Positions 1 through 32,000 of a DNA stretch of 32,000 nt are shown here, piece after piece. The translations under genes and the position numbers were made by a program. Every line of letters starts with the position of its first letter. Positions within the stretch are counted from its first letter, which is position 1. The notes under the pieces were generated by a model. That model did not search any database, was not told where the DNA came from, and saw only the letters and a list, made by a program, of their open reading frames with translations. This stretch comes from Halogeometricum borinquense DSM 11551 (lineage in GTDB: Archaea; Halobacteriota; Halobacteria; Halobacteriales; Haloferacaceae): assembly GCF_000172995.2 (NCBI RefSeq), contig NC_014732.1, positions 90,001 to 122,000 of the forward strand, given 5' to 3'.

Positions 1-1
1 C

Positions 2-448
2 TTTCACATTCGAGAGATCAACGCCACGGGACATGCGGGACTACTGGAGGAGTTGCGCGAGTCGCTGGCGGACGTTCGGGGTTCGACCGTGGTTCCATTC
101 GGGGGGCTCATCTCGTGGGAGGCTGACAGCACGCAGTACGAACTGGTGTGGGATGCACTGCGCCAGTCTGACGGCGGTGAGGGGTACGTCTCGTATGATT
201 TGGAGCGTCTGAAGCACGTTGCTATGCACCCACAAGAACACTCACTTGTTTTCGAGTGGGAATCGGCGTCTGAGGAGCCGCTCCTTCGTCGCGCCTTCTG
301 GCGGTTCTTCGATCCTGAAACGGCAACCCCACCACGCCGTATTGTCGTTCCTGACAGACAGCGGAGGAGAGAAGTACTTTCTGCGTTCCGCCGACTCCGT
401 CGCGACCTTGACTATCAATACACGGTCGAAGCCGACTCGACTGAGTAG
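2..448 (+). CDS. hypothetical protein, 5' end probably outside the window
   Basis: Frame 2 is open from nt 2 with no upstream stop; the listed ORF starts at a TTG at 53. The translation is acidic and haloarchaeal-like (…LISWEADSTQYELVWDALRQSDGGEGYVSYDLERLKHV…). It ends at TAG 446-448, convergent with the next gene. I recognised no family motif. Confidence 0.5.
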   Translation, partial: FHIREINATGHAGLLEELRESLADVRGSTVVPFGGLISWEADSTQYELVWDALRQSDGGEGYVSYDLERLKHVAMHPQEHSLVFEWESASEEPLLRRAFWRFFDPETATPPRRIVVPDRQRRREVLSAFRRLRRDLDYQYTVEADSTE

Positions 449-509
449 GGTCTTGAAGCCTCTGTCAACCGATCACGAAGAACCTGAAGCGCCGAAATCC
501 GACTGAAAA

Positions 510-914
510 CTAATCGTGTTCCGTGAACGGGATGTCCCGCGTTGAGAGGATGATTTCAGCGACCTCTTCGGGGTGTTCCGCGGCGACACGAACAAGGGCA
601 TCGTGGAACTCGCGGCCGGTCAAATCGCGTACGTCGTGTTCGCGGCGAAGCACTGACTCTACCTCGAACTCCGCGTCGTCCATCACCGATAGCGTCTCCG
701 GGCGGACGTAGACGCTCTTGGCTGTCGTGTCCTCGAATTCGAACGCCGGGCCAGACGATGATGACATCTGTTCGTCCGCATCGCTTGTTGCGGTATTTTC
801 TGTGGCGTCCTTCTCTCTATCACTGGATTCGTCCGCTGAAACCTCGACTTCTTTTTCGGGTTCCTCTTCTTCGACTACGTCGCCGAGCCCCGAGAACCGG
901 TTTTCGTCAGGCAT
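510..914 (-). CDS. small acidic protein translationally coupled to parA; candidate centromere-binding/adaptor (ParB-analog) partner
   Basis: The ATG at 914-912 overlaps the parA stop (TGA 909-907) as ATGcCTGA. The product is 134 aa: a very acidic low-complexity N-terminal half (EEEEPEKEVEVSADESSDREKD) and a helical C-terminal half (RPETLSVMDDAEFEVESVLRREHDVRDLTGREFHDALVRVAAEHPEEVAEIIL). The upstream 56 codons of the listed 190-aa ORF overlap parA and are R/S-rich, so I excluded them. Confidence 0.6.
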   Translation of the reverse strand: MPDENRFSGLGDVVEEEEPEKEVEVSADESSDREKDATENTATSDADEQMSSSSGPAFEFEDTTAKSVYVRPETLSVMDDAEFEVESVLRREHDVRDLTGREFHDALVRVAAEHPEEVAEIILSTRDIPFTEHD

Positions 915-1722
915 CCGTGCCTCCGTTTTCGACGACTTGCGCCAGTTTGTCGAGTCGGTCGAGCATGTCGCTGTTGGGATCGTATTCTCTGAGTGTCTCA
1001 CCGTCGCGCCATGCGCGACTGAATGCGATGCGATGGCGGAGCCCCGGCCCCGGCGATTCACCGAATCGCTCGGATCGTGCAAACGACGGGAGGTACTGCT
1101 CGAATGGCGACGATTCGAGGTCGTCGATGATGCGCTTTTCCTCGTTGTTGCCGCTCAAATCGTTTGGTACGATGGCGAGAATACCGAGATCGACTTCCTT
1201 GCGGATCGGTCGAATCTGCTGTTCGACCATGCGTTCGAATCCGCTGACGCTCGGTTCGCTCATCAGAAGTGGGACGATGACGTTCCCAGCACCGATGAGC
1301 GAGGCGTCTGAGAGGGGACCGAGACTCGGCGGTGAGTCGATGACGATGTAGTCGTACTCCTCACCGAGGAGCGGTTCGATGATACGCCGTCGGACCCACA
1401 GCACGCCGAACGTGGAGTTGCGGATACGGTCTTCGATGTCGTCTAAGTCAACGTGTGCGGGGATAAGATCGAATTCACCTCGGTCGTGGATGATTTCCCG
1501 TACGTCTACGGGGTCGTCGTCGGTCAGCAGGTCACCGACGTGTGGCTCTTCGGTCTCGTAGAGGTCCTTTCGACCGACGCCCTCCGTCGCGTTCCCCTGC
1601 TGGTCGAGATCAACGAGGAGCACGTCGTTCCCCCGCGCTGCGAGAGCGTCCGCGAGGTTGATCGCGACTGTTGTCTTTCCGACGCCTCCTTTCTGCAGTG
1701 AGACGCTCACGGCGCGTGCCAT
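907..1722 (-). CDS. parA: ParA/Soj-family partition ATPase
   Basis: 271 aa. It has the deviant Walker A SLQKGGVGKTTVAINLA (nt 1669-1692), LLVDLDQQGNAT, and the Walker-B-like YDYIVIDSPPSLG. The ATG is at 1722-1720. Confidence 0.95.
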   Translation of the reverse strand: MARAVSVSLQKGGVGKTTVAINLADALAARGNDVLLVDLDQQGNATEGVGRKDLYETEEPHVGDLLTDDDPVDVREIIHDRGEFDLIPAHVDLDDIEDRIRNSTFGVLWVRRRIIEPLLGEEYDYIVIDSPPSLGPLSDASLIGAGNVIVPLLMSEPSVSGFERMVEQQIRPIRKEVDLGILAIVPNDLSGNNEEKRIIDDLESSPFEQYLPSFARSERFGESPGPGLRHRIAFSRAWRDGETLREYDPNSDMLDRLDKLAQVVENGGTDA

Positions 1723-1774
1723 CTATCGACCCTCCATCTCGGACAGTGTTCGAATCGCATACATGGTAGGATGT

Positions 1775-2283
1775 GTGAAATTTGTGGAAATTGTGGACTG
1801 TGTTGGTCGTCCACGATACGACCGTACGTTCTGCGGCATCCCATATAACACCTCGTCAGACATTCGAGCCATCTTAGAGATTTCACAATTTCTAAAATGT
1901 CTGCAACATGCGCTTTAGAAACATTCTAAAATTCGCTTTCTATTCTCTCCTATCTAGTCCAACATTTCACAAATTGTGCGCTATTTTATCCCATATCTAA
2001 CTTCTTGGGGTTTCTGAGATGTTTACAAATTCTACAATGTTCACAGGACTAGAAATTTCTCTCGTTGCGCCTCTTAAAAATTTGTAAAACTTCTACACAT
2101 TCTAAAATTTTTGAAGTTGTCGAACTGTCCCAGAGGTGTTCACTGCCCGAGATGTTCTCGATTCTACACCGTCCGCAGTTTCCCGACTTCCTGCAGTTCT
2201 CACGATTCCTCCGAGTTCTACAAACTCTCCATTTCTCACAATTTCTCAAATTTCCACCTTGTTCACAAAGTGTGGCTTCACTG
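1775..2283. repeat. AT-rich array of degenerate short repeats (iteron / centromere-like) between divergent parA and the TGase operon
   Basis: GC falls to roughly one third at about 1860-2120, versus over 60% in the flanks. There are roughly 15-20 copies of a TTC[T]NNCA-type motif (TTCACAA, TTCTACA, TTCTCAC, TTCTAAA, TTCCACA). The exact 13-mer ACATTCTAAAATT occurs at 1921-1933 and 2097-2109. A ~20-bp unit, ATTTC(T)CACAATTTCT(A/C)AAAT, occurs at ~1880-1898 and ~2231-2251. Inverted copies lie at 1775-1797 (gtgaaatttgtggaaattgtgga). Confidence 0.6.
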
Positions 2284-2301
2284 TCTGTCACGACGGACGC
2301 G

Positions 2302-2313
2302 TAGATATATAAG
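2302..2313 (+). promoter_or_regulatory. TATA-like box upstream of the transglutaminase operon
   Basis: The sequence tagatatataag lies at the right edge of the AT-rich region. It would place a transcription start near 2330-2340, upstream of ATG 2377. Confidence 0.35.
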
Positions 2314-2376
2314 CCGACGAGACAGTTGGCCGATAAACGGGCTCCGTATCGAACGCTGTCTCGATGCCTTCCTATC

Positions 2377-5205
2377 ATGGATGACGACAGAACGACACTG
2401 AACACTGGTGATGGACCGAGTATCGGGAGAGTCATCCTCGCGTGCTGTTGCGTTGTCGCGGTGATTCTCTCGGCCGCACTCGTCGCACCGCTCTCGACTG
2501 CCATCGGTGACGCGCCAGCGGACTCGCTCGTCGTATTCAAAGCGGACTCCGGTTCCGGACCGGGTGGCCTTGGCGCACTCAACCCGGGATCAAAGACGAG
2601 CGTTGGCGGTGGTGTTACAGACGACTCAAATCCGTACCGCTCGCTCGATACTGAGGTTCACTTTACCGTCGAGAGCCCGGAATCGGCATACTGGCGAACC
2701 GGTTCGTACGCGACGTACTCCGGTTCAGGCTGGGAACAAACCACCGACTCACAACCGTACAGCGGCGACATCTCACCAGCTGCTCGCGGTGAGCGAATGA
2801 CCTACCGCGTCTCGTTGAAGACATCTGCAACGGCGCTTCCGACGGCGTGGCGACCAAACACGGTCAATCTCGACAGCGACACGGATCTTGCTGTCACCGA
2901 GGGCCGGGCCGTGACCGCATCGTCAGGCCTTGACGCCGGAACAACCTACACTGCTGAAAGTACTCGGCCGCCGCGGAACACAGACGTACTTCGGACTGCA
3001 GGAACTGGCTACCCTGAACCCGTCCAGTCGCGGTACACTGCGCTCCCCGATACGCTTTCACCGCGCATCGCCAGTCTCACAGCCGACATCACTGCCAACG
3101 CCTCGACGCCCTACGAGAAAGCCGTCGCTATCGAGCGATATCTGGAGTCGAACAAGGACTACTCGCTGTCGGCATCGCACGACGGCGACGACCCAGTTTC
3201 GTCGTTTCTGTTCGAGATGGACGACGGGTACTGTGAGTACTTCGCCTCCTCGATGGCCGTGATGCTTCGTACGCAGGACATTCCTGCCCGCTACGTCGTC
3301 GGTTACTCGTCCGGCGAACTGACCGGAGACAACACGTACACGGTCCGAAATATGAACGCCCACGCGTGGGTCGAAGTGTACTTCCCCGATGTCGGATGGG
3401 TCCGCTTCGACCCGACGCCCGGCCAAGCGCGTCTCGATGCCGAACGCACCGCTTTCGAGCGGCAGGAGGACGGAACCTACGAGACGCCAGCGACGACGGA
3501 GACGCCCGATTCGACTACGACGCCGACAGCCGAATCGCAGAGCCCAACCGATGCATCGACGCCGACGCCGTCGGATAGCGGAACGAGTGCTGACGGCTCG
3601 GCAGACGACGGGACGGCTGATGACGGAACCACGGATGACGGCACGGCGGACGAGGGAGCAACCGGTGACGGGACAGACGAGGGTGACTCCGACGATACGG
3701 ACAAACAGACGCCCGGCGGGACGCCATCAGGGCCATCGTTCTCGCTCAATCGGACACCGGTTCCCGGTGCTGACGTGACTGTAACCGTGACGAATTCGGG
3801 CGACGCTGTTTCGGATCGGACAGTTCTGTTCAACGGTGACCCGGTCGGTGTGACCGACATCGAAGGACAGGTAGTCGCAACGGTCCCGTACGCGTCCAAC
3901 TTGACCATCTCTCTTGCACCCGAGGGCGAGAGGGCCTCGCTCATCGCAGCGGATATCGGCCCTATTCCGCAAGATAGCGACGCCTCGTTCTCGGTGCGAG
4001 ATCCGGCGCTTTCGGTCAGCGCGTCGAACGACTCCGTCTCGTATCCACTGGACACGAACGCCTCACTGTCGTTCGTCGGGTCCAAAGTGACCGCGAGCGA
4101 GCTTCTCGTCGTCGCTACCGTCGATACCGTCCCCATCCGCGACGCCCGCGTGAGCGTTGATGGCGAGACAGTCGGTCGGACCGACGCGACCGGACGGACC
4201 GAGTTTACGCTCCCCGAAGAACCCGGAAACGTCACTGTCAGCGTCTCTCGTGGGGAAGTCAGCGGCGAGCAATCGCTCACGCTTGACGCGCTGTCGGTCC
4301 GCATCGACCGGCCGTCGATTCCACTCCCGTATTCGACGGCGACAGTTCACACGACGCTCGGAAACGAGAGTGCAGGCGGCGTCCCCGTCTCCATAAACGG
4401 TGACCGCGTCGCAACCACCGGGCCGAACGGCTCGGCGACGGTCACGCTCCCGCTCGCTTCGTCGGCCCGCGTCGTCGCCGCGCGGTACGGGCAGACGAGT
4501 ACAACGTCCGTCTCGGGGATGCTCCTGAACGCCGGCGCACTCTTCGGAACGGTTCTCATCGGCGTCGGTGCCGTCTTCGGAACTGCCTACAGACGTGGCT
4601 CCTCGCCGCTCGCGTACCTGTCGGCTCTTCGCTCCCGTGCGTCCGCTCTTCTCGATACACTGCTGGGCGTCCTCGTTTCGGGTGCCGGACTCGCAGACAC
4701 ACTTTTGGACGGATTTCGAGCGCTTCACGCCCGACTTCGGACCGTCGTTCAGGGTGTCGTAGACCGAACCATCGCACTCGGTGAACTCCCCGGACTCGCC
4801 GCCGCGTGGGTCACAGCGCGGCTTGCCCGCCTCCGCAACAGTGGTGAGTCGGTCACCGAACGTGTCGCTCGACGGGCGGGCGTTATAGACGACCCGCTGG
4901 ACCCTGAGGCGCGGACAATCCGCGATTGTTGGGACGAGTTCCGAGGGCACGTCACCGTCCCAAAGCAGGCCTCGCGCACACCGGGAGAGCTCGCCGCTCA
5001 CGCCGTCGAAGCCGATGGACTCCCCGCGGAACCGGTGTTCGTGATTCGAGACGGCTTCCGGGATGTCGAGTACGGTGGGCGGTCCCCGACCGACCGCTCC
5101 GAACAGATGACGCGCGCGATGGCTGAGATTCGGGCCGCAATCGACGACACCGATGCGGGTGGCGACGAGACGGATACTGAAATCAGTGGGGAGGACGCCC
5201 GATGA
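2377..5205 (+). CDS. transglutaminase-like membrane protein (TgpA-like) with a DUF4129-like C-terminal tail
   Basis: 942 aa from ATG 2377; the ORF opens at TTG 2326.
- N-terminal TM: [22 protein letters not shown].
- Cys-His-Asp core: [17 protein letters not shown] (Cys 3232-3234), [10 protein letters not shown] (His 3361-3363), WVRFDPTP (Asp 3409-3411).
- T/P/S/D-rich linker at about nt 3481-3720, with DDGTA-type repeats.
- Three similar beta-sandwich-like repeats: [25 protein letters not shown]; [24 protein letters not shown]; [24 protein letters not shown].
- A second TM ([20 protein letters not shown]), then a tail with …[17 protein letters not shown]…[11 protein letters not shown]…. Confidence 0.9.
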
Positions 5206-5978
5206 AGGCGCTCCGAACTGTCGCTGGCCTCGCCGGAATCGTCGTCGTCGCCGTCACTATCGGACTCGTCGCCGGCGTCGTGACACCAGTTTCGGCGCTT
5301 TCGGAACGGGTCAGTTCGCTCGACGGCGAACAGTACCTCTTAGCTCTCGCCGCGGTGTTGCTCCTCGGTGGGCTTTGGTTCGCTCGCCGCCGTGCTTCAT
5401 CAACCAGTGACCGCTTTACGGAGCTCAGAGAGATGCCCCCCGAGGGCGCTTCTGCTCCGGCGTCAATTCGCGTCGGCGGCCGGTTCGACCGGGTCGTCGG
5501 CAACGCGCTCTCGTCAGACGATGACGACGCGATGACCCCGGTCGTTACTCGGCTTCGGGAGACGGCGACCGGCCTGTACGCCGACGTGGCGAACGTTGAC
5601 CAACAGACGGCACGCCGCTGTATTCGAAACGGTGAGTGGACGGACGACGAACTCGCCGCGGCGTTCCTCGCAGCGGGGTCAGGGCAAGCTCCACTTCGGT
5701 CTCGCATCCGGGTGTGGCTCGACCCGCCACGAGAGCGTCGTCGCCGGGTCGATGCCACGCTAGACGCACTGTTCGAACTCCGCGAGGGTGTGGTTCCGGC
5801 GAGTGAAGACTCCGAACGACTGGCCGAACGGGAGTCGGAGACGCTGCGCGAATCCGAAGATTCTGCGGGACGTGAGCCAGAGACCTCCGGAACTGACGAG
5901 GGTGAGGTTGAGAGCATCGCTCCCGACGAAACTGATCACGCGTCGGCCACGAAAGTCGATGCCGGTGGTGAGCAATGA
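5202..5978 (+). CDS. hypothetical membrane protein (two N-terminal TM helices), operon member
   Basis: Its ATG overlaps the upstream stop (ATGA at 5202-5205). The product is 258 aa with N-terminal TMs ([34 protein letters not shown]) and an acidic/Arg-rich soluble tail. No catalytic motif was recognised. Similar small proteins accompany DUF58 genes in haloarchaea as far as I recall, but I could not verify this. Confidence 0.7.
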
Positions 5979-7363
5979 CGACGCTTCGGCGCGATGACCG
6001 ATGGAACGTCGGCCTCGTCGGAACGCTGTCGCTCGTCGGTATCGGCCTTGCCTACGCGAATCCGACGCTCGTCGCGGCGGCGGTGATCCCCCTCACCTAC
6101 GTCCTCTACGATGCATTCTCATCGCTCCCCGAAACTGTCGAACTCGGCATTCGTCGGGAGTTCGATCCGGTGGCACCCGCTCCCGGCGAACGCGTCACTG
6201 TGACGCTCACCGTCGAGAACAGTTCGGCCACGGAATCCTCATCAGCAACCGACGACGCAAGTGATGACGGCGGCCGAACGCTCACTGACGTTCGCGTCGT
6301 GGACGGCGTCCCCGCCGCACTCGCCGTCGAATCCGGGTCGCCCCGCGCGAGTCTGTCACTCGCCCCGGGTGAGACGGAGACGGTCACGTACGACGTCGTC
6401 GCAACCCGCGGTGACTTTGCGTTCGACGACGCACTCGTTCGTCTGCGCTCCGTCGCGGGCACCAGCGTCCTCACCAGCGAGGTGGCCGTCGGCGGCGACG
6501 AAGTGCTTTCGTGTTCCGGCGGACTGACAGATGCGTCGGTCGCGGAGGCCACGCCCTGCAGAGCCGGAACAGTGCCCGCCGATTCGGGCGGGTCGGGGTT
6601 GGAGTTTCATTCGACGCGTGAGTACCGGTCCGGTGACCCACTTTCGCGCGTCGATTGGCGGCATCTCGCCAAGACTGGCGAACTCACTACCGTCGAGTTC
6701 CGCGAGCAACAGGCCAGTCGTGTCGCTGTCGTCGCCGACGCCCGCGAACCGATGCGCGCTGTCGCTGGTCCCGGTCGCCCGACGGCGGCGGAACTGTGCG
6801 CCTACGCTGCGTTGCGGACGCACCGCACGTTGACCGCCGATGGACACGACGTGGCGGCAACAGCTCTCGGTCTCGACTCAGTTGAATTTCCAGATGCCGT
6901 TGCTGTCGGCCCTGACGGTCTCCCGTGGCCCGACGGCCCGCGGGAAGCGGAAGCGATGTTCGATGCCGCCAGTGTCGCGGCCGCTGAGACGGCGACGACA
7001 GCAACTGATGGGGGCGTGGTGGACTCCGACAGTGAGCGACGCGGCGTATCACGCGACTCGCGCGCAGCAACCGTCGCGGCGACGCTGGATGCCCGCCTCG
7101 CGTCCGACGCACGGATTGTCCTCTTTTCACCGCTTCTGGACGACTATCCGGCGACGCTTGCCCGCGCACTTCGGAGACGTGGCCGCTCGGTCGCTGTACT
7201 CTCGCCCGACGTGACCGGTCGGGAGACGCCCGGACTCGCCCTCGCGTCGCTTGACCGAACCCGCCGACGAACCGCACTCGAACGGACTGATGTCACCGTC
7301 GCTGACTGGACGCCCGAACGACCGCTCGACGACTCGCTCTCGCACGTACTTACAGACAGATGA
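5975..7363 (+). CDS. DUF58 domain-containing protein (MoxR-associated family)
   Basis: ATGA overlap at 5975-5978. 462 aa with two N-terminal TMs and an Ig/CARDB-like segment (ERVTVTLTVENS…VVDGVP…ETETVTYDVVA). The hallmark DUF58 motif is present: FHSTREYRSGDPLSRVDWRHLAKTGELTTVEFREQQ. Confidence 0.9.
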   Translation: MTTLRRDDRWNVGLVGTLSLVGIGLAYANPTLVAAAVIPLTYVLYDAFSSLPETVELGIRREFDPVAPAPGERVTVTLTVENSSATESSSATDDASDDGGRTLTDVRVVDGVPAALAVESGSPRASLSLAPGETETVTYDVVATRGDFAFDDALVRLRSVAGTSVLTSEVAVGGDEVLSCSGGLTDASVAEATPCRAGTVPADSGGSGLEFHSTREYRSGDPLSRVDWRHLAKTGELTTVEFREQQASRVAVVADAREPMRAVAGPGRPTAAELCAYAALRTHRTLTADGHDVAATALGLDSVEFPDAVAVGPDGLPWPDGPREAEAMFDAASVAAAETATTATDGGVVDSDSERRGVSRDSRAATVAATLDARLASDARIVLFSPLLDDYPATLARALRRRGRSVAVLSPDVTGRETPGLALASLDRTRRRTALERTDVTVADWTPERPLDDSLSHVLTDR

Positions 7364-8985
7364 CAGACTCACCGCTTTCGGACCTCGAAACGACCGACGC
7401 CGCGCCTCCGGCGTCGAACTGGCGACCCACCGCGTTGAGTATCGCTGTTGTACTCTGCTGTACGGCGATTCTCGGCGGTCTACTCACGGGTGCGACGCAA
7501 CTCTGGAACGCTGTTCTCCCGGCCGCGGGCGGCGCGGCGCTGCTCGCGGGTGCTATCTCGCTCGCGGCGGCGACGGCGTACCGTCCGCTTTCGCGGTTCG
7601 TCGCTGCCTGCCTTCTTCTCCCGGCGAGTGCGGGCGTCGTCGCCGGCTTGGGGTACGTGTTCGCCAAGCAACTCGGCGGTACGTACCCTGTCGGGTCGGT
7701 GTTCGTCGTCGTCAGCCTCACAGCGGCGGGGTTCGGAGCGGCGGCGGCGGTCAGAGATACGCTTGAATCCGACGCGTTAGAGTCGGCACTCGCGGTCGCA
7801 ACGGTTGCTTCGCTCCCACCGACGTTCGCGTTTGTCCCGCTTGCTATCGTCCGTATCTTCGAGGAGTTCTCCGCAACGCTGTACGTTCCAGTTCTCGTCC
7901 CCGACCCGGTTCCGGCGGCGGCGTTCCCCGGTGCACTCGTTGGCGGCGTCCTTCGATTCCTTGTCGCACCGACGCACGAAGGACCGCATCTGTTTTCGTT
8001 TGCCCTCGTCTGCTATCTCGCCGTCATCGGTCTCGAGACCGTTCTCCGGACGTATCCGGTGGCAGACCTCGTCCGGCCGAACAAGCCGGAGGCCGCGGAT
8101 CGCGTCCTCGACCCACTCAAACGAGGATTGACGGCGGCGACCACACTCGGCACGCTCGTCGTCTTTATCTTGGGAATTCTCTTTCTCGCTCCGCGTGGAT
8201 TCGAGATGCTTCCCGCAACGATTCTCGATCCGGTGACGACGCTCGCGGGAGTCGATATCCTTCGTGTCGTTCTCTTTCTCGGCGGCGTCGTCGGCATTCT
8301 CCTCGGTATCGGGTCGTGGGGACTCAGGCGCTTCTACGACGCCTCTAAAGACGAACTCAGAAAGTCAACTCCCTCGCTGGTAGCCGGTTCCGCTGTCGTC
8401 ATCGGAGCGTTCACGCTCCACGAACCCGTACTTACGGCACTCCTCGATGCGATTCTCGATGTCCTTCCTGCGGCGTATGCGGGGGATGTGCAGACGCAGG
8501 CGGACGCCGTCATGGCATTCTACGGCGGTGAGGTGGTCGTTCTCGGCCTCTGTGCCGGGTTGCTCTTCGTCGCTGCTGTCGCTTTCGCGGTGCTGTACGG
8601 CGTGGTCAACATCGGCGTCATGACTGACAGGGCCGCCGGTGCCGCCGTCGCGGGCGCGGGTCTGTTCGTCGCGTCAGCAGTCGCCGCCACCGTTGGTGCG
8701 GGAACAACGCTCGTTCTCGCGGGGCTTGTCGGCGGACTCATCGTCCGCGACGCCGGAACTCACGGCGTGACTCTTGGTCACGAAATCGGTCGTCTCGGCG
8801 AGACACGCCGCGCGGAACTCGTCCACCTCGCCGTCACTGCTATCGTTGGCGTCGTCGCCGCGATAGCCGCTGTTGGCCTCGCGGACTTCCTCGGTCGAAT
8901 CCCGGCCCTCGATGGCTCGGGGCTGTCTCTCGCTCTCGGTGGCGCGGTTCTCGGCGTCCTATTTTTCGTTGTTGCTCTGCGCTGA
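7360..8985 (+). CDS. large polytopic integral membrane protein, uncharacterised, operon member
   Basis: ATGA overlap at 7360-7363. 541 aa, almost entirely hydrophobic A/L/V/G-rich segments (at least 12 predicted TM helices by eye). No recognisable motif. Confidence 0.75.
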   Translation: MTDSPLSDLETTDAAPPASNWRPTALSIAVVLCCTAILGGLLTGATQLWNAVLPAAGGAALLAGAISLAAATAYRPLSRFVAACLLLPASAGVVAGLGYVFAKQLGGTYPVGSVFVVVSLTAAGFGAAAAVRDTLESDALESALAVATVASLPPTFAFVPLAIVRIFEEFSATLYVPVLVPDPVPAAAFPGALVGGVLRFLVAPTHEGPHLFSFALVCYLAVIGLETVLRTYPVADLVRPNKPEAADRVLDPLKRGLTAATTLGTLVVFILGILFLAPRGFEMLPATILDPVTTLAGVDILRVVLFLGGVVGILLGIGSWGLRRFYDASKDELRKSTPSLVAGSAVVIGAFTLHEPVLTALLDAILDVLPAAYAGDVQTQADAVMAFYGGEVVVLGLCAGLLFVAAVAFAVLYGVVNIGVMTDRAAGAAVAGAGLFVASAVAATVGAGTTLVLAGLVGGLIVRDAGTHGVTLGHEIGRLGETRRAELVHLAVTAIVGVVAAIAAVGLADFLGRIPALDGSGLSLALGGAVLGVLFFVVALR

Positions 8986-9039
8986 GGTGCCTCTCGGACG
9001 GCCACTGGACTTTACCGCTGACACCGTGACTGTCGGGAT

Positions 9040-9591
9040 ATGTCCGGGCCAGTGTTTCTCGAAGGCGATGGCGTCGCACTCTGTCCGGCCGACCAGTCGG
9101 ATCTCAACTTTCTACGGACACACGAGAACGATCCCCGCGTCCGCAAAACGAGAACCGTCAGGTTTCCGACCAGTACGGATCATGCTACTACCCGTCTCGG
9201 CGGGACGATGGGTCGAAACGAGGAAACCGTCGGTCTCGTCATTCGCGCTGACGACGAATCGGTCGGGTTCGTCTACCTCCTTCGTGAGGACCCGAACGCC
9301 ATCGACTTTCGCTACGCGGAGTTGGCCTACTGGATCGCTTACGAACACTGGGATGCGGGATACGCGACGGCCGCCGCGAAGACGATGGTCAAGTACGGCT
9401 TCGATGAGCTCGGTCTCCACCGCATCACAGCCTCGACGCTCGCCAGTAACGAATCTTCGAAACGCGTCTTGGAGAAAGTCGGATTCGAACGCGAGGGAGT
9501 CGCCCGCGAGGAAGTATATACCGACGGCGAGTGGCACGACCGGATTCGGTATGGACTGCTCGCAGACGAGTGGCGCGCGGATAACTCGTAG
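9040..9591 (+). CDS. GNAT-family N-acetyltransferase (RimJ/RimL-like)
   Basis: 183 aa. Typical RimJ/L-like layout: VFLEGDGVALCPADQSDLNFL…, AELAYWIAYEHWDAGYATAAAKTMVKYGFDELGLHRITASTLASNESSKRVLEKVGFEREGV…DGEWHDRIRYGLL. Confidence 0.9.
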   Translation: MSGPVFLEGDGVALCPADQSDLNFLRTHENDPRVRKTRTVRFPTSTDHATTRLGGTMGRNEETVGLVIRADDESVGFVYLLREDPNAIDFRYAELAYWIAYEHWDAGYATAAAKTMVKYGFDELGLHRITASTLASNESSKRVLEKVGFEREGVAREEVYTDGEWHDRIRYGLLADEWRADNS

Positions 9592-9610
9592 TGACCGAGT
9601 ACCGACTCTC

Positions 9611-9660
9611 CCTCTCTCCCCCCTCCCCCCGCACCCCCCATCCCCCACTCACCCTCTCGC
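9611..9660. repeat. polypyrimidine / C-run tract (G-quadruplex or i-motif candidate)
   Basis: The plus strand reads C6-T-C6-GCA-C6-AT-C5 at 9618-9646, inside a ~50-nt almost pure pyrimidine stretch. The minus strand therefore has four G5-6 runs separated by 1-3-nt loops. It is intergenic, just 3' of the GNAT gene. Confidence 0.8.
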
Positions 9661-9820
9661 GGACGCCTCGTCGCGCTAGCGCCGCGATCTCGTTGACGAC
9701 CCTCCCGCGCTAACGTCGCTCTCTGGAACCGATCACACCCTCGTCTCTCGAATCGCCGTCTCTGTCGCGCTCTCGCCGCCTTTCACACTGTCTCAATCTT
9801 TTCATCAAACTTCACATAAA

Positions 9821-9830
9821 TTTATATATA
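9821..9830 (+). promoter_or_regulatory. TATA box for the DUF4013-like gene
   Basis: The sequence tttatatata is centred about 30 nt upstream of ATG 9855. This fits a leaderless or short-leader haloarchaeal transcript. Confidence 0.4.
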
Positions 9831-9854
9831 GTAAGTTGAATTTCATGCTCGCAG

Positions 9855-10553
9855 ATGTTAGAAGAAGGTATTTCCTATCCTCTTGATGGGGATAATGCAC
9901 TCGGTCGTATCGTCATCGGATCGCTGCTCATCTTCGGGTTTATCTTGGTTGTCCCGGTATTCCTCCTGTACGGTTATCTCGTCCGAGTCCTTGAGGCGAC
10001 GGCACACGGCAAACCAGAACCTCCCGCGTTCGACGACTGGGGGAAGATGTTCGTGGACGGACTCAAAGCGTTTGGCGTGACACTCGTGTACGGGTTCGTT
10101 CCGTTCGCACTCATGGGGGCCAGTCTCGGTGTCGGTCTTTCGGGTGGTGCCTCTGGAAGTGACACTGCGGCCGGACTCCTCGGTGGTATTGGAGCGCTCG
10201 GCTTCGGTGTGAGCTTCTTCGCCATGTTCATCATCTACTACCTCGTCCCGGCGGCGCTCACGAACATGGCCGTCGAAGACAGTTTCGGCGCAGCGTTCGA
10301 CATCAGCCGTCTCAAAGATGTCCTGTTGAGTGCGGATTACTTCGTCGCGTGGATAATCCCGTTCTTGCTCGCGTTCGTCGCTTACGTGCTGACTGGTTTT
10401 CTCGTCGCCATCACGATCGGCATTGGAACTCTCCTCGTCCCGACTATCCAGTTCTACACGAACGTCGCCGTATTCTACATGTTCGGTCGCGCGTTCGGGA
10501 AGGTCACTGGTATCGAAACGACGCAGTCGGCAACGCCGGCCGACGCCGTGTAA
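9855..10553 (+). CDS. DUF4013-like membrane protein
   Basis: 232 aa. The N-terminus ISYPLDGDNALGRIVIGSLL…LLYGYLVRVLEATAHGKPEPPAFDDWGKMFVDGLKAFGVTLVYGFV matches my memory of the DUF4013 signature (GY-x-VRV…P-F-DDW…F-DG-K). Four to five TM helices. Confidence 0.75.
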   Translation: MLEEGISYPLDGDNALGRIVIGSLLIFGFILVVPVFLLYGYLVRVLEATAHGKPEPPAFDDWGKMFVDGLKAFGVTLVYGFVPFALMGASLGVGLSGGASGSDTAAGLLGGIGALGFGVSFFAMFIIYYLVPAALTNMAVEDSFGAAFDISRLKDVLLSADYFVAWIIPFLLAFVAYVLTGFLVAITIGIGTLLVPTIQFYTNVAVFYMFGRAFGKVTGIETTQSATPADAV

Positions 10554-10629
10554 TTCACGACGCCGCGTAATTCACCCCGAGGCGATATTTTCGACGGCTT
10601 CGTCGTATGAAACCTTTCTTTCTGTGTTC

Positions 10630-10983
10630 CTACGCAGCGCGAACCACTCGCTCGGATGCGGTGGCTTCAGGTTGCAGCATCCCACTCGTCGAGGTCAAAC
10701 CACTATCCTCGTTGTCGAGACGGTCGCTGGTGGTGAGGAGGTCATACGCGGCGGTGACGCAGTGGTCGTCGTCCGCAATCGCCCAGAACCCGCCCTTGTG
10801 CCGAACGAGGTCCCGATCATTCAGCCGAGAGAGCGCCGTTCCACGGTGTTTGGCTGATCTGACGTGGTGTTTCCTGGTTCGTGTATTTACTATAACTTCG
10901 TTCGGCCGAATCAAACGCTCGACAACCGTACGCCCATCAAAGCGGTGCGCATCTATACAGTGCCGAGAAACGAAATCTGCCAA
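10630..10983 (-). CDS. winged-helix (MarR/TrmB-like) protein, possibly 5'-truncated or chimeric
   Basis: 117 aa from a TTG; there is no in-frame ATG near the start. The central segment …RGTALSRLNDRDLVRHKGGFWAIADDD… resembles the recognition-helix/wing part of haloarchaeal wHTH regulators. The first ~40 codons lie in the low-GC island and do not look like the first helices of such a domain. Confidence 0.4.
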   Translation of the reverse strand: MADFVSRHCIDAHRFDGRTVVERLIRPNEVIVNTRTRKHHVRSAKHRGTALSRLNDRDLVRHKGGFWAIADDDHCVTAAYDLLTTSDRLDNEDSGLTSTSGMLQPEATASERVVRAA

Positions 10984-11017
10984 AAATACTATAGATCTAC
11001 ACTATTAATAATTTCAT

Positions 11018-11386
11018 ATGAGCGCAAATAGTGATGAGGTATACGAACTGTACGAACAATTATCAGAAGAAGAGCGTGAAGATTTCTTCCACCGATTATC
11101 TGGTGATCTAGATTGGGTCAGCATCGACGAAAGTGTACCAGAGATTGACGAGGAACCCTGGAACTTGTATTGGCACGAATTCAAGAGTGGCTCTGACGAA
11201 TTTGAAAAATTCATCCATAACCCCCTCGCAGTACTAGCAAATTCGATCGAAGAGGTTGACGAAAGCTTCCATATAACTACTAATATTGTCAATCATCACC
11301 GAGGGCTTGCGATGACAGAGGTATGTACAATGCCGATGGTTATGGCTGAGTACGAAACAGTGCACGTTCTATTATACAAGCACTGA
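11018..11386 (+). CDS. hypothetical acidic protein encoded in the low-GC island
   Basis: An uninterrupted 122-codon ORF in ~37% GC DNA, where stops should be frequent. The start is ATG, with tattaataa upstream. The sequence is very acidic (SDEVYELYEQLSEEEREDFFHRLSGDLDWVSIDESVPEIDEEPWNLYWHEF…). No family recognised. Confidence 0.5.
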   Translation: MSANSDEVYELYEQLSEEEREDFFHRLSGDLDWVSIDESVPEIDEEPWNLYWHEFKSGSDEFEKFIHNPLAVLANSIEEVDESFHITTNIVNHHRGLAMTEVCTMPMVMAEYETVHVLLYKH

Positions 11387-11467
11387 ATAGACAAACACAT
11401 CTACAATCTGTCAGTAAATACCGTACCTCATCAATATTTTTCTGATTCTGACAAGAAGGGGTATGTA

Positions 11468-11629
11468 ATGGAGGAATATAGGGAACTCCATAGCAAGTTG
11501 CGTGCAACCCTGAACGACTTGCGACAGGCAGTTGGCGAGGCACTGGTGGTTGTGGAAGCCGAAGAATCGACCGGACTCAGTACGCGGTCCAAGCACCTGC
11601 GGACGTACGAGTCGGTACTAGTACGATGA
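11468..11629 (+). CDS. candidate 53-aa micro-ORF coupled to the downstream hydrolase gene
   Basis: This ORF is below the 60-aa cutoff and so is absent from the supplied track. Translation: MEEYRELHSKLRATLNDLRQAVGEALVVVEAEESTGLSTRSKHLRTYESVLVR. Its TGA (11627-11629) overlaps the ATG (11626-11628) of the next gene as ATGA. It is predicted helical, with intermediate GC3 (about 60%). Confidence 0.3.
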   Translation: MEEYRELHSKLRATLNDLRQAVGEALVVVEAEESTGLSTRSKHLRTYESVLVR

Positions 11630-13026
11630 TTTCGCGCCGCTCTGTTCTCCAGTGTATCACCGCTGGGTCTCTCGTCGGATTGGTTGGCCACACGGGATCT
11701 ACAGCACAACCCGAATCTACGACAGACGGAACCGACCAGAACGCCACCGGCAAGCTTCGTGTCTCACCAACGTCAGTACATTACGACGAACCGTTCACAC
11801 TCATGGTGAGTGGCATAGCTCCTGGGACAGCCGTGACGATCACGGCCCGGACGTTCGACCGCGAGGGTCGTCAGTGGGCTTCGTTCGCAACGTTCACGGC
11901 GTCCTCGAAGGGTGTCGTCGATATCGAGACGCACGCTCCGGACGCAGGGACGTACGAGACAGTTTCTCCTATGGGGTTAATCTGGTCGATGCGGCCAACC
12001 GACGGCGAATCATCAATATACGCGCCACCGGAGGGAGGCAGCGACCTGACGCTCACTGCGAGCGCCGATGGTCGACAAATCGGCCAGCAGACCGTGACCC
12101 GGTGGTTCGGTCCCAAGAAGTTGCATACCGAGGCGTCTCCCGACGGACTTCTTGGCACGCTATTCCGACCGAGCGGGGATGGTCCATATCCAGGTGTTAT
12201 GGTCCTCCACGGCTCAGGCGGTCAGCCCGCCGTCGGAAGCGCGCTCATGCTTGCCGCCCACGGATACGCAGCGTTCGCACCACAGTATTTCGGTCCGCCA
12301 GATGCAGTTCCGGACCAGCTAGCCGAGGTTCCCCTTGAATACCTCCAGCGGGGCTACGACTGGCTAACGAGCCGTCCAGCTGTTCGAGACGGCTCGGTCG
12401 GCCTCCTCGGCACTTCCAAAGGGGCTGAATTGGCGTTGCTAGCTGGTGCGACCTTCGATTGGGTCGGAGCTGTCGCGGCGTACGCACCGTCGGGCATCGT
12501 CTGGGCGGGGTTGACGTACGGTGGCGAGATGACATCGTCGTGGACACTCGACGGCGACCCGGTTCCGTTCGTCCCGACCGCGTTCCCGCCGTCGGTCATC
12601 GCCGACTACGTCGCATCGTGGCCGCTCGGAGGTTCGGTGTCGCTCCGACCGACCTACGAGGTTGGATTGGAGCAGGCGAGTACCGAGCGAATCTCGGAGG
12701 CGACGATACCGGTCGAGAACATCGACGGCCCGGTAACACTCGTCTCGGGCGGAGACGACAGATTATGGCCGTCAGCCACATTCGGACGGATGGTAGTGAG
12801 GCGACTCCGTAACCATGAGCATCCGTATCCGGTCCGACACGTTACGACGGAGACGGCGGGCCACGCCATCTCGTTCCCGTATCAGCCAACCACCGGGTTG
12901 ACGGCGATAAGCAGTCCGCCCCCGGGGACTACGATGGCATTGGGCGGGTCTCCGGAAGGCCTCGCACGGGCTAACAAGGAGTCGTGGCCGGTCGTCCTCT
13001 CGACGCTTGAGGGGGGATTATCATGA
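11626..13026 (+). CDS. Tat-secreted BAAT/acyl-CoA thioesterase-like (dienelactone hydrolase fold) alpha/beta hydrolase
   Basis: 466 aa.
- Twin-arginine signal: MISRRSVLQCITAGSLVGLVG.
- N-terminal beta-sandwich segment: KLRVSPTSVHYDEPFTLMVSGIAPGTAVTITART….
- C-terminal hydrolase: PGVMVLHGSGGQP…LAAHGYAAFAPQYFG.
- Nucleophile elbow GTSKGAELALL (GxSxG) and a late …TETAGHAI… (His). Confidence 0.85.
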   Translation: MISRRSVLQCITAGSLVGLVGHTGSTAQPESTTDGTDQNATGKLRVSPTSVHYDEPFTLMVSGIAPGTAVTITARTFDREGRQWASFATFTASSKGVVDIETHAPDAGTYETVSPMGLIWSMRPTDGESSIYAPPEGGSDLTLTASADGRQIGQQTVTRWFGPKKLHTEASPDGLLGTLFRPSGDGPYPGVMVLHGSGGQPAVGSALMLAAHGYAAFAPQYFGPPDAVPDQLAEVPLEYLQRGYDWLTSRPAVRDGSVGLLGTSKGAELALLAGATFDWVGAVAAYAPSGIVWAGLTYGGEMTSSWTLDGDPVPFVPTAFPPSVIADYVASWPLGGSVSLRPTYEVGLEQASTERISEATIPVENIDGPVTLVSGGDDRLWPSATFGRMVVRRLRNHEHPYPVRHVTTETAGHAISFPYQPTTGLTAISSPPPGTTMALGGSPEGLARANKESWPVVLSTLEGGLS

Positions 13027-13829
13027 CCGCACGCGATATGCTTGCCGCTCCACGTCGGTGGGTGCGTCCGGCGATTGCTGCCGCGGTCGTTCCAGCTATC
13101 GTTGGTGTGGTTGCCTTCTTCAAGGGCTATCCGCTCCCGGTAGACGGCAGGGAGTTCGTGGCTGTCGCCGGAAGCGGGATATTACTTGGACTGCTCGGCA
13201 TCGTCGGCTGGTGGTTGTCCGAACGTGGCCGTCCGGCGGCAGTCGTAACCGCGGTTGCGGGAGTCTCTGGGGGCGTGGGATGGAGCCTGTGGCGACCGGG
13301 CGTGACAGCGGCGCGTGTCGGCGGTGAAGTCGTCCTGACCGGCGATCCGATCCTTGCTCGTTTCGTCGGTGTCACCCCGTGGCTCCTCCTCGTCGTCGGC
13401 ATCGTCGGAGTCGTCGAGCCTGTCGTTCCCGGTCTGAAAGCGTTCGTCGGAAGTAAAGCGGCAGCGTCTCGGCGCCGGACACGTCGAGGTGCACTTCGAT
13501 TTGGGGTGCTGAGTGGCGTGGTGCTGACTTTCCTCTCAGTCCTCCCGGTGTACCTCATTGCGGATGGTTTCGGTGACGTACTCTTCCTCGGATTCAGTCT
13601 CGGTGGCGGATTCGTCGGCATGCTGATCGTCGCCTATCTGTTCGCACGCCACCACCTCGTACTGCCCGTCTTTGGAGTCGGTGTCATCACGTCCGCGGCA
13701 GCGGTAGCGGTGGCGACCGGCGGGTCACCGGTTGGATATCCGATGGCGTGGTCGATCTGGCTTCTCTTGGGAGTACTCCTCGGAGTCATTGAGGCGGTCG
13801 GTTGGCGACTCGTCTCGGCCGTCTGGTGA
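13023..13829 (+). CDS. hypothetical polytopic membrane protein coupled to the hydrolase gene
   Basis: ATGA overlap at 13023-13026. 268 aa with about 7-8 hydrophobic helices rich in G/V/A/L. No motif recognised. Confidence 0.7.
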   Translation: MTARDMLAAPRRWVRPAIAAAVVPAIVGVVAFFKGYPLPVDGREFVAVAGSGILLGLLGIVGWWLSERGRPAAVVTAVAGVSGGVGWSLWRPGVTAARVGGEVVLTGDPILARFVGVTPWLLLVVGIVGVVEPVVPGLKAFVGSKAAASRRRTRRGALRFGVLSGVVLTFLSVLPVYLIADGFGDVLFLGFSLGGGFVGMLIVAYLFARHHLVLPVFGVGVITSAAAVAVATGGSPVGYPMAWSIWLLLGVLLGVIEAVGWRLVSAVW

Positions 13830-14020
13830 CTGACGCTTCGCTAGGTTCGGTGAGGCGGGCAAATTCTTGCATGGACGCCACGAACTGACATTCACCTCAC
13901 TCTTCGACCGCATCCGAATGCTGCCAGGTGTGTTGCATCAGTGCTTATCAATACCGCGTCTCCGGCGACGTGCGTGGGGAACACCGAAAGTCAATGCCCC
14001 TCTCTCCCGAGAAGTGTAGT

Positions 14021-14428
14021 ATGGCTGAACATCTCTGTTCCCTCTCGGAGTTGGATGAAGGCGACTCGTGGCTGTTCACTGTCCGCGAAGCCGATGGAAG
14101 CGAGGAAGAAGTCGTTCTCGTCCGAACTGATGACTGCGTGCGCGCGTGGTTGAACTACTGTCAACACGAAACCGACCAGCGTCTCGACAGGGGGTTCGGC
14201 GCGGCGATGCGCGACGGTGAAATCGTCTGTCCGAAACACGGGTCGATGTACGACGCCTGTTCTGGGTACTGCGACAACGGCAAAGCCGCCGAATCGACAC
14301 TCGTCAGTGTCGATGTCGAGACACGTGACGGCGATGTGGTACTCACTGACGACGACCGCACGTTCCTTCACGAGGGAGCAATCGAAGCGGACGATCTGCC
14401 GGGGTCGTCGTCGCACCTCACGTTCTAA
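14021..14428 (+). CDS. Rieske [2Fe-2S] domain protein
   Basis: 135 aa from ATG 14021; the ORF opens at 13928, with an alternative ATG at 13994. It carries the CxH…CxxH pattern: WLNYCQHETDQRL…GEIVCPKHGSMYDACSG. Confidence 0.85.
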   Translation: MAEHLCSLSELDEGDSWLFTVREADGSEEEVVLVRTDDCVRAWLNYCQHETDQRLDRGFGAAMRDGEIVCPKHGSMYDACSGYCDNGKAAESTLVSVDVETRDGDVVLTDDDRTFLHEGAIEADDLPGSSSHLTF

Positions 14429-14453
14429 CGTATTCGCGCGATTTCGCGGGACT

Positions 14454-14487
14454 GTCCGCCCGACCCGAATGGATTTTCCGGGCGGAC
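14454..14487 (+). other. perfect 9-bp-stem hairpin between the Rieske and SprT-like genes
   Basis: GTCCGCCCG (14454-14462) pairs with CGGGCGGAC (14479-14487). The 16-nt loop contains TTTT. The hairpin lies 26 nt after the Rieske stop and 16 nt before the SprT-like GTG. Confidence 0.35.
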
Positions 14488-14502
14488 TGAGACGGACGGA
14501 CA

Positions 14503-15105
14503 GTGACTGGTGACGCGTCTTCCGGTATTCCATCCGCCGGTTCCGATTTCGGTGGCGTACCCGAGACCTTCGAGGCGGTGACGACGCACGACGACCTTCT
14601 CGCGTGGTCCGCCGCGTACTGCGAACGCGCCGTCGAGACATTCGATTTCGATGTGGACCTCTCTCGCGTCGAATGGGAGGTCTCGACGCGTGCGAAGCGG
14701 CGCGCCGCGGCCGTCAAGCGCCCGCAAATTAGCGGTGCAACGGTCGGGGAGCCGAAATCATGGGCCGACGGCATCCCGGCGTGTACAGTCTCGCTGACGT
14801 GGGCGGCGTTCGAAGCGTTCGACGAAACCGAGTGGACGGCGACGCTCAGGCACGAGTTGGTCCACGTCGAACAGTTCCAGCGGTTCGGGACGACGAATCA
14901 CGGTCCTCGATTCAAGCGACGGGCCGAGTCGGTGGATGCGCCGATTCGTGTCCGTCGATTCGCTGATCCGGCGTACGTCCTCTCCTGCGGTGACTGCGGT
15001 GGGGTGGTCGCCCGCCGCTACCGTGACTGCAAACTCGTCCGACGGCACGACGAGTACCTCTCCTCCTGTTGCTCGGCGTCGCTGACGCTTGCTGAGAGGG
15101 GGTGA
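14503..15105 (+). CDS. SprT-like zinc metalloprotease domain protein
   Basis: 200 aa from GTG 14503. The HExxH motif is in WTATLRHELVHVEQFQRFGTTNHGPRFKRRA. The C-terminal Cys cluster (CGDCGG…C…SCC) looks like a zinc ribbon. Confidence 0.85.
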   Translation: MTGDASSGIPSAGSDFGGVPETFEAVTTHDDLLAWSAAYCERAVETFDFDVDLSRVEWEVSTRAKRRAAAVKRPQISGATVGEPKSWADGIPACTVSLTWAAFEAFDETEWTATLRHELVHVEQFQRFGTTNHGPRFKRRAESVDAPIRVRRFADPAYVLSCGDCGGVVARRYRDCKLVRRHDEYLSSCCSASLTLAERG

Positions 15106-15234
15106 ACAGCGGAGGCGGCGATCCGGATTGGTGCGGCGGCCCAGATGGACGGCAAGACGGGCGCATGCGCCCGATCCAGCCAGTTGATTGATGTGGGAGA
15201 CGCCGGTGGCTGTACCCGAGGGTACTCTCGACAG

Positions 15235-16212
15235 ATGATTCAGACTGGGCAGGCGGTACAGGTTGGCATTGTCGTCGTGTCGGTCGCCGGACTGTGGATC
15301 GGCGCGCGTCTGCTCGTCGATTCTGTTGTCCGGTTAGCGCGACGCGTCGGCCTATCGGAGTTGACCATCGGACTGACCGTCGTCGCCGCGGGCACCTCCA
15401 CACCCGAACTCGTTGTCACGGCCGATGCAGCCCTCGTGGGGCTCGGTGATATCGCCGTCGGCAACGTCGTCGGCTCGAACATCTACAATTTGGCGTTCAT
15501 CCTCGGCGTGGTCTCGCTGCTCCGGGTCGTCCCAATAGAGCGCTCGCTCGTCCACCGCGACGGAGTCGCATTACTCGTCAGTACGTTCCTCGGCGTGTAC
15601 GCGATATCCGACTCCGTGGTGACCCGAGGCGAGGGAGCGGTCCTCGTCGGCCTGTTCGTCGCGTACATCGCCTTTCTGCTTCGAAGCGGAATCACGGACG
15701 AAATGTCGGCCGACGCGGACGCCCCGCCCGGCGTCACCACCACCGTCACCGAGCGAATACAGTTCCGCGGGCGTGACGTCGTCTTGTTGGTCGCCGGACT
15801 GGCTATCGTCCTCATCAGCGGCGACCTGATGGTGGGATCGGCCTCGGAACTGGCGCGTGGCGCGGGCGTCTCCGAGTGGGTTATCGGTGGGACAATCGTC
15901 GCCGCTGGCACCTCCACGCCGGAGTTCGCCGTCTCGCTCGTGGCGATGCGACGCGGCCGACTCGGCGTCAGTGTCGGCAACGTGGTCGGGAGCAACGTGT
16001 TCAATCTCCTCGTCATTATGGGTGTCGGCGCGGTGATTCGTCCGCTGTCGCTAAGCGGTTCTATCGGGCTGAGTCTGACGTGGTTGGTCGCCGTCTCCGT
16101 CGCCGTGGTCGCGGCTCTCTGGACGGGGCGTCGCCTCTCGCGTGCGGAAGGCGGACTGTTCGCGGGGTCGGAAGTTATCCGGTGGGTCGTCGGCCTCCTC
16201 GGTCTCGGGTAG
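15235..16212 (+). CDS. CaCA-family sodium/calcium exchanger (YrbG-like)
   Basis: 325 aa from ATG 15235; the listed ORF has a non-hydrophobic 30-codon extension. It has the two alpha-repeats GLTVVAAGTSTPELVVT…GNVVGSNIYN and GGTIVAAGTSTPEFAVS…GNVVGSNVFN, and about 10 TM helices. Confidence 0.9.
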   Translation: MIQTGQAVQVGIVVVSVAGLWIGARLLVDSVVRLARRVGLSELTIGLTVVAAGTSTPELVVTADAALVGLGDIAVGNVVGSNIYNLAFILGVVSLLRVVPIERSLVHRDGVALLVSTFLGVYAISDSVVTRGEGAVLVGLFVAYIAFLLRSGITDEMSADADAPPGVTTTVTERIQFRGRDVVLLVAGLAIVLISGDLMVGSASELARGAGVSEWVIGGTIVAAGTSTPEFAVSLVAMRRGRLGVSVGNVVGSNVFNLLVIMGVGAVIRPLSLSGSIGLSLTWLVAVSVAVVAALWTGRRLSRAEGGLFAGSEVIRWVVGLLGLG

Positions 16213-16216
16213 GTTC

Positions 16217-17185
16217 TCAGTCGTTCTGCCGTGCCGAGGCAACGGGCGGGACGGGGACGCTGTCGAGGACTTCGTCCACTACGTCGAGTGGATCGACACC
16301 GCGGACGCGCGCGTCCGATGTCAGGACAAGTCGGTGGCGGAACACCGACGGTGCGGCGGCTTTCACGTCGTCCGGGACGGCGTAGTCGCGTCCTCGGATG
16401 ACCGCGCGGGCGCGCGCAGCCTCGAACAGTCGCTGGATTCCACGCGGGGAGACGCCGACATCGACGCGGGCGTCTTCACGTGTCGCACGACCTAAATCGA
16501 CGATGTAGTCGCGCAGTTTCTCGTCCACGCGGACGTGTTCGGGGACAGAGCGGAGTGCGGACACTTGTTCATCGGTGACGACGCGCGAGGCCGACGGGGA
16601 ACGCCGCGTCCGGTCGGCCCGCCGGTCGATGAGTTCGCGCTCGCCTTCGCGTCCGGGGTACCCGAGTTCGGTCTTGACGATGAACCGATCCCGTTGCGCC
16701 TCGGGCAGGCGGAACGTTCCTTCCTGTTCGACTGGGTTCTGCGTGGCGATGACGAAAAACGGGTTCGGGAGGTCGTGGGTGACGCCGTCCACCGTGACCT
16801 GTCCCTCGCCCATCGCTTCGAGGAGCGCGGCCTGCGTCTTCGGCGGCGCGCGGTTAATCTCGTCTGCGAGGACGACGTTGGCGAAGATAGGGCCGGGTTG
16901 GAACTCGAACGCTCCCTGTCGCTCGTCGTAGACGTTCGACCCGGTGATGTCGGCTGGGAGGAGGTCGGGCGTGAACTGAATACGGGCGAACGAGAGACCG
17001 AGGGCGGCGGCGATGCTCCGTGCGGTCAGCGTCTTTCCGGTGCCGGGAACGTCCTCGAGGAGGACGTGACCTCGGGCGAGGACGCCAGTCAAGACGGTTT
17101 CGAGGAAGTCGCGCTCTGCGACGACTGCGGCGCTGACAGCCTCGACCACGTCGTCGCACGTCGCCGCGGCCTGTGGTACGTCCAT
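16217..17185 (-). CDS. MoxR-family AAA+ ATPase
   Basis: 322 aa from ATG 17185. Motifs: HVLLEDVPGTGKTLTARSIAAALGLSFARIQFTPDLLPADITGS (Walker A), NVVLADEINRAPPKTQAALLEAM (Walker B) and FFVIATQNPVEQEGTFRLPEAQRDRF. Its stop is only 4 nt from the convergent antiporter stop. Confidence 0.95.
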   Translation of the reverse strand: MDVPQAAATCDDVVEAVSAAVVAERDFLETVLTGVLARGHVLLEDVPGTGKTLTARSIAAALGLSFARIQFTPDLLPADITGSNVYDERQGAFEFQPGPIFANVVLADEINRAPPKTQAALLEAMGEGQVTVDGVTHDLPNPFFVIATQNPVEQEGTFRLPEAQRDRFIVKTELGYPGREGERELIDRRADRTRRSPSASRVVTDEQVSALRSVPEHVRVDEKLRDYIVDLGRATREDARVDVGVSPRGIQRLFEAARARAVIRGRDYAVPDDVKAAAPSVFRHRLVLTSDARVRGVDPLDVVDEVLDSVPVPPVASARQND

Positions 17186-17438
17186 AGGGCCGCTTCGGCG
17201 GACCACCTTTTGAACTTTCCCGTCGGAGAACCAACTTGTTGGCCGTCTACATGACATCGGTGACTTATTTTCACGTCCGCAAGCGAGTCGGGAAGCGTGG
17301 CGAGAGACACTGTCTGATTTTGAAGCTACGCAGACGGGCGGGATAGATTTATGAGTGCTTTCTCTCGATGAGTATCATGTCAAATCAGTGTTTGCTCTGT
17401 ACGCCCCCAACGACCACTCGGCGTAGACTCATCGCCCG

Positions 17439-18620
17439 ATGAAAATCACAGATATCGAAGCGTTCGCGGTCAACATTCCGCTCGTTCCGTTTGAAGACGG
17501 TGGCATCGCGCCGTACGTAACCAACCATAACTCGTTGACGGACATGGACCGAGTTCTCGTCCGCGTCGATACCGACGAGGGAATCTCCGGGTGGGGGGAG
17601 GTCCGCGTGTTCCTCACACCTGCGGCGACCGTCTCTATCATCGAAGACGGTATCCGACCGCTTGTCGTCGGTCAGTCGCCGTTCGAGTTGGAGGCGCTCC
17701 GGCGACAGGTGTTCGTTGAGTACGCCAACGCCGACATGTTCTTTGCGCCGGTCGAAGTCGCATGCTGGGATATCGTCGGACAATCGCTCGACAAACCGGT
17801 GTACGAACTGCTGGGCGGTTGGACAGCACCCAGCCAGACGAATACGAGACACCGCGAGCATCAGGGCGATTACAGTAACGAGGACGACTACGGTAACGAC
17901 CACGAGATCGAAGTCGCGTACTGTCTTGGCATTCTCTCCCCCGAACAGTCCAGACAGCGTGCCGCTGAGGTCCTTAATGAGGGCTATTCCGTGTTGAAAA
18001 CGAAAGCTGGCCGCGACTGGACGGAAGACGTTGCTCGCATCGAGGCCATGCACGACGAGGTTGACGGCGAACTGTCGTTCCGTCTCGACCCGAATCAGGG
18101 ATGGACTATCGATCAAGCGATTCGCGTCGGTTCGAAACTGGCCGATGCCGGCATCTACCTTCAGTACATGGAACAGCCGATTCGGGTCGATGCACACGAT
18201 TCTCTGGCCGGTCTGAAACGGCAAACTCGGCAGCCAATCGGACCGAACGAGGATACGTATATTCCGCACAATCTGCGGCGACTCGTCGCTGCTGGTGCCA
18301 TTGACGTTGCCGTGTTGGATCTGACGCCCGCCGGCGGTATTACCGGTCTCCGACAGGAGGCCGCCATCGCAGCGGATGCGGGTATCCCGGCCGTCCATCA
18401 CTGCGCATTCGACCTCGGGATCAGAACGGCGGCAATCTTGCACGCCGTCCACGGGATTCCGGGTTTTTCGCTCCCGCCCGATTCGGTCTACTACGGGTGG
18501 GAGGACGACGTGATTGCAGATCCGTTCGACGTCGCCGATGGAACGCTCCGTGTCCCGCAGGATTCCGGTCTGGGCATCGAAATCGACCGCGACCGAATCG
18601 AGGAGTACCGAATCGCATGA
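17439..18620 (+). CDS. enolase-superfamily enzyme (mandelate racemase / muconate lactonizing enzyme family)
   Basis: 393 aa. Motifs: MKITDIEAFAVNIPL…VLVRVDTDEGISGWGE, VLKTKAG (KxK), RLDPNQGW, YMEQP, GPNED. An atypical charged, His-rich insertion follows LLGG (nt ~17821-17905). Confidence 0.9.
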   Translation: MKITDIEAFAVNIPLVPFEDGGIAPYVTNHNSLTDMDRVLVRVDTDEGISGWGEVRVFLTPAATVSIIEDGIRPLVVGQSPFELEALRRQVFVEYANADMFFAPVEVACWDIVGQSLDKPVYELLGGWTAPSQTNTRHREHQGDYSNEDDYGNDHEIEVAYCLGILSPEQSRQRAAEVLNEGYSVLKTKAGRDWTEDVARIEAMHDEVDGELSFRLDPNQGWTIDQAIRVGSKLADAGIYLQYMEQPIRVDAHDSLAGLKRQTRQPIGPNEDTYIPHNLRRLVAAGAIDVAVLDLTPAGGITGLRQEAAIAADAGIPAVHHCAFDLGIRTAAILHAVHGIPGFSLPPDSVYYGWEDDVIADPFDVADGTLRVPQDSGLGIEIDRDRIEEYRIA

Positions 18621-19426
18621 CTCGCTCGCCTTCGACGCTGGACGCTGAAGTCTCGTTCGGCGCGCAGTCTGCACGTACTATCGCGGCAGTCGGCGGAACC
18701 GACGGGTCAGTCCTCGTCGTCCCGGTCGGGAGCATCGAACAGCACGGAGCGCACCTACCGGTTGCAACCGACACGCTGCTCGCAGAGCGTGTGGCAACGG
18801 CAAGTGCCAAGCGCATCGTCGCTGACGTTCCGATTCTGGTCGCACCGTCGGTGAGACCGGGCTATTCGCCGCATCATCTCCCGGTCGGTGGGACGCTCTC
18901 GGCTGGCTTCGAGACGCTTCTGGACTTGCTCCGAGATATGGCCGAGACCGGTCTCGACAACGGGTTCGACGCGCTGGTTTTCGTGAACGGCCATGGTGGT
19001 AATACGTCCCTTATCGACGCCGCCGTCTCCGAAATCGGACGCGAACATCCCGATCGAGAGATTCTCGGTCTCACGTACTTCGAACTCGTTGCAGACCTCG
19101 CGGCGACGGTGCGCGAGAGCGACCTCGGTGGTATGGCGCATGGCGGCGAGTTCGAAACGTCGATGATGTTGCATCTCTTTCCGGAACTGGTCGATACGGA
19201 CGAGATGCCCGCTGAATACTGGGACGAACACTACGAACAGGGCGGCGCCGATCTCGTTGTCGGCGGTCCGCTGTCCGTCTATCGGTCGTTCGACGAGTAC
19301 TCCGAAAGCGGTGCAATCGGCGATCCGAGCGTCGCAGACGAAAACACCGGACGACAACTCTTCGACGGCGCAGTGACTGCGCTCTCCGATCTACTGACAG
19401 ACGTTCACGAAAAGAACAGCGAGTGA
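18617..19426 (+). CDS. creatininase-family amidohydrolase
   Basis: 269 aa. The ATG at 18617 overlaps the upstream stop (ATGA). Hallmark motifs: VLVVPVGSIEQHGAHLPVATDTLLAE…GYSPHH…FVNGHGGN…GGMAHGGEFETS. Confidence 0.9.
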   Translation: MTRSPSTLDAEVSFGAQSARTIAAVGGTDGSVLVVPVGSIEQHGAHLPVATDTLLAERVATASAKRIVADVPILVAPSVRPGYSPHHLPVGGTLSAGFETLLDLLRDMAETGLDNGFDALVFVNGHGGNTSLIDAAVSEIGREHPDREILGLTYFELVADLAATVRESDLGGMAHGGEFETSMMLHLFPELVDTDEMPAEYWDEHYEQGGADLVVGGPLSVYRSFDEYSESGAIGDPSVADENTGRQLFDGAVTALSDLLTDVHEKNSE

Positions 19427-19502
19427 GATACGAGGCGGCCGACGCGAGCGACAGTTCCCGCAATCGTCTCTCGGTATTGCCATCTTCTCTTCAGCCTTCC
19501 AA

Positions 19503-19513
19503 CTATTTTATTG
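19503..19513 (+). promoter_or_regulatory. TATA-like box for the PRC-barrel gene
   Basis: The sequence ctattttattg is centred about 32 nt upstream of ATG 19540. Confidence 0.35.
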
Positions 19514-19539
19514 TCTTTCGGTCTACACATTCTGTCGAG

Positions 19540-19908
19540 ATGGTCCCCGAATCTCACCCCACCGCGACGGTGCCCCGTGGCGAACCGGCTCCCGACCTCT
19601 CCGGTGAAGCAGTGTACACGCACGACGGCTATCGACTCGGACAGGCCGTCGGCGTCACCGTAGATCTCGACCAGGGGAAGGCCACCGGATTACTTGTCGC
19701 GGATATCGACGAGAACAGATTTCCGAACCTTCCGACCGGTAATAAGGGCGTTAGCATCCCGTACCCTCGAATCGACGGTATCGGCGACGTAATCGTCGTT
19801 GACGTTCTCGGCTCGGAGTTGGGGGCGTCGCCATCTGACGAATTCGATTCCGAGGAACTATCCGAGGCGTTGTCGGAGGACGCCGCGGAGAAGCCACAGG
19901 CTCGCTGA
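19540..19908 (+). CDS. PRC-barrel domain protein
   Basis: 122 aa from ATG 19540. The sequence LSGEAVYTHDGYRLGQAVGVTVDLDQGKATGLLVADI…GVSIPYPRIDGIGDVIVVD fits the PRC-barrel pattern. The C-terminal tail is acidic. Confidence 0.75.
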   Translation: MVPESHPTATVPRGEPAPDLSGEAVYTHDGYRLGQAVGVTVDLDQGKATGLLVADIDENRFPNLPTGNKGVSIPYPRIDGIGDVIVVDVLGSELGASPSDEFDSEELSEALSEDAAEKPQAR

Positions 19909-19937
19909 CGGTTTATATCAGTCAGCCTGTCGAAGCT

Positions 19938-20399
19938 TCACTGGCGTCTGCTGCGAACGTACGACACCTCGTCAGCCGCCGCCAACGCCGGCAAATCCTC
20001 GACGGCGGCGCGACCCTCCACGAGCGACTCGTGGCGGTTTTTCACGTCTACTGTGGGCGAGGATGGGAGGTTGCCCTCCGATCCGAGTTCGACCACGATG
20101 CGGACGTGTCCCTCATCGTACGCTACCCCGGCACTATCGGCGTACGCTGATCGGCTGTCGGCCTCAACCAGTCCAACGAGTCCGTTGCCGAGATGTTCAC
20201 GTGCGGTGTCGGTCACCGTGGTTGGACTGCTCTCGGTCGGCGCTGTCGCTGTCTGTGTTTCGCTCCCACCAGTTTCCCCCATTTTCCCCGACGAACCGGT
20301 TTCGTTACCCGGGCGTCCCCCAAGACACCCCGCGAGGCCCACTGCACGGACCGAAACGACACCGGCGACGAATCGACGTCGGGTCGAATCGTCGAACAC
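19938..20399 (-). CDS. Tat-exported lipoprotein, function unknown
   Basis: I chose the GTG at 20399; the ORF opens at TTG 20414. This gives (M)FDDSTRRRFVAGVVSVRAVGLAGC, i.e. a twin-arginine motif plus a lipobox (LAGC). A S/T/G/E-rich linker and an ~100-aa globular part follow. Confidence 0.65.
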   Translation of the reverse strand: MFDDSTRRRFVAGVVSVRAVGLAGCLGGRPGNETGSSGKMGETGGSETQTATAPTESSPTTVTDTAREHLGNGLVGLVEADSRSAYADSAGVAYDEGHVRIVVELGSEGNLPSSPTVDVKNRHESLVEGRAAVEDLPALAAADEVSYVRSRRQ

Positions 20400-20420
20400 G
20401 GCTGCCTCTTCCAAATACGC

Positions 20421-20430
20421 ATAAATATAT
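20421..20430 (-). promoter_or_regulatory. TATA box for the lipoprotein gene
   Basis: The plus strand reads ataaatatat (ATATATTTAT on the coding strand). It is centred about 27 nt upstream of GTG 20399, consistent with a leaderless mRNA. Confidence 0.4.
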
Positions 20431-20584
20431 CTTCTGGGGAGAATATCAATACTGATATACTGTCTGTCGCGTGAACTGGTTGCTGTGACTGCGACCGTTA
20501 GTGGATGCTAAATCAACCGCATGAGTCCGTACGTTTGCTCGTCGCTGATCGTCCGGTTGGTACTCAATCCACCGCTACCCGCAA

Positions 20585-20630
20585 ACTAACCGACAGACTA
20601 ACCGGCAGACTAACCAGCAAGTAACTAACA
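20585..20630. repeat. tandem 12-mer repeat ACTAACCNRCAR, three copies plus a partial
   Basis: actaaccgacag (20585-20596), actaaccggcag (20597-20608), actaaccagcaa (20609-20620), then gtaactaaca. It is intergenic, between the histidine kinase 3' end and the lipoprotein promoter. Confidence 0.75.
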
Positions 20631-20794
20631 CACTTTGTCACGTTGTTGCATTCGCTCCTCGGACTTTAGTCCCGTTCTCGGTCTGTCAGGAGCGAACATG
20701 GGTTGGTGGACGGCGGTCCCCACCCCGCCGGACCACTCTCGATGCACTTCTCGTGGGTTGAGTGCTGCTACTCGCTGACGCTACAACTCGGCGA

Positions 20795-23503
20795 CTACGC
20801 TGTGCCCTCAGTACGTATCTCGAAGCGCGCTCCGCCGGTTTCGCTCTCCGTAATGTGTACTGTCCATTCGTGAGCGTGAGCGATTGTGCGAACGATACCG
20901 AGTCCGAGTCCGGTACCTTGGGGTTGCGTCGAGACTCCGGGTTCGAACACCTCGTCTCGGTCTGCTTCGGGGATGCCACGTCCATCGTCTTCGACGAAAA
21001 ATCCGTTCGAGAGACGCCCGACGCGGACTGTTATCGTCTCGTCGGGTGAGTTGTGATCGATGCTGTTTCGAAACAGGTTCTCGAACAGTTGTTTCAGCCG
21101 CCCCTCGTGTGCCGCTATGGTTCCGAGGTTGTCCGCAACGACGAGGGTGGCGTTGGTGCCGTTCACCGCTGTTTCCCACGACTCTCGGGCGACGCTACCG
21201 AGAAGGACTGTCTCCCGTTCTTCGACGGGTTGTCCCTGCCGTGCGAGGCTCAGCATGTCTTCGATAATCTGGCGCATCCGCTGATGAGCGTCCTCGATAC
21301 GTTCGAGTCGCTTTTCTATCGTGTCGTACTGGCCTGCCTCGTGATTCGCACGAAGGATTTGCAGTTGTCCGGACGCGAGATTAAGTGGGTTCCGCAAGTC
21401 GTGGCTGACGACGCTCGCAACCTGTTCGAGTTGCTCGTTTTGGTGTTCGAGTTCGCGTTCGTGGTGACGGAGCAGTTGCTCTCGTTCGACGCGTTCGAGC
21501 GCCGCACTCGCGTTCGAGGCCAGAATTCGAGCGAGCGAGACACGGGAGTCGTTCAGCGTTCCGGGTTCTCGTGATCCCGCCATCAGCACTCCGACATCAC
21601 CGATGGGAAGAACGACCTCACTCTGTATCTCCGTATCGGGGTTCATTACCGCAGGGTCCGTGGAGACGTTCTCGAACACCTCACCTTCGCCGCTCTCGAA
21701 CACTCGCCACGCGATGCCGTGCCCTCGTGGGATGACCTCGTCGTCAACAATCTCCTTTGCGGCATCGGACACCGCGTGGGTAAGCAGCGCATCGCGGTCT
21801 TCGTCGTAGAATGAGATGCTGTTCAGCGGATAGTTGAGGATGTTTTCCGCCGCATCACTCACGATTGTTGCGACTTCCTCGTACGTCGTCGCCGTCGTCA
21901 GTTCTCGGCTTGCGCTGTGGAGCGCGCTCAGTCGGGCTTGATACTGCTTGCGCTCGGTTACGTCCGTCGTCAGGGCAACGACTCCTCGCTGTTGCGACTC
22001 GTCACCAATGCCCACCTCACACGCTGATTCATGCTCGTCTCGGAGCGGTGAGAAGGTAACCTCGATGTACTCGATATCTCCTGGGATATCGACTTCGAGT
22101 TCGACTCGCTCGTTATCTGACTCGCCGTCGAGAATCCGGTCGATGGCTGTCTGTACTGCTTCGAGCCCATCCGCATCGATCATCCCCGTCTCGTGTAAGA
22201 CGCTCACGTGTTCTCCGCGGATGTTCTCTTCTGGCTCTCTCATCCGAGTGCCAGCCACGGGACTTACGAACTCGAAGCACCCGTCTGTTCCGATGATGTA
22301 TGCACCTTGTGTGGTGCTTCGGACGACGTTCTCGTAGCGGTGGAGTCGTCGCTCGCGCTCTCGCTGATCGGTCACGTCGCGCGAGTTGACGACGATGCCG
22401 TCGATACTCTCCACTGGGTCTGCACGGGCGATAGATTCTAGCCACACCCACGATCCATCGGCGTGGCGGCTACGAAACCGCGCCGTCTCGACTCTCGACG
22501 AGTCGGAGTTGTACATTTCCGTGAGGAGGTTTTGCATCTCTGCTCTGTCTTCCGGATGGATGAACGTCATCACGCTCTGTCCCTCGACGAGTTCGGGCGA
22601 CACGCCCAGTATCCGCTCGCAGGATGGACTCTGATATTTGATGGTGCCGTCTCGGCCGATAATTGTCACGAGGTCGGACGACCGTTCGATAAGAGCCTGA
22701 AACCGCTCTTCGACGCGTTCCTCGTCGCTCATCTCGCGGACAGACCCGAGGACGGCGCGTTCGCCTTCGTACTGAATCCCTTGGACGCTGAACTTACACC
22801 GCTTTGCAGTTCCGTCTTTCGTTACGATTCGTGCCGTGTATCGTGACGGCGTTTCAGGGTCCTCGCGCCTCCGCTTTGCCGCGATGTCGCGGACGCGTTC
22901 TTTGTCGTCCGGGTGAATGAGTTTCCAGATTTCCGTCTCGTTTAGTTCCTCTTCGTCGTACCCCGTCAGTTCGCACGTCCGACGGTTGACGAACTGAAAC
23001 TGCTCGCCCTGATAGATGTAGATGGCGTCGTGACTCCGCTCAACGGCAGTACGGTACAACTGCTCGCTCTCGCGGAGACGACGCTCAGTCCGATAGTGTT
23101 CGACAGCGTTGTTGATACGGTTTGCGAGGAGTTCGTACTGCTCGACTCGTGTTCGCTTTTGGATATAGTCGGTGACACCCGCGGAGATGGCTTCGCTTGC
23201 CACTTCCTCGCTCCCACGACTCGTAAAGAGAATAAATGGAAGTCGTTCGTCTACGTCTCTGACGCGTCTGAGAAGATCGATTCCGGTGGTTTCACCCATC
23301 TCGTAGTCGCTTACGACACACTCGATTTGCGCCGTCTCTCCGTCGGACACCGCGCCGTCAGCATCTCCCAGATGGGTAACTACAGAATCGGTGTCGGTCT
23401 CGACGCAGACCTCGAACCCGCCCTGTCGTTCGAGGTGTGTCGCCACGAGTTCGGCAAACGCCGGGTCGTCATCGACGTGCAGCACACGAACCGGCTCGGT
23501 CAT
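20795..23503 (-). CDS. multidomain sensor: receiver (REC) + 3 or more PAS + GAF + HisKA/HATPase histidine kinase
   Basis: 902 aa.
- REC: VRVLHVDDDPAFAELV…CVVSDYEMGETTGIDLL…FILFTS.
- PAS segments: YRTAVERSHDAIYIYQG…; FQALIERSSDLVTIIGRDGTIKYQSPS…; YENVVRSTTQGAYIIGTDG….
- GAF-like: LSALHSASRELTTATTYEEV….
- H-box: VASVVSHDLRNPLN.
- N/G boxes: LFRNSIDHN, VEDDGRGIP, GTGLGLGIV. Confidence 0.95.
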   Translation of the reverse strand: MTEPVRVLHVDDDPAFAELVATHLERQGGFEVCVETDTDSVVTHLGDADGAVSDGETAQIECVVSDYEMGETTGIDLLRRVRDVDERLPFILFTSRGSEEVASEAISAGVTDYIQKRTRVEQYELLANRINNAVEHYRTERRLRESEQLYRTAVERSHDAIYIYQGEQFQFVNRRTCELTGYDEEELNETEIWKLIHPDDKERVRDIAAKRRREDPETPSRYTARIVTKDGTAKRCKFSVQGIQYEGERAVLGSVREMSDEERVEERFQALIERSSDLVTIIGRDGTIKYQSPSCERILGVSPELVEGQSVMTFIHPEDRAEMQNLLTEMYNSDSSRVETARFRSRHADGSWVWLESIARADPVESIDGIVVNSRDVTDQRERERRLHRYENVVRSTTQGAYIIGTDGCFEFVSPVAGTRMREPEENIRGEHVSVLHETGMIDADGLEAVQTAIDRILDGESDNERVELEVDIPGDIEYIEVTFSPLRDEHESACEVGIGDESQQRGVVALTTDVTERKQYQARLSALHSASRELTTATTYEEVATIVSDAAENILNYPLNSISFYDEDRDALLTHAVSDAAKEIVDDEVIPRGHGIAWRVFESGEGEVFENVSTDPAVMNPDTEIQSEVVLPIGDVGVLMAGSREPGTLNDSRVSLARILASNASAALERVEREQLLRHHERELEHQNEQLEQVASVVSHDLRNPLNLASGQLQILRANHEAGQYDTIEKRLERIEDAHQRMRQIIEDMLSLARQGQPVEERETVLLGSVARESWETAVNGTNATLVVADNLGTIAAHEGRLKQLFENLFRNSIDHNSPDETITVRVGRLSNGFFVEDDGRGIPEADRDEVFEPGVSTQPQGTGLGLGIVRTIAHAHEWTVHITESETGGARFEIRTEGTA

Positions 23504-23549
23504 TGGAACCGATTGACGACTGCCCTACTTATTAGTTCGTGCTATCGAC

Positions 23550-24293
23550 TCACAGGTTTGCGCGAATCTCTTCACGCAGTCGGTCCCGAACCGACGCGAC
23601 GCTCGGGTTGTCGTCGGTCAGGCTGAACTTCGTGTGTCGCTCGTCAACGTCGAGAGCTTCCGAGAAGATACCGCCGCGGCGGTCTACCTCCACGAACACG
23701 TCCAGCGATGACGCCGAGGGGACGAAGACGAGTTCGATTTCGTCTACATCGCCGCGGAACTCCCCACTGGAGGGACGGAACTCGAACTCCTGGACGAAGC
23801 GACGCCCGCCCACGTATCGACCGTACGGGTCGGCCTCGCATTCGGTGGTCCGGAGTGAGAAGCCGAGTTCTTCTGCGGCGTCGAAGACGGCCTGCATCCG
23901 CGGTGTGGGTTGCACGTCGAGATAGTCCACGTCCTCGGGATCGACGGCCATGTCGATCTCTAACTCCGTTTCCACCCACACTTCGGTGGATCCGAGAGTC
24001 AGCGGCGTTTCCCACGGGATCGTGATCTCGGCGTCGTACGTCGTCTCTTCGCCGGGTTCGATATCGAACGATTCACTGAGACGCATTCGCCCGACGGTCG
24101 TGTCCCTGTACCCCTCTTCGGTTCGGTACCGCGTCTCGACTTCGAGGTCGATTGCACTGATCGACTGTTCGGCGTCGCCGCCGCTGACCCGCACTTCGGC
24201 ATCGACCGTCTCACCGGGCGAGACGGTGGTGGAGGGCAGAACGGTATCGACGCTGGCGTTACCGATTCCGACGCTTGCGAGGATTTTCTTCAT
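23550..24293 (-). CDS. SpoOM (Spo0M)-family protein
   Basis: 247 aa from ATG 24293. The N-terminus MKKILASVGIGNASVDTVLPSTTVSPGETVDAEVRVSGGDAEQSISAIDLEVETRY is the classical SpoOM opening. Confidence 0.9.
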   Translation of the reverse strand: MKKILASVGIGNASVDTVLPSTTVSPGETVDAEVRVSGGDAEQSISAIDLEVETRYRTEEGYRDTTVGRMRLSESFDIEPGEETTYDAEITIPWETPLTLGSTEVWVETELEIDMAVDPEDVDYLDVQPTPRMQAVFDAAEELGFSLRTTECEADPYGRYVGGRRFVQEFEFRPSSGEFRGDVDEIELVFVPSASSLDVFVEVDRRGGIFSEALDVDERHTKFSLTDDNPSVASVRDRLREEIRANL

Positions 24294-24445
24294 ACGTCGG
24301 TCTCCTCGTCTCGTTCTGGGGATGTATGCTTTCCCCCACGGGACGATTTTCAACCACCGGACGAGTGAGTGCTCTCTATCACCAACCTCAACACCAACAC
24401 CAGTCTGTCCGCTGTTCTTGTGCTGACGTCGCGCCCTGTCTGCAC

Positions 24446-24487
24446 ATCAGAAAAATTGGAAAATTTTCAAAAATTTCAAAATTCGCC
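24446..24487. promoter_or_regulatory. AT-rich element with a 10-bp palindrome upstream of the Spo0M-like gene
   Basis: The sequence is cagaaaaattGGAAAATTTTCaaaaatttcaaaattcgc. GAAAATTTTC is a perfect palindrome. TCAAAATTCGC resembles TCTAAAATTCGC at 1925-1936 in the parA-upstream array. Confidence 0.35.
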
Positions 24488-24526
24488 CGTTTCAGGTTTC
24501 CAAACCCCCCTCTAGCAATTCCGTCG

Positions 24527-24536
24527 AAAAAGAAAA
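24527..24536 (-). terminator. T-run terminator after the TSP3/wHTH gene
   Basis: The coding strand reads TAG-CTG-TTTTCTTTTT immediately after the stop. This is an archaeal oligo-T termination signal. Confidence 0.4.
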
Positions 24537-24539
24537 CAG

Positions 24540-26087
24540 CTACGTCGGATTCTCGAACGGCGACCGCGCCCCGTCTGGTTCGTAGCCCGGCAGGGTGATG
24601 AGGTTCCGACGGCCGAGTGAGATTTTCGTTACGCGTCCCTCGTCAGCCATCGATGAGAGGACACGGCTGACCGTCGCCTTCGACCATCCCGTCTCCGAGA
24701 CGATGGTACTCTGTTCCAGTCGGCCGCCCGCTTCTTCGAGGATGGCGATGATTTCATCCTCTCGGGTGAGGGGTTCGTCGTATTCGGTGTCGTCAGCACC
24801 GCCTTTGGCTCCCGCTGTCGTTGGAGCGTCGTAGCCCGCTGGTTCTGGACCCGGCTCGCTCGCTGTTTCCGAGGTGTTTGTCCCCGTCGTGTCAGACACC
24901 GCGGTTGCTTGGTCAACGGTAGCAGCACCGCCCGAGTCGTCGCCGTCGTCGGTCGTCGCGGGCGCGCCACCGCCCCGACTCCGCCACCAGAGGTAGCCCC
25001 CACCGACGGCGAGGACGGTGGTCCCGAGGAGGGCAAATGCGGCACTCGTCGAGATGGGCGTATCCGGTTGGGTATCCTCTCCGGGATTGGTCCCCTGTTC
25101 TATCTCCACCTTGTCGCTCGTTCCGTCGCCGTCGGTGTCTGGTTTGTTCGGGTCCGTTCCGTGAACGTTCACCTCGGCACCGTCTTTGAGGCCGTCACTA
25201 TCGGTGTCGGCTTTGTTCGGATTCGTGTTCGTCTCTTCTACTTCAATCGCGTCCGCGAGATTGTCGTTGTCCGTATCGGGCTTACTCGCATTCGTCTCGT
25301 GAGTGTTTATCTCGGCACCGTCTGAGAGGCTGTCGCCGTCGGTGTCTGCCTTGTTGGGGTTTGTATTGTACGTTCGAATCTCGGCAGCGTCCGAGAGACC
25401 GTCGTCGTCTGTGTCGCCATTCGTTGGCGATGTCGAGTACTTGTTCACCTCGACGCCGTCTTTGAGGTTGTCGCTGTCGGTGTGGGGGTCTGTCGGGTTC
25501 GTGTTGTACGTCGAGACTTCGAGCGAGTCTCCGAGATTGTCATTATCTGAGTCACTCTTGGTCGGATCGGTGCCGTGTGTGTTGACCTCTTCCCCGTCGT
25601 TGAGACCATCGTCGTCGGTGTCAGCGGTCCGGAATCCGGTTTTACCGTTCACTTCCTCTTTGTTCGAGAGGCCGTCATCGTCGATGTCACCGTCCTTCGT
25701 CATCACGAACACGACCCTTTCCGAGACGCGTGTCTCTCCGTCCGTTCCGTTTACGTAGACGTTCTGCGGCCCTGTCACCTCCGTGGGCCACTTCGAAACG
25801 GTGAGCGTCACTGAGGTCGTTCCGTTCCCGGCCGAACACGCGACGGTCGCGTTTCCGCTCTCCGGTCCAATACAGACGGACGCTGACGATGAAATCGGTT
25901 TTTCTGTCTCAACCCGTACGTCGGTGGATGATGACTGCCAGACGTATGTGATTCCGTCGATGGTGGCCACGGTTTCCGAGGTGACCGTCGTTCCGGGCGC
26001 CGCCGCCACTGGCGCACCGATCACGCCGAGGAGGACGAGTACGGCCGCGCCGAACGAGAGTACGGACCGAAGTACGGTTGAAGACAT
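24540..26087 (-). CDS. membrane-tethered winged-helix protein with extracellular thrombospondin-type-3-like Ca-binding repeats
   Basis: 515 aa from ATG 26087; a GTG at 26123 is an alternative. Residue numbers below follow the 527-aa ORF.
- Signal peptide: MSSTVLRSVLSFGAAVLVLLGVIGAPVAAA.
- A ~100-aa beta-rich domain.
- About 9 D-x-D-x-D-G/N-L-x-D-x-x-E repeats (aa ~144-345, nt ~25089-25694), e.g. DTDDDGLNDGEEVNTHGTDP and DTDGDSLSDGAEINTHETN.
- One TM followed by RSR (aa ~359-383, nt ~24984-25049).
- An acidic linker.
- C-terminal wHTH: REDEIIAILEEAGGRLEQSTIVSETGWSKATVSRVLSSMADEGRVTKISLGRRNLITL (nt ~24588-24773). Confidence 0.85.
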   Translation of the reverse strand: MSSTVLRSVLSFGAAVLVLLGVIGAPVAAAPGTTVTSETVATIDGITYVWQSSSTDVRVETEKPISSSASVCIGPESGNATVACSAGNGTTSVTLTVSKWPTEVTGPQNVYVNGTDGETRVSERVVFVMTKDGDIDDDGLSNKEEVNGKTGFRTADTDDDGLNDGEEVNTHGTDPTKSDSDNDNLGDSLEVSTYNTNPTDPHTDSDNLKDGVEVNKYSTSPTNGDTDDDGLSDAAEIRTYNTNPNKADTDGDSLSDGAEINTHETNASKPDTDNDNLADAIEVEETNTNPNKADTDSDGLKDGAEVNVHGTDPNKPDTDGDGTSDKVEIEQGTNPGEDTQPDTPISTSAAFALLGTTVLAVGGGYLWWRSRGGGAPATTDDGDDSGGAATVDQATAVSDTTGTNTSETASEPGPEPAGYDAPTTAGAKGGADDTEYDEPLTREDEIIAILEEAGGRLEQSTIVSETGWSKATVSRVLSSMADEGRVTKISLGRRNLITLPGYEPDGARSPFENPT

Positions 26088-26865
26088 ATCGATTCCTGTT
26101 GTATGTATCACTATACGTTTCACTCAAAAACTTACTGACTTATGTCGGAATGGAGGTATAATGTGGTTCTAAAACAGCTATATCTTTAAGAAATTCAATT
26201 TATCCGACTGGTACTTGGACGCCCAGTTCTCCCCTCTCTTCCTTTTCACCGGGTGCTATCGAAGGGATTCATTTGGCGGACTGTGGCGTGATGAAACGGT
26301 CCGGTTTTGAAGCCGTTAACGGCGGTTTCCCCCGTGAAACAGTCGTGAAACAATGGAAGTAATCGGAACGAGTGTGACCGTCTTTACCCGTCCAGTTACT
26401 TGGTATCGGTGATGGCATCGTACGGACCACCGAACGTGTGACAGCTACTTCCCCACTATCGCTGTCCACGTCTGAGGTCCGAGCCATCGTCAGGTGACGG
26501 ACAGCGGTTTCGGACGATCGACGCCGGGCACGGAGGCCTCCCCTCTTCCCCGGCCGCAACCCCCGCCCCGCCGTTATCCCCATGGCGGCGCTCCTATCCC
26601 ACTTTGCGGGGGTCTTCTCGTCGCATCCCCAGCGACATCCCTTCGTCCGACTCCCACATCGGCACGCCACGCGGCGTCGCATCCCATAAACGTTCGCGTG
26701 GCCGTTCCCGGTGCCCGGTCTCGCGTCCGAACCGCCTTTCGCTCGTACTCACGATCCGTAGCCGTTTCTCCGGCTAGCACCGTGTACTACGGCACGCTTT
26801 CAAACACGACAACTGTCTTTAACATCGACTAAATCCGTTGTTTCGTATTTTACGTTACTTCGTAG

Positions 26866-27711
26866 TTACTTATCCAGCCGCGCCATCTCTTCGTCTGTGA
26901 GTTCGAGGCGCGTCGCCCCGATGTTCTGCTTTAGGTGTTCGACGCTCGATGTCCCCGGAATTGGGAGCGTGACCGGTGAGTGCTGTAGTAACCACGCGAG
27001 CATGACCTGATACTCGGTGGCATCGTGGTTCTCAGCAACTGATTCGAGTACATCCACTTTCTCGTCTAACTCTCCTGCAGCAAGTGGGAACCACGGGATG
27101 AACCCGATGTCGTACTCCTCACACGCCGCTAGCACGTCGTCGTCCTCGCGGTGACCGAGGTTGAATTTGTTTTGGACCGTCGCCACGTCTACGATGTCCC
27201 GCGCCGTTTCTAACTGTTCGACGCTCACGTTGCTGAGTCCGATGTGTTCGATAACTCCCTCGTCTTTCAGTTCTGCGAGTGCTGTGACCGACGCCTCGAA
27301 GTCAACGTCGGGGTCCCGTCGGTGAAGTTGGTAGAGGTCGATGCTCTCTACACCCAGTCGGTCGAGGCTACACAGGTGGGCGTTCCGTAGATAGTCCGGG
27401 TCACCGTGCGGAAGCCAGTCGCCGTCACGGTTGCGTAGGAGGCCGCCTTTCGTGGCGACGACTAACTCTTCAGGGTAGGGAGCCAGTGCCTCTCGGATGA
27501 GCCGTTCGCTCACACCCGGTCCGTAGGAGTCTGCCGTGTCGATGAGGTTGACACCGAGGTTCACCGCCGTCTGAAGGACGCGCTTTGCGTTTTCCTCGTC
27601 GTCCGGTTTGCCGATGATATTTTCACCCGTGATTCGCATCGCCCCGAAGCCGAGTCGGTGGACTGTCAGATCGCCGCCAATATCGAACGTGTCGCTCTCG
27701 TTTTGGTGCAT
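26866..27711 (-). CDS. aldo/keto reductase
   Basis: 281 aa from ATG 27711; the listed 40-codon extension is R/C-rich. Motifs: HRLGFGAMRITG, IDTADSYGPGVSERLIREAL, VVATKGG, IDLYQLHRRD, IEHIGLSNV, IPGTSSVEHLKQN. Confidence 0.9.
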   Translation of the reverse strand: MHQNESDTFDIGGDLTVHRLGFGAMRITGENIIGKPDDEENAKRVLQTAVNLGVNLIDTADSYGPGVSERLIREALAPYPEELVVATKGGLLRNRDGDWLPHGDPDYLRNAHLCSLDRLGVESIDLYQLHRRDPDVDFEASVTALAELKDEGVIEHIGLSNVSVEQLETARDIVDVATVQNKFNLGHREDDDVLAACEEYDIGFIPWFPLAAGELDEKVDVLESVAENHDATEYQVMLAWLLQHSPVTLPIPGTSSVEHLKQNIGATRLELTDEEMARLDK

Positions 27712-27979
27712 CGGTCTGTGTGATGTGCGGCAGGACCCTAAACAGTCCGGCGGTTGTCCATGACATCTATACACACGAATACGGCCGCGAGACGTCCCGA
27801 CAGCGTCAGACAAGCGACGGACACGACACAAGACTTTTAATCAATCTCGCGTACATTCGGGTACGGTAACAGAGCGACGGTCCACGGGCGCGCCGGGTAG
27901 GGGTACTTGACGCGAACGTTGACTGTCGTTCCTTCCTCAATTTCATGAACTAACTGTCCAGCAACAGCACTGTCAACAG

Positions 27980-27985
27980 AAAAAA
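27980..27985 (-). terminator. oligo-T run downstream of the transducer gene
   Basis: The coding strand reads …CACGTGTTTTTTCTG about 18 nt after the stop codon at 28003-28005. Confidence 0.35.
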
Positions 27986-28002
27986 CACGTGTTCTGTGGC
28001 GT

Positions 28003-30498
28003 CTATTCGTCGTACTCGGACAAGCGGTATTCGACCTGTTCGTTCATCTCTTCGAGGACGCGTTCGACTTCACGCCCTTCGATGAGTTCCGAGAGGCCTT
28101 CCGAGATAATGGTTCGAACCGTACTGAACGGGCCAATTCGGGCACCGCACGTCGCGGGCGTGTCCTGGCTCTCGTTCAGTTGCTCGAACGCGACGGCGAA
28201 TTCGGGGTGTTCCTCGAACCAGCCGTCGCGGCGAAGCATCCGTTCGGCGTCGCCGTGAACTGGGAAGTATCCGGTCTGTTGGTGCCACCGACGCTGTTGT
28301 TCCGGTTCGGTCAACCACGCGAGGAAACGACCGGCGGCCTCCTGTTCGCGGGCCGGCACGTCGTCGGCCACCCACAGCGATGCCCCGCCGACGACCACAC
28401 CTTCCTGCGTCCCCGGTGCCGGGAACTTGCCGACGGACGCGTTAAAGCCGCGTTCGTCGGCCCCTTCGACGACTGAGAGCGTGTTCGAACTCGAATCGAC
28501 GAGCATCGCAGCGTCGCCGTCGAGGAACGCCTCACGCGCTCTGCCGCGAGCCTCGATACCGGGATCGAACAGCAGCCCCGTTCGGGCGAGGTCCGACCAC
28601 CAACGGAATATCGTCTCGCCGGTGTCGCTCGACAGATTCGCCGTCGTCGCCGTTCCGTCTCGTCCGTTCGATGCATCTACGAGCGTCTCTCCGGCCGTAG
28701 CGAACCACTGTTCGATGAACCAACTGTAGTTCGCCCACGTCGCTCCGTACTCTGCGGCACCGCTCTCGACCACTTTCTCGGCGGCTTGCGTCAGGTCGTC
28801 GAACGTCTCCGGTGGATTCGACGGGTCGAGACCAGCGCGTTCGAACGCGTCGGCGTTGTAGTACAACACCGGATTCGAACTGTTGAACGGCAGCGACCAC
28901 AGCGTTCCGTCGTCGCGGTAGTAGTTTGCGATGGACGGGACGAGGTCGCTCGTGGATGTTTCGGCTGGGAGGACCGATTCTACGGGGGTGAACACACCGC
29001 TGTCGAGTGCGCGCTTCGTCCCGATTTCGAACAACTGCGCGACGGTCGGTGGCGATCCGGACCGGGCCGCAGCCATTGTCGCGTCGAACGTCCCGCGGTA
29101 GTTACCCTTGGGCGACATATGGACGTGGATGTCGTCGTGTTCGTCGTTGAACTCCTCGGCAAACGACTCCATCAGAATCGCCTTCGACCCCGACATCGCG
29201 TGCCAAAACTGAACGATAGTCTTCCCGGCGACTGTTTCGGCTTTCCCGAGGTCGTACTCGTCTAACGTCTCTTGGAGTACGTCAGCCTGCTCTGCGAGCG
29301 CGTTGACGTTCGTCATCGCCTCCGAGAGCGACGTTGTCTGTCGTCGGGCCGACTTCACCACGGTGGTCGCCTGTGCGGCCGTCTCCTCGCTTATCGCACC
29401 CACTTCGTCGGCTTGTCCGACGACTTCCTGCGCCGTCGTGGCCTGTGAGTCGGTCGCATCGCTTATCTCTTGGACGCTGGCGTTCGTCTCCTGTACGTCC
29501 TCGACCATCTCATCGAGCGATCCGAGCGCTTCTTCGATGGTTTCGCTCTCGGTGGCGACCCGTTCTCGCGCCTCGGTGATTCCCTCGACGGTTTCCTCTG
29601 ATTGTGCCCGAATTTCCTCGATAGCCGCCTCGATGTCTTCGGTTGCCTCCTGCGTCTCGGTTGCGAGTGACTTTACCTCGTCGGCGACGACGGCGAACCC
29701 CGCTCCCGCCTCGTTCGCCCGTGCGGCCTCGATGGACGCGTTGAGCGCGAGGATGTTCGTCTGTTCGGCAATTTCAGAAATCTGCGTGACGACGCCGGTG
29801 ATGTCGTCGATGAGTTCGTTCAGCGAGTCCACTTGCGAGACGGTCCGCTGGGTCTGTTCGTCGATAGCGTCGAGTCCGTCGATGGCTTCTTCAGCGGCGT
29901 CTCTGGCTTGCTGTCCGCGCGTCGCGGCGTCCGACGTCGAAGAGGCAATTTCGTCCGCGGACGAGGCCACTTCTTCGACGGTCGCAGAGAGGTTCCGCAT
30001 CTCGTTTGCAACTTCGTCGATGCTCTCGCTCTGCTGTGTCGCCCCTTCGGCGATATCGTCTACCGAATCGGAGACGTTTCGGCTCGCGCTTCGACTGTCC
30101 TCGACCGAATCAACGACGCTTTCGGTGGAGGCGGAAACCTGCTTCGCAAACACGTCCACGTCAGCCATCGTTCCGTGCAACTCCGCAAATAGATCGTTGA
30201 GGGACTCCGCCAACTGAGCCATCTCGGGGTCGTCCGGCACATCCACTCGAACGCTCAGGTCACCGTCGGTGAACTGGTTTACTGCCGCGGTGAACTCCTC
30301 GGCGAGAGCGGCCTTCGGAGACGAGTCGTCGGTGGTCGCATCTGTCGTCGCGTCAGGGGAGACGACGCTTCCACCGTCCGTGCCGACCCGTTCTGTTTCC
30401 TGTGCCGACGACTCGCCGGTATCTCGCTTGAAAACCCTCGCTGCGAGTCGTTCTCGTAGCGATGGTTCCGGCGCGCTCGTGCCGTGGTTGTCTCTCAT
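28003..30498 (-). CDS. soluble methyl-accepting chemotaxis transducer (Htr-like) fused to a C-terminal ABC-type solute-binding-protein (UgpB/sugar-type) domain
   Basis: 831 aa, with no hydrophobic TM segment.
- HAMP-like: [39 protein letters not shown].
- MCP signalling hairpin: [40 protein letters not shown] (aa ~65-415, nt ~29254-30306).
- From aa ~422 (nt 28003-29235), an SBP-like domain: [27 protein letters not shown]…[12 protein letters not shown]…[23 protein letters not shown]…[14 protein letters not shown]…GGASLWV…. It has no signal peptide or lipobox at the junction. Confidence 0.9.
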
Positions 30499-30569
30499 TA
30501 CGGTGACTTCTCTTGACTTTCAACTTAACCGTTGAGTGCGAAAAATCAAATGTGATAACGCCAGACAGC

Positions 30570-31343
30570 TTAGACTTCAGGCGATTCCATCACCTGTGGG
30601 ACTCCCTGTGCCACGACTGTCTCACCGACGATGTACGACGAGGCGGGCGAGGCAAGGAACTGTGCGAGGTCGGCAATCTCCTCGGCTGTTCCGATGCGGC
30701 GCTTTACCTCCTCACGGTCGATATTGTCGGCGGAGACGCCCATCTGTGATTCGACACCCGGCGTGGCGACGAATCCGGGTGCGATGCAGTTTACGCGGAC
30801 GTTCTCGTCGGCCCACTCGTAGGCGAGCGTCGTCGTCAAATTGACCACGCCTGCCTTCGCCGCGCCGTAGTGACTCATAAACGGCGCACCCTCGGTTCCG
30901 GCGACGCTAGCGAGGTTGATGACTGTCCCACCGCCGTCTTTCAGATACTCCCCGGCGACTTGGGTACAGTGGTACGTGCCGGTGAGATTGATGTCAACGA
31001 CGGTTTCCCACCCGTTCGCGGAGATGTCGTCGAACGACGACATGAACGACGCTCCCGCGTTGTTCACCAGACAGTCGAGGTCGCCGAACTCCTCGACGGT
31101 GGCCTCGACCAATGCCTCCACGGCCTCGCGGTCGGTCACGTCGCATTCGACGGCCAGCGCACGCCCGCCGTCGCCTTCGTTTATCCCGTCTGCAACAGGA
31201 TTTACGTTCCCTTGTTCGCGGGAGCAGACCACCACGTTCGCACCCTCCGCCGCGAAGCGTTCTGCGATGGTCTTTCCGATACCACTCGATGCACCCGTCA
31301 CGATGGCTGTCTGTCCATCAACACCGAATCGGTCCGCCGTCAT
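30570..31343 (-). CDS. short-chain dehydrogenase/reductase (FabG-like)
   Basis: 257 aa. Motifs: TAIVTGASSGIGKTIAERFAAEGANVVV (TGxxxGxG), NNAG, and the catalytic S…YGAAKAG (YxxxK). Confidence 0.95.
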   Translation of the reverse strand: MTADRFGVDGQTAIVTGASSGIGKTIAERFAAEGANVVVCSREQGNVNPVADGINEGDGGRALAVECDVTDREAVEALVEATVEEFGDLDCLVNNAGASFMSSFDDISANGWETVVDINLTGTYHCTQVAGEYLKDGGGTVINLASVAGTEGAPFMSHYGAAKAGVVNLTTTLAYEWADENVRVNCIAPGFVATPGVESQMGVSADNIDREEVKRRIGTAEEIADLAQFLASPASSYIVGETVVAQGVPQVMESPEV

Positions 31344-31489
31344 TGCTCTGCCTCCGTGATCCGTCTCTCGTCACTCATTCCGTCTTCTTCCTCTCGTGCA
31401 TCGTTAATCAAACCTCGCCTCAGGTTATCAACGTAAAACACTGACAACGTCGGAGTAACGCTTAAGAAATTTTGCGCACAACTGTGTGC

Positions 31490-31735
31490 ATGGGCGAGAC
31501 AGAGTACCGAAACGTCAGACTCACAGAAGACGCCTACCAGCGTCTGAAGATGCGTAAACAGGAGGGTGAGTCGTTCTCCGACACGGTCGCCCGAATTGCG
31601 GGCGAGCGGTCGCTGCTCGACTTAGCAGGAATCCTGTCCGACGACGAGGCCGACGCGATGCGCGATGCGATCCGAGAACGCGAGGAACAGTCACGTGACC
31701 GACTGGACCGCCTGTCCGACGAGATGGACTCGTGA
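31490..31735 (+). CDS. vapB: VapB-type antitoxin (archaeal …ESFSD… family)
   Basis: 81 aa from ATG 31490. The sequence VRLTEDAYQRLKMRKQEGESFSDTVARI is the typical N-terminal motif of archaeal PIN-associated antitoxins. Its stop overlaps the next gene's start (GTGA at 31732-31735). Confidence 0.8.
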   Translation: MGETEYRNVRLTEDAYQRLKMRKQEGESFSDTVARIAGERSLLDLAGILSDDEADAMRDAIREREEQSRDRLDRLSDEMDS

Positions 31736-32000
31736 TCGTCGATACGAACGTTCTGATTCGGTTGATGCAGGGAGACGAGGATGCGACGCGGAAAATCCGC
31801 GAGTTGGAGGACGAACACGTTCCGCTCGCACTCTCGTCGATGACGCTGTTTGAACTGTATCACAGCGTCGAACGGGTGGACAGTCCCGACGAACGGCGTC
31901 GAAAGATTGCGTCCGTTATCGACTCGAAGCCGACGTACCCGGCTGACGGTGCAGTGATGAAGAAGGCGGGCCGCCTCGACGGTCGGTTGACGGACGACGG
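31732..32000 (+). CDS. vapC: PIN-domain toxin VapC, 3' end outside the window
   Basis: I translated this myself; it is not in the track because no stop falls inside the window. Translation: VIVDTNVLIRLMQGDEDATRKIRELEDEHVPLALSSMTLFELYHSVERVDSPDERRRKIASVIDSKPTYPADGAVMKKAGRLDGRL…. The IVDTNVLI opening carries the first PIN acidic residue. Confidence 0.8.
   Translation, partial: MIVDTNVLIRLMQGDEDATRKIRELEDEHVPLALSSMTLFELYHSVERVDSPDERRRKIASVIDSKPTYPADGAVMKKAGRLDGRLTDD

Follow-up and report, generated by a model that had tools for sequence, protein, structure and literature searches.

In the ToxR, CadC and TcpP proteins a single transmembrane (TM) segment joins an extracytoplasmic domain to a cytoplasmic winged-helix (wHTH) domain via a flexible linker, with no phosphorelay; the haloarchaeal protein described here, which combines TSP3 repeats with a DUF7343 domain, is predicted to be like them in this plan. 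ToxR acts on direct repeats, the linker of CadC is disordered, and the TM helices of the archaeal regulator ArnR are C-terminal, with no sizeable ectodomain. By attaching to several sites at once, ToxR tethers DNA to the membrane (PMC10629549). ArnR and ArnR1 of Sulfolobus acidocaldarius are presented as characterised archaeal membrane-bound transcription factors in two reports (PMC6396743, PMC13286277), the second of which places the HTH of ArnR at the N terminus, and our literature search for characterised factors of this kind found ArnR and ArnR1 only. Archaea have few response regulators that bind DNA (PMC5847659). Archaeal coupling of extracellular signals to transcription is little understood, and the DUF7343 family is abundant in haloarchaea and has a simple modular input–TM–output layout.

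The gene lies in the window, by which we mean the whole 32,000-nt stretch of DNA that was analysed. On balance we think it probable that its product is a type-I membrane-tethered, ToxR/CadC-like one-component DNA-binding regulator with a cation-dependent ectodomain. The gene and the tract that follows it are:

24540..26087, minus strand: coding sequence of the TSP3-DUF7343 membrane protein, 515 aa plus stop, from ORF, profile and hydropathy evidence.
24525..24539, minus strand: T-rich tract CTGTTTTCTTTTTCG immediately 3′ of the stop codon, a putative archaeal terminator.

The longest ORF form, 24540..26123 on the minus strand, begins with GTG. The ATG at 26087 is the likely true start, because homologues open with MSSTALRS or MSQPALRS and because the 12-codon GTG extension runs into a conserved promoter-like block. 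The 515-aa product has 98% identity to a Halogeometricum borinquense protein in the database. Since the T-tract directly follows the stop codon, the gene is probably monocistronic. A search of the 740-bp upstream intergenic region for a hidden gene or RNA gave 0 Rfam matches and 0 tRNA, and no homologues were found for the small ORFs beside it. A preliminary description of this DNA had proposed, for 24540-26087, a signal peptide, a beta domain, about nine repeats, one TM segment followed by RSR, a linker and a C-terminal wHTH, and this domain order was borne out. Its wording, a ToxR/CadC-like logic with reversed polarity, fits the anatomy as well: the ectodomain comes first, then a single TM segment, and the wHTH last. 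The predicted extracellular part comprises three features:

25998..26087, minus strand: signal peptide or signal anchor, aa 1-30, Sec-type by hydropathy (one Arg, no RR, no lipobox, AAA end), putatively cleaved.
25701..25991, minus strand: Ig-like beta-sandwich ectodomain, aa 33-129, from the AF2 model and Foldseek, with invariant C72/C84, W50 and W100-P101.
25074..25694, minus strand: nine TSP3_bac repeats of 23 aa each, aa 132-338, from profile, register, conservation and AF2.

By hydropathy the N-terminal hydrophobic stretch covers aa 1-36 and closes in AAAP; a hydrophobic N-terminal segment is found in 77/81 homologues among the matches listed, in agreement with the signal peptide proposed before. 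The beta-rich domain is likewise upheld: aa 33-129 are all-beta in the AF2 model (pLDDT >90), and Foldseek matched them to Ig V-set, LILR and CD8-like folds. The Pfam scan gave no match for this Ig-like domain, and no significant match to it was found among PDB sequences.

The nine repeats of aa 132-338 follow one another in strict 23-residue register, every unit reading D-x-D-x-D-G/N-L-x-D-x-x-E, and the Pfam model PF18884 (TSP3_bac) matches 7 stretches with 108 bits against a gathering cutoff of 25 (E=1.9e-31). In the AF2 model the array has a pLDDT of ~98 and one short helix in every repeat. The Pfam match anticipated earlier was to TSP_3; it was obtained with the bacterial-type TSP3_bac model only, the eukaryotic TSP_3 (PF02412) having no match at E<=1 in the Pfam scan. 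The preliminary description had also allowed that the repeats might be generic halophilic low-complexity sequence. They are not, since no tandem repeat was found in the DNA that encodes them and since the Asp and Glu columns at the ligand positions are invariant across 65 homologues. Judging from these positions, the repeats would bind Ca2+; the net charge of the ectodomain is −50 over 312 aa. The haloarchaeal envelope depends on divalent cations. Being a Ca2+-type repeat array, the ectodomain makes the TSP3 subtype a candidate envelope or cation sensor.

The repeat number, held at 8-10 across genera, is also what a spacer or ruler would show. The protein might be a structural tether with no part in signalling, in which a rigid Ca2+-loaded stalk of fixed length constitutively joins DNA or the nucleoid to the envelope/S-layer space, perhaps to anchor a replicon or a locus; bacterial TSP3 proteins (OmpA-like, CglD, MtsC) are indeed structural or adhesive at the surface. 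We regard such a tether as unlikely: DUF7343 is fused to soluble DUF7504 as well, where envelope tethering is impossible, and most loci have no linkage to partition or replication genes. The segments that follow the ectodomain are:

24984..25055, minus strand: single transmembrane segment ISTSAAFALLGTTVLAVGGGYLWW, aa 345-368, from hydropathy and the homologue pattern.
24975..24983, minus strand: RSR positive-inside cluster, aa 369-371, directly after the TM segment.
24771..24974, minus strand: acidic low-complexity linker, aa 372-439, predicted disordered and cytoplasmic (pLDDT <50).

The single TM segment and the RSR after it were found as proposed, the hydrophobic aa 345-368 standing directly before RSR. 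The hydrophobicity of the segment is kept among homologues and its sequence is not conserved; AF2 gives it low confidence and no helix. Some 80 homologues share the hydrophobic pattern and an Arg after the TM segment, and over 100 homologues the mean number of K+R is 2.6 in the 12 aa after it vs 0.7 before it. The invariant Cys pair and the Ca-type repeats fall on the predicted outer side. Since soluble DUF7504-DUF7343 fusions carry the same wHTH without a hydrophobic segment, DUF7343 is expected to be cytoplasmic. Taken from hydropathy, the positive-inside rule and these soluble paralogues, the evidence favours a single-pass type-I topology, N-out/C-in; the C-in orientation proposed before is thus supported by both the charge asymmetry and the soluble fusions.

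The linker, too, is low-complexity as described, with a pLDDT <50 over aa 371-436 in the AF2 model, and among homologues its length ranges from 17 to 346 aa. An unconserved TM sequence next to a disordered linker offers no obvious conformational relay, which suits a tether. A long, exposed and disordered linker is also a natural protease substrate, and as a sub-variant of the membrane-tethered regulator one may imagine an inactive membrane form from which envelope or cation stress, by cleavage in or near the TM segment or linker, would free the linker and wHTH as a transcription factor. The many short linker-wHTH proteins or fragments in the database (80-200 aa) would fit such a product, although many of them are probably truncated metagenomic ORFs; a free factor would also more easily reach the upstream motif of the window, ~200 bp from the promoter-like block. 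We consider release very unlikely nonetheless, as no cleavage motif is conserved in the linker or TM segment in the homologue alignment and linkage to a protease gene is not consistent, with a subtilase lying downstream in one locus only (L081). Whether regulation is direct or by release, the output of a tethered regulator would lie at the C terminus, where two features are found:

24588..24770, minus strand: wHTH, Pfam DUF7343, aa 440-500, from profile, AF2 and Foldseek, with recognition helix WSKATVSRVLS.
24543..24587, minus strand: C-terminal tail GYEPDGARSPFENPT, conserved and outside the Pfam model, with P504 invariant.

The Pfam model PF24034 (DUF7343) matches aa 440-500 over profile positions 2-62 of 62 with 84.6 bits against a gathering cutoff of 27.6, and the AF2 model (pLDDT ~96) is a bare wHTH of ~62 aa without flanking helices. 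With the wHTH-only model, the best PDB matches in Foldseek were AspA-DNA, HsmR-DNA, PcaV, ArsR, SqrR, SrnR, HlyU and TubR, all DNA-binding wHTHs, and the MarR-like HosA and HpaR were matched alongside PcaV. The ArsR/SmtB, MarR and AspA matches have query-normalised TM-scores of 0.55-0.66 and an rmsd of 1.2-2.9 Å over ~60 residues. No significant similarity to PDB sequences was found for the wHTH, the Z-alpha/ADAR and IclR-like matches being weak (E>0.1).

The preliminary description had placed a MarR/TrmB-like wHTH at the extreme C terminus. The wHTH stands there; the family names do not, with MarR_2 at 20.7 bits (cutoff 27), MarR at 13.5 (24.6) and TrmB at 14.5 (25.6). The AF2 model moreover lacks the flanking dimerisation helices of MarR, the resemblance in fold being real. 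HTH_IclR passed marginally (26.3 bits vs cutoff 22) on the same residues as DUF7343, and IclR membership was rejected too, as the HTH stands at the C terminus and the scan gave no IclR effector-binding domain.

On the modelled fold, DUF7343 would be expected to bind DNA. The conserved K470, R475, K488 and N495 are located in the recognition helix and wing, and the domain as a whole has a net charge of −1 over 61 aa, against the −50 of the ectodomain. Every DUF7343 class keeps the recognition helix (WSKSKVS) at >=90% conservation, and the tail consensus LPGxEPxGAxSPF is common to all three. The near-invariance of the helix suggests a common, not gene-specific, target, which would also suit a tether, as would the presence of the centromere-binding proteins AspA and TubR among the top fold matches.

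A word-indexed protein search with the 84-aa wHTH gave nothing, and an exhaustive HMMER search was used instead: 2046 representatives at 50% identity match the wHTH at E<=1e-3, and no DUF7343 match was found in phage records. DUF7343 is a common C-terminal module joined to varied inputs (TSP3, DUF7345, short ectodomains, DUF7504), and one conserved output domain with variable inputs argues for one-component logic. The preliminary description was not aware of a TSP3 ectodomain on a membrane-associated wHTH protein; the architecture is on record, however, in that ~80 of the best 120 database matches already carry TSP3_bac plus DUF7343, under automatic names, and it occurs in at least 12 haloarchaeal genera. 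Our literature search found no papers on the TSP3-DUF7343 family, which is catalogued as DUFs. A search for papers on the COG2512 type of membrane-associated wHTH, which the preliminary description had named, gave nothing relevant. A contig scan with the full alignment returned mostly TSP3-only proteins of bacteria and other archaea, with the full architecture only in L001, L002 and L005; L025 is a TSP3 locus without the wHTH.

A TSP3-type homologue, HVO_RS01365, is encoded on plasmid pHV3 of Haloferax volcanii DS2 (L089); an assignment to the DUF7345 type was rejected on its Pfam domains. Haloarchaeal genetics has its standard model in H. volcanii, and this homologue should make genetic tests feasible. 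Both DUF7345-TM-DUF7343 proteins (~400 aa) and soluble DUF7504-DUF7343 proteins resemble the TSP3 type in their C-terminal wHTH, acidic linker and conserved tail, and the former, as membrane paralogues, also in the layout of signal peptide, ectodomain and single TM segment. They differ from it in their input domain, and no ACYGTTTC array was found upstream of them.

DUF7504 is fused to DUF7343 in soluble proteins at three loci (L091, L096, L099) and encoded directly upstream on the same strand at two others (L082, L088). As a Rosetta-stone link, this would be expected if the wHTH were a protein-protein module that recruits a cytoplasmic partner, such as the RecA/KaiC-like DUF7504, to an envelope-spanning receptor, with another factor binding the upstream motif. 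The EPxGAxSPF part of the tail, which lies outside the wHTH fold, resembles a short linear motif; an invariant 'recognition' helix across classes would fit a common protein partner, and the net charge of the domain is still negative. The close structural matches all bind DNA, however, the four Lys, Arg and Asn residues are typical of DNA contact, and a wHTH as the output of a fusion protein is the usual one-component logic, so that we hold an interaction module to be distinctly unlikely. For a DNA-binding regulator, a candidate target lies upstream of the gene itself:

26123..26137, minus strand: promoter-like conserved block CAGTAAGTTTTTGAG, 36-50 nt 5′ of the ATG in the TATA/BRE region, an island in the three-genome alignment and a putative promoter.
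26293..26354, minus strand: cis-element with the sites ATTGTTTC (26347-26354), ACTGTTTC (26336-26343) and ACCGTTTC (26293-26300), all co-oriented with the gene.

New here is the tandem conserved ACYGTTTC upstream of TSP3-type loci. The sites of the cis-element, which includes an inverted pair GTTTC-N6-GAAAC, are shared by H. borinquense, H. pallidum and Halopelagius and belong to the small number of islands that stay conserved when the upstream regions of three genomes are aligned. One or more exact copies of ACYGTTTC are present within 1 kb upstream at 12/17 TSP3-type loci and at 0/7 loci with other DUF7343 genes, whereas 5.7% of the 1018 control windows have one; these loci are not all independent, L100 being congeneric with the window and three loci being Haloferax. 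Among held-out loci 6/11 have the motif (binomial ~1e-5), and 21/23 upstream copies are co-oriented with the gene (24 loci, L100 having been added only afterwards). Exact copies are missing at 5/17 TSP3-type loci (L001, L002, L084, L097 and L098, the last with variant sites only), and the count in the window alone is not significant (6 found vs 2.7 expected). The sites lie 70-350 bp upstream, and in some genomes the same motif is also upstream of an adjacent DUF7504 gene. In the window ~200 bp separate them from the promoter-like block downstream, a long distance for an archaeal activator or repressor of the classical kind.

The array is a candidate for an operator or an upstream activating sequence, and the TSP3-DUF7343 protein may be what binds it; a motif that is specific to the gene, co-oriented with it and placed upstream of it resembles regulation and speaks against a structural tether. 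Since the pHV3 homologue that has the motif is TSP3-type, the motif is subtype-specific. With a recognition helix conserved at >=90% in all classes and the motif found at the TSP3 type only, another factor may bind it, or specificity may reside elsewhere, for example in R475 or the wing.

GvpE was considered as a general binder. The upstream activating sequence for GvpE at gas-vesicle promoters of haloarchaea is TGAAACGG-n4-TGAACCAA with consensus YGAAAYGA, must abut the BRE and is reported to be specific to gvp clusters (PMC2241852). Both elements are short direct repeats upstream of BRE/TATA, and reverse-complementing ACCGTTTCA gives TGAAACGGT, the same 8 nt as in the distal portion of the GvpE element. 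Unlike the latter, ACYGTTTC is on the opposite strand relative to transcription, lies 70-350 bp upstream and also occurs on pHV3 of H. volcanii DS2, a species not known to have gvp genes. GvpE was rejected as a general binder of the motif for this last reason, and the resemblance is probably coincidental.

The neighbourhood had been described as a same-strand cluster headed by the gene. The neighbours are present in the window as Spo0M, a REC-PAS-GAF-HK and a Tat-lipobox protein. Their conservation as a cluster failed: Spo0M is absent at 12/12 further loci that have a full-length homologue and gene context (L001, L002, L005, L081-L088, L100), the HK is kept only within Halogeometricum (L100), and the T-tract follows the stop codon. 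Of the 13 loci with gene context, only three, the window, L081 and L082, which are of related genera, have MoxR-DUF58-transglutaminase/DUF4129 genes within 8 kb of a full-length homologue, and a fourth locus with such genes, L025, has no wHTH; DUF7344 wHTH neighbours occur at 3 loci. All of these were rejected as signs of a fixed operon, and no consistent regulon was found from gene neighbourhood in the homologue loci.

Building on the observed architecture, conservation, fold, topology indicators and motif enrichment, we infer the nature of the signal and of the targets as follows. Outside, the Ig-like domain would sit atop a stalk of nine Ca2+-binding TSP3 repeats, whose folded or stiff state would depend on divalent cations; inside, the flexible acidic linker of ~70 aa would give the minimal DUF7343 wHTH its reach to DNA. 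The state of the ectodomain would be passed on by changed oligomerisation or clustering, or by proteolytic release, rather than by conformational relay, these routes being the most likely because the wHTH comes without a dimerisation domain and the TM segment is not conserved in sequence. The candidate target would be the tandem co-oriented ACYGTTTC array upstream of the gene itself (autoregulation), where several tethered monomers could bind the direct repeats cooperatively, as ToxR does. The array is a concrete DNA probe for testing function. A broader reading, possible though on the whole doubtful, is that these proteins are founding members of a haloarchaea-wide group of type-I tethered transcription factors, in which a Ca2+-dependent stalk would read the cation or envelope state, the ACYGTTTC repeats would be bound and the own promoter and a small regulon drawn to the membrane, with DUF7504 RecA/KaiC-like partners. 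If so, the DUF7343 family (>2000 clusters at 50% identity, with swappable inputs) would be a major unrecognised one-component signalling system of Halobacteria and could help to explain the scarcity of archaeal DNA-binding response regulators.

Compared with known systems, the parts have separate relatives. Bacterial TSP3_bac surface proteins (OmpA-like proteins and Myxococcus CglD and MtsC) have repeats of this family (PF18884) too, with up to 58% identity between the TSP3 block and those of OmpA-family proteins and with CglD and MtsC as partial NCBIfam matches; they differ as outer-membrane or surface structural or adhesion proteins without a DNA-binding domain. ArsR/SmtB, MarR and AspA, the pNOB8 centromere-binding protein, are the best structural matches to the wHTH and are soluble dimers with their own dimerisation helices, whereas DUF7343 is a bare wHTH with no significant sequence similarity to them. 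As in ToxR, a single TM segment is predicted between a cytoplasmic DNA-binding-type domain and an extracytoplasmic domain. The N-terminal OmpR-type Trans_reg_C domain had no match in the Pfam scan, and the order is reversed: ToxR, a type II (N-in) protein, carries its OmpR-type wHTH at the N terminus, whereas the TSP3-DUF7343 protein is predicted to be type I with an ArsR/MarR-like DUF7343 at the extreme C terminus, in a different domain of life and with a different transcription machinery. ArnR and ArnR1 are, like it, archaeal, membrane-anchored, HTH-containing one-component regulators. No sequence relationship was found between ArnR and the TSP3-DUF7343 protein; the ArnR type is crenarchaeal and has the opposite domain order, and a large ectodomain is present only in the TSP3-DUF7343 type.

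The open reading frame ending at 24540 on the minus strand begins, in its longest form, with a GTG at 26123. The ATG at 26087 is likely to be the true start, because homologues begin MSSTALRS or MSQPALRS and the 12-codon GTG extension overlaps a conserved non-coding block; the ORF given in the preliminary description (24540-26087) was thus borne out. Two stretches of the 515-aa product are hydrophobic, aa 1-36 and aa 345-368, and RSR comes directly after the second, in agreement with the signal segment and single TM followed by RSR described earlier. The Pfam profile TSP3_bac scores 108 bits (cutoff 25) in seven stretches, and aa 132-338 form nine repeats in a 23-residue register with the pattern x-D-T-D-x-D-G/N-L-x-D-x-x-E-V-...-T-D/N-P, matching the roughly nine Asp-rich TSP3 repeats proposed at the outset. 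No tandem repeat was found in the DNA underlying them; the repeats are therefore old and maintained at the protein level. DUF7343, a wHTH, scores 84.6 bits (cutoff 27.6) at aa 440-500 and HTH_IclR is marginal (26.3 with cutoff 22), while MarR_2, MarR and TrmB each score below their Pfam cutoffs.

In an AlphaFold2 model built on a 65-sequence alignment (mean pLDDT 83.7), three regions exceed pLDDT 90: aa 33-129, an all-beta domain corresponding to the beta-rich domain expected earlier; aa 134-335, the repeats, each with a single short helix; and aa 440-500, the wHTH. The TM and aa 371-436 are modelled with low confidence. With the whole model, Foldseek relates the N-terminal domain to Ig-like sandwiches. 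With the wHTH modelled separately (aa 430-515), all Foldseek matches are DNA-binding winged helices: AspA bound to DNA and HsmR with and without DNA; PcaV, HosA and HpaR of the MarR type; ArsR, SqrR, SrnR, HlyU and CadC-pI258 of the ArsR/SmtB type; and TubR, PyrSV gp04, F93 and Z-alpha. The E-values, ∼1e-3 to 1e-2, are at the level expected of a 60-residue domain, and PDB sequence searches gave nothing significant. Of the 'MarR/TrmB-like wHTH' initially proposed, the C-terminal wHTH was confirmed, with an ArsR/MarR-like fold, but the family assignment was not.

A Halogeometricum borinquense entry in the database shares 98% identity with the protein. TSP3_bac and DUF7343 occur together in ∼80 of the 120 top-ranking database clusters, from Halogeometricum, Halopelagius, Halorarum, Halosimplex, Halobacterium, Halomarina, Halobaculum, Haloferax, Haloarcula, Salinigranum, Halobonum and metagenomes; the architecture is present also in Haladaptatus (locus L001; L-numbers denote loci of relatives) and Halomicrobium (L097). 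An N-terminal hydrophobic segment is found in 77 of the 81 listed homologues, most of which have 8-10 repeats and one later hydrophobic segment, usually followed by Arg. Every Asp/Glu ligand position of the repeats is an invariant alignment column, as are the Cys pair C72 and C84 of the Ig-like domain and, in the wHTH region, Q459, V463, W468, S469, K470, S474, R475, G492, N495 and P504.

When only the wHTH served as query, exhaustive searching with HMMER gave 2046 representatives (50% identity) at E<=1e-3; among the top 150, nearly all have DUF7343 at the extreme C-terminus, typically behind a signal peptide, ectodomain and single TM. The largest other class (∼400 aa) has a DUF7345 ectodomain. 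In a soluble class, known from plasmid-borne examples, DUF7504(+DUF7090) is joined by a linker to DUF7343 with no hydrophobic segment:
L091, 3143-4264: DUF7504(+DUF7090)-DUF7343 fusion without TM
L096, 3176-4234: the same
L099, 3122-4243: the same
These fusions show that the DUF7343 wHTH works in the cytoplasm. Together with a positive-inside bias (on average 2.6 K+R in the 12 residues after the TM versus 0.7 before, in 100 TSP3-type proteins) and with the Ca-type repeats and Cys pair, which are extracytoplasmic in character, a cytoplasmic wHTH supports the N-out/C-in topology predicted in the preliminary description.

The segment GGRMxQxxIVEETGWSKSKVSxxLSxM...GRxN and the tail LPGxEPxGAxSPF are conserved in DUF7343 proteins of the TSP3 type, in other long ones and in short ones, and WSKSKVS is at least 90% conserved in every class of a sample biased to proteins resembling the query. 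Variable inputs with one DUF7343 output are the logic of one-component systems. Paralogous regulators with sequence specificity do not usually have so invariant a recognition helix, and a target or partner shared by the classes is therefore still conceivable.

The genes near that of the TSP3-DUF7343 protein in the window are:
2377-8985 (+) and 16217-17257 (-): transglutaminase-core/DUF4129 protein (942 aa), DUF58, DUF7519 and MoxR AAA_3 ATPase
15145-16212 (+): Na+/Ca2+ antiporter/exchanger (Na_Ca_ex), ∼8 kb from the gene
19938-20414 (-): Tat-lipobox protein
20795-23503, same strand as the gene: REC-PAS-GAF-HK
23550-24293, same strand: Spo0M
The last three were described as a cluster headed by the gene. 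All are present, but they make no conserved unit: of the 12 further loci in which a full-length homologue was seen in its gene context (L001, L002, L005, L081-L088, L100), none has Spo0M, and the HK is kept only in H. pallidum (L100), with an SDR in Spo0M's place. Since the neighbours are unconserved, a T-tract CTGTTTTCTTTTTCG immediately follows the stop codon and 246 nt separate the stop codon from the Spo0M start, the gene is probably monocistronic. Halobacterium sp. R2-5 and Salinigranum marinum (L085, 7030-7659 (-); L086, 7433-7828 (-)) have small, very acidic Thr/Glu/Asp-rich lipobox proteins, encoded upstream of the TSP3-DUF7343 gene and divergently from it; the window's lipobox protein resembles them in the signal region only. 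Elsewhere in the window, an 831-aa protein (28003-30498 (-)) with HAMP, MCP signalling and C-terminal solute-binding (SBP_bac_8 / SBP_bac_1) domains looks like a chemotaxis transducer fused to a substrate-binding protein.

At most 8 kb from the TSP3 gene, the window, L081, L082 and L025 (whose protein lacks the wHTH) have a MoxR-DUF58-transglutaminase/DUF4129(-DUF7519) set, which directly adjoins the gene in L025 and L082. In Halobacterium zhouii (L098), the TSP3-DUF7343 gene has a sodium:calcium antiporter (534-1568) 1 kb upstream and an Nramp divalent-metal transporter downstream; with the window's exchanger, this gives a weak hint of a Ca2+/divalent-cation theme (two of 17 loci). Other neighbours in relatives are:
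L089, 5348-6121 (HVO_RS01370, H. volcanii pHV3): 'helix-turn-helix domain-containing protein'
L001, 7088-7726; L002, 9931-11394; L083, 7290-7808: the same annotation
L082, 5112-5714; L088, 7143-7817: stand-alone DUF7504
All four helix-turn-helix genes adjoin the TSP3-DUF7343 gene; those of L001, L002 and L083, the three covered by our typing, are DUF7344 wHTH genes. A GTTTC array upstream of the DUF7344 gene suggests a two-gene unit in Halosimplex.

Tandem GAC[CT]GTTTC[G/A] sites stand in the upstream regions, frequently with a spacing of 9-13 bp and in some cases as GTTTC-N5/6-GAAAC. This element is new, and the support for it is comparative. When the exact 8-mer ACYGTTTC was counted in 24 haloarchaeal loci (327 kb), 23 of 42 copies fell within 1 kb upstream of a DUF7343 gene, 21 of the 23 co-oriented with it (0.96/kb versus 0.063/kb elsewhere). 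With loci Pfam-typed and H. pallidum added, at least one copy was found upstream in 12 of 17 TSP3-type loci (the window, L081-L083, L085-L090, L005, L100), at least two in nine, and none in the seven other DUF7343 loci; among 1018 control 1-kb windows, the values are 5.7% for at least one and 0.4% for at least two. TSP3-type loci outside the motif derivation have it in 6 of 11 cases (binomial ∼1e-5). Some of the loci entering these counts are interrelated and hence not fully independent. The window alone holds six copies versus 2.7 expected, which is not significant. A single ACTGTTTC copy (11354-11361 (-)) lies in 11001-12000, where local GC is 0.50 versus 0.58-0.67 in the flanks; the drop surrounds the intergenic region ahead of a BAAT/acyl-CoA thioesterase gene (11626-13026).

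When the upstream regions of the window, H. pallidum and Halopelagius are aligned, the sites at 26293-26354 (-) are among the few conserved islands, another being the block CAGTAAGTTTTTGA (26123-26137). The 740-bp stretch 26124-26865 is poorly conserved except for the GTTTC sites and a promoter-like block, and it holds no convincing ORF, Rfam family or tRNA. At the equivalent position, an ORF called in Halopelagius (L081) seems spurious; H. pallidum has a 116-aa ORF.

H. borinquense produces gas vesicles. Read on the other strand, the motif is TGAAACGG, which is also the distal half (8 nt) of the upstream activating sequence that GvpE uses at PmcA, a gas-vesicle promoter of Hfx. mediterranei (TGAAACGG-n4-TGAACCAA; PMC2241852). 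The motif is found also on H. volcanii pHV3. H. volcanii is not known to have a gvp cluster, and GvpE was therefore rejected as the general binder.

In Halorarum and Halobaculum (L082, L088), the stand-alone DUF7504 genes lie directly upstream of, and on the same strand as, the TSP3-DUF7343 gene, with ACYGTTTC upstream of them too. Combined with the DUF7504-DUF7343 fusions, this Rosetta-stone link suggests that the two domains act together. A winged helix serving for protein-protein contact with DUF7504-type partners is an explanation we consider quite improbable, and a non-signalling tether between envelope and DNA seems unlikely. We lean, by a modest degree, towards a type-I membrane-tethered one-component regulator. 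Its ectodomain, presumably binding Ca2+, would be a Ca2+-dependent stalk; the cytoplasmic wHTH has no dimerisation element of its own and is joined by a flexible linker to a TM whose sequence is not conserved, so that a physiological signal would be passed on by ectodomain-controlled clustering or by proteolytic release. The variant of this regulator working by proteolytic release is one to which we give very little credence. The outcome would be cooperative DNA binding by the wHTH at tandem ACYGTTTC sites, amounting to autoregulation and, in some genomes, reaching a DUF7504 gene. What the analysis itself establishes is the architecture with its conservation, the fold, the topology indicators and the enrichment of the motif; Ca2+ and DNA binding, what binds the motif and the physiological signal are inferred.

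The TSP3_bac repeats are bona fide and occur also in the bacterial OmpA-like, CglD and MtsC surface proteins. The literature searched contains nothing on DUF7343 or on TSP3 combined with an HTH in archaea; the claim that such an ectodomain is undescribed holds to that extent, but public databases already list proteins of this architecture, with automatically assigned names. The wHTH, of ArsR/MarR-like fold, fails the family tests for MarR, TrmB and IclR. ArnR differs from the TSP3-DUF7343 protein, which has a C-terminal HTH and a large ectodomain. The ToxR/CadC-like logic with reversed polarity put forward earlier stands for the mode of working, which is alike, and for the reversed order; the protein is, however, not a member of that family, having no Trans_reg_C and the opposite membrane type. 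The TSP3-DUF7343 proteins make a sound, abundant and uncharacterised family, for which there are now a concrete DNA probe and, in a genetic model organism, a homologue.

What the first reader, a model, noticed from the sequence alone, without database searches (positions are those of the whole stretch)
28003..30498. TM-less chemotaxis transducer with a solute-binding-protein domain fused to its C-terminus
A single uninterrupted 831-codon ORF joins two parts. The first is a complete HAMP plus methyl-accepting signalling domain with a canonical hairpin ([17 protein letters not shown]…[13 protein letters not shown]). The second is a full-length ABC-type periplasmic-binding-protein domain.

Three things are unusual:
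- The sensor lies C-terminal to the signalling module.
- There is no TM helix, signal peptide or lipobox anywhere, so a fold that is normally extracellular would be cytoplasmic.
- In the studied haloarchaeal cases (Halobacterium BasT/BasB and CosT/CosB), the binding protein is a separate secreted lipoprotein that docks onto a membrane transducer. A covalent, soluble version would sense an intracellular metabolite directly.

The flanking SDR (30570-31343) and aldo/keto reductase (26866-27711) lie on the same strand. They hint at a sugar or polyol ligand and possible metabolism-linked taxis.
Basis: partly seen in the sequence, partly recalled or inferred. Interest (0 to 1): 0.7.

Follow-up and report, generated by a model that had tools for sequence, protein, structure and literature searches.

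The report
Soluble archaeal chemoreceptor with glycerol-phosphate sensor
This gene encodes a membrane-free chemotaxis receptor of salt-loving archaea whose sensor is a re-used transporter binding protein that most likely detects glycerol phosphate inside the cell; the protein family is already named (Htr38), but nobody has reported what it senses.

Summary
Window 28003-30498 (-) is one 831-codon ORF from Halogeometricum borinquense DSM 11551. It encodes a disordered N-terminus, HAMP, a ~44-heptad MCP hairpin, a ~10-aa linker and a full ABC-type binding-protein domain. It has no TM segment, signal peptide or lipobox.

It is not an assembly artefact. More than 100 full-length fused homologs exist across haloarchaeal genera, and 74 of 80 metagenome loci show the same fusion.

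The architecture is not new:
- It is the Htr38 group (Haloferax volcanii HVO_2220; 0 TM, no known stimulus).
- A 2022 census lists SBP_bac_8 as a cytoplasmic C-terminal ligand-binding domain.

What I add is a ligand hypothesis.
- The C-terminal half is a UgpB homolog (TM-score 0.91 to E. coli UgpB).
- All seven H-bonding glycerol-phosphate contacts are invariant in the fused proteins aligned.
- In 8 of 22 independent lineages the gene lies inside the glycerol/dihydroxyacetone catabolic cluster, in several gene orders.
- The sister clade is a secreted Tat-lipoprotein UgpB, one copy sitting in a Ugp-type ABC operon beside glpK.

Best reading: a cytoplasmic glycerol-phosphate sensor that couples glycerol catabolism to taxis. 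This is inferred, not tested.

The parts
28003..30498 (-). Complete ORF (831 codons plus stop) of the soluble Htr38-type transducer
   Evidence: ORF list. 100 % identical protein in H. borinquense DSM 11551. In-frame stop 8 codons upstream of the ATG.
30319..30498 (-). aa 1-60: non-conserved, acidic, low-complexity N-terminal region with no sensor domain
   Evidence: AF2 pLDDT is below 50 for residues 1-15 and 24-59. In homologs this region is 17-177 aa long and has no conserved columns.
30175..30318 (-). aa 61-108: HAMP domain (AS1 helix 61-77, connector, start of AS2)
   Evidence: Pfam HAMP 68-108, 33.3 bits against a cut-off of 25. AF2 helices 61-77 and 91 onward. G79 and D80 are invariant.
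29716..30174 (-). aa 109-261: descending (N) arm of the MCP four-helix-bundle hairpin, about 22 heptads
   Evidence: Continuous AF2 helix 91-260. Pfam MCPsignal.
29971..29976 (-). aa E175-E176: candidate methylation/adaptation pair in the conserved motif LSA[AT]xEE[VI]A[AS]SA
   Evidence: The motif is conserved (EE in 23 of 24 homologs, QE in Halonotius). Assignment as a methylation site is by resemblance only.
29662..29766 (-). aa 245-279: hairpin tip / CheA-CheW interaction region ([35 protein letters not shown])
   Evidence: Sequence. This is the most conserved block of the family.
29257..29715 (-). aa 262-414: ascending (C) arm of the hairpin, about 22 heptads, with a second candidate methylation pair E371-E372 (nt 29383-29388)
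   Evidence: AF2 helix 262-414. The ISEETA motif is shared by most homologs.
29224..29256 (-). aa 415-425: short, sequence-variable Ser/Thr/Ala/Asp-rich linker between the end of the bundle and the first strand of the SBP domain
   Evidence: pLDDT below 50 for residues 414-423. Length varies by only about 5 residues across the family: the hairpin-to-FWH distance is 182-187 aa in 88 of 91 homologs.
28006..29223 (-). aa 426-831: UgpB-type (CUT1, cluster D-I) solute-binding domain. Candidate ligand contacts are Y467, E491, S541, S669, G705, Y744, R795, plus aromatics W588, Y591, W593.
   Evidence: Sequence match to 4AQ4 E. coli UgpB, E 1.5e-62. Foldseek TM 0.91, rmsd 1.9 A. pLDDT mostly 85-97. 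Contact residues are invariant in the fused homologs aligned (24, 20).
30522..30528 (-). TTAAGTT, 24-30 nt upstream of the ATG: possible archaeal TATA-like box for a leaderless transcript (weak inference)
   Evidence: Read directly from the sequence. Not tested; the promoter tool does not cover archaeal promoters.

Best explanation
The gene encodes a soluble halobacterial transducer of the Htr38 group.

**Shown**
- The layout is: a disordered N-terminus, one HAMP, a ~44-heptad methyl-accepting hairpin, then an ~10-residue linker to a complete UgpB-type binding-protein domain.
- The whole protein lacks any export or membrane signal, so it is cytoplasmic.
- The binding domain descends from a secreted Tat-lipoprotein UgpB of a haloarchaeal Ugp-type ABC transporter. 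The signal peptide, lipobox and linker of that ancestor were replaced by the transducer module.
- The pocket keeps every hydrogen-bonding contact that UgpB uses for glycerol phosphate.

**Inferred**
- The domain binds intracellular glycerol phosphate. The likeliest species is sn-glycerol-3-phosphate made by glycerol kinase. The archaeal lipid precursor sn-glycerol-1-phosphate is also possible, because UgpB binds both.
- Venus-flytrap closure of the domain changes the packing at the HAMP-proximal end of the bundle and so modulates CheA.
- The cell therefore swims up glycerol gradients by reading the product of its own glycerol uptake and phosphorylation. This would be metabolism-dependent taxis, analogous to the cytoplasmic arginine sensor Car.
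- Conserved Glu-Glu pairs would provide CheR/CheB adaptation.
For: **Architecture and location**
- Domain content and absence of export signals.
- AF2 model: helices 91-260 and 262-414, a low-confidence linker at 414-423, and a confident SBP fold.

**UgpB identity of the sensor**
- Sequence match to E. coli UgpB 4AQ4, E 1.5e-62, and to Phaeobacter UgpB 9lff, E 4.9e-49.
- Foldseek top hits are UgpB structures 6x84, 4aq4 and 9lff, with TM-scores 0.85-0.92 normalised to the target.
- Published G1P/G3P contacts of Phaeobacter UgpB are Tyr64, Ser143, Ser266 and Tyr342 for the phosphate, and Glu88, Gly303 and Arg393 for the hydroxyls (PMC12718374).
- These map to Y467, S541, S669, Y744, E491, G705 and R795. 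All seven are invariant in 24 of 24 and 20 of 20 fused homologs.
- In 40 unfused relatives the Glu88 position is conserved in only 17 and the Arg393 position in 31.

**Gene context**
- The fused gene is embedded in glpCBA / glpK / DUF7973 (predicted glycerol facilitator, PMC3102087) / ptsH-ptsI / dhaKLM clusters in Haloarcula (L002), Halohasta (L085) and Halonotius (L087).
- Across 87 loci (80 metagenomic plus 7 genomic), linkage is seen in 8 of 22 lineages after de-duplication at 80 % identity, and in 6 of 12 at 70 %.
- At least four different gene orders occur.
- My rough estimate is that about 0.6 % of randomly placed genes would fall that close to glpK.

**Origin**
- Fused SBP domains are monophyletic. 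Their sister group is L163 plus P0124, both secreted Tat-lipoprotein homologs.
- L163 sits with two permeases and an ATPase next to glpK.

**Role in taxis**
- H. volcanii htr38 (HVO_2220) is co-upregulated with che and arl genes (PMC12091111).
- The protein is detected in proteomes (PMC12949519).

**Coupling**
- Linker length is tightly constrained.
Against: - No binding or behavioural experiment exists for any family member in the literature I could search.
- The score against the curated UgpB equivalog model is below its cut-off (237.9 against 411 bits).
- The two-Trp clamp that mutagenesis shows to be important in UgpB is only half conserved. The Trp191 equivalent (W593) is invariant. The Trp188 equivalent aligns to Asn or Thr in the fused proteins, flanked by F/W588 and Y591. 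The exact ligand could therefore differ, for example a glycerophosphodiester or another small phospho-polyol.
- In this window, and in Haloferax, Halorubrum, Halapricum and Halopiger, the gene is not next to glycerol genes.
- The linker is sequence-variable and modelled with low confidence, so the coupling mechanism is speculative.
- G3P and G1P cannot be told apart from sequence.
Confidence: 0.55

Rival explanations
1. The architecture and cytoplasmic location are as above, but the ligand is a different phosphorylated metabolite. Candidates are a glycerophosphodiester such as glycerophosphoglycerol or GPC, another phospho-polyol, or a phosphate-status signal. The receptor would then report lipid turnover or phosphorus status rather than glycerol catabolism.
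For: [quoted passage not shown]
- The first clamp Trp is replaced in the fused clade.
- The score is below the UgpB equivalog cut-off.
- Most isolate genomes inspected do not place the gene beside glp genes.
Against: - All hydroxyl- and phosphate-contacting residues of the G3P/G1P site are invariant.
- When the gene is linked to anything, it is linked to glpK, glpABC and dhaKLM. It is never linked to phosphodiesterase or pst/pho genes in the loci examined.
Confidence: 0.2
2. The SBP domain no longer senses a small molecule. It acts instead as a scaffold, oligomerisation or localisation module, or as a chaperone-like domain as reported for E. coli UgpB. The receptor would then only contribute to array structure or respond through HAMP.
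For: - The linker is flexible and sequence-variable.
- E. coli UgpB has a second, chaperone activity (title of PDB 6x84; PMC8144458 listed).
- No N-terminal sensor exists either, so a 'silent' receptor cannot be excluded from sequence alone.
Against: - Strict invariance of precisely the ligand-contact residues across 42-77 % identical homologs, stricter than in the unfused transporter relatives, is the signature of a maintained binding pocket.
- The AF2 fold is complete and confident.
- The association with the glycerol cluster is hard to explain for a pure scaffold.
Confidence: 0.1
3. The fusion is an assembly or annotation artefact (two genes), or the protein is in fact membrane-bound or exported through a missed signal.
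For: Twenty of the 120 best homologs carry an N-terminal hydrophobic segment. Some of these look Tat/lipobox-like, for example 'TRRTRLLLGVLGACLC' in Halonotius.
Against: - The same uninterrupted fusion occurs in >100 independent genomes and metagenomes.
- This protein has no segment above KD 0.78, and an in-frame stop lies 8 codons upstream of its start.
- Even in the anchored variants there is no TM segment between the MCP and SBP modules, so the SBP stays on the same side as the signalling domain. That side must be cytoplasmic for the receptor to meet CheA and CheW.
Confidence: 0.02

Closest known systems
Htr38 of Haloferax volcanii (HVO_2220) and proteins annotated 'transducer protein Htr38' in other Haloferax species
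   Same: - 63-65 % identity over 92-98 % of the length, with the same Pfam content (PF00015 + PF13416/PF01547).
- Listed with 0 TM helices (PMC7289035).
- The window protein is an ortholog.
   Different: Nothing essential. The N-terminal low-complexity region differs in length and sequence. Htr38 has no assigned stimulus or partner, so membership gives no function.
UgpB, the sn-glycerol-3-phosphate ABC-transporter binding protein (E. coli 4AQ4; Phaeobacter 9lff/9lfj)
   Same: - End-to-end homology and the same fold.
- All seven H-bonding ligand contacts and one clamp Trp are conserved.
   Different: - No signal peptide.
- Fused to an MCP.
- No adjacent permease or ATPase genes.
- Below the curated equivalog score.
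- The first clamp Trp is replaced.

It is a UgpB-derived sensor, not a transporter subunit.
BasT/BasB and CosT/CosB of Halobacterium salinarum; MBP-Tar of E. coli (binding-protein-dependent chemoreception)
   Same: An ABC-type binding protein supplies ligand specificity to a methyl-accepting transducer (PMC7289035; PMC8050422).
   Different: In those systems the binding protein is a separate, secreted protein that docks on the extracellular domain of a 2-TM transducer. Here it is covalently attached, cytoplasmic, and C-terminal to the signalling domain.
Car (Htr11), the cytoplasmic arginine transducer of H. salinarum
   Same: A soluble Htr that measures a metabolite inside the cell (PMC7289035). 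It is the functional analogy for metabolism-linked taxis.
   Different: No homology in the sensor part. Car has no SBP domain.
Cytoplasmic chemoreceptors with a C-terminal sensor domain (class V of PMC9680633; e.g. H. pylori TlpD with a C-terminal CZB domain)
   Same: No TM helix, and the ligand-binding domain follows the MA domain (TlpD from PMC13001251 as listed).
   Different: The sensor here is a ~410-aa two-lobed CUT1 binding protein rather than a small zinc-binding or PAS-type module.

Membership tests
Methyl-accepting chemotaxis protein / halobacterial transducer (Htr) | MCP signalling domain with a conserved hairpin tip | tested here: met
   PF00015, 141.8 bits. The hairpin motif is present. 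This block is the most conserved in the family.
Methyl-accepting chemotaxis protein / halobacterial transducer (Htr) | HAMP domain N-terminal to the bundle | tested here: met
   PF00672, 33.3 bits against a cut-off of 25. AF2 helices 61-77 and 91 onward.
Methyl-accepting chemotaxis protein / halobacterial transducer (Htr) | About 44-heptad cytoplasmic bundle, the length class I recall as typical of archaeal receptors (Alexander & Zhulin 2007, from memory) | tested here: met
   Arms of about 153 residues each: aa 109-261 and 262-414. The class name itself rests on my recollection.
Methyl-accepting chemotaxis protein / halobacterial transducer (Htr) | Reversible Glu methylation by CheR/CheB, and control of CheA | not testable with these tools
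   Only conserved EE/QE pairs in Ala/Ser-rich heptads are seen.
Htr38 orthologous group (HVO_2220) | Full-length similarity to proteins named Htr38, with the same domain content and 0 TM | tested here: met
   P0006 and P0007 are 63-65 % identical over 92-98 % of the length and carry PF00015 + PF13416 + PF01547. No TM. PMC7289035 Table 1.
UgpB (NCBIfam NF008211 equivalog; Ugp ABC transporter binding protein) | Score above the curated whole-protein cut-off | tested here: not met
   237.9 bits against a cut-off of 411.
UgpB (NCBIfam NF008211 equivalog; Ugp ABC transporter binding protein) | Two-lobed CUT1 fold superposable on UgpB | tested here: met
   Foldseek: 6x84 TM 0.91, rmsd 1.9 A; 4aq4 TM 0.85; 9lff TM 0.87.
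UgpB (NCBIfam NF008211 equivalog; Ugp ABC transporter binding protein) | Phosphate contacts (2 Tyr + 2 Ser) and hydroxyl contacts (Glu, Gly, Arg) | tested here: met
   Y467, S541, S669, Y744, E491, G705 and R795 are invariant. The residue list is from PMC12718374.
UgpB (NCBIfam NF008211 equivalog; Ugp ABC transporter binding protein) | W-x-x-W clamp on the glycerol moiety | tested here: inconclusive
   The second Trp (W593) is invariant. The first aligns to Asn or Thr in the MAFFT alignment, while F/W588 and Y591 flank it. HMMER alignments shift by one residue here.
UgpB (NCBIfam NF008211 equivalog; Ugp ABC transporter binding protein) | Export signal and extracytoplasmic location | tested here: not met
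   No signal peptide, twin-arginine motif or lipobox. The unfused sister proteins have RR plus LAGC.
UgpB (NCBIfam NF008211 equivalog; Ugp ABC transporter binding protein) | Encoded with UgpA/E permease and UgpC ATPase genes | tested here: not met
   No ABC genes flank the gene in the window or immediately flank it in seven other genomes. The unfused sister L163 does have them.
Binding-protein-dependent membrane transducers (BasT/BasB, CosT/CosB type) | A separate secreted lipoprotein partner plus a 2-TM transducer with an extracellular domain | tested here: not met
   Single polypeptide, 0 TM, no partner gene. It works like a binding-protein-coupled receptor but is not a member of this type.
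Cytoplasmic chemoreceptors with a C-terminal LBD (class V, PMC9680633) | No TM, and the LBD is C-terminal to the MA domain | tested here: met
   The census lists SBP_bac_8/SBP_bac_1 in this position for Haloarcula, Halorubrum and others.

The most novel reading that the evidence does not exclude
The Htr38 family would be a dedicated cytoplasmic glycerol-phosphate chemoreceptor built from a domesticated transporter binding protein.

- It would let haloarchaea follow gradients of glycerol, the main carbon currency of hypersaline lakes, by reading the product of their own glycerol kinase.
- It would feed the signal into the four-helix bundle from its C-terminal end, beside the HAMP domain.
- That would be an 'intramolecular MBP-Tar' turned inside the cell.
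- In some lineages the gene appears to be co-transcribed with ptsH/ptsI and dhaKLM.
Probability: 0.45. Interest if true: 0.65.

Novelty: new member of a known kind. Interest (0 to 1): 0.5.

Why it matters
Htr38 is an orphan receptor in the main archaeal genetic model, Haloferax volcanii, where most transducers have no known stimulus.

The analysis turns it into a directly testable case:
- a specific ligand class (sn-G3P or sn-G1P);
- specific pocket residues to mutate;
- a specific behavioural prediction, namely glycerol taxis that depends on glpK.

Glycerol from Dunaliella is regarded as the key carbon source in hypersaline ecosystems. A glycerol-linked taxis sensor would therefore be ecologically meaningful.

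Mechanistically, it would be a natural example of a Venus-flytrap transporter protein rewired as an intracellular chemoreceptor input attached to the C-terminal end of an MCP bundle. That is useful for understanding, and for engineering, non-canonical signal entry into chemoreceptors.

Tried and rejected
1. **Genome-collection scan with the full-length alignment.** The tool chose the generic MCP hairpin as its pattern and returned 80 bacterial MCP loci (L004-L083). I replaced it with exact-protein look-ups and a metagenome scan using an SBP-only alignment.
2. **SDR (30570-31343) and aldo/keto reductase (26866-27831) as functional context.** Their Pfam identities are confirmed. Neither is a neighbour of the ortholog in any of seven other genomes, so I rejected them as a ligand clue.
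3. **Search for glpK, glpA or DUF7973 in the window by tblastn.** No hits. The rest of the window holds unrelated genes.
4. **Hidden TM helix or upstream start.** Rejected.
5. **Assembly artefact.** Rejected.
6. **Literature search for a described function.** I searched for a function of Htr38/HVO_2220 and for an MCP in haloarchaeal glycerol clusters. I found only listings and expression data.
   - Collins et al. 2014 (PMC4248653) is not held.
   - Subscription papers on haloarchaeal glycerol metabolism could not be checked.
7. **Resolving the Trp-clamp alignment from sequence.** It remained ambiguous.
Full report
**1. Observation**

The window comes from Halogeometricum borinquense DSM 11551. 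An identical 831-aa protein is on record for that strain.

The ORF at 28003..30498 on the minus strand is uninterrupted. An in-frame stop lies 8 codons upstream of the ATG.

Profile searches give the following domains:
- HAMP at aa 68-108, MCPsignal at 197-367, and SBP_bac_8/SBP_bac_1 at 441-767.
- The NCBIfam UgpB model aligns over aa 422-810 with 237.9 bits, which is below its 411-bit equivalog cut-off.

There is no sign of export or membrane insertion:
- The most hydrophobic 19-residue window scores 0.78 on the Kyte-Doolittle scale.
- There is no lipobox and no N-terminal twin-arginine motif.
- The only cysteine is at position 784.

The AlphaFold2 model, built on 24 homologs with mean pLDDT 75.6, has these parts:
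- a disordered N-terminus (aa 1-60);
- HAMP helix 61-77;
- one long helix 91-260, a turn, then helix 262-414. That gives two arms of about 153 residues, or about 44 heptads in all;
- a low-confidence linker at 414-423;
- a confident two-lobed alpha/beta domain at 427-830, with pLDDT mostly 85-97.

**2. The fusion is real and widespread, and it is already named**

The 120 best database hits carry both the MCP and the SBP Pfam domains, and most are full-length. They come from Haloferax, Haloarcula, Halorubrum, Halohasta, Halonotius, Halapricum, Halopiger, Halobiforma and many hypersaline metagenomes, at 42-74 % identity.

I ran a metagenome scan with an SBP-only alignment. In 74 of 80 loci the MCP half lies directly upstream on the same strand. 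Five of the six exceptions are truncated contigs; the sixth is L163, treated in section 5.

Several Haloferax orthologs are annotated 'transducer protein Htr38'. What the literature says about that group:
- The review 'Taxis in archaea' lists htr38 = HVO_2220 with 0 TM helices, no partner and no stimulus (PMC7289035).
- HVO_2220 is up-regulated together with che and arl genes in a hyper-motile H. volcanii strain (PMC12091111).
- The protein is detected in proteomes (PMC12949519).
- A 2022 census of archaeal chemoreceptors lists SBP_bac_8 or SBP_bac_1 as a cytoplasmic C-terminal ligand-binding domain in about 20 haloarchaeal genomes, without a ligand (PMC9680633).

So the architecture is catalogued and named, but functionally uncharacterised.

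**3. What the sensor domain is**

The C-terminal half alone matches solved UgpB structures end to end. E. coli 4AQ4 gives E 1.5e-62 and Phaeobacter 9lff gives E 4.9e-49. Other CUT1 sugar-binding proteins are far weaker, at E of 1e-19 or worse.

Foldseek ranks the UgpB structures first:

| Structure | TM-score (normalised to target) | Note |
|---|---|---|
| 6x84 (E. coli UgpB) | 0.91 | rmsd 1.9 Å over 416 columns |
| 4aq4 (E. coli UgpB + G3P) | 0.85 | |
| 9lff (Phaeobacter UgpB + G1P) | 0.87 | |

The 2025 structural study of Phaeobacter UgpB defines the contacts for both sn-G1P and sn-G3P (PMC12718374):
- phosphate: Tyr64, Ser143, Ser266, Tyr342;
- the two hydroxyls: Glu88, Gly303, Arg393;
- a Trp188/Trp191 clamp on the glycerol moiety.

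The seven H-bonding residues map to Y467, S541, S669, Y744, E491, G705 and R795 of the window protein. All seven are invariant in 24 of 24 diverse fused homologs and in 20 of 20 in an independent alignment that includes both UgpB structures. In 40 unfused relatives, the Glu88 position is kept in only 17 and the Arg393 position in 31. The pocket is therefore under stricter constraint in the fused clade than among transporter paralogs.

The clamp is only partly conserved. The Trp191 equivalent (W593) is invariant. The Trp188 position aligns to Asn or Thr and is flanked by F/W588 and the invariant Y591. The local alignment is ambiguous by one residue.

**4. Gene context**

In the window, the flanking SDR and aldo/keto reductase are confirmed as such. 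They are not neighbours of the ortholog in any of the seven other genomes inspected. The window contains no glycerol genes.

Other genera are informative:

| Organism (locus) | Gene order around the transducer |
|---|---|
| Haloarcula hispanica (L002) | Between a divergent glpA-glpB-glpC operon and glpK-DUF7973 |
| Halohasta salina (L085) | glpCBA (divergent), then glpK-DUF7973-AAA_16-htr-ptsH-ptsI, then dhaM-dhaL-dhaK |
| Halonotius terrestris (L087) | As Halohasta, but without ptsI and the dha genes |

DUF7973 corresponds to the uncharacterised membrane-protein family next to glpK that Anderson et al. predicted to be a glycerol transporter (PMC3102087).

I ran tblastn with reference proteins from L002 and L085 against 87 loci, then de-duplicated by SBP identity:

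| Identity threshold for de-duplication | Lineages linked to glp/pts/dha genes |
|---|---|
| 95 % | 32 of 60 |
| 80 % | 8 of 22 |
| 70 % | 6 of 12 |

At least four distinct gene orders occur, and ptsH typically lies 70-160 nt downstream. For a randomly placed gene in a ~3.5-Mb genome, I would expect linkage within 10 kb of glpK in about 0.6 % of cases. That figure is my rough estimate, not a computed control.

**5. Origin**

The nearest unfused relatives are at most 45 % identical. They are haloarchaeal proteins of 440-480 aa with a twin-arginine signal and a lipobox, for example P0124 'SRRGFLTTAGAVGALGLAGCSGG', plus P0127, P0128 and P0133.

In a neighbour-joining tree the fused SBP domains are monophyletic. 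The single 'unfused' tip inside the clade, P0138, looks like a truncated fused protein, because its match starts at residue 155. The sister group is P0124 plus L163.

L163 is a secreted lipoprotein homolog followed by two ABC permeases and an ATPase. It lies next to the same AAA_16 gene and glpK. That is a genuine Ugp-type transporter in the very cluster position that the fused transducer occupies elsewhere.

The simplest history is a single event. A glp-cluster ugpB lost its signal peptide, lipobox and linker, and became attached to the C-terminus of a soluble HAMP-MCP.

**6. Mechanism: what is shown and what is inferred**

*Shown:*
- The protein is a complete transducer plus a complete UgpB-type domain, all on the cytoplasmic side.
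- The only candidate sensor is the SBP domain. The N-terminal 17-177 aa of the family are non-conserved, acidic and of low complexity.
- The SBP domain starts within about 10 residues of the end of the C-terminal bundle helix. It therefore sits next to the HAMP-proximal end of the bundle.
- Linker length is tightly constrained although its sequence is not. The distance from the hairpin motif to the FWH motif is 182-187 aa in 88 of 91 homologs.
- An LSA[AT]xEE[VI]A[AS]SA motif is conserved on the N-arm, with QE in Halonotius. An ISEETA motif is common on the C-arm.

*Inferred:*
- The ligand is intracellular glycerol phosphate.
- Lobe closure is transmitted to the bundle or HAMP, either through the short tether or by ligand-dependent docking in the manner of MBP on Tar.
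- The EE pairs are CheR/CheB substrates.
- The output is taxis towards glycerol, through sensing of the glycerol-kinase product.

G3P and G1P cannot be distinguished from sequence, because UgpB binds both (PMC12718374).

**7. Variation within the family**

Twenty of the 120 best homologs are longer, at 905-946 aa. These include Halohasta, Halonotius and many metagenomic sequences. They carry:
- one strongly hydrophobic segment at about residues 20-43 (Kyte-Doolittle 1.5-2.5);
- a conserved 'VG.G.ALGFFGLFSRPWG' motif;
- a ~100-aa acidic spacer before the HAMP domain.

This is probably a membrane anchor or helical hairpin. Because no TM segment separates the MCP and SBP modules, the SBP domain stays cytoplasmic. 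I did not resolve the topology. 'TM-less' is thus a property of this protein and of most of the family, but not of all of it.

**8. Comparison with known systems, and novelty**

The protein works like a binding-protein-coupled chemoreceptor (BasT/BasB, CosT/CosB, MBP-Tar). It is not a member of that type, because the partner is covalent and intracellular. Functionally it parallels Car, the cytoplasmic arginine transducer.

It is UgpB-derived but fails three defining UgpB features:
- the curated score cut-off;
- an export signal;
- adjacent transporter genes.

It is an ortholog of Htr38 and an instance of the catalogued class of cytoplasmic receptors with a C-terminal SBP_bac_8 domain. I therefore rate it a new member of a known kind.

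I did not find two things in the searchable literature: the glycerol-phosphate ligand prediction, and the association with the glycerol cluster. Subscription papers on haloarchaeal glycerol metabolism and the Collins 2014 review could not be checked.

**9. Verdict**

The architecture and the cytoplasmic sensing are right. The novelty claim and the SDR/AKR clue are not.
- Confidence is about 0.97 that this is a genuine soluble Htr38-type transducer with a UgpB-type C-terminal domain.
- Confidence is about 0.55 that it senses cytoplasmic glycerol phosphate and links glycerol catabolism to taxis.
- Interest is 0.5. The architecture is known, but the analysis gives a sharp and cheap experimental test for an orphan receptor in a model archaeon.

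Noticed in passing
P0020-P0036, P0060 etc.; L085 8001-10802; L087 8001-10838: A sub-clade of long fused homologs (905-946 aa) has one N-terminal hydrophobic segment, a conserved 'ALGFFGLFSRPWG' motif and a ~100-aa acidic spacer. Halonotius-type N-termini even resemble a Tat signal plus lipobox ('TRRTRLLLGVLGACLC'). This is probably a membrane-tethered variant. Its topology is unresolved.
   Followed up: partly
L163 9842-14175: An unfused Tat-lipoprotein UgpB homolog (45 % identical to the window's SBP half) is followed by two ABC permeases and an ATPase. It lies beside an AAA_16 gene and glpK. It is a Ugp-type transporter in the glycerol cluster and the sister group of the fused domains.
   Followed up: yes
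L002 13363-14538; L085 6755-7924; L087 6667-7833; L163 8511-9665: An AAA_16/Cdc6-lid (Orc1/Cdc6-like) protein with a C-terminal wHTH-like tail is consistently adjacent to the transducer or ugpB gene in glycerol clusters. It is a candidate cluster regulator.
   Followed up: no
window 24540-26123 (-): A 527-aa protein with an N-terminal signal-like hydrophobic segment, several bacterial TSP3 calcium-binding repeats, a TM segment ('AFALLGTTVLAVGGGYLWW') and a C-terminal DUF7343/IclR-type HTH. It looks like a membrane-spanning one-component regulator with an extracellular Ca-binding repeat domain.
   Followed up: no
window 20795-23503 (-): A 902-aa hybrid sensor kinase with the layout REC - PAS - PAS - GAF - HisKA - HATPase_c.
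   Followed up: no
window 2326-8985 (+) and 16217-17257 (-): A run of genes for a transglutaminase-like/DUF4129 protein (959 aa), DUF7269, DUF58 and DUF7519, with a MoxR-type AAA_3 ATPase nearby. This resembles a MoxR/DUF58/transglutaminase module.
   Followed up: no
window 907-1722 (-): A ParA/AAA_31 partition ATPase. The longest contig that carries the identical transducer is 194,834 bp. Together these suggest the window lies on a megaplasmid rather than the chromosome.
   Followed up: no
window 31472-31735 (+): A VapB-type antitoxin (PF02697), probably the start of a toxin-antitoxin pair that runs off the window.
   Followed up: no
window 11001-12000: A local GC dip to 0.50 (window average about 0.60), just upstream of and overlapping the start of a BAAT/acyl-CoA thioesterase-like gene (11626-13026). 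It may be a foreign insertion.
   Followed up: no
window 26866-27831 (-): The mechanical ORF of the aldo/keto reductase starts at a TTG.
   Followed up: partly
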